Origin: a virus
Taxonomy: Duplodnaviria > Caudoviricetes
Virus record (IMG/VR): IMGVR_UViG_3300026488_000030
Coordinates: 1 to 52,654 of that record
DNA: 52,654 nucleotides
Reading direction: 5' to 3' (one strand)
Made by a program: the position numbers and the translations under genes. The notes under the pieces are model-generated. The model was not told the origin of the DNA. It ran no database searches and saw nothing but the letters and a program-made list of their open reading frames with translations. This document shows positions 1 through 52,654 of this stretch, in pieces; position 1 is the stretch's first letter; each line of letters begins with the position of its first letter.

Positions 1-952
1 AATGTGTAAGCATGGTTTCCACGCTTCCGCACATTGCGACCTGTCTGAAACTGTTGATTATTACCCCAATATCGCAAACAACGAATATGCACTAGTTGAC
101 ATCAATGTTGTTGATAGCACGGACGATAAAGTCGTTGGTGATAGAATTACAATTATCAAGAAGCTGGAAACATTAGACGAGTTAATTGAGTATGATAAAA
201 CAGGCAAATGGTGCGTTGAGTATACAAAACAGGTCCAATGTACCGATGCTGATATCAAACGTCTGGAAGACGCGGTTGTTGAAAAGGACAAGACAGGCGA
301 GTGGTGTTATAAGTTTGCAGCGTGTGTTGATAACATTGATATCAAACGTTTAGAAGATGCAGTTGTTGAAAAAGACGCAACAGGTGAATGGTGTTACTTG
401 TTTGCGAAATATGTCAAAAATGCAGATGCTGAACATCTTGAAAATGCTGTAATAGAAAAGGATAAGACAGGTAAATGGTCTTATCAATTTGCAGCATACA
501 TTGACAATATTAGTATTAAACGTTTAGAAGATGCAGTCGTTGAAAAGGATACAACAGGTGAATGGTGTTATTTGTTCGCCGAACATGTCAAAGATGCAGA
601 TATTAAACGATTGCAAGATATTGTTATTGAGAAAGATAAAACGGGACGACTATGTTTATATTTTGCAGAGTATATTAATAAGGCCGATATTAAACGTTTA
701 GAAGATGCAGTCGTTGAAAAGGACACGACAGGTGAATGGTGTTATTTGTTTGCGAGATGGGTTAAAGGTGCAAATATTGAACGTTTAGAAAATGCTGTAA
801 TTGAGAAAGATAAAACGGGCGAATGGTGTGTTGAATTTGCAGGATGGGTTAAAGGTGCAAATGTTGAACGTCTACGAAATATAGCTGAAGAAAAATTAAG
901 AAAAATACCAGGTAAAGCGCTGAATTTTTGGCGCTTAACTTTCGTTGATTAA
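1..952 (+). CDS. DUF7666-like N-domain + ~8 x 29-aa helical repeat protein (paralogue 1, 5'-truncated by window)
   Basis: CKHGFHASAHCDLSETVDYYP motif shared with 3 paralogues; 87-bp repeats (ggcgagtggtgt at 296, ggtgaatggtgt at 383), consensus GEWCxxFAxxVKGADIKRLEDAVIEKDKT. Confidence 0.8.
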   Translation, partial: MCKHGFHASAHCDLSETVDYYPNIANNEYALVDINVVDSTDDKVVGDRITIIKKLETLDELIEYDKTGKWCVEYTKQVQCTDADIKRLEDAVVEKDKTGEWCYKFAACVDNIDIKRLEDAVVEKDATGEWCYLFAKYVKNADAEHLENAVIEKDKTGKWSYQFAAYIDNISIKRLEDAVVEKDTTGEWCYLFAEHVKDADIKRLQDIVIEKDKTGRLCLYFAEYINKADIKRLEDAVVEKDTTGEWCYLFARWVKGANIERLENAVIEKDKTGEWCVEFAGWVKGANVERLRNIAEEKLRKIPGKALNFWRLTFVD

Positions 953-966
953 AAAGGAGGTTCACA

Positions 967-1860
967 ATGATAAGACTCAAATCCATTCAAACAGGTAGCA
1001 TAAATTTCGATTTAGATTGCGGTAAACAACATGAAAATTTCACTTACAAAGATACCACATTGTCTAAAGCTACTCTTATCTTAGGTGATGAAAGGAAATA
1101 TCAAATTTTGCAAAATGTGTATGATGCATTGTGCATAACTGATGATTTCTTACATATGAGAAGCTATACTTCTCACCTTTACTATTCGACTGTATCTTTA
1201 AACGGTGAAACTAAAGTTACATTTGCAAGTAATGGTCCCATTGAAATTAATATAAATAATAAAAAGGTTAGCTTATTAAATATACGAGCTAGATTTGCAT
1301 ATATCACAGATGATAATATAGATAACCATCTATACCTACTAGGTAGGCGTAGACGAGACTATGTTGCATATTTACAGAGCCTACTGAAAGACTTCGATCT
1401 CACTGTTACGTTTAGCTCCGATAATACTATCACTTGCAACGGCATAACATATGATAGTAGTATCAAGGAATTTATTAGAAGCAGTAGCAGAGTTAGAGGT
1501 ATACTAAAAGGTCTATTTGCTATCATTCATATGCAAGTAGAAGATGGAATAGTATTACTGGAAGATTTAGACAGTGGAATTGATTATGAAACACTTAAAG
1601 AGTTATGGGCGAGGTTCTTACGAACAGCAAATGGCAGAATCATAGCTACAAGTAATGATGCACAACTATTACAAAATAAAGATTTATTCAGTTTGTGCAA
1701 TATACAAATTTGTGATGGTAATGATGTGTACAAGCTGAGTGAAATAAACGGTATTGAAACGGTGGATGATATTTACAAAGCGTATATGAATGGTAAGTTA
1801 GGCGGAGTAACGGATTATACGACATTGAACTTTGATCAATTCATAGATGAAACTAAATGA
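967..1860 (+). CDS. degenerate AAA_21/RloA(AbiLi)-like ABC-type ATPase, probably inactive
   Basis: SD aaggagg; VLLEDLDSGID (Walker B/D-loop-like), IIATSND (H-switch position lacking His), C-terminal YMNGKLGGV; Walker A position reads LILGDERKY. Confidence 0.5.
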   Translation: MIRLKSIQTGSINFDLDCGKQHENFTYKDTTLSKATLILGDERKYQILQNVYDALCITDDFLHMRSYTSHLYYSTVSLNGETKVTFASNGPIEININNKKVSLLNIRARFAYITDDNIDNHLYLLGRRRRDYVAYLQSLLKDFDLTVTFSSDNTITCNGITYDSSIKEFIRSSSRVRGILKGLFAIIHMQVEDGIVLLEDLDSGIDYETLKELWARFLRTANGRIIATSNDAQLLQNKDLFSLCNIQICDGNDVYKLSEINGIETVDDIYKAYMNGKLGGVTDYTTLNFDQFIDETK

Positions 1861-1934
1861 GTAATTGAAAGCACCGATTTTGATATTAGTAATTTTCAGC
1901 ACTTCACTTTCATTGCTTAAAAGGAGGCGAACAT

Positions 1935-2399
1935 ATGATAGAGAAAATTATGGTTGACTATGTAAACCCAGACGCAAGTGAAGAACCATATGTAGCTCTC
2001 GTAAATGTCATGTGTAATGATGGCACTATATACCACCCAACCACATTAATAGAATTATTGCAATATGCTCTAAAAGCGGAGGGATTTGAACTGTTAGTTA
2101 CAGATGAAGGTGCTTCTATTGTTAAATGTTTGTCAAACAAAGGTCGATATGAAGTGTATAAACTACATGATGGTCAAGTCAATATGATCAAAAAATCAGT
2201 AGATTTACGGGGATTACAAAGGAGACAATTTGAAGAATATCTAAAAGAAGTTAAGAGTATAGTTTTTATTGCAAATGAAAACGACGCCAAAATAGTATTA
2301 TTTAGTGTTGAGTATGATCTTCACAAGATGAGCTATAAAGAAATGTCTTTGGCTAAATCAGAATATGAATTATCTCGGTATGGACTATCAGATACATAA
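1935..2399 (+). CDS. hypothetical protein, paralogue of 4307..4684
   Basis: SD aaggagg; shared motifs KIxVDYV, AEG(F/Y)(E/D)L, SIVKxLxNxGRY, MIKxxxDLxGL. Confidence 0.8.
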   Translation: MIEKIMVDYVNPDASEEPYVALVNVMCNDGTIYHPTTLIELLQYALKAEGFELLVTDEGASIVKCLSNKGRYEVYKLHDGQVNMIKKSVDLRGLQRRQFEEYLKEVKSIVFIANENDAKIVLFSVEYDLHKMSYKEMSLAKSEYELSRYGLSDT

Positions 2400-2422
2400 A
2401 TATAAGATGAAAGGAGTTAATT

Positions 2423-3616
2423 ATGATAACAGTCAAAGCATTTGACAAAAGACTTATATGCAATGGATTTCAATACGAGGTCGGCAGAACATACACAATG
2501 CCGACTGAAGAAGTCGCAATATGCGAACGTGGTTTCCACGCTTCTGCACATTGTGATCTATCGGAAACTCTCGACTATTACCCAGATGTTGTGAATAATG
2601 AATATGCACTAGTCGATATCAGTGTTGTCAGTAGCACAGATGATAAAGTCGTTGGTGATAAGATTACAATTATCAAGAAGTTGGAAACATTAGACGAGTT
2701 GATTATGTACGATAAGACTGGGGAATGGTGTTATGAGTTTGCAAAAAATACTAATGACATGAATACTATCAAACAATTACAAGACACTATTATCAAGAAT
2801 GATCGAACAGGTGAAATGAGTTATCGTTTCGCAAAAGATATCAAAGGGGCGGATATTGAACAGTTACAGAATTCTGTCATAGAGAAAGATAAAGACGGCA
2901 GATGGTGCTATCGTTTTGCGAATCATGTTAAAGGTGCGAACATTAAGCGTCTCGAAAATGCTGTAATGCAGAAAGATTTATCAGGTCAATGGTGTTATCA
3001 TTTTGCTAAATCTGTTAAAAACGCTAATACCAAACATCTTGAAAATGCAGTTATTGAAAAAGACCCATCTGGAATGTGGTGTTGTAATTTTGCAAAAGAT
3101 GTGAAAGGAGCAGATACTAGTAAGTTACAACAAGCAGTTATTCAAAAAGACAAAACTGGTTTGTGGTCCTACCAATTTGCTAGATTTATTAAGGGAGCAG
3201 ATATTAGTAAATTGCAACAAGAAGTCATTAAAAAAGATCAATCTGGCCAATGGTGCACGTGGTTTGCTTCAGGAGTTAAAGATGCAGATATTAAAGAACT
3301 AGAAGATGCTGTAATCAAAAAAGATTCATCAGGTGAGTGGTGTTATCATTTCGCAAGAGATGTAAGAGGAGCTGATATTGAACGACTCCAAAGTGAAGCG
3401 ATAAAGAAAGATGAGTCTGGTGAGTGGTGTTATTGGTTCGCTAGACTTATTGAGGGTGCAGATATTGAAAAGTTGCAAGAAGCGGTGATTCAAAAAGATT
3501 CATCAGGTGAGTGGTATTATCATTTCGCAAGAGATGTAAGAGGAGCTGATATTGAACGACTCCAAAGTGAAGCGATAAAGAAAGACCAGACTGGTCACTG
3601 GACAATGATGTTGTGA
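2423..3616 (+). CDS. DUF7666-like N-domain + 10 x 29-aa helical repeat protein (paralogue 2)
   Basis: MITVKAFDKRLICNGFQYEVGRTY...ICERGFHAS N-domain; 10 repeats; SD aaggag. Confidence 0.85.
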   Translation: MITVKAFDKRLICNGFQYEVGRTYTMPTEEVAICERGFHASAHCDLSETLDYYPDVVNNEYALVDISVVSSTDDKVVGDKITIIKKLETLDELIMYDKTGEWCYEFAKNTNDMNTIKQLQDTIIKNDRTGEMSYRFAKDIKGADIEQLQNSVIEKDKDGRWCYRFANHVKGANIKRLENAVMQKDLSGQWCYHFAKSVKNANTKHLENAVIEKDPSGMWCCNFAKDVKGADTSKLQQAVIQKDKTGLWSYQFARFIKGADISKLQQEVIKKDQSGQWCTWFASGVKDADIKELEDAVIKKDSSGEWCYHFARDVRGADIERLQSEAIKKDESGEWCYWFARLIEGADIEKLQEAVIQKDSSGEWYYHFARDVRGADIERLQSEAIKKDQTGHWTMML

Positions 3617-3687
3617 ATTACCATACCTGACTGGTATGTAATCCAAACTTGTGGTTAATATATCAAAGTAACACGAAGAGGTGTTAA

Positions 3688-4281
3688 ATGAGACAGTTGA
3701 CAATTGATGAAGTAAGGAAAATGAAAATTGCTGAGATTGGGATACAAATAACAACTAAATGCAATTTCAATTGCAAACACTGTTTCGTAAAGAATAAGCA
3801 TAATAATACTGAAGATATAGACGTGAAGAAACTTAAACAGATTCTAGATAACATAGAACTGTCAGAAGTGAAGAAAGTGCTAATTCTCGGTGGAGAGATT
3901 AGTCTAAAACCTACGCTTGTTAAAGCGGTATTAGAGTTATTGAAAACAAAATGTTCCAATGCAAACATCATTCTATTTTCGAATGGGTCTAACATCAAAC
4001 CACTTCTTAATATTGTAGAACCATTTAACAACTTGAAACTCGGTCTAGTTCTATCCGATACGAGTTATCACAGGATGAATAGTAATTACAAAAGTATTAA
4101 AGAAGAAGTTCTGCCACTAATACCAGACGGCGTTTTCAAGTTAGGTGTAGAGATTGTTGGCGATGAAAAACTGAAAATTTTCAGATCAGACTTGTCTGAC
4201 TTAAGTAAGGAAGATATGTCTGGTATAGGCATTAATGCTTTAGGTGATATCTATCCAGACAGCTGTATCATACCAGACTAA
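3688..4281 (+). CDS. short radical SAM protein
   Basis: CNFNCKHC (CxxxCxxC), GGE motif, FSNG; SD gaggtg. Confidence 0.8.
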   Translation: MRQLTIDEVRKMKIAEIGIQITTKCNFNCKHCFVKNKHNNTEDIDVKKLKQILDNIELSEVKKVLILGGEISLKPTLVKAVLELLKTKCSNANIILFSNGSNIKPLLNIVEPFNNLKLGLVLSDTSYHRMNSNYKSIKEEVLPLIPDGVFKLGVEIVGDEKLKIFRSDLSDLSKEDMSGIGINALGDIYPDSCIIPD

Positions 4282-4306
4282 ATCAAGTGAAAGGAGGTAG
4301 TAAATA

Positions 4307-4684
4307 GTGAAAAAAATTGTAGTCGATTACGTTGAAAGAGGCAATGAAATGATTGTAGCACATGTTAGTATTATACATGATGGTGGAACTGTGTATAACG
4401 CAGTGACATTATTGGATATGACACGGGAAGTTTTAAGAGCTGAGGGGTACGATTTGGAAATATCATATACTGGGAAAAGTATTGTTAAATATTTGCCAAA
4501 TGGAGGACGATATGATGTGACTGAGTTGAGGGATGATGAAATTAAAATGATTAAAGAAGCGCCGGATTTGCACGGGTTGTCCAAGGAACAGTTTGACAAG
4601 TATGTCGAGATGATTCAACAGATACTCAAACGTGCAGTTGAGAATGACAACGTATCAATGCGCAGAGTGGAATATGAACTGTAG
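4307..4684 (+). CDS. hypothetical protein, paralogue of 1935..2399
   Basis: SD aaggagg + GTG; motifs shared with 1935..2399. Confidence 0.8.
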   Translation: MKKIVVDYVERGNEMIVAHVSIIHDGGTVYNAVTLLDMTREVLRAEGYDLEISYTGKSIVKYLPNGGRYDVTELRDDEIKMIKEAPDLHGLSKEQFDKYVEMIQQILKRAVENDNVSMRRVEYEL

Positions 4685-4697
4685 TTAACACCCTAAC

Positions 4698-4725
4698 ACC
4701 CCCTGTAGACACAGGGGTAATTTTT
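4698..4725 (+). terminator. intrinsic terminator
   Basis: cccctgt-agac-acagggg followed by taattttt. Confidence 0.65.
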
Positions 4726-4745
4726 GTGTGAAAAAGGAGGTGTTC

Positions 4746-5711
4746 GTGATTACAGTAAAAGCATTCAACAGGGGTCTTAAATGTCACGGATTTCAATATC
4801 AAGTCGGTGAAACGTATACAATGCCCGCTGAAGAGGTTAAAATATGCAAGCGTGGCTTCCACGCTTCTGCACATTGTGATCTATCGGAAACCGTTGGATA
4901 TTACCCAGATGTTGCAAATAACGAATATGCACTAGTTGACATCAACGTTGTTGATAGCACCGACGATAAAGTCGTTGGTGATAAAATTACAATCATCAAG
5001 AAGCTGGAAACGTTAGACGAGTTAATTAAGTATGATAAAACTGGCAGATGGTGTTACTGGTTTGCAAGAGATAGTAGAAGTACTAATATTAAGCGATTAG
5101 AAGACGCTGTAATTGAAAAAGACCCGACAGGTGAATGGTGTGCATATTTTGCGATATATGTCAAAGGTGCTAATATTGGGTGTTTAGAGGAAGCAGTGAT
5201 AGAAAAGGATAAAACGGGAAAATGGTGTGTTGAATTTGCAGAATGGGTTAAAGATGCTAACATAGAACGTCTGCAAGATGCTGTAATCGAAAAGGATAAA
5301 ACTGGAAAACGGTGTACATATTTTGCAAAATGGATTAAAGATGCTGATATTAAGCGTCTCGAAGACGCTGTGATAGAAAAGGATAGTACAGGTGAATTAT
5401 GCATATATTTTGTACAAAATATTGACGATGCTAATATTAAGCGTTTAGAAGACGCAGTAATTGAAAAAGATTCAACGGGTGAATGGTGTACATATTTTGC
5501 TGCAAATATCAAAGGTGCTAATATCAAGCGTCTCGAAAACGCGGTGATTGAAAAGGATGAAACTGGGGAATGGTGTAAATATTTCGCGATATATGTCAGA
5601 GGTGCTGATATTGAGCGTTTAGAAGATGCTATAGCTGAAAAAGATGAAGTAGGCAAGTGGTATGAGTATTTTAGTGAACATGTCACCAGAGAGAATTACA
5701 ATTCGCAGTAG
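4746..5711 (+). CDS. DUF7666-like N-domain + 7-8 x 29-aa helical repeat protein (paralogue 3)
   Basis: SD aaggagg then GTG 4746 aligns with MITVKAF of the paralogues. Confidence 0.85.
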   Translation: MITVKAFNRGLKCHGFQYQVGETYTMPAEEVKICKRGFHASAHCDLSETVGYYPDVANNEYALVDINVVDSTDDKVVGDKITIIKKLETLDELIKYDKTGRWCYWFARDSRSTNIKRLEDAVIEKDPTGEWCAYFAIYVKGANIGCLEEAVIEKDKTGKWCVEFAEWVKDANIERLQDAVIEKDKTGKRCTYFAKWIKDADIKRLEDAVIEKDSTGELCIYFVQNIDDANIKRLEDAVIEKDSTGEWCTYFAANIKGANIKRLENAVIEKDETGEWCKYFAIYVRGADIERLEDAIAEKDEVGKWYEYFSEHVTRENYNSQ

Positions 5712-5952
5712 ATTATGTTCGATTCAACGTTGATACGTCCTATTGATAATCACATTGTAATTGAGTGAACTACCAATGAACGTTCACAGAGAGTTCAGTA
5801 TTTTGTAACCACTTTTCAACAGAAATCATTATAAATGAGAATTGCTTTTTCATATGTAGGAGGTGAAACATGTGACGGTTGTACAAAAGTCAATGCAAAT
5901 GGATTGTAGGATGTGTTCACAAAATTTTAAATTGAAGAAGGAGGTATTGCAA

Positions 5953-6243
5953 ATGGTACTTTTTGAACAGGTTTTAGAAAAACACGCTGGGAAAACGGTG
6001 AAAGATAGTGAATTGTTGAAGAAATTGTTGGAAGAAGCGCGCAAATTCAAAGACGGAGAATGGCATACAGAAGGTGTAAACGGTGAACCACAATACAATG
6101 TGGAACATGGCAATATAAGCATACGTTTATGCGTTAAGTGGCCAGATGTTAAGCAAATTCTAGAAGGTATTGACATAAAAGAATTAGTCTGGATGATCGA
6201 ACTGCAGGATGAAAATAGAAAGGTAATAGTCACAAAAGGCTAA
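5953..6243 (+). CDS. hypothetical protein (alternative GTG start at 5872)
   Basis: SD aaggagg before ATG 5953; followed by terminator. Confidence 0.65.
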   Translation: MVLFEQVLEKHAGKTVKDSELLKKLLEEARKFKDGEWHTEGVNGEPQYNVEHGNISIRLCVKWPDVKQILEGIDIKELVWMIELQDENRKVIVTKG

Positions 6244-6258
6244 GGTTAAAATGCGAAT

Positions 6259-6289
6259 GCGGACGGCTTAATAGTCGTCCGTTATTTTT
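6259..6289 (+). terminator. intrinsic terminator
   Basis: gcggacggc-ttaata-gtcgtccgt + tattttt. Confidence 0.75.
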
Positions 6290-6300
6290 GTCTATTTTTA

Positions 6301-6655
6301 TTTAGCGCGCGAATTGCGGCGGCTATTGCAAGTGGTTGAAGCTGTTACGCTAACAGCGCTTAAATCGCGTGTTAACATTCTCAGCTAAAGTCAGAATGCC
6401 ATACACGCGATAACACGCTCATATCGCAAACAGCTGAAGCTGTTACGCCAACAGCGAATAAATCGCGTGTTATCACCCATGGCTAAAATCAGAGTGCTAT
6501 ACGCAGAATAATTTGCACATATAGCGACGTAAACGCGCCTATATGCGACGATATGAGCGCCATCAATATGAAACATTGAATTCGACTGTATCGTTGCATA
6601 TACGCGAAGTATGTCGCTATTAGAGCCAGGTTATAGTATAGTTATTGTAGTGAGT
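6301..6655 (+). repeat. family A structured intergenic element, copy 1 (100-bp core 6521-6620)
   Basis: core atagcgacgtaaacgcgcctatatgcgacgata...tatgtcgctat shared with 7 other loci. Confidence 0.95.
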
Positions 6656-6746
6656 ATGTATTAGATTCAACAAATGCAAATAGAAATTATCTGATGATAG
6701 ATAGATTCCTTGTCTATTGAAGCAATAAGTTGAAAAGGAGGTGTTT

Positions 6747-7685
6747 ATGATTACAGTAAAAGCTTTTAACAAAGGTTTAATTTGCAACAGTTTTCAGTAT
6801 CAAGTTGGCAAAACGTATACAATGCCGGCTGAAGAAGTTAAAATATGTGAGCGTGGCTTCCACGCTTCTGCACATTGTGACCTGTCTGAAACTATTGAGT
6901 ATTACCCTAATGTTGCAAACAACGAATACGCATTGGTTGATATCAATGTTGTTGACAGTGTAGATGATAAGGTTGTTGGTGATAAAATTACAATCATCAA
7001 GAAACTAGAAACATTAGATGAGTTAATCCAGTACGATAAAACGGGTGAATGGTGTTATCAGTTCGCAAAAAGCAGTAGAAGCACCAACGTTAAATATTTA
7101 GAAGATGCTGTAGTTGAAAAAGATTCAACGGGTGAATGGTGTACATATTTTGCAGAATATATCAAAGGTGCAAACATTAAGCGATTAGAAGATGCAGTAA
7201 TAAAGAAAGACAAAATTGGTCAATGGTGCACATATTTTGCACAATGGGTCAAAGGTGTAGATATTAAGCGCCTGGAGTGTGCTATTGTTGAGAAAGATGA
7301 AACAGGAAGGTGGTGTGCAGCATTTGCAGCAAGTGACAAAAATGTTGATATCAAACGTTTTGAAGATTTAGTGATTGAGAGAGACGCAACAGGTGAGGCG
7401 TGTTACTGCTTTGCTGTTGACGTAAAAGGTGCTGACATTAAGCGATTAGAAGATGAAGTGATAGAAAAGGATAAAACAGGCCAGTGGTGTGCATATTTCG
7501 CAGAAACTGTTAAAGGTGCAGATATTAAGCGTCTCGAAGACGCTGTGATAGAAAAAGATAAAACAGGTGAATGGTGTACAATATTTGCATTGTTTGTCGA
7601 TAATGCAAATGTGGAACGTCTGAAAACTGCTGTAATGAAAAAAGACAAGGAGGGTAAATGGTGTAAATATTTCACTAAACATTGA
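6747..7685 (+). CDS. DUF7666-like N-domain + 7-8 x 29-aa helical repeat protein (paralogue 4)
   Basis: SD aaggaggtg then ATG 6747 (MITVKAF). Confidence 0.85.
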   Translation: MITVKAFNKGLICNSFQYQVGKTYTMPAEEVKICERGFHASAHCDLSETIEYYPNVANNEYALVDINVVDSVDDKVVGDKITIIKKLETLDELIQYDKTGEWCYQFAKSSRSTNVKYLEDAVVEKDSTGEWCTYFAEYIKGANIKRLEDAVIKKDKIGQWCTYFAQWVKGVDIKRLECAIVEKDETGRWCAAFAASDKNVDIKRFEDLVIERDATGEACYCFAVDVKGADIKRLEDEVIEKDKTGQWCAYFAETVKGADIKRLEDAVIEKDKTGEWCTIFALFVDNANVERLKTAVMKKDKEGKWCKYFTKH

Positions 7686-7708
7686 ATGTTAGATAACACG
7701 AGTTCAAT

Positions 7709-7746
7709 GGCAAGGGTCTAGTGTGGACTCTTGCCTTATTTTATTT
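7709..7746 (+). terminator. intrinsic terminator ending the + strand block
   Basis: ggcaagggtcta-gtg-tggactcttgcc + ttattttattt. Confidence 0.75.
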
Positions 7747-7747
7747 G

Positions 7748-8035
7748 TTAAGCGCGCAAATTGCGATGATTATTGACGCTAGGTTTACCTGTGACTTAGA
7801 AAGTCGCAGTGTGATATGCGGTTCACTCTCCGCATATCACAAACAGCTGAAGCTGTTACGCTACCAGCGCCTAAACACGCGCATATAGCGACGTAAACGC
7901 GCCTATATGCGACGATATGAGCGCCATCAATATAAAACATTGAATTCGACTATATCGTTTAATATACGCGAAGTATGTCGCTATTAAAGCCAGGTTGCGG
8001 ATATAGTTACTATAGTGAGTGTATGTTATAATTAG
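7748..8035 (+). repeat. family A element, copy 2 (core 7885-7984)
   Basis: near-identical 100-bp core; tandem with copy 3 (305-bp period). Confidence 0.95.
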
Positions 8036-8069
8036 TTGTAACTGACGCGATTGCCAAAATCGAGATACC

Positions 8070-8335
8070 ACTAGCGCTTAAACATGCGCATATCGCAAAC
8101 AGCTGAAGCTGTTACGCTACCACACGATAAATCGCGTGTTATCATCCGCAACTGAAGTTGGAATGCTATACGCAGAATAATCTGCGCATATAGCGACGTA
8201 AACGCGCCTATATGCGACGATATGAGCACCAGCAATATAAAACATTGAATTTGGCTGTATCGTTTAATATACGCGAAGTATGTCGCTATTAGAGCCAGGT
8301 TGCGGATATAGTTACTGTAGTGATTATTAGTTACA
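8070..8335 (+). repeat. family A element, copy 3 (core 8190-8289)
   Basis: core plus aacagc-tgaa-gctgtt and cgcaga-ataa-tctgcg hairpins. Confidence 0.95.
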
Positions 8336-8347
8336 AAAATTTTAGAC

Positions 8348-8373
8348 AAAAATAACCCGCCGGGGAGGCGGGT
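8348..8373 (-). terminator. intrinsic terminator after tail tube gene
   Basis: acccgcc/ggcgggt stem with A-run on the + side (U-tail on -). Confidence 0.7.
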
Positions 8374-8426
8374 GGGGAGGAGCACATGCAGTAATTTTAT
8401 GTGAACGCAACAAGCGAATTACCAGC

Positions 8427-9224
8427 TTACTCTGCTGGTTTTCTCTCAGGCTCATTAGCCTGAACAGGACTATAAGATTTGCTACCATGTAAGAATGAAC
8501 TGAAGTTCTCATATGTCTTCATGTAGCTTTTTGCATTGAGCATTGCGAGAACAGTCTTCTCAACGTCAGCGTCAAATCTATTTATTGGAGCCCCATCAAA
8601 GGAGAATGTTACACTGTACTGGATGCTGTCGTTACCTGTTAGGTTGTTTGTTATTGATTCTTCAGGAACGTTTGTTGGGAATACACCAGCGAATGCATAG
8701 ATGTCTTCAATGTCATCAGCAGTTACCTGTTGACCGTCTGCTCCAGTTGGTTTCATTAATGCTACGTAGCATTTGCCTTTGTAGTTGGTAGGAATGAACT
8801 CTTTACCTTTTAGTGGAGATACACCAAGGATTGGGTCGAATAGACCTGCCCAGGTTCTGAGAATAGTCAAGAGTGGCATGTTCTGGTATTCTCTGAATGT
8901 TAATGTGAATTGTCTTGTGATTACTTTAGATGTTGGAAAAGAAGCGCCGACTTGACCGAGACCTACAGTATCGACTTTGTTGATTGTATATCCAGGTGGT
9001 GTGAATGATTCACATGTAGAATGTAACCATTCTTTAGCTGTTGATGTTGTTTTGCCAAAAAGAAGTGGTGGAAGTTCGAAGAAAACCTGAAAGTAACCAG
9101 ATATATATGGTTGAGTGTCTCTGTCTCCGCCAATGTTTCTGGTTAAAGCATCTGGAGACGTTCTACCTTTAGTTGAAACGTCTGTAAAAATTGAATTAAG
9201 TGCTTCTATGTATGTGTTAGCCAT
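8427..9224 (-). CDS. tail tube protein
   Basis: directly downstream of sheath; CESFTPPG, FTLTFREY, FAGVFPTNVP, YSVTFSFDG resemble T4 gp19-like tubes. Confidence 0.8.
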   Translation of the reverse strand: MANTYIEALNSIFTDVSTKGRTSPDALTRNIGGDRDTQPYISGYFQVFFELPPLLFGKTTSTAKEWLHSTCESFTPPGYTINKVDTVGLGQVGASFPTSKVITRQFTLTFREYQNMPLLTILRTWAGLFDPILGVSPLKGKEFIPTNYKGKCYVALMKPTGADGQQVTADDIEDIYAFAGVFPTNVPEESITNNLTGNDSIQYSVTFSFDGAPINRFDADVEKTVLAMLNAKSYMKTYENFSSFLHGSKSYSPVQANEPERKPAE

Positions 9225-9324
9225 TGTTACCTCCGTTGAAAGTTTAAAGGATTTAATAGGAAAAGCGCGCGAAATTGCACAGGTGGCGAAATCGCGCGCT
9301 AATCTATCTTAATGAACCTATTGC

Positions 9325-11556
9325 TTAGTGAACGATTATGAATACGTTAATCTTCTCGATTGCTCTAATCGGTGTAATGTCAATGTACACATTCAATTCA
9401 CTTGTTGTATCATCAAATACAACATTAACACTAAACGATTTCAATACACTATATCTTTCTATTGCAGGATTCTCCAAGAACCTGTTCAAGAAGTTCGTTA
9501 CCCTAATATTAGCCTGATTTATCCAGAACTGTGTTGCTTTCCTCTGCAGTATATCCTTTAGCAATGGTGGTATCATCTTTCTGAGATATGCGACAAATTT
9601 AGCAACATGTAATCTCTTCAGTACTGACAATCTCTTCCAAGTTGTTAATTGTGTCAATATGTATTTACCATCAGGCTCTACTATAACTGGGTTGAGTTCT
9701 GCATCGATTAAATCGCCTCTTTCAGTATGATTGGCTCTGTATGCTAATTTAATTGGTTCTTGTATAGCGCCTTTTTCTATACCTGCAACAGGTTCAGCAA
9801 TGAAGTAAGCACCATCAACATACAGGTGTCTCTCTGTTGCATGGTAAACTGGCGTTATCCAAATTGGTTCACCAGAATATGGATCACTTATCTGTCTATA
9901 CTGTACATAGAGAGCTGCTGTCCAAGTATTCCATGGAACATCGTTCAATCTTGCATCTATATCATCCGAATATTTCCACTTAATACCACCAGTGTCTGCC
10001 AAAGTGATGCAGTCCTGTCTATCTTCGGACAGCTGTCTTGCACCATCTTCAACATCAGCTGGCCATCCACCAGCGAGTATGTAGTCTGGTAGATACCATG
10101 GATATGTGGATTCTCTCATCTGTTCAACGGAACCATCAACAGATTCGAGAGTACCGTTATATGCCCTCTTTACTTTTGCAAGATACTCAGGTGTTGGATT
10201 GAAGTTACCGACAATGTCATACTGACCTGTTCCATCTGTACCATTATCTAGTTTAATTCCACCAGTTGCAACTCCACCTTTGATTGTGTCGTATCTAGTT
10301 ACTCTTGGAGCTGAAGCGCTTAATTGTAACATAACTTTAAATCTATTATTTTCGGCTTCATCTCCGTAGATGAGGCTGTCGATACCCTGAGCATCTACAA
10401 CTCTGATGTATTTGGATCTTTCGTTGATTACATGTTTTATATAAAGTAAAGCGCCGGAACTGAGATCCCTTACATTAGAACCATCTGGTGTTTTTGGTAT
10501 GAGAGATACAGTCCACGGACCCTCGAGTAATGTTTCAACTCCGGTAACTGGGTCTTTGTAGTATATACCGATATCCATAAACATGAATTTGTACAAGACG
10601 TTTCCATCGTCATCCATGTACATCTTCTCTAAGTCAGTGTTTCTTACACCTCTGATGTAAATATTGTTGTAGTATTTTCCAGCACCTGTTGCATAGAAGT
10701 AGAATGGAACAGTGTTGTCTAATTCATCAAACGAATCTTCTTTTGTTATTTCTTTCTTCGATTTCTGAACGAATGTTAACAGTTTATAAATGTCTGATGT
10801 CACACTGGAGCCAGTGTATTTACCGCTAAGGTTTAAAACATACTGACTTGCTTCACTATCGTATTCTTTTGAAATAACTTGAAGCGCGTGACTTTTATCC
10901 TCTGAAGTTGGGTATATCCAGTCGCCGACGTTAATTTCTGCATAACCGTCCTGACTTGCAATTACTTTGTCAGAGTTATTTGTAAACTGGAACTGGTTGT
11001 CATCTGATTTGAACAGTATATAGGCATGACCAGTTCCACCAGTTCCACCATATGGACTAGCGAGTGTTATTGATTTAGCAGTTGTGTCAATAGCTGTGAC
11101 TTTTTGCGCGCTTGGTTCTGCATCATTTTCAAAGAATATATAATCACCAACCTTAACTTCAGCAATTCCTACATCATCAGTAGTAACCGTATCAGAACCA
11201 TTCGTGAATGTGAATCCTTCTGATTCTGTTTTTATTTTGTTGTCATCCACATTCTGAACATAAGCATTAGCCCAATATGCGTCGTCAGGAACTACTCTTG
11301 TAACGAGTAGATTGCTAGAATACTGTAAGAATTTTACTGCAACATAAGCCGATTGTGAGTATCTCTTTATATTTGGTTTGCCGAATAGCTGATAGAATTC
11401 GTCAAGAGATGTAACTTTAACAATTCTGTCATGTGGACCTTTAGGAGCAGCTATTACAACATAGCCTACTCTACCTACTTCGATTGCAGGTGCTACATAT
11501 GAAGCGTCTTCAATGGTGACGTATACGCCAGGTTCTCTTCTGTCTAATGTTGGCAT
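9325..11556 (-). CDS. contractile tail sheath protein
   Basis: N-terminal PGVYVTIED, F..LFGKP, LLVTRV; C-terminal EPVAG, LKRLHV, ITPIRAIEKINV. Confidence 0.92.
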   Translation of the reverse strand: MPTLDRREPGVYVTIEDASYVAPAIEVGRVGYVVIAAPKGPHDRIVKVTSLDEFYQLFGKPNIKRYSQSAYVAVKFLQYSSNLLVTRVVPDDAYWANAYVQNVDDNKIKTESEGFTFTNGSDTVTTDDVGIAEVKVGDYIFFENDAEPSAQKVTAIDTTAKSITLASPYGGTGGTGHAYILFKSDDNQFQFTNNSDKVIASQDGYAEINVGDWIYPTSEDKSHALQVISKEYDSEASQYVLNLSGKYTGSSVTSDIYKLLTFVQKSKKEITKEDSFDELDNTVPFYFYATGAGKYYNNIYIRGVRNTDLEKMYMDDDGNVLYKFMFMDIGIYYKDPVTGVETLLEGPWTVSLIPKTPDGSNVRDLSSGALLYIKHVINERSKYIRVVDAQGIDSLIYGDEAENNRFKVMLQLSASAPRVTRYDTIKGGVATGGIKLDNGTDGTGQYDIVGNFNPTPEYLAKVKRAYNGTLESVDGSVEQMRESTYPWYLPDYILAGGWPADVEDGARQLSEDRQDCITLADTGGIKWKYSDDIDARLNDVPWNTWTAALYVQYRQISDPYSGEPIWITPVYHATERHLYVDGAYFIAEPVAGIEKGAIQEPIKLAYRANHTERGDLIDAELNPVIVEPDGKYILTQLTTWKRLSVLKRLHVAKFVAYLRKMIPPLLKDILQRKATQFWINQANIRVTNFLNRFLENPAIERYSVLKSFSVNVVFDDTTSELNVYIDITPIRAIEKINVFIIVH

Positions 11557-11624
11557 TAGAATGTCCTCCTGTTTGTAACAAATTTAGATTTGAATTTTTT
11601 TGATAAAAGCGCCCGAATTTGAAC

Positions 11625-11782
11625 AAAGTGAACTACCGTGCCTAACTGTTTGCAGTCTGAACACGGTTTCCTGCCCAAGTTGGACAGGCACTCTTCCTAT
11701 TATCAGAAAAGCTGCGATCCACGGTCGATGCTGATTCATCCTGCTGCTGATTGTGTTGTGGTAGCAGAGGTATTTTCAGCGA
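11625..11782 (-). repeat. family B structured intergenic element, copy 1 (leader of sheath gene)
   Basis: similar to 27450-27613 and 28341-28470; hairpins accgtg..cacggt and cctgcccaa..ttggacagg. Confidence 0.85.
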
Positions 11783-11789
11783 GTGTTCG

Positions 11790-12443
11790 TTAAGTTCTTA
11801 TTGTCCAGTATATTTCGAATACACTATCTGGCTCTATCCATTTGGATGGAAAACAAATATGCGCGAACAATTTCGTCGTTGAACCATATACATAATACAA
11901 CCCAGCTTCGTTAATTTCAGTAGTGTCAGCTAAATCGCCGCTTTCAATCTTACATACACATAAAACGTCTGTGTAGTAATTAGTACCACCTTCTGAAGGT
12001 ATTTCAACCTGTTGGAATGTAATTTCGGAAATTGGTTTACATGCATGTTCAACGTTTGATGGTTCTGTTAAGTAACCGCTGTTATTTAGTGATATTGCAT
12101 TATACAGGTGTTCGTCATTACCAACAGGACCGTTTAATGTTACAACATTCTCACCATTACTGTTGGTGATGGTTGCACCGCCAGAACCAACTGCAAAATG
12201 TGATACTTTAAACTGTGTCCAACTGTTAGGGTTATCGCCGTTCATGTCAAATATTTTTTGTGCGACGAATTCTCTACCTAAACCAACAACCATGTTGGAG
12301 CCTTCAAATATTTTCTTGTTATTTTTGAAAATCTCAACCCAACCTGTTAAAGGACCTGGTAGTCTCTTGTTGGAATTAGCGCCGAATTTTGCTTTGTCTT
12401 TCAATGAATAAGCGTCGACTGTATGATACTTTTCGATTCTCAT
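11790..12443 (-). CDS. putative baseplate/tail-fibre attachment protein
   Basis: SD aaggag + ATG 12443; NMVVGLGREF, FAVGSGG, EINEAGLY, LFAHICF resemble myovirus baseplate/collar proteins. Confidence 0.55.
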   Translation of the reverse strand: MRIEKYHTVDAYSLKDKAKFGANSNKRLPGPLTGWVEIFKNNKKIFEGSNMVVGLGREFVAQKIFDMNGDNPNSWTQFKVSHFAVGSGGATITNSNGENVVTLNGPVGNDEHLYNAISLNNSGYLTEPSNVEHACKPISEITFQQVEIPSEGGTNYYTDVLCVCKIESGDLADTTEINEAGLYYVYGSTTKLFAHICFPSKWIEPDSVFEIYWTIRT

Positions 12444-12456
12444 GTTTTCACTCCTT

Positions 12457-14529
12457 TTATGACGTGGTGTATTCATCCGACACTGAAATATTGTCGGATG
12501 CAAATAGTTGTATTGTTTTAGTATGTTTATCAGAAAGATCTGACAAGGATGATACCGATAATTGTTTTAATGTTGAAAGAAAATGCATTCGCATTAGGTA
12601 ATCGATTGTTGATGTTTCATTGTGTTTGTAAAAACTGCTATAAATGGATAGCAAGATGATGTTGCCAATATAGTAAAATATGCGAGATTCGAGATTTGTT
12701 TCACTAATAGCGTATATCTGTTGAACAGATGGCTTGTGTAGCAATTGTTTGAAATTGTCGGGAAGATTTTGATTATCAATATTAAAGCGCCGGATTAGGT
12801 TCCTGAGTATCGACAATACAGCAGTTGATATTGATGTGATGAGTTTATTACTGAAACTATTGGTATCATTCGAAGGTGTTATGGAAATATCGTAGTCAGT
12901 GGTAATAGAGTAAGCTTCATCATCTACGTCTTCAGCGGTAAGTTGTCGAATTGATTTGACAACAGTCTCAAAATATGATAGAATAGAAATCGGCGCTGAT
13001 TTATTTTCTTTAACTAAATGATTAAATGATTCACCAATCGTTTCAATAGATATGTCTGTCAAATCAGTGACAATTTTGTAAATGTCATCAACCTTGTATG
13101 AATCAAGAACTGATACATATAGTTTAATCAACATTGACATTATAATACTAATTGGGCTTGTGGTGTTTAATCGTATCAACGAAGTTATTGTTTCACCAAT
13201 TGTTAATACTGATACAAGATACATCTTTAAGAACAATTGTTCTTCGTCAATAGGAGAAGCGGTTTGCATTGGATCATCAGCAATTAGACGTTGAGGCAAA
13301 GTCTTTTCAACGACTTCTACATGATATGGCTTGAGATGATATAGTATTTTATATGTCATCGAAGATTTTTTGATATCAATCTGTATCATTGGTAATGTTT
13401 CAAGAAAGTCGCTAATGTATTTATTAATTGTAGGATTTGGATTATTAGCGCCGAAAAGTGAAATGCTGACAAATAACTCGTTTAGTATTTGTGGTGTTTC
13501 AATTTCAACTGTAGTTCGACTAAGCCTATCTTCAATGTAATTGGCTAGCTCTTCATTATTTTGCTTTAGAATGTTTCGCAATTGATCAGCTGTTGTAGAT
13601 GGATTTGGACCAGTTGTTCGTATGTATTTTGCTAAATAATGGTCATAAAAGCGCTGAGCATCTACGGCTGATTTTATTTGGTTGAATTCAGAGACAATAT
13701 TGTCTAACTCTTCCAGTGTTGGACAATCACTTTGTGTTGATAGAATTGTTGCTAATATTTGATGGTCAAGCGCGGAAGTTGAGACGTTATAGTATCGTAA
13801 CAGTAAATAGTACCAAAGGCGAACTGTATCAGCCAAAGTTGCATTAGTGAAATGGTCAGAAAAGTATAGTGGAATCTGCTCGTTGCCTTGATATTTCATA
13901 AAAGTACAGAAAATCAACGCTTTAATTATTGAAATATGAACAGACTGATCCGAATAAAACATTAACAAATTGCTTTTTATTGGTAACACCAATGCGTTGT
14001 CTTGGTATAATTGCTCAAGCTCCTCTGGTGATATCAAAAGTGATGGTACTGTTTCATAAGCAATACGATACGGTACTGTTGGCATTTCTCTTGTTGAAAC
14101 ACCTTTGTATACAATTCTTGGTCGTAGTACCCATTCATTTGATTCATTGTCACGATCAATGTATAATTCTGCAATTGAGAAGTTCTCATTGAATGCTGTT
14201 GCTAGTTTGTTTAAGAATTTAATTGAACCTTTATAGCGCGTGAAATCAGACAGGGAACGAATTAATAGTTCTTTTGTATAAGTTGATGCATTTTGTATTA
14301 CTGATTCCGGAAATCCAAGTTCAATTAATATTTTGTCGTATAAGTCTGTATCAATTTGTTGTTTGTCAAGGTAATTAATAACCTTTTCGGGAGTATTTTC
14401 GTATAGCTCCTTTAAGTAATTGTCGGTTATATAATCCATCAACAATTGATACAATTCTTCTTCTTTGTACGGTTTATATTGCTTTAAATATTCATCAACG
14501 TATGTTTTTACATTGTCAAACGTACTCAT
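12457..14529 (-). CDS. putative baseplate wedge / virion structural protein
   Basis: long ORF in tail module; RYKGS and LKPYHVE motifs typical of wedge-like proteins. Confidence 0.45.
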   Translation of the reverse strand: MSTFDNVKTYVDEYLKQYKPYKEEELYQLLMDYITDNYLKELYENTPEKVINYLDKQQIDTDLYDKILIELGFPESVIQNASTYTKELLIRSLSDFTRYKGSIKFLNKLATAFNENFSIAELYIDRDNESNEWVLRPRIVYKGVSTREMPTVPYRIAYETVPSLLISPEELEQLYQDNALVLPIKSNLLMFYSDQSVHISIIKALIFCTFMKYQGNEQIPLYFSDHFTNATLADTVRLWYYLLLRYYNVSTSALDHQILATILSTQSDCPTLEELDNIVSEFNQIKSAVDAQRFYDHYLAKYIRTTGPNPSTTADQLRNILKQNNEELANYIEDRLSRTTVEIETPQILNELFVSISLFGANNPNPTINKYISDFLETLPMIQIDIKKSSMTYKILYHLKPYHVEVVEKTLPQRLIADDPMQTASPIDEEQLFLKMYLVSVLTIGETITSLIRLNTTSPISIIMSMLIKLYVSVLDSYKVDDIYKIVTDLTDISIETIGESFNHLVKENKSAPISILSYFETVVKSIRQLTAEDVDDEAYSITTDYDISITPSNDTNSFSNKLITSISTAVLSILRNLIRRFNIDNQNLPDNFKQLLHKPSVQQIYAISETNLESRIFYYIGNIILLSIYSSFYKHNETSTIDYLMRMHFLSTLKQLSVSSLSDLSDKHTKTIQLFASDNISVSDEYTTS

Positions 14530-14538
14530 GATGTGCTC

Positions 14539-15537
14539 CTACTGTTGTATAATTTGATTGTTTAGAAGCTGAAGATGACGGTAATGTTTTACGAGTCGTA
14601 GTGTTGAGTTTGTGAATGAGAGTAAATTATTAGCGCTGAAATCTGCGTCTGGTGTATATTCGTATTCGATTGGAGTATCATCAGTTTTAGTGATGTAGTG
14701 GTATGTTCGATGCGAGTCAGTGTCAAATTCAGGTGATGTCAAGTCAACCGATGTGTCATCTGGTTCATCAATCAAGTGGAAGAAACCGTATGGAACATAC
14801 AGGTTGCTAAAAATTCGATTATAGTTGTTGTTGAATTGCCTGGCTAATGTTGCGAGTAGTAAGTTCATTTCAACTGGAATTTTGTCATCAACGATGTAGT
14901 AATCGGAATTGTAGTTGAATCTCGGCGCTGTTTCCTCATTAATCAATTTATCCATATCACCTAACGTTTTCATTTTCTCCTGATACACATTATACGGCAA
15001 ATAGCTTTCTAACATAAAGTCATACACATACCTGTTAACGACATTTATCTCACTAACGTCTTTAATTGGAGCGTATTCGCCATATACCTCATACCAGTAC
15101 AAGTTCTTATACGGTTGTTTCGGAAATTCAAGCACAGTTCTAAAATTGTTAACGCGGAATATCTCTTTTGCGCGCTTTGCTGGATTATAAAAAACAATCA
15201 AATCATTTATTCGCGGGTATCTAATTGTAAATATTGATACCGTTAATATACTGTCAAATATATTACCAATCGTATCTGGTGATTCAATTGGTGTATTTGA
15301 TAACGGTGTTACATAAAATGCTGGAGTAAAATCATATAAATCAAATTTAATACCACTAGTATGATATCTGTCAAATGATGCTTTAGTATCTGGGTCAACT
15401 GATGATTCATTAATATTGATGTTGTAATATGCTATTAGCTGAGATGTTGCGTTAATGTTTGCATATTTTGCTAAATGTTGAAGGTATTCTTCTTGATATT
15501 GTTGAAGCGCGAAAGGTTGCATTGCTGTGTTTAACAT
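14539..15537 (-). CDS. putative virion (neck/head-completion-like) protein
   Basis: SD aggag + ATG 15537; YYNIN, PRINDLIVF, IFRV; structural context. Confidence 0.4.
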   Translation of the reverse strand: MLNTAMQPFALQQYQEEYLQHLAKYANINATSQLIAYYNININESSVDPDTKASFDRYHTSGIKFDLYDFTPAFYVTPLSNTPIESPDTIGNIFDSILTVSIFTIRYPRINDLIVFYNPAKRAKEIFRVNNFRTVLEFPKQPYKNLYWYEVYGEYAPIKDVSEINVVNRYVYDFMLESYLPYNVYQEKMKTLGDMDKLINEETAPRFNYNSDYYIVDDKIPVEMNLLLATLARQFNNNYNRIFSNLYVPYGFFHLIDEPDDTSVDLTSPEFDTDSHRTYHYITKTDDTPIEYEYTPDADFSANNLLSFTNSTLRLVKHYRHLQLLNNQIIQQ

Positions 15538-15621
15538 AAGCAACTCCTGATTGGAATTTGGTTGCTGAAAGAAACAGAAATCTTTATAGAGAAAATGAAA
15601 AATTTGAGGAGGTATGTCGTT

Positions 15622-16329
15622 ATGTTTCTAGAACAAATTTTATTTGACCCTGCAAGGGAGAAATTTGCAATCGGTAGTAGTGATGGAACAGTATTGTCAA
15701 TTGGTGAAATGAAGTTGTCTAGGAAAACGAATGAACGTATTGACACGTTCAATATGTTGATGGAACAGTTACAGTTGCCAGTTATAGCAAAGGTAACTGG
15801 AGAGTCAGATGATGGTAAGTATTTAATGGTTGAACTCGAGCAAGAACTGGCGCTTAATAATCATTTTATTTCAATTAAAAGCGCCGATAATTACCGAAAA
15901 TACGAACAAATACCAATCGAAAAAACGTACACTACAACTACATCATACGACACTAACTTCATACCAGCAAATATGAAGTTATTTTACTATGTATCTGAAT
16001 CACCTAATAGTTACGGATTTATAATGACAATGTCATTTAATGGTAAGTATGTTGCATACTTCACTGTAAATAAAGAAGGTGAAGTAGTAGAAGGAATACC
16101 AACGTCATTGACAATGTGTAAGAAATATGTTGCAATATTTAATAGAATATGGAATCAGTTTGTTGTAATAATGAATCATAAGCGCCAGGTTTTAGTAACA
16201 ACATTGGCGGATCAGTTACTTAAAGATGGCGTATTCGACAAATATGGAGATGAAGTAATTGTTAGAATGGTTAGGAATTGGAATAGCGCTGAAACTGAAT
16301 ACGGTGTAATCGCAAAATACATTGACTAA
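15622..16329 (+). CDS. hypothetical protein inserted antisense in the structural module
   Basis: SD gaggagg + ATG 15622; own terminator. Confidence 0.7.
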   Translation: MFLEQILFDPAREKFAIGSSDGTVLSIGEMKLSRKTNERIDTFNMLMEQLQLPVIAKVTGESDDGKYLMVELEQELALNNHFISIKSADNYRKYEQIPIEKTYTTTTSYDTNFIPANMKLFYYVSESPNSYGFIMTMSFNGKYVAYFTVNKEGEVVEGIPTSLTMCKKYVAIFNRIWNQFVVIMNHKRQVLVTTLADQLLKDGVFDKYGDEVIVRMVRNWNSAETEYGVIAKYID

Positions 16330-16335
16330 AGTGAA

Positions 16336-16370
16336 ACCCGTCTACCATTACAGGTAGGCGGGTTATTTTT
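16336..16370 (+). terminator. intrinsic (probably bidirectional) terminator
   Basis: acccgtctacc-attaca-ggtaggcgggt + tattttt between convergent genes. Confidence 0.75.
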
Positions 16371-16386
16371 GTCGAAAAATTGCGCG

Positions 16387-16749
16387 CTAATCCCTAACAA
16401 CAACAAACAATATCACATCCTCATCTTCCAAGTAACAATTCTCCACCACATTCAACCATACGTATCCCACCTTCTTCGTATCAAAAGCAATAAACTCTAT
16501 ATACTTCCCCGCATTCGGGGGCATTACTACATCATATTGCGCTGGGTCAAACACATCAACTTGCGCGCTATTACAAATAGTATATTCAGGATTCATACAC
16601 TTATACGGTACCAAATAATTAAAATCTTTAGTAATCGTAAGCTTATTCCCTCTCCTAACCAACACTTTCGTTTTTATATCACCAGTTGATGTAGCGATAT
16701 ATACTGGTTTAGTGAAATCTGTAAAGAGTGGTATTAATATATTTGCCAT
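16387..16749 (-). CDS. hypothetical protein
   Basis: SD-like aggtga; operon position. Confidence 0.65.
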   Translation of the reverse strand: MANILIPLFTDFTKPVYIATSTGDIKTKVLVRRGNKLTITKDFNYLVPYKCMNPEYTICNSAQVDVFDPAQYDVVMPPNAGKYIEFIAFDTKKVGYVWLNVVENCYLEDEDVILFVVVRD

Positions 16750-16788
16750 TATTTCACCTTCCTATTGTATCTGACATTCTTCAGTGAA

Positions 16789-17904
16789 CTAAGCGTTAGA
16801 TGTTGCTGATAAACCATATCTCTTAACAGTCAAATCACCGAAGTCTGTAGCATTTGATGGAGTAGGTATGGTGATGTAGTCGATAGTGTTGAAGTGTGAT
16901 GAACCATTCCGACCACCACCGAATACACCACGGTCGTTAGTACCGTTAGATGTTGCTGATAAATTACTTCTTGCAACAGTCAAATCACCGAAGTCTGTAG
17001 CATCTGATGGAGTAGATATAGTGATATAGTCGATAGTGTTGAATCGTGATGAATCATTATAACCACCACCGAATACACCACGGTCGTTAGTACCGTTAGA
17101 TGTTGCTGATAAAGCACTTCTCGCAATAGTCAAATCACCGAAGTCCGTAGCATTTGATGGAGTAGGTATGGTGATGTAACTAATGACATTTACTATTGTT
17201 CCACTATTGTTCAAGTATAAATATGTCTCACCAAACACACCACGGTCGTTAGTACCGTTAGATGTTGCACATCCAGTTCTAACACACTGTGTTAAATCAC
17301 CGAAATCAGTAGCATCTGATGGAGTAGATATGGTGATGTAGTCGATAGTGTTCATACAGTGAACTGAACCATTACTACCACCACCAAACACACCACGGTC
17401 GTTAGTACCGTTAGATGTTGCTGATAAACCACGTCTCACAACTGTCAAATCACCGAAGTCTGTAGCATCTGATGGAGTAGATATGGTGATATAGTCGATA
17501 GTGTTGAAGTGTGATGAACCATTAGCACCACCACCAAATACACCACGGTCGTTGATACCATTGGATGTTGCTGATGAAGCACGTCTTATAACGGTCAAAT
17601 CACCGAAGTCCGTAGCATCTGATGGAGTAGATATGGTGATGTAGTCGATAGTGTTGAAGTGTGATGAACCATCATAACCACCACCGAATACACCAGTGTC
17701 ACCACAAGGGAGTGAACCTGTACAGTTACCGGAATTTGATAACGCTACCCACCTGTTGTTAGGTTGATCGTAAACAAATAACGTATCGTTGTTCGTGTCG
17801 TACCAGAGCTGATTGTGAAATGGCGATGATGGTGCTGTATCAGAAACGTAGACGAAGTTTTTGCTTTTTGTTGGGTCTGGAGTTATAGGGTCAAGTATGA
17901 ACAT
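16789..17904 (-). CDS. 6-bladed Kelch-like beta-propeller, putative virion adhesin (paralogue 1)
   Basis: six ~50-aa repeats RGVFGGG..NTIDYITISTPSDATDFGDLT..R..LSATSNGTND; N-terminal APSSP..QLWY virion-attachment-like motif. Confidence 0.75.
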   Translation of the reverse strand: MFILDPITPDPTKSKNFVYVSDTAPSSPFHNQLWYDTNNDTLFVYDQPNNRWVALSNSGNCTGSLPCGDTGVFGGGYDGSSHFNTIDYITISTPSDATDFGDLTVIRRASSATSNGINDRGVFGGGANGSSHFNTIDYITISTPSDATDFGDLTVVRRGLSATSNGTNDRGVFGGGSNGSVHCMNTIDYITISTPSDATDFGDLTQCVRTGCATSNGTNDRGVFGETYLYLNNSGTIVNVISYITIPTPSNATDFGDLTIARSALSATSNGTNDRGVFGGGYNDSSRFNTIDYITISTPSDATDFGDLTVARSNLSATSNGTNDRGVFGGGRNGSSHFNTIDYITIPTPSNATDFGDLTVKRYGLSATSNA

Positions 17905-17929
17905 TTATACCTCCTTGGTTGGAAACGAA

Positions 17930-18466
17930 CTAAACTGTAACATTAACAGTATGCGCTTGTTCATTAATGCGTAGACTAATAACAATATTATAGTAAGAAG
18001 CAATACCATTACTGGTATTACTAATTGTAACATTCTCAAGTTTAATGGGAACTTGTAAGTCGTTAGCGATTACATTAATAATATTTTGTACTTCTTGGTC
18101 AATAAGTAGTTTACGTGTAGCAGTATCACGAGTTTGAAGATTTTGTTTTAAGTGACTACCGAAGATTGGATCAAAAGGATAGTCATATTGTGATGTGAGT
18201 AGATAGTTTTTGAGATATTCTTTGATAAGCGCGGAAATTTCGTCGATTGGTGTAAAGTCTGCCTTTTCACTTAGATGTGGTTTGAAGTCGAATACCTGCT
18301 TGTATGTGATTACATCTTCTTTCTGTTGTTGTTGAATATGATTTGAAATAAGCGCCTGAATTTCCGCAGGTAATTGGTCTAATTCATAAACGGAAGACCT
18401 AGTGCGAATACTTAAAGGTATTCGCTGGTATATTTCAGGTGGGAGCTCTCGCAGATCAACTAACAT
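17930..18466 (-). CDS. T4 gp25-like baseplate wedge/sheath initiator
   Basis: YPFDPIFGSHL resembles the gp25 R/YPxxPxFG motif. Confidence 0.6.
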   Translation of the reverse strand: MLVDLRELPPEIYQRIPLSIRTRSSVYELDQLPAEIQALISNHIQQQQKEDVITYKQVFDFKPHLSEKADFTPIDEISALIKEYLKNYLLTSQYDYPFDPIFGSHLKQNLQTRDTATRKLLIDQEVQNIINVIANDLQVPIKLENVTISNTSNGIASYYNIVISLRINEQAHTVNVTV

Positions 18467-18478
18467 GGTTGGCTCCTT

Positions 18479-18742
18479 TTACTGTTTGAAGCGTTTCTCG
18501 ATTTGTCCTCGCTGTTGCTGTAGACGTTCTAACTCATGCTTTTTATCATCAGCAAACATTTTCAAAGTGTCTGCATATATTGGATATGGTAGTTTCAGTA
18601 TTGAGTCAATGTCAGGAACAACACCGTCGTTAATATAACGAAGAAGACGAACGGTCTCAATGAAACCGTCATAAGCCTTCTTCGGTGCTTGCGGGTCCAA
18701 ATATTGCTCGCCGAAGAAATTGTAGTTCAATGTCAATGTCAT
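18479..18742 (-). CDS. gp51-like small hub-assembly/chaperone segment (start uncertain; possibly fused by frameshift)
   Basis: DSILKLPYPIYADTLKMFADDKKHELE helical tail; overlaps end of upstream gene in the +1 frame. Confidence 0.4.
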   Translation of the reverse strand: MTLTLNYNFFGEQYLDPQAPKKAYDGFIETVRLLRYINDGVVPDIDSILKLPYPIYADTLKMFADDKKHELERLQQQRGQIEKRFKQ

Positions 18743-19613
18743 GTGTCCAGGAGTGATTACATGCTGGACATGTGATATTGGTGTAATATTTGATGATGTA
18801 GTCTTTGAAATGTTCATCGTAAAGCGCCAGAATTTGGTCGCCTACATCATATGATATATGCTTTTCGTATGCAATCAGTATTTCCTGTGTTGAGTCAGTC
18901 TCAGTAATAAACTCGAGTTTGTCAACCAGTTCAGAAACCGGCGCTTTTCTCTCTTTAATCTCCTTCAATATACCTTCATCTTCCGGTTTCTTAAACAATG
19001 CAATATTTCCAGTAATCAATGTTAATTGTAAAGGTTTAGTAAATATAGCGCCTAAATTATTAATGTTTTCATTTAACTCATATGATGGTACTAATGATAA
19101 CAACTTCAAATGGTCTCTAACAGACGGTAACTTTAGTTTAACACCATATACCACACTTTCACTTGGAACTAATACATAGTAACCATATTCATTAAATGGT
19201 ACATCCTTATCCCAAGGATGGAATGTGTCTGGATGTATTAATTCGTCTAAAGTTACTTCACGGGTGAATTTTTCTTCACATTCTGGACAGATAAATGAGA
19301 CTTTGCCTAATGTTTTATATGTAGATTTATAAAGCGCCCAAATTAGCGAGATTTTGTCTAAGTTCGATAACTTGTCTTGAAATTCGGTGAATGACAGTTT
19401 TAGCTCTTCACTACCTTTAAACAGTTTCGTTTTGTTGTAAAGCAGTTTCAACATCTGCTTTTCGTAATTGACTGGCGATACGATAGAGCTTTTAAGGGAT
19501 ATGTCATCACCAACCATTAGTGGTGAAACAACAGCACCTAGTTTTGCTATTGGTAATGTAGTTTCAGTACTGAGTACTGATATCTCGCTTAATTTACCTA
19601 AGAAATCACTCAT
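18669..19613 (-). CDS. T4 gp26-like baseplate hub assembly protein
   Basis: two CxxC zinc motifs (CPEC, CPAC), LKLPSVRD; context. Confidence 0.6.
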   Translation of the reverse strand: MSDFLGKLSEISVLSTETTLPIAKLGAVVSPLMVGDDISLKSSIVSPVNYEKQMLKLLYNKTKLFKGSEELKLSFTEFQDKLSNLDKISLIWALYKSTYKTLGKVSFICPECEEKFTREVTLDELIHPDTFHPWDKDVPFNEYGYYVLVPSESVVYGVKLKLPSVRDHLKLLSLVPSYELNENINNLGAIFTKPLQLTLITGNIALFKKPEDEGILKEIKERKAPVSELVDKLEFITETDSTQEILIAYEKHISYDVGDQILALYDEHFKDYIIKYYTNITCPACNHSWTHDIDIELQFLRRAIFGPASTEEGL

Positions 19614-19652
19614 TTGTCTCCTCCCCTTATTGATTGCAGTTTTAAGTTATAG

Positions 19653-19850
19653 TTTAGCGCGCAAAATGCGGTGGTTATTACAAGTGGCTGAAAACTGTTA
19701 GCCAATAGCGCTTAAACATGCGCATATAGCGACGTAAACGCGCCTATATGCGACGATATGAGCGTCATCAATATAAAACATTGAATTCGACTGTATCGTC
19801 GCGTATATGCGAAGTATGTCGCTATTAGAGCTAGGTTGTTGATTGGACTC
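19653..19850 (+). repeat. family A element, copy 4 (core 19726-19825)
   Basis: tttagcgcgc start module + 100-bp core. Confidence 0.95.
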
Positions 19851-19888
19851 GCAAAAATGCGCGCTTAATAAATAAAAATACAAAAAAC

Positions 19889-19916
19889 AAAAAGCAGTAG
19901 CCTTTTGGCTACTGCT
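19889..19916 (-). terminator. intrinsic terminator after major capsid gene
   Basis: agcagtagcc-tttt-ggctactgct with A-run. Confidence 0.85.
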
Positions 19917-19926
19917 ATCTATCTAC

Positions 19927-21495
19927 TTATCCTACATATGTGCTAAGGTTGTCTACAGTCAATACACCCATTCCGTCAGTTCTGCCAATCTCAATGGCAG
20001 TTCTTGACTTAACATACGTTCTCTTCTGACCGTCTGTTACCTCATTTATTACATACAATGGTTTATATACTAAGTCAATTACACAAGCTTTCTGCAAAGC
20101 GTTTGCAGGAGCTTTTGCAACAACATATATCTTGTCATCATCTATAGCTGGAGATTCAAGAACATTGAGTTTCATGAAGTTGCCAATCTCTCCAGCCCAT
20201 GCTACTGCACCTTCTTTGTCGTTAGGTATAGAAGCAGCAAACTTCTGGAAGTTTCTCAAAGCAGATGCAGTCTTTATACCTGTTACAATGTAGTTTGGAT
20301 ATGCATGGTAGTTTCTCTTAATAATACCCATCAATGTGCTTATCCTTGGGATGATATTCTTCATTACATCCATCGTAGATGCTGGCTGATAGTTTGTGCT
20401 GCTTCCTGCAAAGTTGTTTAGGTCGATGGACAAAGCAGCACCCTGTGCGGACATATCACCCTCAGCAGCTTTGAGGAATAGTGCAAGGTCAACATCCTTG
20501 TTGAGTAGTATCTGTCTCTTTATAGCTTCAGAAAGTGTCTGTACGAGGTCAATCTTGAAGATGCTCTTGTAATCCTGGATGTCCTCTTCGGACACATTTA
20601 TGATGAAGTCGTCGACTTCGTCGATGTTTACATCGATCATGTCAGTCTTGATGTTGACTTCTACCCTACCGTTCATAGTTCCAACTGGAACGAATCTCAA
20701 CTGAACGTCAGCACCAGATGCTATATATGTGTGTCCAGATGTACCACCGCTGAAGCTTACCTGGTAGATCATATCACCAGTGTCAAAGTTTACGTTACCA
20801 TTGAGATATGCCGTTACCGTAGCTCCAGCGCTATCCTGGAATGTGAATACCTTGTTGAACTGGCTTCTGTTGTCTGGTCTGATGTATACAGTTACATCGA
20901 TGTCATGGTTGTTGCTACCATCATTGTCTACGATGCTAACTTTGCTTATCATGACATATCTTCTGTTGATTCTAAACTTGTCGCTGGACAAGCTTGCTGC
21001 TGCAAACAAGTTGCTTCTGTCGTTTGGAGCAATTGTTACAGTTACAAGTCCTGGTCTGAGCTGTGTAACAGCATTAGGCATTCTGTAGTTTTCGCTTGTA
21101 GAACCGTCATAGCTTCTTATCTTAGCGTTGATGTTTACTCTAGGTATAGATGCTACGGATGAGTTAACAGGGTATACTGTTGCAAGCTGTGCAAGTATAG
21201 GCTCTGCATAGATGTCAACGAGTATTGGGAATGACATAACTGTCCAACCCTGTGGATATGCAGATGCTGGAACATTTACAGCTTCTGTCAAGAGCTCTTC
21301 TCTCTGTCTGTTGAGAACAGACTCTACGACTACTTTAGTAGCTGGATCAAGACCTTCTGTGAGAGCATCTTTGAAAGCTGCGAAAGATGCTTCGTCAGCT
21401 ATAGTCTGGAAAGCATCTTTTGGGGAAGAGAATTGGTCTACATTCTCTTTGAGGAAGAGTTCGTAGTTCTCGAACAATAAATCTGTCTGATACAT
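19927..21495 (-). CDS. major capsid protein (HK97 fold, gp23-like)
   Basis: 522 aa downstream of protease and portal; high-expression codon bias; EDIQDYK..IDLVQTLS, NYIVTG, LVYKPLY; probable LTE/A propeptide site. Confidence 0.8.
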   Translation of the reverse strand: MYQTDLLFENYELFLKENVDQFSSPKDAFQTIADEASFAAFKDALTEGLDPATKVVVESVLNRQREELLTEAVNVPASAYPQGWTVMSFPILVDIYAEPILAQLATVYPVNSSVASIPRVNINAKIRSYDGSTSENYRMPNAVTQLRPGLVTVTIAPNDRSNLFAAASLSSDKFRINRRYVMISKVSIVDNDGSNNHDIDVTVYIRPDNRSQFNKVFTFQDSAGATVTAYLNGNVNFDTGDMIYQVSFSGGTSGHTYIASGADVQLRFVPVGTMNGRVEVNIKTDMIDVNIDEVDDFIINVSEEDIQDYKSIFKIDLVQTLSEAIKRQILLNKDVDLALFLKAAEGDMSAQGAALSIDLNNFAGSSTNYQPASTMDVMKNIIPRISTLMGIIKRNYHAYPNYIVTGIKTASALRNFQKFAASIPNDKEGAVAWAGEIGNFMKLNVLESPAIDDDKIYVVAKAPANALQKACVIDLVYKPLYVINEVTDGQKRTYVKSRTAIEIGRTDGMGVLTVDNLSTYVG

Positions 21496-21530
21496 AATTG
21501 TGAAACCTCCTGTAGTTTATGTTTATTTTA

Positions 21531-21667
21531 AAGGTTTAGCGCCGAAATTGCGCTTGTGTGAGTGTGCTGATTCACCCTGCTGCTGATTGTGCTGTGATTT
21601 TGCAAAGGTGTTTTCAGCGAATGCATGGTTGAAGGTTTAGCGCCGAAATTGCGCTCGTGTGAGTGTG
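21531..21667. repeat. 36-bp direct repeat (21531-21566, 21632-21667) flanking a family B fragment (21565-21620)
   Basis: aaggtttagcgccgaaattgcgct(t/c)gtgtgagtgtg x2, one mismatch, 65-bp spacer. Confidence 0.9.
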
Positions 21668-21891
21668 TGGTGTTTAATGAACCATATGGTAACCCGAACG
21701 AAAGTGTTGAGTTGCTACGGATGTTCCATATTATGGAACAGTATTTTGGTGGTTATTTGATAATGTGAAACCAATGATGGTTGTTGAGTTGATAACAATC
21801 TGCCTGTGTTTTGATGATTGGCGAATGTTTAATAACCCCATATGACAACCCCATGTCTAATCGCATGTGATTGTTGAGTTGACGTGATGTT

Positions 21892-22116
21892 TCATATCTG
21901 GTGAATTTTTGATGTCTGTGGAACCATTGTCGATAATGCACCAGCTAAACCGCTAAGCACAGTTCCTGCAGCTATAGCAGCTCGACGCTGTTTAGCCTCC
22001 TGTGGTGTTGCTGGTTTACCCATTGTTAGATGTTGTGCTAGTCCCGTAGTTCCACCCCATATAGCGAATTGAGCTAAAGCATTAGCGAGATCGCTCTCTT
22101 GAATGATGGTAAGCAT
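21892..22116 (-). CDS. small hydrophobic protein, possibly a head internal protein
   Basis: SD aggagg; IQES motif; two Gly/Ala-rich segments. Confidence 0.55.
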   Translation of the reverse strand: MLTIIQESDLANALAQFAIWGGTTGLAQHLTMGKPATPQEAKQRRAAIAAGTVLSGLAGALSTMVPQTSKIHQI

Positions 22117-22141
22117 AAGCGCCTCCTTTTCCGGCGCTTAA

Positions 22142-22879
22142 CTAAAACAATATCTTAACAGGTTTCTTCGTCAAATTATATTTCACAATATCTTTAACTG
22201 CCTCTTCAATAAATGAAACAACACAGTTGTTTCCATCACATATCAATTCCTCTGTAGTCTCTGATTCTAACAAAGTCATATCTTGTACAAAAAATTCATT
22301 TGCTTCTTCTGGTAAGAATTCTACCATCTGTGCTGATTTGTCAGATGGATTTGTAACAATATCATATGTTACAGCTTTTATAGGTAATCTTACAATTATT
22401 GATCCATCAGGTTGTGGATCAACAGAACCAAATGCTCTTAGTGAGAAACCAATGTTGCCTTTGTCATAGACAATTAGATTGTAGAGATCTGGACCTTTGA
22501 AGGATGTTAATGTTTCGAATGTTCCAATGACGTTTTTACCATCGAATTTTATATCATTTAATAAAGCGCCGGATTCCTTCAAGGATACTACAACTGCGCG
22601 CTTTTTAATTTGATCAACAGTACCTGCTACAAATGGATGGTCAATTTCCATATACAACCTTCTCGACTGTGCCTTAGGTTGCAACTGTTGTACTACAGAT
22701 GAAAGCACCTCAGGTGAGTATACTCTGTTGTTTTGATTTTTTACATTAGCAGTTTGCAATGTTGCTTTAGCAGTTACTTTTGGAATACGTTTACCTTCTG
22801 TAATATCGGCAGATTCTGATAGTATCTGTAAGTTCGGTGGAGTGTAAGCTTCTTCGTAAATGAAGTAGTATCTGTTCAT
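22142..22879 (-). CDS. prohead core protease (T4 gp21-like)
   Basis: LQTANVKNQNNRVY, MEIDHP (His), GFSLRAFG (Ser), TYDIVTNPS (Asp). Confidence 0.9.
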   Translation of the reverse strand: MNRYYFIYEEAYTPPNLQILSESADITEGKRIPKVTAKATLQTANVKNQNNRVYSPEVLSSVVQQLQPKAQSRRLYMEIDHPFVAGTVDQIKKRAVVVSLKESGALLNDIKFDGKNVIGTFETLTSFKGPDLYNLIVYDKGNIGFSLRAFGSVDPQPDGSIIVRLPIKAVTYDIVTNPSDKSAQMVEFLPEEANEFFVQDMTLLESETTEELICDGNNCVVSFIEEAVKDIVKYNLTKKPVKILF

Positions 22880-23223
22880 TGTTCTAACTCCTGTTTTTTC
22901 TGTTGAAGTTCTAATGCTTGATGATGTAGATAGTCATTGACTAAATTAATTAATTGATCGTATGGTATTGCATAACCATACTGGAGTAATAGTCTTAAGA
23001 AAGGACTGTCTATACCAGAACGTTGTAGTTGCTGTTGTAGAATGTATAGTTTGTCGATGATGTATGTGTTTTTAATTATTTTAATAGCGCCGGAATCGTA
23101 TGGGTTGTTGTTATCAGTAGTGGTAGTGGCATCTGAAGGAGTAGGTTCAGTGTTATCTTCTGGAGCTGTTGTTGGTTCTTCTTCAGCTTCAAATAAAAGA
23201 CTATTATTGTATATTGTGAGCAT
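22876..23223 (-). CDS. small acidic protein, possible prohead core component
   Basis: SD aggag + ATG 23223; LLFEAEEE; overlaps protease start. Confidence 0.6.
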   Translation of the reverse strand: MLTIYNNSLLFEAEEEPTTAPEDNTEPTPSDATTTTDNNNPYDSGAIKIIKNTYIIDKLYILQQQLQRSGIDSPFLRLLLQYGYAIPYDQLINLVNDYLHHQALELQQKKQELEQ

Positions 23224-23256
23224 GATTGTGCTCCTGATTGTTTGAATTGAATATAG

Positions 23257-23585
23257 TTTAGCGCGCGAATTGCGATGGTTATTGCAAGTGGTTGGAGTTG
23301 TTACGCTAATGGCGTTTAAACTCGCGCATATCACAAACAGCTGAAGCTGTTACGCTACCACGCGATAAATCGCGTGTTATCATCCGCAACTGAAGTTGGA
23401 ATGCTATGCGCAGAATAATCTGCGCATATAGCGACGTAAACGCGCCTATATGCAACGATATGAGCGCCATCAATATAAAACATTGATTTCGACTGTATCG
23501 TCGCGTATACGCAAAATATGTCGCTATTAGAGCCAGGTTGCGGATATAGTTACTGTAGTAGATGTATGTTACAATTAGTTGTAGT
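23257..23585 (+). repeat. family A element, copy 5 (core 23428-23527)
   Basis: full module set; tandem with copy 6 (354-bp period). Confidence 0.95.
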
Positions 23586-23609
23586 TGATGTGATTGTCAA
23601 AGTTGTTAC

Positions 23610-23920
23610 ACCGCCAGTGCTTAAACACACGCATATCACTCGTGGCTAAAGTCAGAGTGCTATGCGCAGAATAATCTGCGCATATCGCAAACAGTTGAAA
23701 CTGTTACGCTACCACGCGATAAATCGCGTGTTATCATCCGCAACTGAAGTTGGAATGCTATGCGCAGAATAATCTGCGCATATAGCGACGTAAACGCGGT
23801 TATATGCGACGATATGAGCGCCATCAATATAAAACATTGAATTCGACTGTATCGTCGCGTATACGCAAAGTATGTCGCTATTAGAGCCAGGTTGCGGATA
23901 TAGTTACGGTCGATAGTATT
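23610..23920 (+). repeat. family A element, copy 6 (core 23782-23881)
   Basis: core plus duplicated tatgcgcaga-ataa-tctgcgcata hairpin. Confidence 0.95.
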
Positions 23921-23988
23921 AGTTAATGAAAATTGAACATTGCTGATAGAAATTATTGCAATGAATACTTCAAAGGAGGTGATGTAAA

Positions 23989-24129
23989 ATGTGTAAATAC
24001 ATTGAGTTCGCCATTGGAGTGGCAATTGGTGCTGCTGCAATGGTAGTTGGTCAAACGAATATACTGGCAGCCGCTGCGCTAGTAATGACAGCGACTGCTG
24101 CAGCAATGGTGCTACCGGTCGGGGAATGA
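23989..24129 (+). CDS. 46-aa hydrophobic membrane peptide (not in ORF track)
   Basis: aaaggaggtg SD, ATG 23989: MCKYIEFAIGVAIGAAAMVVGQTNILAAAALVMTATAAAMVLPVGE*; ends in terminator hairpin. Confidence 0.65.
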   Translation: MCKYIEFAIGVAIGAAAMVVGQTNILAAAALVMTATAAAMVLPVGE

Positions 24130-24146
24130 CCGGTAGTTGCTTTATT
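24111..24146. terminator. terminator hairpin between the peptide and portal genes
   Basis: gctaccggtc-ggggaat-gaccggtagt + tgctttatt. Confidence 0.65.
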
Positions 24147-24158
24147 TGTACTGGTTTG

Positions 24159-26069
24159 TTAGAATCCTGGGTTAGAACCTGATTGCATCTGTTGCTGGAA
24201 TTCAGCTTGTGCTTGTTGCTCCTTCAGTTTGTCCTGCATAAACTTCTCGGATGATTTCCTAAATGCTGACCAGTCTTCGTATGGAACATATTTCTCCAAG
24301 AAGTCCCATGGGTTGAATGGTATTTGGAGTGATGAGAATACACCAGCAATGTTACCAATTGAACCAAGTGTCATTTCGATTAACTGGAGTATGAGGACAA
24401 CTGGAGGTATTAGACTGAATCTGACGCTTGTCAATGGTTCACCATAAACAATTTTGCTAATTTCCGAAAGTAATTTATTTGTTGTGTTATTTATTATACC
24501 TTGGAGATCGCTGATTTCTGATGCAAAGACTGTGTTAGAGTGGACAAGGGCTTCACGAAGCTCTGGAGCGTCAGCACCAAGGTATACTGCTGGTATACCT
24601 GAAAGGGTCATTATTTCATTACGGGAGTCTTGGATATCTGCTACTTTAACTGATGGGTCACCCATGGATGAAACTTCAACGTCTACAGAACGTTGACCGT
24701 TTTTGGATAGAATGAACATGTCTTTGAAGTCGGATAGAATGTTAGCGATTGATTTGAAGGAGTTGAGACTGTCTATGGTTACACGTGTATTATAAAGTTC
24801 TCTTTTTAAGCGCTGAATTAGTTGTGAATGCATTTCAGTATAACCGACATCTATTATCCATTTTCTTACTAAAGCAGCGCGGGAAAGTTTAGATACAACA
24901 TTTGCAAGTTGTGATAGAAGTAGTAGTTTTGATGGTAGTATTAGTGGGTCAACAATTGATTGACCGTATGGATAATAGTCGGATGATGGTATTGTATATT
25001 CAAACATCTGTGTTGATGGAATGAAACGAATACGTTTATGTTTGTTAGATGCTTTACGATTGTATGTAAGAATGTCAATAATTAAGCGCTTTAAATATGA
25101 ATAAACTTCTGGGTCTAAGCTGGAGAGATATTTGTCGAATTCTTTTAGAGTGTCGATGGAAATAGTGGATGTTTGTGATGGGTTGATGTGTTTTGTGTAT
25201 ATTTGTTTTATAATAGCGCGCGTTAATTTTTCTGCTAACTCTTCCTCCTGATGTTTATTAACAGGAGTGGTTGAACTAGAACCAACAACACGGGTGAATA
25301 GTTGTTGGATACTGATGGATTTATTAGTATTTACTTGTTCAACTACTTCAACATAACCAAATAGGTTACCGTAACGGTCTTCTATTTTGATGATGTTTTT
25401 AGGATGATGTATGCGGAGAATAACCTTGTTGAATTTGATAAAAGCAGATTCTTCGGGAGTTTCTTCTTCTAGTAGTAGATTGGAAAGTGTATTAATTGAT
25501 TGTTCTTCATTTAATAGCGCCGAAATTTGAGTAGGTTTCTCCATTTGTTTATTGTATGCTCGATCAACATCAATTACTTCAACGTATACATCACCATATT
25601 TGAGCATCATCGGAACAATGTTGTAACGTAACTTACGCTCTAAGTTGAGCTCTCTGATAATGTTCTCCTCGAGCTGTTTTTGTTTCTCAAATACACTATC
25701 ATCAACGCTAGCGTCTTTCTTTTTGATGGTGTAAAACTTATTGTCAACTGGATTCTTTTGCAGAATGTTACTGTTGTATACACGAAGTATACGTTTGACT
25801 AATGGTATTGAACTAACAATTTCGTCATAAACTTGGTAGCGTTGGATTCTGTCCTGTGGAACGCTAACATTCTCGAGGAGGCGCTCAATATCGGCGCTTT
25901 CATATTTATTACTAACTAATTCATCAATCACATCACTTGTTATCTCACTATTATCAATAGCATCACTACCATTAGCAACAGCTAAGTCTGTTGCTAAATC
26001 ATACACTGTATTTAATGTATCATTAAATTTTTCTAATTCTTTATCGCGTAAAAACTGCAATTTTCCCAT
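24159..26069 (-). CDS. portal protein (T4 gp20-like)
   Basis: MLKYGDVY, YYPYGQSI, SRAALVRKWIIDVG, LSGIPAVYL; upstream of protease and MCP. Confidence 0.85.
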   Translation of the reverse strand: MGKLQFLRDKELEKFNDTLNTVYDLATDLAVANGSDAIDNSEITSDVIDELVSNKYESADIERLLENVSVPQDRIQRYQVYDEIVSSIPLVKRILRVYNSNILQKNPVDNKFYTIKKKDASVDDSVFEKQKQLEENIIRELNLERKLRYNIVPMMLKYGDVYVEVIDVDRAYNKQMEKPTQISALLNEEQSINTLSNLLLEEETPEESAFIKFNKVILRIHHPKNIIKIEDRYGNLFGYVEVVEQVNTNKSISIQQLFTRVVGSSSTTPVNKHQEEELAEKLTRAIIKQIYTKHINPSQTSTISIDTLKEFDKYLSSLDPEVYSYLKRLIIDILTYNRKASNKHKRIRFIPSTQMFEYTIPSSDYYPYGQSIVDPLILPSKLLLLSQLANVVSKLSRAALVRKWIIDVGYTEMHSQLIQRLKRELYNTRVTIDSLNSFKSIANILSDFKDMFILSKNGQRSVDVEVSSMGDPSVKVADIQDSRNEIMTLSGIPAVYLGADAPELREALVHSNTVFASEISDLQGIINNTTNKLLSEISKIVYGEPLTSVRFSLIPPVVLILQLIEMTLGSIGNIAGVFSSLQIPFNPWDFLEKYVPYEDWSAFRKSSEKFMQDKLKEQQAQAEFQQQMQSGSNPGF

Positions 26070-26198
26070 TGTTAACCACCTTTCTATTCTGAACTGTTCT
26101 CCACAACTTGCAACTGTGCGACGTGGTATTGACTATTTCATTGATGATTAACCATTCGTCAACAACATCTCGCACAACATACCAGTAAACGTGAACAG

Positions 26199-27314
26199 CT
26201 AAGCATTAGACGTTGCTGACAACCAATATTTCACAGCAGTCAAATCACCGAAATCCATAGCATCTGATGGAGTAGATATGGTAATGTAGTCGATAGTGTT
26301 GACAGCTGAACCAGCATAACCACCACCGAATACACCGCGGTTGTTAGTACCGTTGGATACAGCTCCTGAAGTTTCCCTTGCAACAGTCAAATCACCGAAA
26401 TCTGAAGCATTTGATGGAGTAGATATGGTGATGTAATCAATAGTGTTGACAATTGAACCAGTACTACCACCACCGAATACACCACGGTCGTTAGTACCGT
26501 TAGATGTCGCTGATGGAGCTTCCCTTGCAACAGTTAAGTCACCGAAATCTGTAGCATCTGATGGAGTAGATATGGTGATGTAATCGATAGTGTTAACTCG
26601 TGATGAACCATCCCAACCACCACCGAATACACCACGGTCGTTAGTACCGTTAGATGTTGCTGATAGCCAATTCCTCGCAACAGTTAAGTCACCGAAATCT
26701 GTAGCATCTGATGGAGTAGATATGGTGATGTAATCGATAGTGTTAACTCGTGATGAACCAATATCGCCACCACCGAATACACCACGGTCGTTAGTACCGT
26801 TAGATGTTGCTGAAAAACTACTTCTCGCAACAGTCAAATCACCGAAATCTGAAGCATTTGATGGAGTAGATATGGCGATGTAATCAATAGTGTTGACAAT
26901 TGAACCAGTACTACCACCACCAAATACACCACGGTCGTTAGTGCTGTTAGATGTTGCTGATGGAGCATCTCTCGCAACAGTCAAATCACCGAAATCTGTA
27001 GCATCTGATGGAGTAGATATGGTGATGTAGTCGATAGTGTTAACTCGTGATGAACCATCATAGCCACCACCGAATACACCAGTATCACCACAGGGGAGTG
27101 AACCTGTACAGTTACCGGAACTAGAACTATTAGTATTTAACATCAACCATCTGTTATTATGAAAGACATAAACATAATCGATTAGTCCTGATTCTGATAA
27201 ATGTGCCCAGACCATACCTTCGAATGGAGCGTCTGGGGTATATTTGCTTATTATGTCTGGATGAAAATTATTGTCATTTACAGGAAGAGGTCGAATGCTT
27301 CCTGGATTTGCCAT
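26199..27314 (-). CDS. 6-bladed Kelch-like beta-propeller, putative virion adhesin (paralogue 2)
   Basis: SD gaggtg + ATG 27314; six blades nearly identical to the paralogues. Confidence 0.75.
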   Translation of the reverse strand: MANPGSIRPLPVNDNNFHPDIISKYTPDAPFEGMVWAHLSESGLIDYVYVFHNNRWLMLNTNSSSSGNCTGSLPCGDTGVFGGGYDGSSRVNTIDYITISTPSDATDFGDLTVARDAPSATSNSTNDRGVFGGGSTGSIVNTIDYIAISTPSNASDFGDLTVARSSFSATSNGTNDRGVFGGGDIGSSRVNTIDYITISTPSDATDFGDLTVARNWLSATSNGTNDRGVFGGGWDGSSRVNTIDYITISTPSDATDFGDLTVAREAPSATSNGTNDRGVFGGGSTGSIVNTIDYITISTPSNASDFGDLTVARETSGAVSNGTNNRGVFGGGYAGSAVNTIDYITISTPSDAMDFGDLTAVKYWLSATSNA

Positions 27315-27368
27315 TTTATGCACCTCGTTTGGGAATTTAATTGAATGAAAAGCGCCGAAATTGGAATG

Positions 27369-27421
27369 TTTGATGGAGTAGATATGCTGATGTTAACCAG
27401 TAACCACCACGGTCGTTAGTG
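27369..27421 (-). pseudogene. collapsed propeller-blade remnant
   Basis: tgatggagtagatatg(c)tgatgt and accacggtcgttagt are blade scaffold sequences joined by a deletion, outside any gene. Confidence 0.7.
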
Positions 27422-27449
27422 TCAGCATCGCGAATGAGCGCTAAATGAA

Positions 27450-27613
27450 AAAGTGAACTACCGTACCTAACTGTTACACAGTCTGAACACGGCTTCCTGC
27501 CCAGGTTGGACAGGCAATCTTCCTCTGACAACAGGGAGAACTGCAATCCACGGTCGATGTTGATTTATCCTGCTGCTGATTGTGTTATGATTCAACAGAG
27601 GTATTCTCAGCGA
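27450..27613 (-). repeat. family B element, copy 2
   Basis: colinear with 11625-11782 over full length. Confidence 0.85.
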
Positions 27614-27622
27614 TTATTTGAT

Positions 27623-27650
27623 AAAAAGCGAAACCAGCAGGTGGTTTCGC
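27623..27650 (-). terminator. intrinsic terminator
   Basis: gcgaaacca-gcagg-tggtttcgc with A-run. Confidence 0.75.
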
Positions 27651-27677
27651 GCGCTTATATATTATGAAACGAATTCA

Positions 27678-28301
27678 TTACACCTTTGGATTATAATTCA
27701 AATACTCTTCAACAATCTCCGTCATCTTCTGTCCTCTGCTTCTAAGCTTAGCTAGAACCTCAGCTGGGTCTTCTAAATCTGTTCTGTCTTTATACAATCC
27801 TTCGTCTATTTCTGCTAATATACTGTCAACCATTGTTTTATATTCTGTTAATTTAGTTGGTAGATTGCTGTTATTATCCATTATCCATTTGGATAATCTA
27901 AGTAGTAGACGTTCATTTAGTGTTACACGTTTCCATAAGTCTGCGACTATGTCGTAGATGTCTTCGACTTCTGCGTGGAGTTTGTGTCTAGTTTCCAATT
28001 TTTTTAGCGCTTTTAAAGCTTTAGCTTTTAATTGTTTTTCATTAGATGTTAAAGCGCGCATTTCGCTTTCCGGATCAGAAGGATCCGTCGGTACCTGGTC
28101 TACACCTAGGAACTTGAAACCTTCTGCTGTTTCATCATCAACAGGCATAGGTTCCCAGTATTTGATGGTGTGGAATAGGTTGCTGTCTATTTCACCTAAA
28201 TAGTAATCACCATAATTACCAAGTATGGTAGCGTTTGGCGGCATAGGTCCACCGATTGTTGGAAGGTATCTGTTTAAGAAAATAAATTTTGTAGTTGCCA
28301 T
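27678..28301 (-). CDS. hypothetical protein between propeller genes (possible fibre chaperone)
   Basis: SD ggagg; 207-aa helical ORF. Confidence 0.6.
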   Translation of the reverse strand: MATTKFIFLNRYLPTIGGPMPPNATILGNYGDYYLGEIDSNLFHTIKYWEPMPVDDETAEGFKFLGVDQVPTDPSDPESEMRALTSNEKQLKAKALKALKKLETRHKLHAEVEDIYDIVADLWKRVTLNERLLLRLSKWIMDNNSNLPTKLTEYKTMVDSILAEIDEGLYKDRTDLEDPAEVLAKLRSRGQKMTEIVEEYLNYNPKV

Positions 28302-28340
28302 AGGTTAAATTCCTCCGTTTTGTTTTGTTTTATGTTGATC

Positions 28341-28470
28341 TGCCGTACTCAACTGCCACGCAGTCTGAATACGGCTTCCTACTCGGATTGGATAGGCATT
28401 CTCTCCTCTGGTAACAGGAAGAACGTGATCTACGGTCGATACTGATTCGTTCTGCTGTTAATCACGTTTC
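28341..28470 (-). repeat. family B element, copy 3 (diverged, compensatory changes)
   Basis: gccgta..tacggc, actgc-cac-gcagt, ccta..tagg. Confidence 0.8.
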
Positions 28471-28521
28471 GAAGTGTGTATTTTTTGCGATAATTGCTAC
28501 AGTCAACGGTGACTCCAACAA

Positions 28522-29604
28522 CTAAGCGTTAGATGTTGCTGATAAAGTATCTCTCGCAACAGTCAAATCACCGAAATCAGTAGCATCTGATGGAGTAGAT
28601 ATGGTGATGTAGTCGATAGTGTTGAATCGTGATGAACCATTACTACCACCACCAAATACACCACGGTCGTTAGTACCGTTAGATGTTGCTGCCAAATTAT
28701 CTCTCACAACAGTCAAATCACCGAAATCAGTAGCATTTGACGGAGTAGATATGGTGATGTAGTCGATAGTGTTGAAGGTTGATGAACCATCCCAACCACC
28801 ACCGAATACAGCACGGTCGTTAGTGCCGTTAGATGTTGCTGATAAACATTCTCTCACAACAGTCAAATCACCAAAGTCTGTAGCATTTGATGGAGTAGAT
28901 ATGGTGATGTAGTCGATGATGTTGAATCGTGATGTACCAGCATAACCACCACCAAATACACCACGGTCGTTAGTACCGTTAGATGTTGCTGCTAAAGCAT
29001 ATCTTGCAACAGTTAAATCACCGAAGTCTGTAGCATCTGATGGAGTAGATATGGTGATGTAGTCGATAGTACTGAAGTAACCACCTGAACCATTAGCACC
29101 ACCACCAAATACACCACGGTCGTTAGTACCGTTAGATGTTGCCGATAACCAAGCTCTCGCAGCGGTCAAATCACCAAAATCAGTAGCATCTGATGGAGTA
29201 GATATGGTGATGTAGTCGATAGTACTGAAACGTGCACCATTCCAACCACCACCGAATACACCACGATCGTTAGTACCGTTAGATGTTGCTGATAACCAAT
29301 CTCTCGCAGCGGTCAAATCACCAAAATCAGTAGCATCTGATGGAGTAGATATGGTGATGTAGTCGATAGTGTTGAGGTATGAACCGTCATAACCACCACC
29401 AAATACACCAGTATCACCAAGTCCGAAGTTTCCAGATGATAACGCTACCCACCTGTTGTCAGGTTCGTTGTAAACAAATAACGTATCATTGTTTGTGTTG
29501 TACCAAAGCTGGTTGTGAAATGGTGATGATGGTGCTGTGTCGGAAACATAGACGAAGTTTTTACTTTTAGATGGATCAGGAGTTATGTTTGAATATGTTG
29601 CCAT
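28522..29604 (-). CDS. 6-bladed Kelch-like beta-propeller, putative virion adhesin (paralogue 3)
   Basis: six blades; N-terminus nearly identical to paralogue 1. Confidence 0.75.
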   Translation of the reverse strand: MATYSNITPDPSKSKNFVYVSDTAPSSPFHNQLWYNTNNDTLFVYNEPDNRWVALSSGNFGLGDTGVFGGGYDGSYLNTIDYITISTPSDATDFGDLTAARDWLSATSNGTNDRGVFGGGWNGARFSTIDYITISTPSDATDFGDLTAARAWLSATSNGTNDRGVFGGGANGSGGYFSTIDYITISTPSDATDFGDLTVARYALAATSNGTNDRGVFGGGYAGTSRFNIIDYITISTPSNATDFGDLTVVRECLSATSNGTNDRAVFGGGWDGSSTFNTIDYITISTPSNATDFGDLTVVRDNLAATSNGTNDRGVFGGGSNGSSRFNTIDYITISTPSDATDFGDLTVARDTLSATSNA

Positions 29605-29632
29605 TGTATTGTTACCTCCAGAAAGTTGATGC

Positions 29633-30049
29633 TTATGTGTCTAAATGTTGTGATATATATAGCGCTAGAGTTTGAGGACTGAAGTAGTAGTGGAGATGAT
29701 GTTTGAGTGATTGTGGTAGTGATTGATAACAGTTAGTGGTATGTTGTTTTAGTAGTTGTGATTTTTCCTTGGTGTAGTTGATGTAGTTTTGTTTGTCGGA
29801 GAAGTGAGTGTGGGTGATGGTTTTGTTGTTATTAGATGTTGGAGTGATGGAGTATTTTTTGTTTAATTTATTTAGCGCCGGTTTGTAGATGGAGTTGGAG
29901 TAGGTGTTGATGTGAAGGTCGAGAGAATGAAGTAGAGTGATGTATTCTGATTCGGTTAATGGTTTAGGTTTTTTTAATAGCGCGCGAAATGCGATGGCTA
30001 ATGCAAATGCTGCAACTGCTGTAATAATAGCAACTGTTACTGTGTCCAT
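29633..30049 (-). CDS. N-terminally membrane-anchored hypothetical protein
   Basis: SD aggag; VAIITAVAAFALAIAF followed by basic KKPK. Confidence 0.6.
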   Translation of the reverse strand: MDTVTVAIITAVAAFALAIAFRALLKKPKPLTESEYITLLHSLDLHINTYSNSIYKPALNKLNKKYSITPTSNNNKTITHTHFSDKQNYINYTKEKSQLLKQHTTNCYQSLPQSLKHHLHYYFSPQTLALYISQHLDT

Positions 30050-30112
30050 AAGCGTCTCCTGTGAACTTTAGTGTGAACTACTGCTAACTACCTTGTGAGT
30101 GAAAAATAAGAC

Positions 30113-30144
30113 AAAAAATTGCCGGAGTCGTCTGAGACTCCGGC
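30113..30144 (-). terminator. intrinsic terminator
   Basis: gccggagtc-gtctga-gactccggc with A-run. Confidence 0.75.
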
Positions 30145-30150
30145 TGTCTG

Positions 30151-30417
30151 TTACTCGTCCTCGTCCTCGTCGGTTACAACCGACTCATATAGCTTGTCTA
30201 CCACCTCGTCCGGAAGTGCTGATGCTAGTTCCTTTGCATCCTCCTCGAGCATTATCGAGGCAACATATGCATCAACGCTTCCATAGTTTTCCATAATGGC
30301 TTCCTGTTTCTCAATAGCTTCCTGGATAACTTCACCGAAGGAAGAAATACCTGCATCGACAGATTCGTCGATGACTTGGTTAATAATACCGGCGAATTTT
30401 TCTAAATAAGTAGCCAT
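30151..30417 (-). CDS. small acidic protein, putative prohead core/scaffold
   Basis: SD ggagg; multiple (I/L)xE sites (IDES, IQEA, IMEN, LYES); own terminator. Confidence 0.55.
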   Translation of the reverse strand: MATYLEKFAGIINQVIDESVDAGISSFGEVIQEAIEKQEAIMENYGSVDAYVASIMLEEDAKELASALPDEVVDKLYESVVTDEDEDE

Positions 30418-30694
30418 AAGTGAAATACCTCCGTTTCACTGAAAGATATTATTAAGATGTTTTTTGATATCGATAAAAGTGATATATAATAAAAGAAATT
30501 GTTGATAATATACTATTTGTGAGTAGTTATAGGTATGGTACCACTGTGGGACATTTGACTTTAAATCGCGATTTTGGATGGAGTTGAAGTGGTTGAGATA
30601 AAGAGAAATAGAGAGATTATTAGGAAAGCGCGCGAAATTGGATCCTGTGATTATCGCGAATGTGGTTAAGCACCATTGTCGCTGAAACAGGCTC

Positions 30695-30935
30695 ATACCA
30701 CTCGTGACTAAAGTCAGAATGCTATGAGCGCTTAAATCTGCGCATATTGCAAACAGCTGAAGCTGTTACGCTACCACGCGATAAATCGCGTGTTATAGCG
30801 ACGTAAACGCGCCTATATGCGACGATATGAGCGCCATCAATATAAAACATTGATTTCGACTGTATCGTCGCGTATACGCGAAATATGTCGCTATTAGAGC
30901 CAGGTTGCGGATATAGTTACTGTCGTAGATATATG
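30695..30935 (+). repeat. family A element, copy 7 (core 30795-30894)
   Basis: 100-bp core; lacks the middle atccgcaac module. Confidence 0.95.
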
Positions 30936-31045
30936 TTGAATTCAACATTTACGAATAGAAATTATTCAACCAGAACCTTCCAGTTATTGACTTTAATTGT
31001 CTGGTAATAGAAATTATAATACAAATCTCTTATGGAGGAGGCTTT

Positions 31046-31093
31046 ATGAAATACTTCATCGACGACGATTGGGACGTTGTAGACGTTTATTAA
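31046..31093 (+). CDS. 15-aa acidic micro-peptide MKYFIDDDWDVVDVY (not in ORF track)
   Basis: ggaggagg SD with correct spacing, ATG 31046, TAA 31093, downstream terminator. Confidence 0.45.
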   Translation: MKYFIDDDWDVVDVY

Positions 31094-31107
31094 ATAACGT
31101 CCCACTG

Positions 31108-31159
31108 AAGCAAGCACCGGGAACAATAGACACCTTCCAACCCGGTGCTTGCTTTATTT
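31108..31159. terminator. bidirectional terminator-like hairpin
   Basis: perfect 14-bp stem aagcaagcaccggg/cccggtgcttgctt with 19-nt loop + tattt. Confidence 0.7.
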
Positions 31160-31169
31160 GTCTGGGAAT

Positions 31170-32885
31170 TTACTCTAATGAAATACCGGAAGCTCGTCCG
31201 AATGCTTCATTGTCTGCTGAAAGTTTTGATGAATTGCTAATGAATTCAGGTAAGTCGGAAGAAAGCTCTTCTAATGATTCATAGATGCGAAGGTTACCAG
31301 TGAAGAAAATAGCGGAATGGTGGTCGTCTTTTTTGCCTTCTTTGGCTTTAGTAGTTTTCATTTCAAATGGTATTAGGTAATCGGAGTTTAGTAGATTTTC
31401 TAATTGGTATTGTGGTGGAAGTTGAAAAGAAGAAAGAATATAGCGCGAGTTTTCGATGGATTTGTCACCAATCCATTCGGTAATGTCTTTATCGCGTCGT
31501 TGACGACACATGAAGATGTAGTCAGAGTATCTGACTTTTTTGTATGAATCACCAATGTCTTCATTAGACATTGTGATAGATGTTTCGGAAGAACGGCGAT
31601 TTTGAGTTGCTGTTATTATTGGTAATTTATAAGCGCGCGAAATGGTTCGCAGTTCTTGAACAATTGTTCCTTGAGCATCATAGTCACGCATTTCACGACG
31701 GTGAATAGTTGGAACAAACACGTCAATGTAATCTGCAAATACTGCTCTGACATTGTAACCGTCTACTTTAAGACGGTCAATGAATTTAGCTAAGTCAGTG
31801 GGTGTAAATGTGTTTTCTTCAGAATGTTTCAAAATAATAGAAACTTTACCTTGTGTACGATTGTAAAGAGTTGTTGTTACTGTATTAGAGAGAAGCGCTT
31901 CAAATTGAGATTTGTATTTACTATATTCAGGACGACGAGAAATTTGCATACCATAACGGAATAAGCGCTTAACTTCATCTACTGATTGATTTCCTATTAT
32001 TGAAATAAAGCGCCGGAGTAGCTTATAGATATCATCTTCTAAAGTAACAAATAGTATTGCATCATTTGATTTAAAATTTGGCAATTCATTATTTAGAATA
32101 CGAGATAGTATGTTTACTAAAAGTATAGATTTACCGTGATTGGATGGTGCTGAAACAACATAAACAGATGAAGATTCAACACCACCAAAAGGACCGTCTA
32201 AGAGACGGTAACCAGTTTTAAGGATGTTGTATTTACTGAATAAGTATTCAGAAACTGAATCTGTTAGTTTTTTGAAAGATTCTTCATCTGAAAGAGTGAA
32301 GAAACTTTTGAAGTTTTCCTCTTTGTGTAATTGTTTAAGATTTGTTAATGAATTATAAGCGCTGAGAACTGTTTCTTCATATATTTTTAGCGCTTCAAAT
32401 GGATTTGTTGCTTGATTTTGAATTAGTGTTGAAAGTGAATCTATTTGATTAAGCGCCGGAGTTATGTTCTTTAACTCATAAAACGCCTGCATTCTAGCAT
32501 ATACGAAATCTTTCACACTGTTGTAATCTGTATCGTTAGTTATTGGAGCTGCTTTTATTTGTTTAATTAAATTGTGAATAATAGTTGATTCAGATTGTGC
32601 AAAATGTTTGTCGACTGTTGAATAATTCATTGCAGCAATGTTACCAACCTGTTTGATACGAACAGTTTTGTCAATGAATTCGATTTCATCATCTATGTCG
32701 ACTTTGATGTCTAGTTCATTAATAGTTTTACGAACATCGTCAATGAATGTTGCTGTATTATTTAGAAATTCAATTTGATTTTCTAATGATGTTGGATAAA
32801 GAATAGCCCGGCCTAAGTCAACGAAAAATTCATGATTTAAAAAGCGCCTGAAAAAGGCGACTACCAGAGTACTCGTGTTTGTCAT
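31170..32885 (-). CDS. DnaB-like (SF4) replicative helicase
   Basis: Walker A SAPSNHGKS, FVTLED, FADYID, ELRTIS..LPIITATQ. Confidence 0.85.
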   Translation of the reverse strand: MTNTSTLVVAFFRRFLNHEFFVDLGRAILYPTSLENQIEFLNNTATFIDDVRKTINELDIKVDIDDEIEFIDKTVRIKQVGNIAAMNYSTVDKHFAQSESTIIHNLIKQIKAAPITNDTDYNSVKDFVYARMQAFYELKNITPALNQIDSLSTLIQNQATNPFEALKIYEETVLSAYNSLTNLKQLHKEENFKSFFTLSDEESFKKLTDSVSEYLFSKYNILKTGYRLLDGPFGGVESSSVYVVSAPSNHGKSILLVNILSRILNNELPNFKSNDAILFVTLEDDIYKLLRRFISIIGNQSVDEVKRLFRYGMQISRRPEYSKYKSQFEALLSNTVTTTLYNRTQGKVSIILKHSEENTFTPTDLAKFIDRLKVDGYNVRAVFADYIDVFVPTIHRREMRDYDAQGTIVQELRTISRAYKLPIITATQNRRSSETSITMSNEDIGDSYKKVRYSDYIFMCRQRRDKDITEWIGDKSIENSRYILSSFQLPPQYQLENLLNSDYLIPFEMKTTKAKEGKKDDHHSAIFFTGNLRIYESLEELSSDLPEFISNSSKLSADNEAFGRASGISLE

Positions 32886-32905
32886 AAAGTGCCCTCCCCA
32901 TTTGG

Positions 32906-34588
32906 TTAGTTATGATATTCGGCTAAAACTTGAGCGGAAACAGCTTTTATTAGCGCTGAAATGAATAAACTGTTGTAAAATGCAGCAACTTGACTGGAAT
33001 GTACCTGTGTGATAACGTTAATTTGATTTTGAACTGTAGTTGGAGTAATATTGTAATTGATAGAGCTATTGTCTAAAGTAGTATTAATCGAGTTAATTAT
33101 TTCTGTTGCTGTATTGGACATAAATCCAGGATTTTGAAGTGAGTGTATGAAAATTTTATTATGAAAAGTTTTTTGTGTATTGATGGAGTAATCACTGTTA
33201 AAGGTTTTATCAGTAAAACCTTTAGTGTATAGCATATTGTGTATGGAGATAAGAATGTTACTGTAATCTTCGACTCTGGTAGTCTCCAAGTATTTGAAAA
33301 AGTGGTTAATGATAAGAGCTGAGAAGTAATTGTTTATTAATAGAGAAGCGCCGGATTTGGCGTATGGCACAATATCGTAATCAGTGGCATTAAATGCTGT
33401 TGCTATTGCAGATGGGTCAATTGTATTATACTCATCGACAATATCAGCGCTAGTTAGAATATTATAATTAGCGTTTGTATATAGTATATTTAACACGTAA
33501 TATTTAACGGCGTAAGGTATTGCGTTTAGGAAAACAATTGGATCATTGACGAAATAGTATGGTAAGTATAAGTATAAAGTTAGCGCTTGAGGCGTTTCTT
33601 TAGCTAAAAAGTTTGAGTATAAGTTATATTCTGCAATTGCTGTTTGTGGGTTGAATAATTGTGTTAAATTATTTGAAATTGTATATAGCGCCAATTTTGA
33701 TGAACTGTATTGAAGCAGTATTGATGTGAAATCATAAATTAGTTTGCTCAAGTTATCTAAATCATACAAATAGTTATTCACAAAATCATCAATTAGCGGA
33801 TACAATTTAGATATCAGTATCGACTTAAACTCATTACATAGTTGAGTCTTTATTGTATTCGTTATTTGATATACTAGAAGAACCTGGCGACTATAAGATG
33901 TAAATAATTCGCATATAAAATTGTCGTTATTGAACAAGCCTTTTAAATCAGAAATTAGCGTTTCTTTATTTAGGTCGTGGAGTATATTGTCAGCTGTAAT
34001 ATTGAATAATGAGTTAAGATTAGCGCTGAAAAGTCGTCGGTATAGCTCGTAGTATGTTGTATATTTAGTTAGAGGATAAGTGAATGCACCAGGTGTTGAT
34101 TGATCTTCCAGTATTGAAGTATCAGGTGATACTACAGTAAAATCGTTTAGAGACATAGGAATAGATTCAGTAAATAGTGACGGAACTGTCGGATATTTTA
34201 TTAAATCACGGAAGGATGTACAGGATTTTATGTTTAAATAATTATAAAGCGCGGGAAAATCACAAGTTGTTTGTTTCAAACTTTCAAATGTTATCCTAGT
34301 TCGCTGTAAATCGGAAGGCATATTCTGTTTAGTGAATTCGTGATCAACAGTAACACCTGCAGCAATCTTTACTGGTGAATATCCTGATGTTGAAATAAAA
34401 TTAAAATATCGATTCAACGGTTCCAAGATTCGTATTCTTTGTTCATCTTTTATTAAAGCGCTAATTAAATTAACGGTAACAGAATCTGTTAAAGTCGAAA
34501 GTTGATTTTGCTGAAGTGTATCGAATTTTTGAGGATCTGCTTGAAATGTTGCAAATGAAGCGAATGTATATGCTAATGGATTATACAT
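32906..34588 (-). CDS. hypothetical (probably virion) protein
   Basis: 560-aa ORF with SD aggag in late operon. Confidence 0.6.
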   Translation of the reverse strand: MYNPLAYTFASFATFQADPQKFDTLQQNQLSTLTDSVTVNLISALIKDEQRIRILEPLNRYFNFISTSGYSPVKIAAGVTVDHEFTKQNMPSDLQRTRITFESLKQTTCDFPALYNYLNIKSCTSFRDLIKYPTVPSLFTESIPMSLNDFTVVSPDTSILEDQSTPGAFTYPLTKYTTYYELYRRLFSANLNSLFNITADNILHDLNKETLISDLKGLFNNDNFICELFTSYSRQVLLVYQITNTIKTQLCNEFKSILISKLYPLIDDFVNNYLYDLDNLSKLIYDFTSILLQYSSSKLALYTISNNLTQLFNPQTAIAEYNLYSNFLAKETPQALTLYLYLPYYFVNDPIVFLNAIPYAVKYYVLNILYTNANYNILTSADIVDEYNTIDPSAIATAFNATDYDIVPYAKSGASLLINNYFSALIINHFFKYLETTRVEDYSNILISIHNMLYTKGFTDKTFNSDYSINTQKTFHNKIFIHSLQNPGFMSNTATEIINSINTTLDNSSINYNITPTTVQNQINVITQVHSSQVAAFYNSLFISALIKAVSAQVLAEYHN

Positions 34589-34600
34589 GACTCATCTCCT

Positions 34601-35899
34601 TTATGCGAAATTGGTGACGTCGTAATTATCTGCAATTGCTTGATTTACAATATCATTTGCCTTGTCATCTATACCAGAAGTTCCTTGACTCATTTGGCCG
34701 ATTGATGAAGCTGCAATATTCTCGGATTCTTTAAACCAAGACTGAGCAGTTAATTTGTCTGCTTGTTCTTTAAAACTTTCATCTAACACTTTTAAAATAC
34801 CGTCTATACCTAAGTTCTTTTCATTGACTGAAGTGTCTTGCAAATTAACAGGACGGAGAGATTCGACTACTGAACCTAATGTTTGGAATAGCGCTGAATT
34901 TCGTGAAGACAAACCTGAATTAGCATTAATTGGAATATTTGCTTCGGAAATTACATCGTTCTCAGGATTAGCTGATGATGTGAAAACACCAAATCCATCA
35001 ACAATTTGTTGAAACTGTATAGAAACATCAATAGTCAGTGGTTGTCTGTAAACGTTAAAACTAGTGTCATTACCACCTCTACGCAATGTTACATTTGCAA
35101 CTGATGCAAGAATTAGTTTAGATACACCATATGCACGGAGAGTAAAAGTTAGCGCTTGTCCATATGAAATTCCGTCGCTGGTTTGAGGAGCTGCCATTGC
35201 GATAATATACATTAGTGGTTCAATAATATATTCTTTAACAGCATCTGGGTGACCGTATGGTGAAACTAGTTTAATTGTTGCAGTTAAACCTGTGTCATAC
35301 TTAGACTCATACCATATCTTAGGCAAAGGTATCTTATTACCTAATGCAACAGTTTTACCAAGTGTAACTAGTGCTGAAGCAGCTTCATTTGCTGCGTTTT
35401 CAGACATAACCTTACCTAAAACAGATGAAATTTGTTTTTGTATTTTATCGCTGTTATTTTCAACAGCATTTGTATATGAAACATTTCCGAATAAAGATGC
35501 AGCAGCTTGCTTTGCTTGAGCAAAATGACCTGATAACTTATTCAACATTCCTTGAAACATGTTATCTTGAAAAGCATTTGAGAAGGTATCAGTAGCAACT
35601 GTATCGTCAGTTAAAAATAGTCGAATACCTTTCACAGGTGTTAAATTGTATGCTTGGAGAATCTTTTTAAAGCGCGCGATTCCAGGTTCGTATTCAATCC
35701 TAGGTAAAATTTTATTAAACAAATTACCACCATCAGGTGATTCATATGCTTTTTTTATTTCGTTCAAATCTATTGAAGCTGTACATGGTATTATATCAAT
35801 AACGCTCATTTTACTTTTAAGATATGACGAATGTCTATTGTTTGGATCTGCTTTTGGTTGAAAACTGATGGGTTTACCGATTTCGTATAAATCAATCAT
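34601..35899 (-). CDS. putative baseplate/tail-tube initiator-type protein
   Basis: follows tape measure; PKIWYES, IKLVSPYG, VTLRRGG, PLTIDVSI. Confidence 0.45.
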   Translation of the reverse strand: MIDLYEIGKPISFQPKADPNNRHSSYLKSKMSVIDIIPCTASIDLNEIKKAYESPDGGNLFNKILPRIEYEPGIARFKKILQAYNLTPVKGIRLFLTDDTVATDTFSNAFQDNMFQGMLNKLSGHFAQAKQAAASLFGNVSYTNAVENNSDKIQKQISSVLGKVMSENAANEAASALVTLGKTVALGNKIPLPKIWYESKYDTGLTATIKLVSPYGHPDAVKEYIIEPLMYIIAMAAPQTSDGISYGQALTFTLRAYGVSKLILASVANVTLRRGGNDTSFNVYRQPLTIDVSIQFQQIVDGFGVFTSSANPENDVISEANIPINANSGLSSRNSALFQTLGSVVESLRPVNLQDTSVNEKNLGIDGILKVLDESFKEQADKLTAQSWFKESENIAASSIGQMSQGTSGIDDKANDIVNQAIADNYDVTNFA

Positions 35900-35935
35900 A
35901 GTTGCACTCCTTTGAATTCAGGAGCGTGAGGTATA

Positions 35936-38900
35936 TTACCCCACGCCCACAGGTATTATTGGATATTGTTGCATTTGTGTTGCAAATGCGTTAACCTGAT
36001 TTGCAAATAATTTATCAGCAATATTTTCAGCAACAGGATCAATAGTTGGTTCTTCAGGTTTTTCTGGTATTGATGGAACAGGCTGATTATTATTGATAAT
36101 AACGGGCGATTGTTGCGGCTGTACTAACTGCTGTTGTTTCAAATTCAACGATGCTTCACTAACTGTTTTTGTGGCTTCAGTCGCAGTTGTTGCTATACCA
36201 GTCCAGTTATTACCAGCAGGTGTTGCCATTGCTGTTTTTGGCGCTGATTCAAAAACCTCTGTATCAACATATGAGAGTTGTTGCATAATTCTAGGAACAT
36301 TGGCAATATAATTCTGTGTCTCTTTAGGCATCTTATCAATTTTACCACTGTAGTACTTACCTACATTACCAGGTCCCCAATTGTAAGCTGCCAATGCTTT
36401 TACTAAATCACCTTTATAGCGCTTTAAAAGTGTTGCCAGGTAATATGAACCAGCGTATACGTTCGCATATGGATCTGACAATATTTCTTCTTTAGATAAT
36501 CCTGTTAGTTTAGACAAATATGCAGCGGTAGATGGCATAATCTGCATTAATCCTCTAGCACCAACATGAGAAACAGCATCTGGTTTTCCACGAGATTCCT
36601 GATATATTTCAGCAAGAATTAATGACGGAGAAACATGCAATCCTTTTTCTTCTAATTCTGATGATACTTCAACTGCTAAATCTTTCCATCTTGAAACAAC
36701 TCTTTGAACATCAGGAGATGTCGATTGTCTTCTTATTGTAGGAACAATTCCAGCTTCAACAAATCCACCGGTTCCTCCAGTTATTGGATGTGTTGTATGT
36801 GACTTAGATGGAGCTTCAATTCCTATCATACCTAAGGAACCAGCTTCACTAAATGTAGCAGATGGACCTGTTTTTGGAAGTATGACACTAGATGGAGATT
36901 CGCTAATTGATGAAGCTGGTTTTGTGATTAAATATTGGTTATAATGTTTCATCAAATATTCGCCAAATGCAATATATTCGTCTTCGCTGATATTCTTCTT
37001 TTTACTTAAAGCATCAGCGCGTGAAAGTATATCTTGAACAGCTTCCTCAGGCATAGATACTAAGTCGAATCGATTTATCACATCTTTTAATGATTTTGGG
37101 TATACTTTCTCATGGCTTGTTACTAAGTCAACAACTCTCTTTTGCTCTTTGGATAAATTATTATATGCTGCTTTATCCTTTTCTAACTTATTAATAGGCG
37201 TTGCAAATGTTTTTCCAACACTAATGCCTGCAACATGACTAGATGATGCTTTTTCTTCTTTATGACCGAATATATGATCCTTCAACCATAACAGTCCATC
37301 GATTAAAAAGGATGCCACAGTTCCAACTCCAGGTACAGCTGCAGTTACACCTGATATTAACTCAAGTGCTGCTCCTAAATAATCTTTATCTTTAAAGCGC
37401 TGAAATGCTAAATATCCACCAATAATAGGAGCCAAAGGACCTAATTTTTTACCAACTTTACCAAATATCTTTATAATTCCTTTTCCAGATGCTTTAGCCG
37501 CTTCTTCAGCATATTTACCAATCGTTGGAACAAATTTAGATAACCAACTTGTGCCTTTGCCAAATTCCGCAGCAGCTTTACCCATCTTACCTAAATAGCT
37601 ACCAATCAAATTGAAAAATTTATTGACAGGTTCGAACAACTTGAGTAATTTACCTGCAATCTCCTCACCTTTAATCGCTATCTCTCCGAATGAATCAACA
37701 CGTTTGCCTAACCATGAGATAAAATCGCCAATTTTACTTATGATTTTACCTGCGACACTTTGAATCTTCTCAAAATCTTTAACAATACCATCAACCGTTC
37801 TCACTGATAAGTATTTGGCAAATGCAGCACCTTCTTTTATTAGTCTAAAAGAGGATGGGGCTAACATTGTGCCTAATCCCAATCCCAATGTGAGGAGAGG
37901 ATGTTCACCTACAAATTTCAATGCGTCAACAATACCTAAACTAAGCTGTTTGGTAAACTGTTTAGACGGTTTAGTTGCTTTATACAATTTTTTCAGTTCG
38001 TTAACAATAGTAACTGCCGCTTTAGATAGAGTCTCGCGGAATTTAGATTCTTCACGTTGTTCTTCTTCCTGTCTGACTTCAGAAAGTTCCTGTGAAATAG
38101 TTCTAGTTCTAGTTACTAATACTCCACCTTTGTTTGCTAAAACAATTCCTTTATGTTCTGGAACAGTTGGAGTTGTTAGACCACGAAGTTGCATTTGAGG
38201 TGGTGGAGGTGGAGTTACTATTGGACTAGATTCTTCTCTGAAATTATATCCAGGTATTGATTTAGTGAATTGTTTTGAGATTGATTGTTCAATGTATTCT
38301 TCAATTTCTTTACGGACTTTTTGTGTAATATTTGATTTGAATAGCGCTTTATTTAGAACAGGAGTATATGCTTCTATTGCAGTTTGTAGTAATTCGTTCT
38401 TTAAACTTTGGACTGTTTCTTCAGTGATGGATTCGTATTTATTAGTGAATGGATTCCATTGTAGTTGTGGAACTTGATGCATTTGTTTTGTCTGAATATT
38501 AGATAAGCGCTCAAATAGCTGTAGTAAACGACTTAGAACATCTAATTGCTCTACATTGACACTGTATAACTTATATAACAGGTTAGGTAAACCGTCAGCG
38601 ATGTATCCATATGCTCGTTGTTCTACTGATTTTATTTTAGATTCAAGCGCGCGTTTTGCTTCAGTAACAGCAAGTTCCTTCGGTTTAGTTAAAAACCTGT
38701 CTTGCAATTGCTGATATAAATTCTTAGCTTTGTTTGGTAAGTCTACAATAAAATGTGTAAACTGTGGTAATAATTTAGCCCAACTGACTAAAGCAGCAAT
38801 ACCAGGTATGCTGTACGCTATCTTTTCGGGAAGCTCTTTTATAATATCCATCAATTGTTTCCAGGTAGTCTCCGGAGGTGTATAACCAACTGCTTCAGTC

Positions 38901-40264
38901 CTTCCTAATCCAAAACGTCTTATCGTTAACAATTCTCGCGCTTGAAAATTCATTATATCATAAATACCAGCAGTAAGTAACAACATTTTACCTTCATACG
39001 AATCGGCCATTGACATCAATTCATATGAACGAGTTGTTAATAATCTAGCATCAGACATCCTAACGCCTAAAAACGAAACCTGTTTCTTTTCAGCAAGAGG
39101 TGTTTGCGTTTTACCGTAAACACGTTCAATCATCCTAAGAGTCTGCAATGGTGTTTTACCAGTTAATAGATTCCAGAATTGTTGGAATGGATCTAATTTA
39201 ACTTGTAATTTGAGCAATTGTTTTTCTAAATTTGAAAATACAGCGCCAAATTCACTTTTTAATGACTCATCAACTTGTTCATGAACGTATTTGGAATAAT
39301 CTTCGATACCAGATTCTTTCGGCTTTGACTTCTTCTGTTCCTGTAAATCGAGTAAGGAATAAATCCCCGCAATAGGCGATGTATGTTTTTCAATCGCAGT
39401 GAGAAGTGCAATTTGTACTTGCTCTCCAGGTCTCAATTGACCTTGTGCTGTCAGTTGTTGAACGTAAGGATTAATTGAATCTGAAACTGAATAACGTCGC
39501 TCTATTTCACCTTCCTGTACAGGTGCTGCTTTTAACTTTGCCATTCTAGATGCTTTCCACATCGATACGCCCATAGACATTGCTAGAAAAGGAGCGAACA
39601 TCGAAAGTGAACCTAAAGCACCCGCAGTTGGAAGGTGGACACCCAATGTACTACCTAATGCTGCATTAATACCATGATACATACCTTTTTCAACTGAGTA
39701 CAATGGGCTTGTGAATGGCATATGAGAGATTGGATGACCACCTAACAGAGGTGGAATAACTGTACCTAACGCTAATGGTGTTGTATACATTAACCTATTG
39801 ATACCATACAGAGCGCCTAGTGCACGAGATGCATAACCAGCAGCTCCTAATTCCTTCTCATATGCTTTGCTAGTTAATGTGCTCCTAAGAGATGAAGCGC
39901 CAGATGTACCAGACATCAAACCATAAAATCCAGCAGCTGGTATTATAAGTGGCATATTGCCTACTTTGGTTGATTCTAAAAAATGATAGCCTTTTTCGAA
40001 AATTGTTGGTTCGTGTTTAGCTTGTTCAGCTACATGATGAGGAGCTCCAGCTCGAAGAACCATAGATGTTGCAATATATGGATAAGTCAAATAGCGCATC
40101 ACTGGAGCTATACGTTGTGAAAATAACTTCTGTTCGGCTTCTACTTCTTGTTTTTGTTGTTTAGATGATTGCTGTTTTTCATATTCTGCAATATATTCAA
40201 GGAAACGTCCTTGATGTTGCTCTTTTCGTCGTTGTTCTTCTCGTTCAATAGGTGTCATTGGCAT
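35936..40264 (-). CDS. tape measure-like protein with C-terminal SLT lytic transglycosylase
   Basis: 1442 aa, largely helical; IYQESRG, GARGLMQIMPST, ALAAYNWGPG, ETQNY. Confidence 0.85.
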   Translation of the reverse strand: MPMTPIEREEQRRKEQHQGRFLEYIAEYEKQQSSKQQKQEVEAEQKLFSQRIAPVMRYLTYPYIATSMVLRAGAPHHVAEQAKHEPTIFEKGYHFLESTKVGNMPLIIPAAGFYGLMSGTSGASSLRSTLTSKAYEKELGAAGYASRALGALYGINRLMYTTPLALGTVIPPLLGGHPISHMPFTSPLYSVEKGMYHGINAALGSTLGVHLPTAGALGSLSMFAPFLAMSMGVSMWKASRMAKLKAAPVQEGEIERRYSVSDSINPYVQQLTAQGQLRPGEQVQIALLTAIEKHTSPIAGIYSLLDLQEQKKSKPKESGIEDYSKYVHEQVDESLKSEFGAVFSNLEKQLLKLQVKLDPFQQFWNLLTGKTPLQTLRMIERVYGKTQTPLAEKKQVSFLGVRMSDARLLTTRSYELMSMADSYEGKMLLLTAGIYDIMNFQARELLTIRRFGLGRTEAVGYTPPETTWKQLMDIIKELPEKIAYSIPGIAALVSWAKLLPQFTHFIVDLPNKAKNLYQQLQDRFLTKPKELAVTEAKRALESKIKSVEQRAYGYIADGLPNLLYKLYSVNVEQLDVLSRLLQLFERLSNIQTKQMHQVPQLQWNPFTNKYESITEETVQSLKNELLQTAIEAYTPVLNKALFKSNITQKVRKEIEEYIEQSISKQFTKSIPGYNFREESSPIVTPPPPPQMQLRGLTTPTVPEHKGIVLANKGGVLVTRTRTISQELSEVRQEEEQREESKFRETLSKAAVTIVNELKKLYKATKPSKQFTKQLSLGIVDALKFVGEHPLLTLGLGLGTMLAPSSFRLIKEGAAFAKYLSVRTVDGIVKDFEKIQSVAGKIISKIGDFISWLGKRVDSFGEIAIKGEEIAGKLLKLFEPVNKFFNLIGSYLGKMGKAAAEFGKGTSWLSKFVPTIGKYAEEAAKASGKGIIKIFGKVGKKLGPLAPIIGGYLAFQRFKDKDYLGAALELISGVTAAVPGVGTVASFLIDGLLWLKDHIFGHKEEKASSSHVAGISVGKTFATPINKLEKDKAAYNNLSKEQKRVVDLVTSHEKVYPKSLKDVINRFDLVSMPEEAVQDILSRADALSKKKNISEDEYIAFGEYLMKHYNQYLITKPASSISESPSSVILPKTGPSATFSEAGSLGMIGIEAPSKSHTTHPITGGTGGFVEAGIVPTIRRQSTSPDVQRVVSRWKDLAVEVSSELEEKGLHVSPSLILAEIYQESRGKPDAVSHVGARGLMQIMPSTAAYLSKLTGLSKEEILSDPYANVYAGSYYLATLLKRYKGDLVKALAAYNWGPGNVGKYYSGKIDKMPKETQNYIANVPRIMQQLSYVDTEVFESAPKTAMATPAGNNWTGIATTATEATKTVSEASLNLKQQQLVQPQQSPVIINNNQPVPSIPEKPEEPTIDPVAENIADKLFANQVNAFATQMQQYPIIPVGVG

Positions 40265-40275
40265 AATTGCGCCTC

Positions 40276-42087
40276 CTAAAAGATGCCAAAGTACGTATCG
40301 ACATCTTCAAATTCTGTTGTTTCAATGGGTGAATTTGTTGGGTCGAATATTTGAGTTAATAATTCAATCTCTTTGCGTTGTTCAGGTGTTAGTTGTTCAT
40401 CTGTTTGTTGTTTTAAAGCGCCGGATTGAGTCGAAGGTTTCACAGCTGTTGCTAATTCTTTTACAGTATTGAAAAATTCTTTTTCAAGTTTATCATTTGA
40501 CTTCTCAATTAGTGGTAGTATTTCCATAAGCGTCTTTTGTCTAACATAAGCACAGAAAGACGCAGCCATGAATAAGTCACTGTAACCTTTAACAGTGATG
40601 GTGCCTCTGTTAGATGTTTCAACTGTTGCAAATTGAGATATGAGTAATTGTGAATGGAAATTTTCTGGGTATTGTTCTACTTTCTCCTTAAGAAGTGCAA
40701 CCATTAAAGGTTTAGTATCACCACCTGTTCTTATTCCAAATTCGTTCTTTTTTGATTTCCAAATATAATTAGCGTAATTGATATCTGAAACTTGCATGGT
40801 TAAGTATTCTATGACAGCTTTACCGATGGAGTTATTTTCTATTGCTAATATTATTCTATTTGTATTAGCGCGCTGTTTTATATATCTAAAAACAGCATCA
40901 ACTACTTGTGCGTGATAAGTTAATGAACCAAGTTTAGATTGCAATTCAGCAACTTGATTGAAATCTTTATATGAAAATACCTGTATAGCATTATATGCAC
41001 CAGCTGTAGATGATGCTGTATCTACACCAATTAAATAGTAATCATTAGGATCGAATTCTGTTGTAAATAATTTCAATGTAGTTCCATGTGGCATGGATAC
41101 TTTTTCAACAGGAGTCGTTGCTTTTAATTGTGAAAGTGTTTCATCGGAGAATATACACTGAGTTGAACCAACGAATAGAAGATCAAGTTCCTGATTAATT
41201 AAGCGCTGACTTTTTAGTTCTCTACATTGTTCCATATACCATTTTTCATCTTTATTTGGATCTTCAGACCAATGATACCTAATTCCAATGAAACCATTTT
41301 TAGACGGGTCATCAAGTAATTGTCTCAATTTTTCATCGTCTATCCATTTTTCATGACCATTCTTATCTTTAACAAATAACATATCTGAATCAATTGAATC
41401 AGACCATCTCTCATAAAACCAATTCGGTTTATCATTTCCTTCAGGTGCATAAACGCCATTTGGTGTTGATGTGACTAACTGAAAATATGGATAATTATTT
41501 CTTTTTGCTTGCTGTCTAGCTGTTGCCAGAATCTGTTGAGCTGCACCATATATTTCATGTAGGTGTGGTATATATGCTGCTTCGTCAATGTATAAGATAG
41601 GAACAGTTAAGGATCTAGCAACTGTGTCTGGTTTGTGGACAGTTGATGGATACATAACTGTAACTCTAGAACCAGTTTCTAATTCAAAATACGTTTTACG
41701 AGAGATAGAACGCATTGGTGATGGAATTCGCATCCAGTCTGGTAGATTTTCCCACATGAACTTTATTTTGTCGATGTTTTCGTAACCTGCATCTTTTCTA
41801 AAGTTTAAAATAACAGCGCGCATTTTAGGAAAAAACAAAATAGCCCAAAGTATTATTGCAGCAGATATTGTCGACTTACCTAACTGACGAGATGCGAGAA
41901 AAACAGCTTTATGATGTCGATATATTGATCGAACAACTCGAGCAAGTTTGGGGTGGAAAACATCCCCGTAGAGACGTTTTCCACCGACCTCTGGAATGTA
42001 CACGTAATTGTATATGAAATAAAGTGGATTTAATCTACATTTTAGCAATTCAATTGCATGAAGTTTCTCACTGTTAACAATCTGCAT
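40276..42087 (-). CDS. terL: terminase large subunit
   Basis: ASRQLGKST, LYIDEAAYI, TSTPNG; nuclease IGVDTA, IENNSIG, SDLFMA. Confidence 0.92.
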   Translation of the reverse strand: MQIVNSEKLHAIELLKCRLNPLYFIYNYVYIPEVGGKRLYGDVFHPKLARVVRSIYRHHKAVFLASRQLGKSTISAAIILWAILFFPKMRAVILNFRKDAGYENIDKIKFMWENLPDWMRIPSPMRSISRKTYFELETGSRVTVMYPSTVHKPDTVARSLTVPILYIDEAAYIPHLHEIYGAAQQILATARQQAKRNNYPYFQLVTSTPNGVYAPEGNDKPNWFYERWSDSIDSDMLFVKDKNGHEKWIDDEKLRQLLDDPSKNGFIGIRYHWSEDPNKDEKWYMEQCRELKSQRLINQELDLLFVGSTQCIFSDETLSQLKATTPVEKVSMPHGTTLKLFTTEFDPNDYYLIGVDTASSTAGAYNAIQVFSYKDFNQVAELQSKLGSLTYHAQVVDAVFRYIKQRANTNRIILAIENNSIGKAVIEYLTMQVSDINYANYIWKSKKNEFGIRTGGDTKPLMVALLKEKVEQYPENFHSQLLISQFATVETSNRGTITVKGYSDLFMAASFCAYVRQKTLMEILPLIEKSNDKLEKEFFNTVKELATAVKPSTQSGALKQQTDEQLTPEQRKEIELLTQIFDPTNSPIETTEFEDVDTYFGIF

Positions 42088-42102
42088 ATACCCCCCATGT
42101 TG

Positions 42103-44886
42103 TTAGTTGAGCGAATGTTGTATTTGAATGTTATCTAAATCCCAATACCAAAGTGATGGTGTATAATCAACAATTTGTTGTTTTGACAATTTATACATCG
42201 CTTCATCCAAATCATCGACAGTTTCAATGCCGTGAAAGATAAGGTTATTGGCTGAATCATATGCAACAACTTGAACAGATTTTACTTCAGGAAATGTATC
42301 ATGTATAAATTCAATTAACTGGGAGTCATAATATTTAATTTTAGTCCCTGTATAATTGTCATTCAAATTCTGCGCTATAAATAATTTCATTAAATCAATA
42401 CGTTCACTAGTATTAATTTGTTTCTGTCGAACAATATTTTTGTCAAAGACAATGTTCACATATAACTTTAGTGGAAGTTGTATGTTGATAATTTTCCATT
42501 CATATTCAAATATTGAAGCGCTGGAATTCCACGTTCTTATATAATAGTAGTATTGATTTGTATTAACGTCGTATATGACTGATGGATAAGTAGGTATAGT
42601 AAATGTCCAAGTTGATGAAGATGAATCCCATTTCGCAATTTGATTGTCATGACCGTTCCAATCACCAGTTCCTGGAGGTTTAACAACGTATGTAGTATCA
42701 GGATCAGGAGTAGTTGGAGGTGTAGACTGATAAACGACTGGACCGTAGTCTGCAATTGATACTCGTTCGAATTCCCAAGTTCCTACAGGAGTATATGTGG
42801 CAATTGTATTTTCATGAGATGCAAATAAATCACGAGCTCCAGGAAGAACATAATATGAATCACCAGGAGACGGTGAAGATGGAACTAATGTCGTAAATCC
42901 TTTAATCGAGTAATTGATGAGAACAGAAGACTCCTGTTTATTGAATACTTGAGCGTATGGAGAAGGAACATTAATCGTATTTAAAAAGCGCGTTTGAATG
43001 TTATCAGAAATGACTCTATCTTCAGTAATGTTTGTGTTTATTATGAAATCGATTAAGAAGTTATCATAATAGCGCGTACTTTCAGGTGGGTTCTCTTCAT
43101 ATTTTGCTTTAGAAATTACAGGTATTGCTATTAAATTACCATTGTATTGTTGCAAATCAACAATATTGGTGCAATCATATGCTTGAACTAAATCTTTAGC
43201 AATAAGTGTTTCAACTAGGTTGTTGGGTGAATCATATAGTTCAATAGTGCAATCAAAAGAACCGACAATTATATCAGATATAGTATATGAGAAGCTATTA
43301 CTGTTAAATGTCATCTGTTGCTTTATAATACCAGCTTGTGGTATTGTTATTTTAGCAGTATAAGGCGATAAGTCTTCAAAACTAGTGACTGAAAATTTTG
43401 TCTCGTTGTTTGTTGAATCATATGTTATATTTAAAAGCGCTGATTTTACTTTAAGTGCTTCTCCGACTTTTGGTATTAACCTTTCGAAATTAACGGTTAG
43501 ATTATCCTGCACAATGCATGCTGTATACAAATTAGTTTTTTCATCGTATTTATACATAAATGGTGATATATATTCATCACCATCTATAGTAGTTGTTGGT
43601 TTATATGGATTAGCCTCTATAGTAGCTTTAGGTAACGAAACATTGGTACTTTTCACTATTTGCTGATATTTATCGCGGAAAGCTTTGTATAAGTAAAAAG
43701 TGTGATCTTGTATTGAACCTTTCTTGAATAGAAACTCAAAGTCGTCTAAATAACGACTAGCAATATTGTAGAAATCATATTTTGTGACGAGGGTTTTTCT
43801 GGATTGGATAAATTTAATAATATCAGCGCGCAATTCTTCCTGCGTTAGTGCATTTTTACCACCGTATGTCTTAAGTATTGAGAGATGTCCAATATCTGAA
43901 AATGCGACAGTAGTTGTCATTGGTGTGGATGTTGGATTACTATCAGTTGGTAGAGACGATGTAAATAGCATTTTTGCAGGAAGAACATTGGTCGTTTGAA
44001 CATTTGTGATATTATTTGCAGAATCACCTTTCGTGGTTTTCACAACTAATTTAACATCTGCCATTGGTATAAATTTTCCATGTTTTCCATCACCTGATTC
44101 AATTATGTAACTATTACCAATCGGCGCTTTTCTTATAAATAAAACCTCATCACTACTTGACGACAAATATTTAACCGGTTCTATTTTATATTTTTTCCAT
44201 TCAGTTGCATTTCTTTCCCTAACATACGCATCAATCGAATAAATGTGCTGTTCTGGTTCCAGTACTAATGTGATAGTATCTGATGAATACATTAAATAAT
44301 CTTTTAAATGATATTCAAATACCTGAACTGCATACTGTTTGACATCAATTAATGGTATAATTAACTGATTGTTTAAATCTGAAAATGGTATAACACGACG
44401 GTCTTTATTCGATGAGACAGTAGCAACTGCTATATGTGTTGAACTCTGTTCATAAAAATCAATAATTAAATCACCTTCAAATGTGAATGGAATTTCACCT
44501 AAATAAAAAGTTAACCATTTCAGATTTAAATTTGAATCCTCGTTATGAACAAATTCTAAGCGCTGATTATAAGGAGCTTTAGGTAATAAAACAGGATCTA
44601 TAACCAATTGACAATCCACAGATGCAGGTGTTGCAAATGATGGGAAATAACCGTGAACCACACCATGTGTAATTAAAGAATTATAATCAACAGCTGTTGC
44701 AATAAACATCTCGTTAAATAAACTGTCGTAATAATTCTTTAAGTCATAATTAGTCCATCCGAGGACTGATAATAAATAACCAATAAATCCAGTCTTAGTA
44801 ATTTGTATTCCGTTGCTTTGGGCATATTCATTTAGTTTATTAGCATAATATTTGATGAAATCTTCTGGTGTTCGAAAGTTCAACAT
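42103..44886 (-). CDS. baseplate wedge protein (gp6/baseplate-J-like) with two DUF2793-like inserts
   Basis: NEMFIATA..SL, GDGKHGK, TTKG, GG..LVTKYDF; inserts PSSPSPGDSYYV and TTYVVKPPGTGDWNGHDNQIAKW. Confidence 0.7.
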   Translation of the reverse strand: MLNFRTPEDFIKYYANKLNEYAQSNGIQITKTGFIGYLLSVLGWTNYDLKNYYDSLFNEMFIATAVDYNSLITHGVVHGYFPSFATPASVDCQLVIDPVLLPKAPYNQRLEFVHNEDSNLNLKWLTFYLGEIPFTFEGDLIIDFYEQSSTHIAVATVSSNKDRRVIPFSDLNNQLIIPLIDVKQYAVQVFEYHLKDYLMYSSDTITLVLEPEQHIYSIDAYVRERNATEWKKYKIEPVKYLSSSSDEVLFIRKAPIGNSYIIESGDGKHGKFIPMADVKLVVKTTKGDSANNITNVQTTNVLPAKMLFTSSLPTDSNPTSTPMTTTVAFSDIGHLSILKTYGGKNALTQEELRADIIKFIQSRKTLVTKYDFYNIASRYLDDFEFLFKKGSIQDHTFYLYKAFRDKYQQIVKSTNVSLPKATIEANPYKPTTTIDGDEYISPFMYKYDEKTNLYTACIVQDNLTVNFERLIPKVGEALKVKSALLNITYDSTNNETKFSVTSFEDLSPYTAKITIPQAGIIKQQMTFNSNSFSYTISDIIVGSFDCTIELYDSPNNLVETLIAKDLVQAYDCTNIVDLQQYNGNLIAIPVISKAKYEENPPESTRYYDNFLIDFIINTNITEDRVISDNIQTRFLNTINVPSPYAQVFNKQESSVLINYSIKGFTTLVPSSPSPGDSYYVLPGARDLFASHENTIATYTPVGTWEFERVSIADYGPVVYQSTPPTTPDPDTTYVVKPPGTGDWNGHDNQIAKWDSSSSTWTFTIPTYPSVIYDVNTNQYYYYIRTWNSSASIFEYEWKIINIQLPLKLYVNIVFDKNIVRQKQINTSERIDLMKLFIAQNLNDNYTGTKIKYYDSQLIEFIHDTFPEVKSVQVVAYDSANNLIFHGIETVDDLDEAMYKLSKQQIVDYTPSLWYWDLDNIQIQHSLN

Positions 44887-44914
44887 ATTATCATCTCCTG
44901 TTTTAAAATTTTAT

Positions 44915-45215
44915 TTTAGCGCGCATACTGCAAACGGCTGAACTGTTACATCAATGGTGCTTAAATCGCGTGTTATCATTCTCAGCTAAAGTTGAAATGC
45001 TATGGGCGCTCAAACACGCTCATATCACAAACAGCTAAAGCTGTTACGCTACCACGCGATAAATCGCGTGTTATAGCGACGTAAACGCGGTTATATGCGA
45101 CGATATGAGCACCATCAATATAAAACATTGAATTCGACTGTATCGTCGCGTATACGCGAAGTATGTCGCTATTAGAGCCAGGTTGCGGATATAGTTACTG
45201 TAGTGAGTATATGTT
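44915..45215 (+). repeat. family A element, copy 8 (core 45073-45172)
   Basis: tttagcgcgc start module + 100-bp core. Confidence 0.95.
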
Positions 45216-45217
45216 AG

Positions 45218-45247
45218 AAAAAAAGGAGAAACCATTGTGGTTTCTCC
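45218..45247 (-). terminator. intrinsic terminator
   Basis: ggagaaacca-ttg-tggtttctcc with A-run. Confidence 0.8.
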
Positions 45248-45249
45248 AT

Positions 45250-46665
45250 CTATTGGAAGAAGGAGGCTATCTCCTTGAATATCCAGTTATTTCCGTCAAT
45301 AGCTGTTGCTTCATAATACCCACTGCAATAATACGTAAATGGAAGTGTTGTTAGTTCGTTACTCGAACGATTACCAATTAGTTCTTTATTTGGCAGAGAC
45401 TGCGGAAAGCATCCAACAGCCTTACCAGCGTACATTATTTTAGTTAAACTAGGGTCAAATTTTAACACATAAAATGATGCAACATAATCAACAGCTCGAA
45501 ATAATGACGAATTTTTGTCAATGTAACGACTGTCTGGTTTTATCAATCCTGCTGTAACACCCCAAATATACTTAATCCATAGACTGTGTAAGTTGTAAAT
45601 GTCTAAATTACTGTTCTCTATATACGTAACAGACATCTGATTTGTCGGAACAACCTCTGTTGCATAAGGAACACCACCAGAACGAGATTCAACTGATTCA
45701 GCATTAACTTGGTATGTTGGTAAAGAAAAGTCAACTGCTGCAAATGGTATGAAATTGGCAATATTCATTATTTCAGAAATATCACCTTCTATACCATATG
45801 CATTTGGTTGTTTTATACGATAGCCAGATAAGTCTGGTGGGACCATTAATAGAATAGTATGACCTGTGATATCAGGCTGGTATTCATGATACAATTGCTC
45901 ATATAATTGACGAATTAACTTTTCTGGAAATTGTGTAGTCAGAAGGTTGCGAGTGTATTTTATTAAAATATCTGTTGGGTCGTTTCCTAATGATGGACTA
46001 GCAGATGTAACAACATCATAGGCAGAACGATTAGCATTGAAAACATATGTACCTATGCTTTTTGCTTGCGGAGTAATTGATTGTTTAGCTAATTTTTGTT
46101 CAAGCGCGGAAATTTGCTCAGTGATTGATTTAACAGGTTTCACTAAATTACCGACTGAATTTGATAAACCATTTGTCTGATTATTCGGAACAATATCTGA
46201 CTGCATAGTATCATTGAATGCAACTTGATCAAAGTTCTCTAAGCTATTCTGCAAACCACGTGGAATATTATTAGCTTCGAGCTGTTCAACAATATTTTTT
46301 GCTCGTGAAATATCATAATTTACATCCTCAATTTTCTCATTTAAACGCTCGAGCAAGCCCTCTGAAACTTTATCAGGATCGACAATTGTAGTCTGATTCT
46401 CAATCTGCTGAACTAGGCTAGACGAAACAGTCGTACTTTTATCAATAAGAGACCGTTGACTATCTGCAAACGTCTCTGACAATTGTAAATCGACATCAGA
46501 TAGTGATTTGGTTAGAGTAGTATCTAACGAATTAGATTCAACCTTTTGCAAAGTACTTTCAACCGTTTCTTCAACTTGGTTTAATTTATCGATTGAATCT
46601 TTAATGAAGTCTTCTACCTTTTGTTCATCACCTTTAACACCTTTGATGAATTTAGATATACTCAT
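45250..46665 (-). CDS. tail-tube-fold virion protein with coiled-coil N-extension
   Basis: C-half resembles the 8427 tube (PDITGH vs PYISGY; SVTYIE; VGCFPQSLP). Confidence 0.55.
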   Translation of the reverse strand: MSISKFIKGVKGDEQKVEDFIKDSIDKLNQVEETVESTLQKVESNSLDTTLTKSLSDVDLQLSETFADSQRSLIDKSTTVSSSLVQQIENQTTIVDPDKVSEGLLERLNEKIEDVNYDISRAKNIVEQLEANNIPRGLQNSLENFDQVAFNDTMQSDIVPNNQTNGLSNSVGNLVKPVKSITEQISALEQKLAKQSITPQAKSIGTYVFNANRSAYDVVTSASPSLGNDPTDILIKYTRNLLTTQFPEKLIRQLYEQLYHEYQPDITGHTILLMVPPDLSGYRIKQPNAYGIEGDISEIMNIANFIPFAAVDFSLPTYQVNAESVESRSGGVPYATEVVPTNQMSVTYIENSNLDIYNLHSLWIKYIWGVTAGLIKPDSRYIDKNSSLFRAVDYVASFYVLKFDPSLTKIMYAGKAVGCFPQSLPNKELIGNRSSNELTTLPFTYYCSGYYEATAIDGNNWIFKEIASFFQ

Positions 46666-46676
46666 AGGTGTTCTCC

Positions 46677-47915
46677 TTATGTATTATGGCGACAATTTGC
46701 AAGCTGAATGTTATATGCAATTGTGTAAATTAAAACGTTTTCCAATTGTCTCATTAAGTAAGTGCTGTAGTTGAATGTTAAGTTCTTCTCCTCTTGTATT
46801 TTCTTTAGTAATTCACCAATCAATTTGTATAATTGATTGACTTCTGGATTATTTTTAGATGAAACAATTAAGCGCTTAACTTTAACTAAGAAGTCTAATG
46901 TACAAACTTTATTCTTATCCTTAATCTGCAAACGATTAAGCATAAGTGGAATTATCTCACTAAGCAAATTGTCATATTCAGGATTATGTATAGACTGTGC
47001 TAATAGTTTAACAATGTCACGTCTAACGTTTGTTCTTAAATCAATCGAAATGTTATTAGCGAATTTGTCACTGTATGATGCAAATGTATTAGTTGTAATA
47101 AAGTTGACAGTCTCATGTGTAATCTCATCAATGTTATTTTCAACTTCAAATGGCTCTTCTTCGTTACTAACTTCCGCAGACATATATTTACCTTCTTGTT
47201 TAGCGCGCATATATAGTGGGAGTAATCCTGTGGATGCTAACTTTTGACCTGTTTTCGGGTCAATCTGGAAGTTGGATGCAAATATTTGAACAATTCTAGC
47301 ATGAGCTTGTTCTAAGAAACGTTTTAATGACAGTGGATGTGCAATACCATTGTGTAGAATCTGAGGTTTATATTTTGTTAAAAGTGTTGGTGCGTAATAA
47401 TCTTTAATTAGCTGAAATGGATTGCTATAAGATGTTACAATAAAGCGCTTATTCATCATAACATTAACAACATAATTCATAACCCTAGGATCGCAGTACT
47501 TTATATATTTCATTCGTCTGCCGTTCCAAACACGTATTAAAATTAGTGTTGCTATATTTTTTGCTAATTCTTTATCATGTTCTTCATCTTTAAGCGCCCA
47601 ATATAGTAAAAATAAAAGTATCAAATAATATGGATTGTTAAACATTCGGTTAGACATAGTTGCAGCGCCCCAAGCTTCCTTGAATGCTTCGGCTAATTCT
47701 TTCTCGTCGATATTAGCGAGTTTGTATAATTCACTAACATCTTTTTCAGGTAATTTAAAACGATAACAATAACCTTCTTCACTTTTCATAACGTCTGTGT
47801 AAATTTTACCAACTGTAGTTCGAATTGTATCGATTAGTTTATGTTTGATATCTGGATTTTTCTTTATATAAGCGCTGAATTTTCTGTACATGTCTTCAAG
47901 CTTACTACTTGCCAC
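46677..47915 (-). CDS. hypothetical protein, possibly a phiKZ gp68/AR9 gp226-like sigma-like RNAP subunit
   Basis: NNPYY..LL, KYIKYCDPRVMNYVVN.MMNKRFIV; resemblance recalled, not searched. Confidence 0.35.
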   Translation of the reverse strand: MASSKLEDMYRKFSAYIKKNPDIKHKLIDTIRTTVGKIYTDVMKSEEGYCYRFKLPEKDVSELYKLANIDEKELAEAFKEAWGAATMSNRMFNNPYYLILLFLLYWALKDEEHDKELAKNIATLILIRVWNGRRMKYIKYCDPRVMNYVVNVMMNKRFIVTSYSNPFQLIKDYYAPTLLTKYKPQILHNGIAHPLSLKRFLEQAHARIVQIFASNFQIDPKTGQKLASTGLLPLYMRAKQEGKYMSAEVSNEEEPFEVENNIDEITHETVNFITTNTFASYSDKFANNISIDLRTNVRRDIVKLLAQSIHNPEYDNLLSEIIPLMLNRLQIKDKNKVCTLDFLVKVKRLIVSSKNNPEVNQLYKLIGELLKKIQEEKNLTFNYSTYLMRQLENVLIYTIAYNIQLANCRHNT

Positions 47916-47937
47916 GACTATCCTCCTGATTTATCTT

Positions 47938-48046
47938 GAACTGTTGCGTCTAAACTACAAAGCAGTTAGACACGTTTTCCTGCCTGGATCTGCAGTTTGA
48001 CGATTGCAGTTTACTGCTGACAATGTTGTGGTAGCAGAGATGTTCA
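47938..48046 (-). repeat. degenerate family B element
   Basis: gaact..acta-caaag-cagt..acacgttttcctgcc..ctgctga..tgttgtggtagcagag matches copy 1 in patches. Confidence 0.55.
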
Positions 48047-48049
48047 CAA

Positions 48050-48481
48050 TCACCAAAGAACAAAAAGCGGATACCACTTCTCGACATTAGTTTCAACGAC
48101 CTTGTATTTCGCGAATTGATTTGTGAATTGTGTAAACTTTTTCTGTATCACTTCATCATCGTATCCTGAAAATACGACTGTGTTTCTTAGAGCCTCGAGC
48201 AAGAATGGATATATGCTGCTAGGAATGAATTTGTAGATGTTTACATCTTCGAACGTGAAATGGTAACCTTTGTGAAAAATACCCATTCGATTAGCACATC
48301 GAATGAATGTTGTGGGTTTATTTGTGACTACGACGATATAGCCAGAATATGATTTTTCCAGTGTGAAGGAATAATGTCCAAAGAATCTGATATCTTTCTC
48401 AGATGTATAACAACGGTATGTGAAAGTTTTTAGAAAATCGTGCGCTTCATCAGTTAAATTTATAACTTTAAACATTTTCAT
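48050..48481 (-). CDS. hypothetical protein
   Basis: SD ggagg. Confidence 0.65.
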   Translation of the reverse strand: MKMFKVINLTDEAHDFLKTFTYRCYTSEKDIRFFGHYSFTLEKSYSGYIVVVTNKPTTFIRCANRMGIFHKGYHFTFEDVNIYKFIPSSIYPFLLEALRNTVVFSGYDDEVIQKKFTQFTNQFAKYKVVETNVEKWYPLFVLW

Positions 48482-48839
48482 GTTCCTCCATCACAAATTG
48501 GGTAATCTTGTCCAATCCCCAAATGTCACCAATTAGAAAAATAGTCACAGGAGCCATTCGTAAATATCTGCGGGAGAGAATTGTTATTTCTCTGCTTTTC
48601 TCCGAATAAAAAATTCGCAAATATTTTGACCAGGTTGTATCTGATATAATTGTAGTCAATGACTTAGGATCAATTGTCTCAAAAAATGCTTTTGGAATTT
48701 TAAATCTCCATCGTCTACCAGTTAGTATAAAATCTAATTTCATCACATTTATCAAATTAGATGTAGAAAGAACAGTATGACTTTCTACAGAAGGCTTTGT
48801 AGTTGGGCCGTCTCTTCTTGCTATTTGTGTAAGATGCAT
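48468..48839 (-). CDS. hypothetical protein
   Basis: ATG 48839 immediately after upstream stop. Confidence 0.55.
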   Translation of the reverse strand: MHLTQIARRDGPTTKPSVESHTVLSTSNLINVMKLDFILTGRRWRFKIPKAFFETIDPKSLTTIISDTTWSKYLRIFYSEKSREITILSRRYLRMAPVTIFLIGDIWGLDKITQFVMEEHENV

Positions 48840-48840
48840 A

Positions 48841-49512
48841 CTACACCCCATCAATTGTGATTGTGTTGTCAGGCCAATCGACTGTATAGTCGTAAGTTGT
48901 TGGATCAACTGAGTCGTCTAATTTCCTAATATTTAAAACATGTTGCTTCTCAACAGCAAATAATTCTTCAATGTACTGGAATGCAAATTTACCCATTGTC
49001 GAGAAAGCATCTTGTGTCATTGATGCAAAATAACCATCTTGAAAGCGCCAGTTTATTTTTGTAGTACTAGTTCCATACAATTGAAGAGATACCGTTGTTC
49101 CAATTATTTTTGAAACATCATCAGAAGACAAAGGTTGTGGATGACCATTTACTAATATACCTGACTCTTCCAGCGCTTTCCTAAATTCTTTTACTTGTTG
49201 AACAACACGTTCTTTAAATATTGTTGAAATCACCTTCAACCCTTCTGATGTATTTGACACGACATCAAACCATCGACAATTTACAATTGGCCAAGATGGG
49301 TCAAATTGCTTTATGTGTAATATGAAATGTCTATCGACATAATAATCCTGAGGTTCGTCAGGAAGTTTAATTATTTCGTTAGTATCTGGATCGTAGCGTA
49401 ACTGTTCAACTGGAGTATCTGTATATTCTGCTGGTATAGGAATATATGATGAATCATATTGGTTAGTTTTAACCATGATTAAATCGCTGTTACTATCAAC
49501 AATTGCATACAT
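48841..49512 (-). CDS. tail fibre assembly-like protein (DUF4376-like)
   Basis: INWRFQDG, YIEELFAVE, Y..DWP C-terminus; downstream of fibre gene. Confidence 0.55.
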   Translation of the reverse strand: MYAIVDSNSDLIMVKTNQYDSSYIPIPAEYTDTPVEQLRYDPDTNEIIKLPDEPQDYYVDRHFILHIKQFDPSWPIVNCRWFDVVSNTSEGLKVISTIFKERVVQQVKEFRKALEESGILVNGHPQPLSSDDVSKIIGTTVSLQLYGTSTTKINWRFQDGYFASMTQDAFSTMGKFAFQYIEELFAVEKQHVLNIRKLDDSVDPTTYDYTVDWPDNTITIDGV

Positions 49513-49516
49513 AATT

Positions 49517-49969
49517 TCACCTCTGGTATGGTATTGCTAATTTATTTTTGAGAAGCGCGCGATTTATCGAAATCGTATCACTATCCAAACGCTCACATAT
49601 GACTGGCCAAACGGTAGCGATGTATCTACCGTAAACGCCAGTCGGTTTACTGGTGTTAATTTCAACACAGATGACCTTTTGACCGATTTGTTGCTCGAGA
49701 AATTGTTTTGCATCCTTCGCGAGAGCAATTGCTTCTTTTGCTGATTTGTGTGTTTCCTTCTGTTGCCGAAGTGAATGTTTGTCTCTTCGCAATTCAAACG
49801 CGTCAATATCAGCTAATCGAATGCGAACTGGAAATCCTAAATTGATGATGACAGCATCGAATGTATCACCATCGATAACTCGGTTAACGAATACGTCGTA
49901 TTTTGCACCAACTGCTTGGTGGGTGAGTAAAAGTATGAATGTGATTAATACGAATATCTTCTTCATCAT
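49517..49969 (-). CDS. thermonuclease (SNase-like) with signal peptide
   Basis: VNRVIDGDTF, IRLADIDAFE, YGRYIA, INRALLKNKLA; MKKIFVLITFILLL signal. Confidence 0.85.
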   Translation of the reverse strand: MMKKIFVLITFILLLTHQAVGAKYDVFVNRVIDGDTFDAVIINLGFPVRIRLADIDAFELRRDKHSLRQQKETHKSAKEAIALAKDAKQFLEQQIGQKVICVEINTSKPTGVYGRYIATVWPVICERLDSDTISINRALLKNKLAIPYQR

Positions 49970-50646
49970 TGTTCCTCCTGTACCTGTTTGCGAAGAATCC
50001 TAACAAACGAAAACCTGTCACCGTTAACCAATTTATTATAGCAACCCTTGCAAATAGTGAATCCTGCATGAATATCAGTGTGCTTATTGGTGATATTGTA
50101 AGTGACATAATAGGCATCATCTGGTGATTTTATTTCTGTTTCGCAAATGAAACAATATTCATACGGATTTAACCGTTGTTTCGCATGTAGCAAATAGTCT
50201 AGAAAGTCAATATCATATTTGCCAAACATTTTCAATGTCAATAAATCGTAACCATATAGTTGCCAATTGAGATAATAAACAGGATCAGTATCATCAGGGA
50301 TTAGAAAAACAGGGACGAATATTTTACGAAAACGGAGACGAACTTTTGGTGCGCCGATATTACTACGTGGTGACAGTGGATATTTACAATCTGGGCGTTG
50401 TTGACAAATTTCAATAAATTTTTCGGTTGTTATGACAGCTAAGGTGTCTAAATCGCTGGAGTAAGGATTGAACAAAAGTTTATTGCTATTTTTTAATTGA
50501 AAAGCGCGTGAACCAACAATGATAATTTGATTTACATCGGTTGGTTTAACAATTGGATATACTTCTGTAATCTTTTGAACAATTTGATCATATAATTGTT
50601 TTCGTGTCTCGTATGACCATTCAACAAATGGCTTATCTCGCAACAT
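49966..50646 (-). CDS. Pol-beta-type nucleotidyltransferase-like protein with C-terminal CxxC..CxxC
   Basis: IVGSRA...SDLD; CFIC and CKGC. Confidence 0.55.
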   Translation of the reverse strand: MLRDKPFVEWSYETRKQLYDQIVQKITEVYPIVKPTDVNQIIIVGSRAFQLKNSNKLLFNPYSSDLDTLAVITTEKFIEICQQRPDCKYPLSPRSNIGAPKVRLRFRKIFVPVFLIPDDTDPVYYLNWQLYGYDLLTLKMFGKYDIDFLDYLLHAKQRLNPYEYCFICETEIKSPDDAYYVTYNITNKHTDIHAGFTICKGCYNKLVNGDRFSFVRILRKQVQEEQ

Positions 50647-50659
50647 TTGTCCTCCTGTG

Positions 50660-50689
50660 AAAAACAGGCCCGAAGGATTGGGCCTGTTT
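50660..50689 (-). terminator. intrinsic terminator after fibre gene
   Basis: aaacaggcccga-agga-ttgggcctgttt. Confidence 0.7.
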
Positions 50690-52654
50690 ATGATGTTGAA
50701 GATGAAAGTGATACGACTATTCCGTTTTTAACAACAAGAGTATATTTCGTGAAGTTCACATCGTATAGGACGATACTGTTTGTTGTTCCTGATGTACCAT
50801 CGACTGATAGATAATTGGAGTATGGACGGAACTTATCCGCTCTAAATTGGCCTGACTTAAATAGAATTGCAAGTTTGTTAGGATTGTTTAATGAGCCGCC
50901 TGCTCCCAAAACAACAGCATCTCGACCAAACATATAAGTCTCTATGCCAGCATGTCCTATGTAATTCTCAACACCTACAGCACCTTCTATAGCGTCTGTA
51001 CCTGAAAAATGAGAATTGCCGAATGTTAGTAGATAATCGTATTGAGATGACCTGTCATTGTTTGTAAAAATAGTAGCGCCTCTATCAACTTTGAATGATG
51101 AATTGAATTGCGAATTGAGACTAGTTGGCCAACCATAATCTTTACAAACACAGGCGTGTTCTGAGACTGTCATTTCAATAGTCATGTCATTGATTATTTT
51201 AAATCCTTGTAGATTAGCGCCGATGTATCCAAAACTGTATGCAGGTACTGGGAAATCTATGTATTCATAACCTTGTTCACTAGTTGCAGGTATTGGGGAT
51301 GAATACATGTTCCAACCATCTCTACCTGTAAACAATTGTTGAAGGTCATACACAATTGAATTGGATGTATTGTAATTATGCGCTTTTATATCTAAGTACA
51401 TTGTTGCGTATGTATCAGATGATTTGTAGTAAATGCTTACGAAATCAATCGGTATCTTTGAGTTGTAACATTCGCTACTTAGAATTGTTAAGCGCGGGGT
51501 TTTATGACTTGTATTCGACTTCTTATTGAATGAGTGTGATATGATGAAATAAATGTGACCATGATAACCACTAGCTTTCCAGGTAAGCAAGAATATTCCG
51601 CTATTCGAACCAGCTGATGAACCAGATTTAGCTACTCTGAAAGTTCCAGTAGCACCTGCTCCAAGACTAAATGTTACTCTTTCAACATATGAACGAGGGC
51701 GCTTAAAATCAACATAAGATGTATTTCGTCCACTTGTAAATTGCATAACCGTTTTTTGATCAACCCTGAAACCAATTAAACTACCGTCATCTTTATTTTT
51801 CTCATCAGCGCTTAAATATAACTGACTTTTCTTTGTTAACCCAATCAAGTTAACAGGTGTATTGGATGAACCCCAGTTAATTTTAATTGCTGGAAATAGA
51901 TTTGTATCTGGTTGTCGAGTGTATAAATCTATTGGAGCACTTGGTTGATCAATGCCTAGTCCAATCCAACCAGTCTTCGGATTGAATGATATTCCTTCAA
52001 ATATTGTATTTCCAGATGAATTTATAGCGCGAAGACTTAGTACATTATTCGAATGATGTTTTACTAATTGTATCCATTGAGCATTAGAGCTGGCAGTTCT
52101 TTCGATAAAATCTATAGCCGGTTCTTTTCCTCGCAAGATGAATCTAATGTTTTTACTGTCATTTCCAAGCTGGGATACTGTGAATGATGAACTGTTATAT
52201 GTAATGAGACCGTTGTTGTATGGATTAGAACAATTTACACAAAAAGCGCCGAGATTGGTAATTTGATGATTTCCCCAGGATTTGTCACCATCAATATTAA
52301 TGTCAGTAGTTAAATTGTGAGTGTGATGCAATGGTGCATACAATCCTGGTTTCACTCTGAGTTTGTTCGAGTATACTTCAATAGTGCTATTATCAACCTT
52401 ATCCGACAAGTATCCAGGTGAACTATCTGAAGATGTTGCTTTTACCTTGAATGAATCGGAAGCTTGAGCAACAGGACTTCCATTGATGTACAAATTGTCA
52501 GAGTTAACATTTGTAACTGTATAAGAAGAAGCATCGGCAATAAAAATCGGCGCTGAAAATAAAGTTCCATCAATTATTATTCTTTTAGTTGATGTTGGAT
52601 CAAAGTATACACCATAATACGTTTGACCGTTATATGTTGTTGAGACCAGTCTTG
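50688..52654 (-). CDS. tail fibre protein (5' end beyond window)
   Basis: frame open to the window end; DSSPGYLSDKV, YAPLHHTH (HxH), GWIGLGIDQPSAPID fibre motifs. Confidence 0.75.
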   Translation of the reverse strand, partial: RLVSTTYNGQTYYGVYFDPTSTKRIIIDGTLFSAPIFIADASSYTVTNVNSDNLYINGSPVAQASDSFKVKATSSDSSPGYLSDKVDNSTIEVYSNKLRVKPGLYAPLHHTHNLTTDINIDGDKSWGNHQITNLGAFCVNCSNPYNNGLITYNSSSFTVSQLGNDSKNIRFILRGKEPAIDFIERTASSNAQWIQLVKHHSNNVLSLRAINSSGNTIFEGISFNPKTGWIGLGIDQPSAPIDLYTRQPDTNLFPAIKINWGSSNTPVNLIGLTKKSQLYLSADEKNKDDGSLIGFRVDQKTVMQFTSGRNTSYVDFKRPRSYVERVTFSLGAGATGTFRVAKSGSSAGSNSGIFLLTWKASGYHGHIYFIISHSFNKKSNTSHKTPRLTILSSECYNSKIPIDFVSIYYKSSDTYATMYLDIKAHNYNTSNSIVYDLQQLFTGRDGWNMYSSPIPATSEQGYEYIDFPVPAYSFGYIGANLQGFKIINDMTIEMTVSEHACVCKDYGWPTSLNSQFNSSFKVDRGATIFTNNDRSSQYDYLLTFGNSHFSGTDAIEGAVGVENYIGHAGIETYMFGRDAVVLGAGGSLNNPNKLAILFKSGQFRADKFRPYSNYLSVDGTSGTTNSIVLYDVNFTKYTLVVKNGIVVSLSSSTS

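Follow-up and report, generated by a model that had tools for sequence, protein, structure and literature searches.

The window analysed here, a 52,654-nt stretch of the genome of an uncultivated Caudoviricetes phage (IMG/VR record IMGVR_UViG_3300026488_000030), carries a multigene family in which a conserved N-terminal domain (the ‘head’) is followed by a tandem array of 29-residue repeats with a stable scaffold and a few hypervariable positions. In the closest comparisons, the ratio of nonsynonymous to synonymous change (omega) is higher at these positions than in the scaffold; related loci carry comparable arrays, and one close relative has swapped a whole allele. We put at about even the chances that the family is a diversifying set of modules that share a head, bind proteins, and serve in phage-host conflict; on that reading, the repeats would bind, their targets would probably be proteins, and the head might have an enzymatic activity.

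Four paralogous plus-strand open reading frames (ORFs), A-D, each consist of a DUF7666 head and 29-aa repeats (Table 1), as the initial annotation had proposed. All four match PF24703 (DUF7666; E-values of 1e-20 to 6e-20 for B, C, and D and 1e-06 for A), and all four matches in the record lie above the gathering score of 27 bits (B 74.1, C 72.3, D 71.9, and A 29.5 bits). Truncated by the contig end, paralogue A matches the profile only from position 33 onwards; it has a near-identical orthologue in the close relative L072. The original count of 7-10 repeats per gene, about 33 in total, also holds: a repeat hidden Markov model (HMM) finds 8 units in A, 10 in B, 7 in C, and 8 in D, that is, 33. 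Starts at 4728 for C and 6741 for D were rejected, as Shine-Dalgarno (SD) sequences favour 4746 and 6747, and long antisense ORFs (e.g. 5054-5686 on the minus strand) were rejected as genes, being shadows of the repeats.

Table 1. Features of the repeat-gene locus (positions in the window, nt).
Feature	Position	Strand	Description
Paralogue A	2-952	+	5' end cut by contig end; rear part of DUF7666 head 2-202; 8 repeat units at about 203-904
AbiLi/AriA-like gene	967-1860	+	297 aa; weak likeness to C-terminal half of defence ATPases
X1	1935-2399	+	154 aa; no known family; directly upstream of B
Paralogue B	2423-3616	+	397 aa; SD and ATG start; DUF7666 head 2423-2719; 10 repeats 2720-3592, then partial unit
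Approximate recombination breakpoint	2470-2485	+	Inside 5' end of B; drop in identity to L072
Radical-SAM gene	3688-4281	+	Short, 197 aa; N-terminal half of fold only
X2	4307-4684	+	125 aa; directly upstream of C
Paralogue C	4746-5711	+	ORF opens at 4728; SD-supported GTG start at 4746; head to 5042; 7 repeats 5043-5651, then partial unit
Family-less gene	5863-6243	+	126 aa; followed by terminator-like hairpin 6259-6282
Paralogue D	6747-7685	+	ORF opens at 6741; SD-supported ATG start at 6747; head to 7043; 7 full repeats 7044-7652, then partial unit

Tandem Repeats Finder detects 87-nt (29-codon) arrays in all four genes, with the consensus GEWCxxFAxxVKGADIKRLEDAVIEKDKT. This consensus and the variable di-residues first listed at positions 5-6 and 9-10 reappear in the repeat alignment. 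Among the 31 in-register units of the window, G1 and F7 are invariant, and entropy is high at positions 6 (3.20 bits), 10 (3.14), 9 (3.06), 28 (2.84), and 5 (2.17), position 28 being an addition to the original list. In a wider sample of 297 unique units, drawn from the window and 29 related loci (metagenomic relatives included), positions 10 (3.17 bits), 6 (3.10), 9 (3.09), and 5 (2.73) have the highest entropy, and both samples thus agree with the initial view of two variable pairs on a stable scaffold. The aromatic richness ascribed to these sites is confirmed for three of them: Y, W, F, and H make up 52%, 52%, and 47% of residues at positions 5, 6, and 10, against 10.5% expected from base composition and at most 2% at six further variable positions, most of them charged (2, 12, 17, 21, 25, and 28). 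The repeat matched no Pfam or NCBIfam family, and the ankyrin, HEAT, and TPR Pfam families gave no match at E <= 0.01 to A-D or to 12 relatives.

In a single-sequence AlphaFold2 model, helices of 9 and 11 residues alternate as a two-helix alpha-solenoid predicted with high confidence (pLDDT by ten-residue block of ~87-97 across most of the repeat region). Repeat positions 2-10 form one helix (helix A), so that positions 5, 6, 9, and 10, spaced as i, i+1, i+4, i+5, share a single helix face, as had initially been supposed from their spacing. Helical periodicity sets them across helix A from its hydrophobic residues and, taken as the only guide, suggests that they are surface-exposed and directed away from the core; positions 5, 6, and 10 lie at the edge of the hydrophobic face and could therefore partly serve repeat-to-repeat packing. 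Hypervariable repeats (ankyrin, LRR, HEAT-like) are a route to binders taken by many organisms and by protein engineers, and in ankyrin/DARPin and alphaRep binders a stable scaffold is combined with variability concentrated on one helix. By description, the repeats reported here resemble both ankyrin repeats/DARPins and the HEAT-like alphaRep in the two-helix unit, the stable scaffold, and the i, i+1, i+4, i+5 variability; they differ in their 29-aa period, in matching no ANK or HEAT Pfam family, in belonging to a natural phage multigene family, and in the effector-like head.

A few variable residues on one helix of each repeat would also suit a modular nucleic-acid reader, the other form of binder that the initial annotation had envisaged, in which each repeat reads one RNA or DNA base through positions 5, 6, 9, and 10, as in PUF, PPR, and TALE proteins. 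Aromatic residues together with K and R could in principle stack on or contact bases, and, although structure comparisons returned no specific structural relative of the solenoid, PUF domains are among its weak neighbours (Foldseek probability 0.96, TM 0.35; VIA Z 8.3 for Puf4p). That Z value, however, falls in the background range for helical repeats (below ~13), and PUF, PPR, and TALE repeats have 34-36 residues rather than 29. Moreover, A-D encode acidic proteins (with a pI of 4.95-5.47 and a net charge of -9 to -16), their variable face, with +0.96 and -1.15 charges per repeat as counted from sequence, lacks a basic character, and the four sites show 214 different residue combinations in 297 units, the top six making up 10%, unlike a small discrete code. 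We regard a nucleic-acid code as highly improbable. The more general proposal of a natural binder repertoire fares better, fitting the solenoid, the variable aromatic face, the omega values, the arrays, and the allele swap.

The dN/dS comparison of variable sites with scaffold that had been suggested as a check came out in the expected direction. In a split-half design, with dS taken from the half of the scaffold codons not used to pick the closest repeat pairs, variable sites give omega values of 1.73 (bootstrap 95% 1.14-2.78, 38 pairs) and 1.20 (0.74-1.85, 31 pairs), against 0.45 and 0.19 for the scaffold; the excess over 1 is marginal, as 1 falls inside one of the two bootstrap intervals. 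At larger divergence, variable-site omega is 0.6-1.1, and all-pairs estimates within the window are saturated. The window contains a single recent duplicate, B304/B362 (95% scaffold identity), whose two units agree at all variable residues, and the orthologue of A in L072 differs by four nonsynonymous and two synonymous changes, one of them at a variable site. No RVT_1 match indicative of a diversity-generating retroelement was found in the 52.6 kb, a record only ~48% complete, so that a reverse transcriptase could lie elsewhere.

Of the 30 closest metagenome loci, 12 carry at least two ORFs of the family (in several, a contig end truncates the second), with 2 to 15 repeats per gene in relatives. 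The close relative L072 has swapped its whole B allele: it is 92-100% identical to the window over 485-2477, except that identity falls to 73-86% about the intergenic gap (1785-1977), and only ~66-75% identical inside B. Tandem arrays of genes with the 29-residue repeat, lacking the DUF7666 head, occur in uncultured gut Bacilli, where 20 of 56 loci have at least two adjacent genes. This bacterial branch varies less at positions 5 and 10, so that the variability is specific to the phage branch.

The same data bear on a simpler account, in which the solenoid is a spacer or rod whose length matters and whose variable sites are merely unconstrained surface. The wide range of repeat number fits a rod, as do the variable-site omega near 1 in most bins, the lack of a burst of change at variable sites in the recent duplicate and the close orthologue, and the joining of DUF7666 heads to many unrelated repeat tails, pentapeptide or nonapeptide rods included. 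Neutral drift, however, would not yield three sites so rich in aromatics next to six others nearly devoid of them, and the closest-pair omega of 1.2-1.7 and the lower variability of the bacterial branch likewise speak against a passive extension, which we consider unlikely.

The head comprises the first ~100 residues and is compact and beta-rich. Between paralogues its omega is 0.03-0.07 at dS of 0.5-2.4, that is, it is under strong purifying selection, from which it follows that all copies are old and maintained. DUF7666 has 1,309 cluster representatives at E <= 0.001, and a full-text literature search found no paper naming the domain. Other PF24703 proteins (PHROG 4433 and 14105; e.g. Salmonella phage ES18 gp53-like proteins and the ‘Pentapeptide’ proteins of Rheinheimera phage Barba28A) have the same N-terminal head and share the head-then-repeat-tail layout of A-D; their tails are pentapeptide, Gly/Ser-rich, MORN-variant, LRR_5, or collagen-like, in contrast to the 29-aa two-helix repeat described here. 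Conserved head residues are K11, H45, Y58/Y59, E/D71 (53 of 69), and K81. DUF7666 also has a conserved C19/C40/H45/C47 cluster, which may be no more than a zinc site; in this subfamily the Cys that follows GFHA stands at position 50 (C50) instead of position 47 as in other DUF7666 proteins.

The head model (AlphaFold2, 70-sequence alignment, pLDDT 94.7) is predicted to resemble the ADP-ribosyltransferase (ART) superfamily (SCOP d.166: 2aua, Arr, Tpt1/KptA, PARPs, and diphtheria-like toxins). About 41 of the 50 VIA-align matches listed are ART-superfamily chains, as classed by title, the top ones being 2aua (Z 7.0, rmsd 3.6, 86 aligned), Arr (Z 5.7), and PARP13 (Z 5.0); the top Z is middling, and fold matches with Z below 8 can reflect a common arrangement. 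2aua is classed as BC2332-like within the SCOP ADP-ribosylation superfamily (PMC3000352, PMC3024214). Other searches gave no such link: Foldseek of the head against the PDB returned no hit at E <= 0.001, a profile search of PDB sequences only one unrelated chain (E 4.8), and no ART family is among the 25 Pfam families listed, of 45, that the 70 DUF7666 members matched at E <= 10. The head also differs from ARTs in its length of only ~95 aa and in its Cys/His cluster, unusual for ARTs.

A second lead is RIIB of phage T4 (PF26926), in which a similar domain is C-terminal, behind an N-terminal HTH region, and without a repeat tail. Among the 50 BFVD matches listed by Foldseek for the head, 11 are annotated as RIIB (E 7e-4 to 2e-2, TMq 0.58-0.69). 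In hhalign, the DUF7666 and RIIB alignments match over 84 columns (E 0.0063, probability only 6%), and the residues invariant in both families (K, G, C-x2-G-x-H-x-C, Y, and K) are aligned, at T4 RIIB residues 211-309. At that probability, homology of the head and the RIIB C-terminal domain is likely rather than proven; the full-length RIIB architecture is not found in A-D, which have head and repeats only and align with residues 211-309 alone. RIIB is described as countering RexAB exclusion by an unknown mechanism (PMC10312443), and the likeness of the heads to its C-terminal domain only suggests an anti-defence role. The BFVD matches listed also include four DUF4116-annotated and three ankyrin-annotated giant-virus proteins, so that a head-like domain combined with helical repeats recurs there; the DUF4116 (PF13475) HMM itself matched nothing anywhere in the window, even at E <= 10.

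Under the protein-binding reading, the head would be the constant part, probably with a shared effector or docking activity, and the rest of the protein a rigid alpha-solenoid of 29-residue helix-loop-helix repeats whose core and turns would be built by G1, W3, C4, F7, A8, V11, I16, L19, V23, I24, K26, and D27. Residues 5, 6, 9, and 10 of successive repeats would form a stripe along the solenoid, facing away from the core; hypervariable, Tyr/Trp-rich, and changing at or above the neutral rate, this stripe may serve to recognise proteins (or peptides). The head would then be common to all paralogues, with each either delivering it to a partner of its own or sequestering that partner; most likely, such partners are proteins of the host or of rival phages, in a conflict over defence or counter-defence. 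Point changes, the gain, loss, and shuffling of repeats, and exchanges of whole alleles could create new specificities. Tankyrase, in which a target-recruiting ankyrin repeat domain is joined to an ART domain, is an architectural analogue. A bolder version sees in the family a natural, recombining set of ‘addressed enzymes’, in which a programmable 29-residue solenoid would steer a RIIB-related, ART-like head to different host or defence proteins. We think this version distinctly improbable; were it true, changing residues 5, 6, 9, and 10 would retarget the activity, and the long-enigmatic RIIB C-terminal domain would gain an NAD+/ADP-ribose-linked biochemical role.

The family adds a compact two-helix repeat, outside Pfam and NCBIfam and with a clearly defined variable Tyr/Trp-rich face, that phages deploy in multigene arrays and uncultured gut Bacilli without the head. 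If binding is real, it could become a small natural scaffold for engineered binders, and the links of the head to the RIIB C-terminal domain and ART folds offer a testable lead on the role of DUF7666 and the mechanism of RIIB.

The genes interleaved with A-D raise the prospect that the array is a defence repertoire rather than a counter-defence one, acting as a phage-borne exclusion or defence sensor: the solenoid would recognise rival-phage proteins, and the head, perhaps with the neighbours, would trigger an abortive response. The product of 967-1860, which matched no Pfam or PHROG family, matches PADLOC models of AbiLi (E 7.2e-10) and AriA (E 1.7e-4) as an ATPase fragment, and the best PADLOC match of the radical-SAM protein is prokaryotic viperin (E 5.1e-13, N-terminal half only). 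The bacterial tandem arrays would fit a sensor, and known defence proteins use solenoid sensor domains; Tmn, for example, is described as having a variable solenoid-like C-terminal domain proposed to set trigger specificity (PMC13001434). Against this, the neighbours match only weakly and in part, PADLOC has no model that any of A-D matches, the DUF7666 head is missing from the bacterial proteins, and RIIB, the only functional lead for the head, is a counter-defence protein. We consider this sensor reading improbable. X1 and X2 are paralogues (41% identity, E 5e-31), and L072 too has an X homologue upstream of the gene in the B position; since X1 and X2 directly precede B and C, an X gene followed by a head-repeat gene looks like a duplicated two-gene unit.

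The four paralogues A–D, together with the smaller genes interleaved with them (see table), occupy the plus-strand block that makes up the first 7.7 kb of the window. Each paralogue consists of an N-terminal DUF7666 (PF24703) domain of about 100 residues, hereafter the head, followed by 29-residue helical repeats. Pfam detects DUF7666 at the N-terminus of B, C, and D with E-values of 1.3e-20 to 6.1e-20 and in A with an E-value of 1e-06; truncation of A by the contig end leaves a match that starts only at profile position 33. From the starts supported by Shine–Dalgarno (SD) sequences, B, C, and D each open with M-ITVKAF. All four genes contain 87-nt arrays according to Tandem Repeats Finder, and a repeat HMM recognizes 33 units in total. 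The initial annotation had described this repeat as a stable scaffold with freely varying residue pairs; the consensus GEWCxxFAxxVKGADIKRLEDAVIEKDKT and the di-residues listed at that time are confirmed by the window sequence.

Features of the window, with coordinates, strand, and principal attributes
Feature	Position	Strand	Attributes
A	2–952	+	316 aa; 8 repeat units; cut by contig end
297-aa gene	967–1860	+	matches C-terminal half only of AbiLi and AriA (PARIS) defence ATPases (PADLOC E 7.2e-10 and 1.7e-4)
X1	1935–2399	+	paralogous to X2 (41% identity); no known family
B	2423–3616	+	397 aa; 10 repeat units; start by SD sequence (AGGAGG-like)
Radical-SAM protein	3688–4281	+	197 aa; N-terminal half of fold only
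X2	4307–4684	+	paralogous to X1; no known family
C	4746–5711	+	327 aa; 7 repeat units; start by SD sequence (AGGAGG-like)
126-aa gene	5863–6243	+	no known family; interleaved with paralogues
D	6747–7685	+	314 aa; 8 repeat units; start by SD sequence (AGGAGG-like)
Intergenic element copy	6300–6740	+
Intergenic element copy	7833–8028	+
Intergenic element copy	8081–8327	+
Intergenic element copy	19719–19837	+
Intergenic element copy	23257–23569	+
Intergenic element copy	23645–23956	+
Intergenic element copy	30708–30965	+
Intergenic element copy	44926–45218	+

In an AlphaFold2 model of protein C alone, ten-residue blocks have pLDDT values of about 87–97 across most of the repeat region, and helices of 9 and 11 residues alternate strictly, helix A spanning repeat positions 2–10 and helix B positions 16–26. 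Helical periodicity would place the conserved W3, C4, F7, A8, and V11 on one side of helix A and positions 2, 5, 6, 9, and 10 on the opposite side; we infer the exposure and groove geometry of this variable face. Across 31 in-register window units, positions 6, 10, 9, 28, and 5 have the greatest entropy. When window and relatives are pooled (305 ungapped units, 297 unique, a non-independent set drawn from a small number of related metagenomes), positions 10, 6, 9, and 5 again rank highest, at 3.17, 3.10, 3.09, and 2.73 bits. The residue composition at these sites is far from neutral: aromatic residues account for 52% at position 5, 52% at position 6, and 47% at position 10, against a base-composition expectation of 10.5%, and position 9 is charged in 70% of units. 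At six further variable positions that are mostly charged (2, 12, 17, 21, 25, and 28), the aromatic share is at most 2%. A rule that position 5 or 6 must be aromatic was rejected (81% observed versus 77% under independence). Neighbouring repeats correlate at the same position only (5–5, phi 0.42; 9–9, phi 0.52), for which either shared descent or side-by-side stacking could be sufficient.

The best-supported reading, in which we put roughly even confidence, is that these proteins are a diversifying two-part family, in which a constant head is joined to a solenoid whose helix-A face would recognize proteins or peptides, and in which arrays and allele swaps would supply a repertoire of specificities; the likely arena would be phage–host or phage–phage conflict. 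A defence sensor, i.e. the same binding idea with the role reversed, seems to us quite unlikely. That the solenoid is purely a spacer is unlikely and would leave the aromatic enrichment unexplained. The modular nucleic-acid code suggested in the initial annotation is highly improbable: the proteins have a pI of 4.95–5.47, each repeat contributes +0.96 and −1.15 charges to their variable face, and 214 four-residue combinations occur in 297 units, with the top six making up 10%.

The four gene copies are old and have all been maintained, the head showing dS of 0.5–2.4 and omega of 0.03–0.07 between window paralogues. On scaffold codons, window units share 67–85% identity with their nearest neighbour, except for the first unit of B, which is degenerate (52%), and the recent duplicate B304/B362 (95%), in which the variable residues are identical. 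An all-pairs dN/dS analysis within the window was set aside as saturated (pS 0.60–0.73), and a first closest-pair omega was biased because pair choice had used the same sites as dS. The latter was replaced by a split-half design, in which pairs were picked on half of the scaffold codons and dS was taken from the other half. With the caveat that 29-codon units are noisy and that recombination between repeats blurs the pairings, the closest pairs have a variable-site omega of 1.73 (bootstrap 95% 1.14–2.78, 38 pairs) and 1.20 (0.74–1.85, 31 pairs) and a scaffold omega of 0.45 and 0.19; in more distant bins, variable-site omega is 0.6–1.1. The variable sites thus change at or somewhat above the neutral rate and outpace the scaffold severalfold. 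This does not amount to proof of clear positive selection. Such a dN/dS comparison had been proposed with the initial annotation, and its distinction between variable sites (1.2–1.7) and scaffold (0.19–0.45) holds in the closest pairs, the lower limit of one interval being below 1.

Turnover is apparent between close relatives. L072, a related locus in another contig, aligns to window positions 485–3093, with 92–100% identity from the end of A across the 297-aa gene and X1 into the first ~55 nt of B, and a dip to 73–86% around the intergenic gap at 1785–1977. Identity is about 66–75% over the next ~600 nt of B and still lower beyond, and the alignment fragments past about 3270; the gene at the B position has 304 aa in L072 versus 397 aa in the window. 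This is an allele replacement, with its breakpoint inside the head's conserved 5′ end. The orthologous part of A in L072 differs in only six codons, four nonsynonymous (repeat positions 9, 12, 13, and 14) and two synonymous, which are too few to weigh. In L066, a second related locus, the repeats of the orthologous genes differ in number and order according to best-match tables. Directly after its third head–repeat gene lies a 336-aa ORF (L066 4711–5718, cut by the locus end), whose sequence is reminiscent of a TnpB/OrfB-type transposon protein.

A word-indexed protein search yielded 166 proteins at E ≤ 0.001 (8,000 candidates scored), about 28 of which, from metagenomes, combine the DUF7666 head with the 29-aa repeat. 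Only one other IMG/VR contig (L005) contains a head–repeat gene, in single copy and located after a primase. A metagenome scan returned 496 relatives, and 77 loci were kept; in the closest 30, genes have 2 to 15 repeats, and at least two family ORFs are present in 12 (the second being cut by the contig end in several). Since arrays and varying repeat number recur in relatives, they are a family property and not peculiar to the window contig.

Headless bacterial relatives have AEYIYxFAxxVKGANIxKLEDAII repeats flanked by their own N- and C-terminal regions, and one such protein is a fusion with DUF1963 (Pfam). A scan of species-representative genomes located 56 repeat-family loci, 41 of them titled ‘uncultured Bacilli’ MAGs and the remainder Clostridia, ‘Tenericutes’, and similar (our own count of record titles); 2–4 repeat genes are adjacent in 20 of the 56, with 2–20 repeat hits per ORF. 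In the tandem arrays of uncultured gut Bacilli and ‘Tenericutes’-type MAGs (loci L008–L063), each gene has its own brief N- and C-terminal regions and lacks the DUF7666 head. These headless genes constitute an unnamed, expanded bacterial family. Across 695 units of the bacterial branch, variability peaks at position 6, Tyr occupies position 5 in 74%, and D or N predominates at position 10; with positions 5 and 10 less variable, the four-site hypervariability is strongest in the phage branch.

Searches by fold or family did not place the repeat. Foldseek with the C solenoid model found nothing in the PDB at E ≤ 0.001, and the structure searches overall (Foldseek, VIA-align) recovered nothing more specific than generic solenoids, designed repeats, and proteins of the PUF or HEAT type. 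The best VIA-align Z-scores (9.7, 9.3, and 8.8) are all within the background range of the tool for helical repeats, the match at 8.8 being 7ue2, a designed peptide-binding repeat protein (18% identity). A phmmer search with B against PDB sequences gave 0 matches at E ≤ 10, and the repeat has no family in Pfam, PHROGs, NCBIfam, or PADLOC, its sole library matches being short spurious ones and small PHROGs of unknown function. The DUF4116 model does not recognize it, and the best ESM Atlas score (0.85) is uninformative.

For the head, HMMER against 1.84 billion cluster representatives retrieved 1,309 relatives at E ≤ 0.001, and DUF7666 is present, nearly always N-terminally, in 51 of the 53 scanned with Pfam. 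Tails of the scanned DUF7666 proteins include Pentapeptide_2 (4), MORN_2 (3), and collagen (1); others are short Gly/Ser-rich repeats of no recognized family, after which comes a small conserved C-terminus, and an LRR_5 tail occurs once in another set of DUF7666 proteins. A full-text literature search for ‘DUF7666’ returned 0 papers.

The head model (pLDDT 94.7, 70-sequence alignment), compared with 48,161 chains in VIA-align, has 68 matches at Z ≥ 2 and 3 at Z ≥ 5. All lie in the middling range, including those to 2aua (BC2332; Z 7.0, rmsd 3.6, 86 residues aligned), Arr (Z 5.7), and PARP13 (Z 5.0), and about 41 of the best 50 of the 68 are ADP-ribosyltransferase (ART)-superfamily chains, judged by titles. 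Passages of two reports list 2aua as ‘BC2332-like’ in the SCOP ADP-ribosylation superfamily, with a ProFunc match to the diphtheria-toxin catalytic site (PMC3000352, PMC3024214). By contrast, Foldseek of the head against the PDB gave nothing at E ≤ 0.001, and sequence and profile searches linked it to no ART family. A DUF1963 fusion in protein P0049 was considered as a link to 2aua and rejected, as DUF1963 matches 1pv5. Conserved head residues are K11, F13, C19, F22, G27, T29, Y30, C40, G43, F44, H45, Y58, Y59, K81, and I89. Of 70 sequences, 52 have C at position 47, and an acidic residue (E or D) occupies position 71 in 53 of 69. The window-type subfamily has Ser at position 47, with a Cys three residues further on (GFHASAHC), a displacement that may point to a Cys/His metal site in the head.

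Against predicted viral structures, Foldseek gave 12 head matches at E ≤ 0.001, mostly DUF7666 proteins; among the 50 matches listed are 11 RIIB-annotated proteins of T4-like phages, as well as 4 DUF4116 and 3 ankyrin proteins of giant viruses. An hhalign comparison of the DUF7666 alignment with 20 RIIB sequences covers 84 columns, corresponding to T4 RIIB residues 211–309 (E 0.0063, probability 6%), and invariant K, G, C-x2-G-x-H-x-C, Y, and K coincide in both families; C252, G255, H257, C259, and K295 are among the invariant residues of RIIB. Residues 211–309 of T4 RIIB (rIIB, L141 2466–3404) align to the entire DUF7666 domain. The comparison points to a common superfamily for DUF7666 and the C-terminal domain of RIIB, a link that is likely but unproven. 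RIIB is described, in passages of PMC10312443, as required to overcome RexAB and as toxic if expressed in Escherichia coli.

Among the neighbouring genes, X1 and X2 lie directly upstream of B and C, respectively, with the same layout in L072 (X at 1397–1915), and since each is paired with a head–repeat gene, the duplicated unit seems to be a two-gene cassette. The 126-aa gene was considered as a relative of X1 or X2, but proved unrelated on comparison. By sequence similarity, the 297-aa gene may be a defence-like or decoy gene of the accessory block. The radical-SAM protein has prokaryotic viperin as its best PADLOC match (E 5.1e-13, first ~105 residues only), and its NCBIfam scores are far under every cut-off. 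No NAD+ salvage genes were present among the ORFs scanned with Pfam (10 + 29). A diversity-generating retroelement was rejected, as no reverse transcriptase was found in the record, whose completeness is ~48% by CheckV.

This record is a single IMG/VR virus entry of 52,654 bases. From about 8.4 kb on, most ORFs are on the minus strand, and this part encodes a tail tube, tail sheath, large terminase, DnaB-like helicase, lytic tail protein, and prohead protease. Within 9325–52654, PHROGs supplies the names sheath, terminase, DnaB-like helicase, and lytic tail protein, and 22 of the 29 ORFs scanned with Pfam have no match at E ≤ 1e-4. Megablast of window positions 1–8000 against phage records gave no match, and tblastn against phage records gave matches in 11, confined to the head (28–31% coverage). 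The phage is very distant from described phages.

Downstream of both the 126-aa gene and D are hairpins resembling terminators. A dispersed element of about 130–250 nt has at least eight copies in the window, every one between genes and in plus orientation, the genes past 8.4 kb being mostly on the minus strand. Rfam has no match within window positions 1–9300. The element may be a promoter, a regulatory element, or iteron-like. Its eight core copies have 87% mean column identity, above that of the coding paralogues.

Follow-up and report, generated by a model that had tools for sequence, protein, structure and literature searches.

Why would a large phage write the same short polar motif, AGCGC with an AT-rich flank, into one gene after another? 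The phage in question is uncultured and comes from hydrothermal vents, and the window analysed here (the whole stretch of DNA, 52,654 nt long) contains 118 AGCGC on the + strand, 70 GCGCT and 197 GCGC. AGCGC is the most over-represented 5-mer of the window (118 copies against 18.0 expected, z 23.6). An earlier note had listed 18 + strand copies between 31440 and 34900, where it expected roughly one from composition, and had estimated many dozens for the window. All 18 positions are exact, the expectation is about 1.2 (the whole-window figure of 18.0 per 52,654 nt scaled to this stretch), and the many dozens amount to the 118 counted here.

The motif is not confined to intergenic or upstream positions, as 104/118 copies lie inside called ORFs. 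Synonymous shuffles that keep protein sequence and codon usage yield only 23.3 +/- 4.4 copies in these ORFs (maximum 35, n=300), and stricter shuffles in which the codon-junction dinucleotides are kept as well yield 54.6 +/- 4.8 (maximum 65, n=60). The enrichment outlives both, its disappearance having been named beforehand as the result that would count against the motif. Neither is it restricted to one reading frame: in genes of the - strand the three frames hold 42, 31 and 25 copies, AGCGC coding for Ala-Leu, Gly/Ser/Arg-Ala or x-Arg-Phe/Leu/Tyr depending on the frame. Since the ORF copies exceed both synonymous expectations and occupy all frames, selection is acting at the DNA level: the motif is a real overlay on the genome as a whole, placed in coding sequence through the choice of codons.

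1..52654, + strand: AGCGC family, 118 copies, 79 of them on the + strand only and 39 palindromic (AGCGCT)
31440..34900, + strand: stretch first reported, 18 copies; three genes without any copy on the - strand only
31170..32885, - strand: DnaB-like replicative helicase gene, 9 copies, all on the template (+) strand
32906..34588, - strand: 560-aa orphan ORF adjoining the helicase gene, 8 copies
34601..35899, - strand: virion-structural-like gene, 3 copies
19927..21495, - strand: MCP-like gene, motif-poor, 1 copy in 1,569 nt
26199..27323, - strand: gene of 150-nt repeats, motif-free, as are its paralogues 16789-17904 and 28522-29604 (0 copies)
967..5711, + strand: six ORFs, 1 copy in about 4.5 kb

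The stretch first reported is the densest part of the window, with 5.2 and 4.75 copies per kb in its two main genes; for the orphan ORF no family, homologue or usable fold model was found. At the other extreme, the scarcity noted earlier for the MCP-like and repeat genes is real, and it extends to the ORFs at 967..5711, among which are a radical SAM gene and DUF7666 paralogues that contain 87-nt repeats. That the motif is nearly absent from what are presumably the most highly expressed genes fits a transcriptional effect, without being predicted in detail by one.

Beyond the pentanucleotide, the signal has a one-sided flank. Numbering from the A of AGCGC as position 0, the 118 copies have A/T at -3 in 112 cases, A at +5 in just 1, A/G at +7 in 98, A at +8 in 76, A/T at +9 in 102, T at +10 in 70 and T at +11 in 67. 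The full signal is W-N-N-AGCGC-B-N-R-A-W-T-T, with about 13 informative positions, in agreement with the pattern first described by eye (an AT run, AGCGC, two letters and AAWTT). Internal and gene-proximal copies share this extended consensus. The asymmetry (A before GCGC, B-N-R-A-W-T-T on the 3' side only) argues against a palindromic methylation site, which would not need such a flank. A HhaI-type GCGC methylation motif finds no support, its context not being symmetric and no cognate C5-methyltransferase, or other DNA methylase family, being found in 117 ORFs of this incomplete genome (50 window ORFs scanned with Pfam and PHROGs, 67 ORFs of linked contigs with Pfam alone), an absence that is provisional; the suggestion of a methylation-linked motif is not borne out.

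The motif also occurs in 10 further metagenome contigs from the same or a near-identical phage, and JGI contigs have it. Logan contigs from 6 runs (2 or 3 studies) contain at least 58% of the sampled words of 31000-40999, and those of a seventh run, from a further study, 28%; 3/7 of the listed runs are labelled "hydrothermal vent metagenome". Window sequence and motif therefore recur in independent assemblies. Three of the motif-bearing contigs (L052, L046 and L048, in this order) form a scaffold joined by exact 127-nt overlaps. In total 132 kb are available, from an incomplete genome whose relatives reach 285-314 kb, and these 132 kb hold 366 sites, or one per roughly 360-450 bp. The motif is wholly absent from 39 loci of relatives at 20-50% terminase identity, and therefore arose and was maintained within this lineage.

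Some of the copies have a position relative to genes that is hard to overlook. Out of 93 gene starts, 25 have GCGCT in the gene direction 25-75 nt upstream, against 3 at 76-126 nt. The peak lies at 30-50 nt, and the layout is motif, about 25 nt, AGGAGG, ATG; on L046, all five consecutive small genes have an upstream copy. The examples in the window, with the two terminators next to them, are as follows.

9261..9301, + strand: copy that precedes the tail-tube start (9224) by 41-44 nt and forms a 9-bp GC stem with an inverted copy at 9296, just past the sheath stop
11605..11619, + strand: single copy that precedes the tail-sheath start (11556) by 53-56 nt
19653..19667, + strand: copy that precedes the start at 19613 by 44-47 nt and doubles as closing arm of the repeat element 19648-19861; the MCP terminator lies upstream of it
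19893..19916, - strand: terminator-like hairpin and T run (classic intrinsic type) after the MCP-like gene, with a sequence unrelated to the motif
21535..21554, + strand: hairpin form (AGCGC-CGAAATT-GCGCT) that precedes the start of the MCP-like gene (21495) by 44-47 nt
21636..21655, + strand: tandem hairpin, the second copy ahead of the MCP-like gene and 101 nt farther from it
27348..27362, + strand: single copy that precedes the start of gene 26199-27323 by 29-41 nt; a classic terminator (27650-27628) and conserved leader blocks lie upstream of it
27628..27650, - strand: terminator-like hairpin and T run (classic intrinsic type) after gene 27678-28301
29658..29672, + strand: copy that precedes the start of gene 28522-29604 by 61 nt
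32949..32963, + strand: copy that precedes the helicase start codon by 67-71 nt and falls within the orphan ORF's 3' end
44915..44929, + strand: copy that precedes the start of gene 42103-44886 by 33-36 nt
49551..49565, + strand: copy that precedes the start of gene 48841-49512 by 46 nt

The peak upstream of genes, along with the copies that precede genes 18669-19613 and 26199-27323 downstream of classic terminators, makes this placement promoter-like. Promoters of the sigma-70 type are not enriched (70 vs 72.5 +/- 9.1). Several gene-proximal copies, chiefly on contigs with G3>C3, are arms of GC hairpins, and because such arms hold both orientations, orientation with respect to the gene is not independently shown there. 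The peak may also in part be a mere reflection of free intergenic space.

A phage polymerase that could use such promoters is at hand. On a linked contig outside the window, the phage encodes homologues of RNA polymerase beta and beta', a multisubunit enzyme (Rpb1 domains 1, 2 and 5 in L048:3446-6610, Rpb2 domain 6 in L048:8446-10059). The promoters of jumbo-phage RNA polymerases resemble the motif in being compact, private to the phage and placed near the presumed start upstream of genes, in phages that encode beta and beta' subunits. The AR9 promoter, for instance, extends from -11 to +1 and is recognised on the template strand, also when the DNA is single-stranded (PMC7598289). They differ in sequence (AACA-N6-T-A/G for AR9 late, TATG for phiKZ late and AT-rich early promoters, where the motif has a GC core), and the motif has hundreds of strand-polar copies inside genes. 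The suggestion that a transcription protein binds the motif fares well for the copies just upstream of genes, where it agrees with a polymerase of the phage's own. The internal copies behave differently.

Strand polarity is the first difference. Besides the 39 palindromic copies, the window has 79 non-palindromic AGCGC on the + strand and 31 on the - strand, so that the claim of a mostly + strand motif holds as a bias of about 2.5:1 and not as a rule. Strand ratios in other contigs are mixed. In the window, the + strand has G>C and T>A. Over 72 genes of at least 600 nt, the GC3 skew of the coding strand is negatively correlated with the excess of co- over anti-directional copies (Spearman -0.50, p 9e-6), and genes with C3>G3 have 61 co-directional and 22 anti-directional copies as against 37 and 47 in genes with G3>=C3 (Fisher p 1.5e-4). 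Along the joined scaffold, AGCGC stays commoner on the + strand although gene direction flips. In genes on the other strand, co-directional copies make up 28/76, versus 85/117; taken by themselves, the other-strand genes show a weak bias (48 vs 28, p 0.03 when compared with 0.5). Internal copies are oriented according to which strand is G-rich at third codon positions and not according to the direction of the gene, which points to a replication-linked polarity. The GC3-skew classes coincide with functional classes (structural genes versus RNA polymerase, replication and nucleotide genes), and a difference in early and late codon usage could mimic a replication skew.

Position is the second. 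Internal copies show a uniform distribution over the length of genes (KS p 0.28), and in 88/107 cases the next start is over 300 nt away. They are not halves of hairpins, and in 31-52.6 kb they are spaced more evenly than random (CV 0.75 vs 0.98, P 0.009). Being uniform along genes, far from starts and evenly spaced, they are not ordinary promoters.

Could all copies nonetheless be promoters of the phage polymerase, the internal ones being real internal promoters with no link to replication? All motif-driven transcription would then have a single direction on the genome, being sense for one class of genes and antisense for the other. Such a purely transcriptional role would account for the upstream peak, the layout with AGGAGG and ATG, the copies after terminators, the consensus shared by internal and gene-proximal copies, and the scarcity of the motif inside those genes that are probably most dependent on clean, high expression and are directly preceded by a copy. 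Most copies would yield truncated sense RNAs, however, given their uniform spread and distance from downstream starts, and the copies in the other gene class are mostly antisense (48 vs 28). Transcription-driven deamination of the non-template strand gives a skew opposite to the G>C, T>A seen on the motif strand. Known jumbo-phage promoters, moreover, are not reported at such density in the available part of one account (PMC7598289). We regard this explanation as unlikely.

Polarity of this kind is familiar from Chi and KOPS, which like the motif are over-represented, occur throughout coding sequence and are co-oriented with a replication-type strand asymmetry. In Bacillus subtilis, Chi is the 5-mer AGCGG; GCG also occurs in the Chi sequences of other Firmicutes, and phages enriched in Chi are known. 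The phage might accumulate a polar signal of a RecBCD/AddAB-type nuclease of its host to protect or recombine its linear or rolling-circle DNA, the short core of the motif being evenly spread in coding sequence. Yet Chi and KOPS are signals of the host chromosome, read by RecBCD/AddAB or FtsK, and the phage motif is longer, its conserved seven-base 3' flank and W at -3 exceeding any known Chi, while its upstream peak and its avoidance of some genes would be left unexplained. A TnpB-based search for the phage's host gave no close match. An origin of this sort appears quite improbable.

A core in common and an indifference to gene direction also link the motif with the nick sites of T5/BF23, tf and phiKMV-like phages, which lie largely on one strand. 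The major-nick consensus of T5, 5'-R/GCGCRGG-3', shares the R/GCGC core; the 14 TACT/RTGMC copies of tf are without exception on its top strand although its genes converge; and nicks of the phiKMV type are on the non-coding strand (PMC3517423), as the motif is for the - strand genes of the window. A phage nickase cutting A/GCGC on one strand could accordingly leave site- and strand-specific nicks in packaged or replicating DNA. Density is against this by one to two orders of magnitude: the source gives from a few sites (T5 major nicks) to 14 per genome (tf, in 46 kb), as opposed to the 366 in 132 kb counted here (PMC3517423). Confinement to one strand is complete in tf, whereas 79 copies against 31 do not make a one-strand-only consensus, and nick sites are not known to peak upstream of genes. 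Nuclease-type genes do exist, namely an SNase-like gene (49517-49969) and a PD-(D/E)XK gene on contig L056, but no nuclease could be tied to the motif. It does not seem likely that nicking explains the motif.

The DNA uptake sequences of Neisseria (DUS) and Haemophilus (USS) are dense in all frames, have an AT-rich flank, form inverted intergenic hairpin pairs and are evenly spaced. The motif resembles them in all of this, as a dense all-frame coding overlay with inverted pairs as intergenic hairpins, and could be a similar host-derived or neutral overlay (arising through biased repair or mutation) that has no function in the phage. Such sequences are, on the other hand, not strand-polar, and a polarity tied to skew is not a property of theirs; they belong to competent bacteria, and a large phage of virulent type with its own replication and transcription genes, without a link to transformation, would not be shaped by it. 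Repair bias on a palindrome would not create an asymmetric flank, and the 39 motif-free loci of relatives indicate that the motif arose and was maintained in this lineage. A functionless overlay is very improbable.

The phage also carries genes of the 7-deazaguanine pathway (FolE2, QueD, QueC and a Gat-QueC fusion), and a radical-SAM protein is weakly like QueE. Modifications with 7-deazaguanine shield phage DNA from restriction (PMC6884629), and the pathway could explain why a genome rich in GCGC is affordable. One might go further and see in the motif a landmark of DNA chemistry or architecture, that is, a target of a 7-deazaguanine-inserting enzyme or methylase, or a site for a DNA-organising protein; the GCGC core has two G per strand, and the even spacing would suit an architectural protein. 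The phage DpdA enzymes described so far target only 2-3 nt (GA, GGC) in the portions available of two reports, and need no enrichment (PMC10484667, PMC7544227). Neither DpdA/TGT, nor a methyltransferase, nor an obvious DNA-binding candidate was found in the 117 ORFs of the incomplete genome, and a landmark predicts neither strand polarity nor a position upstream of genes. There is little probability in this idea, and nothing points to the packaging or DNA-organising protein site that had been proposed earlier.

What would unite both sets of copies is a start of RNA. We tentatively propose, as a serious possibility that we rate somewhat below even, that the motif is a compact strand-polar RNA-start signal, serving both as a promoter of genes and, on what is presumably the lagging-strand template, as a set of dispersed starts. 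In the direction in which RNA would be made, the signal is 5'-AAWTY-N-V-GCGCT-WWW-3'. Here a G/C-only start (GCGCU...), which would hold well in an AT-rich genome, comes after about seven bases for recognition. Copies upstream of genes would be promoters, probably for the phage's own multisubunit polymerase. Internal copies, most of which are on the strand whose skew is of the replication type (G>C, T>A), presumably the lagging-strand template, would be dispersed starts, either for primers of discontinuous DNA synthesis or for replication-coupled transcription.

This RNA-start reading is supported by the layout of core and one-sided flank, which is that of T7 primase sites as well as of compact phage promoters. 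The site of T7 primase is a pentanucleotide, 5'-(G/T)2GTC-3', with a contributing 10-nt 3' flank, read on a single-stranded template (PMC12839067), and in the phage the AGCGC core has its seven-base 3' flank. Further support comes from the vent habitat, which matches the G/C-only priming of a thermophile primase: DnaG of Aquifex aeolicus prefers the trinucleotides CCC, GCC and CGC, for which an adaptation to heat has been proposed (PMC2532735). The reading is weakened by the fact that trinucleotide primase sites are common enough, an ordinary primase needing no 13-nt signal, and by the lack of a recognised primase gene (no DnaG, Toprim-primase, AEP or Prim-Pol domain was found in the 50 + 67 ORFs of the incomplete genome). 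The phage signal, with its about 13 informative positions, is longer than primase sites and is also found upstream of genes; it is enriched about 6-fold, and primase sites are not known to be enriched. Its density is far above that of any known phage promoter, priming site or nick site.

A more specific form of the proposal, which we consider a long shot and which draws on analogy, is that the phage polymerase itself reads the GC-core signal on the single-stranded lagging-strand template behind the fork and doubles as lagging-strand primase. The signal might then contain 7-deazaguanine, by analogy with AR9, where recognition is uracil-dependent, takes place on the template strand and is possible on single strands.

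If the RNA-start reading is true, most late genes of this phage would be head-on to replication, which is unusual. Should the polymerase in addition act as the primase, the polarity, the intragenic density, the copies upstream of genes and the want of a recognisable primase would be explained together, and the same starts would couple late transcription to replication and produce antisense RNA across the early genes.

The AGCGC overlay is real, strongly selected and strand-biased, and it is linked to gene starts and, separately, to a replication-type strand asymmetry. All 18 AGCGC positions that the earlier note had listed for one stretch of the window are correct, and AGCGC is the most over-represented 5-mer of the whole window (118 copies on the + strand against 18.0 expected, alongside 70 of GCGCT and 197 of GCGC). 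Thirty-nine copies lie in the palindrome AGCGCT, and the remaining AGCGC are divided 79 on + and 31 on -. The enrichment within genes proposed there survives synonymous shuffling that keeps each protein and its codon usage (104 copies in ORFs versus 23.3 +/- 4.4, maximum 35, over 300 shuffles), and it also survives a stricter control in which the dinucleotides at codon junctions were kept as well (104 versus 54.6 +/- 4.8, maximum 65, over 60 shuffles). Nor is the motif confined to one reading frame, the three frames of the - strand genes holding 42, 31 and 25 copies; read along the gene, the core takes the form GCG-CTN (Ala-Leu), NGC-GCT (Gly/Ser/Arg-Ala) or NNG-CGC-TWN (x-Arg-Phe/Leu/Tyr). 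A reading-frame or codon artefact is ruled out by both shuffles and by the use of all three frames. At two motif sites of the terminase gene the residues agree with the family consensus (the invariant Arg295 and an Arg-Ala pair), so the motif was created there by codon choice.

With the A of AGCGC counted as 0, the 118 copies have A or T at -3 in 112 cases, A at +5 in only 1, a purine at +7 in 98, A at +8 in 76, A or T at +9 in 102, and T at +10 and +11 in 70 and 67. Among the strain differences listed (40 of 846), 1 of the 33 in 31320-34514 falls inside a motif (34256, flank position +8) against about 2.6 expected, numbers too small for power. The scarcity of the motif in the MCP-like gene and the repeat genes, remarked on earlier, holds. 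Four + strand paralogues (2-952, 2423-3616, 4728-5711 and 6741-7685), made up of an N-terminal DUF7666 and tandem 87-nt (29-aa) repeats (family D1 has 23 units), are nearly motif-free. A second set of paralogues (16789-17904, 26199-27323, 28522-29604 and, on a linked metagenome contig, L056:8420-9490) has tandem repeats of 147-153 nt (about 50 aa), with 40-nt blocks up to 100% identical across genes, and all its members are without the motif.

The window, which makes up an entire IMG/VR virus record (52,654 bp, 36.8% G+C, rated about 48% complete), belongs to a contractile-tailed phage, as judged by ORF calling with PHROGs and Pfam. Its genes are on + in 1-7685 and on - from 8.4 kb to the right end, and those assigned by PHROGs and Pfam include the following:

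8427-9224, - strand, tail tube
9325-11556, - strand, tail sheath
19927-21495, - strand, MCP-like gene
22142-22879, - strand, prohead protease
31170-32885, - strand, DnaB-like helicase
40276-42087, - strand, T4-type large terminase
within the window, SLT-domain protein of 1,442 aa

No terminase of a cultured phage is close (identity 28% or less), and the closest among 5.8 billion proteins has 53% identity.

An intergenic repeat element, roughly 150-300 nt long and built around a core of about 120 nt that hardly varies, occurs in eight copies in the window, all eight in the same orientation:

6296-6667, 7740-8031, 8074-8336 and 19648-19843, one orientation
23252-23574, 23634-23928, 30614-30941 and 44918-45219, one orientation
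also on other metagenome contigs: L046, L048, L051-L054, L056-L058, L060 and L061

AGCGCGCA/UGCGCGCU closes the long, imperfect hairpin into which the element folds (246 nt, -71.2 kcal/mol, z -4.1); the element has no match in Rfam and is a break point of the assemblies. In L051 a copy stands upstream of a TnpB gene, and in L060 one stands directly upstream of a reverse transcriptase (L060:9364-10362); the element may derive from IS200/605 in MITE-like fashion, or it may be a structured RNA.

An invariant 18-mer of the element led to 16 metagenome loci. Two related data sets account for 11 of these, 7 of which have AGCGC or GCGCT as their top 5-mer. L052-L046-L048 and L061-L060 are each joined through ends that overlap exactly over 127 nt, and where L056 ends, it overlaps the window's right end at 98.9%. 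In ten pieces including the window (132 kb), AGCGC occurs 273 times against 46 expected and GCGCT 200 times against 45, and there are 366 motif sites, one per about 360 bp. Pfam searches with 67 ORFs of the linked contigs identified RNA polymerase beta' and beta homologues, topoisomerase II, ribonucleotide reductase, a family-B DNA polymerase, SSB, a Ro60/TROVE protein, reverse transcriptase, TnpB, and FolE2, QueD, QueC and Gat-QueC of the 7-deazaguanine pathway. Relatives of beta' reach only 40% identity and lie on the 285 kb and 314 kb IMG/VR contigs that also bear the nearest terminases, which places the phage in a jumbo-phage lineage. Three of the seven listed runs with this DNA are labelled hydrothermal vent metagenome. 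A host search with the TnpB gene gave a single match at 25% identity, and neither tRNA genes nor known RNA families were found in the window or the linked contigs. The phage-encoded Ro60/TROVE plus vWA protein (L054:6542-8227) is preceded by 633 ORF-free nt (L054:5906-6540) that could hold a Y-RNA-like gene; Rfam and ARAGORN gave no match there.

The AGCGC excess is absent at all 39 IMG/VR loci around related terminases, a 16-base version of the motif has nine, chance-like matches in IMG/VR, and a simple upstream 6-mer search found no shared upstream signal in the contigs of the beta' relatives. On these sequence comparisons the overlay is private to one uncultured vent phage lineage. Both this absence from relatives and the polarity of the motif contradict an overlay that is neutral or resembles DUS/USS uptake sequences, which we regard as very improbable. 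An unrelated AT-rich viral contig of IMG/VR (L066, 18,121 nt, 33.8% G+C) has GC-rich over-represented words of its own (CCGGC 30 versus 2, CGGCG 34 versus 3, GCGC 84 versus 14), which may be a different private overlay or a hairpin family.

Across 93 gene starts in the window and seven contigs, GCGCT in gene direction is found 25-75 nt upstream of the start codon in 25 cases, with a peak at 30-50 nt, and at 76-126 nt in only 3. Aligned in gene direction, these gene-proximal copies read ...CAATTTCG(S)GCGCT, AAA or TTT, about 25 nt, AGGAGG, ATG. Five consecutive small genes of L046 each have such a copy (5/5), and the copies ahead of genes 18669-19613 and 26199-27323 come after classic terminators, which are unrelated to the motif in sequence. 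There is no enrichment of sigma-70-like promoters (70 versus 72.5). Many gene-proximal copies constitute the loop and 3' arm of a GC hairpin, as in the AGCGC-AATTTCG-GCGCT hairpin found twice upstream of the MCP-like gene, and hairpin halves account for 52% of intergenic copies. Conserved non-coding blocks of families D13, D14 and D16 (11653-11774, 27479-27603, 28361-28471, 21548-21596 and 48014-48044), which include a CCTGCCC...GGACAGG hairpin, lie upstream of the motif copy ahead of the sheath gene and of two others, and may act as leaders or upstream elements for late genes with high expression.

Copies inside genes are uniformly placed (KS p 0.28), and 88 of 107 are more than 300 nt from the next start and so are not ordinary promoters of downstream genes. 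Between 31 and 52.6 kb the spacing of these internal copies is more even than random (CV 0.75 versus 0.98, P 0.009). The internal copies are not hairpin halves: GCG follows at +9 to +30 in 11.6% (n=95) versus 12.5% of random positions, and folding energy is the same as for shuffled tails. The second-highest motif density of the window (4.75 per kb) is that of the ORF at 32906-34588 (560 aa), which adjoins the helicase. Its position would be the obvious place for a primase, yet the ORF appears to be an orphan: as a candidate primase it has no match in Pfam, PHROGs, NCBIfam, PDB sequences or the protein atlas, it matches only itself in protein libraries of 5.8 billion and 1.84 billion entries, and its single-sequence AlphaFold model is unusable (pLDDT 32). 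A lone + strand ORF within the - strand block (15562-16329, 255 aa, TTG start, no family) has 3 AGCGC on its own strand and may be a genuine gene on the opposite strand or else an ORF arising by chance over a gap in the - gene map.

The orientation of the motif is independent of gene direction. Where the coding strand has C>G at third positions, GCGCT mostly runs with the gene (co-directional to opposite copies 59:21 in the - genes of the window, 6:1 in L052, 18:9 in L056), and where it has G>C the copies are mostly opposite (7:11 in L048, 10:15 in L054, 5:11 in L060, 2:4 in the + genes of the window). Of the copies in the first class 85 of 117 are co-directional, and of those in the second 28 of 76. 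For the 72 genes that are 600 nt or longer, GC3 skew correlates with motif direction (Spearman -0.50, p 9e-6), and the split by GC3 class is 61:22 versus 37:47 (Fisher p 1.5e-4). Along the joined L052-L046-L048 scaffold the genes change direction and AGCGC is still commoner on the same strand. It follows from the orientations across gene classes that the motif, read as AGCGC, lies on the strand whose silent positions are rich in G, a strand that in the window has T>A as well. Such a combination of G>C with T>A marks the strand serving as lagging-strand template, and transcription-driven deamination would give the opposite skew sign for - strand genes. The gene classes also differ in function (structural versus RNA polymerase, replication and nucleotide genes), so a difference in codon usage could contribute to the polarity.

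That the copies are promoters only, with pervasive internal transcription, would agree with their placement upstream of genes and their scarcity in presumably highly expressed ones, but not with the uniform distribution within genes, with the sign of the skew or with the antisense bias in genes of the second class, and seems unlikely. Site-specific nicking, which we hold to be unlikely to the same degree, recalls the T5 major-nick consensus R/GCGCRGG and the 14 nick sites of phage tf, all on one strand despite converging genes (both from excerpts of PMC3517423); here, however, sites are far denser and only partly confined to one strand, and nicking would leave the upstream peak unexplained. 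The polarity would suit a Chi-like signal, but the long flank and the upstream peak do not, making it distinctly improbable.

Gat-QueC, QueC, QueD and FolE2 are encoded with a radical-SAM protein that is weakly QueE-like (L054:10698-13474, L060:5270-6196 and window 3688-4281), and these genes suggest that the phage DNA contains a modified G, perhaps of archaeosine type. They could speak for a modification or binding landmark; against it, known DpdA targets, as described in parts of PMC10484667 and PMC7544227, are 2-3 nt long, and neither DpdA/TGT nor a methylase was found among the 117 ORFs scanned in the window and linked contigs, which represent a partial genome. We consider such a landmark no more probable than a Chi-like signal.

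We tentatively prefer, at somewhat less than even odds, a strand-polar RNA-start signal, rated best on account of its geometry, which both compact promoters and primase sites share, and of the vent source of the runs. If the G-rich strand is the template, the signal would consist of some seven recognition bases (AAWTYNV), then GCGCU and A/U; gene-proximal copies would act as promoters, and internal copies would be dispersed starts on the presumptive lagging-strand template. The RNA start, the reading enzyme and the direction of replication are what we infer. T7 primase uses a pentanucleotide with a contributing 10-nt 3' flank (excerpt of PMC12839067), Aquifex primase favours trinucleotides of G and C only, a suggested heat adaptation (excerpt of PMC2532735), and the non-virion RNA polymerase of AR9 uses a -11 to +1 promoter, read from the template strand, with single-stranded DNA also possible (excerpt of PMC7598289). 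The overlay resembles compact phage promoters, primase sites, nick consensus sequences and Chi, and fits none of them.

This phage spends rare codons on a strand-biased signal of about 13 bases every 360-450 bases, over at least 132 kb. Bacterial chromosomes are known to have polar motifs throughout the genome (Chi, KOPS, uptake sequences), and what is known of phages is a handful of promoters, primase sites or nick sites; no description of a phage with so dense a signal was found in the literature searched. Were the sites nicks, they would form the densest site-specific nicking system known. Whether RNA start or nick, the motif makes it easy to bin the scattered contigs of the phage, a use made of it here, and is a defined oligonucleotide substrate for biochemical tests. 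If the signal does start RNA, it would amount to a promoter or priming code that can be read across a large clade of uncultured vent phages encoding an RNA polymerase of their own, and to a direct handle on the replication and transcription of an AT-rich genome at high temperature.
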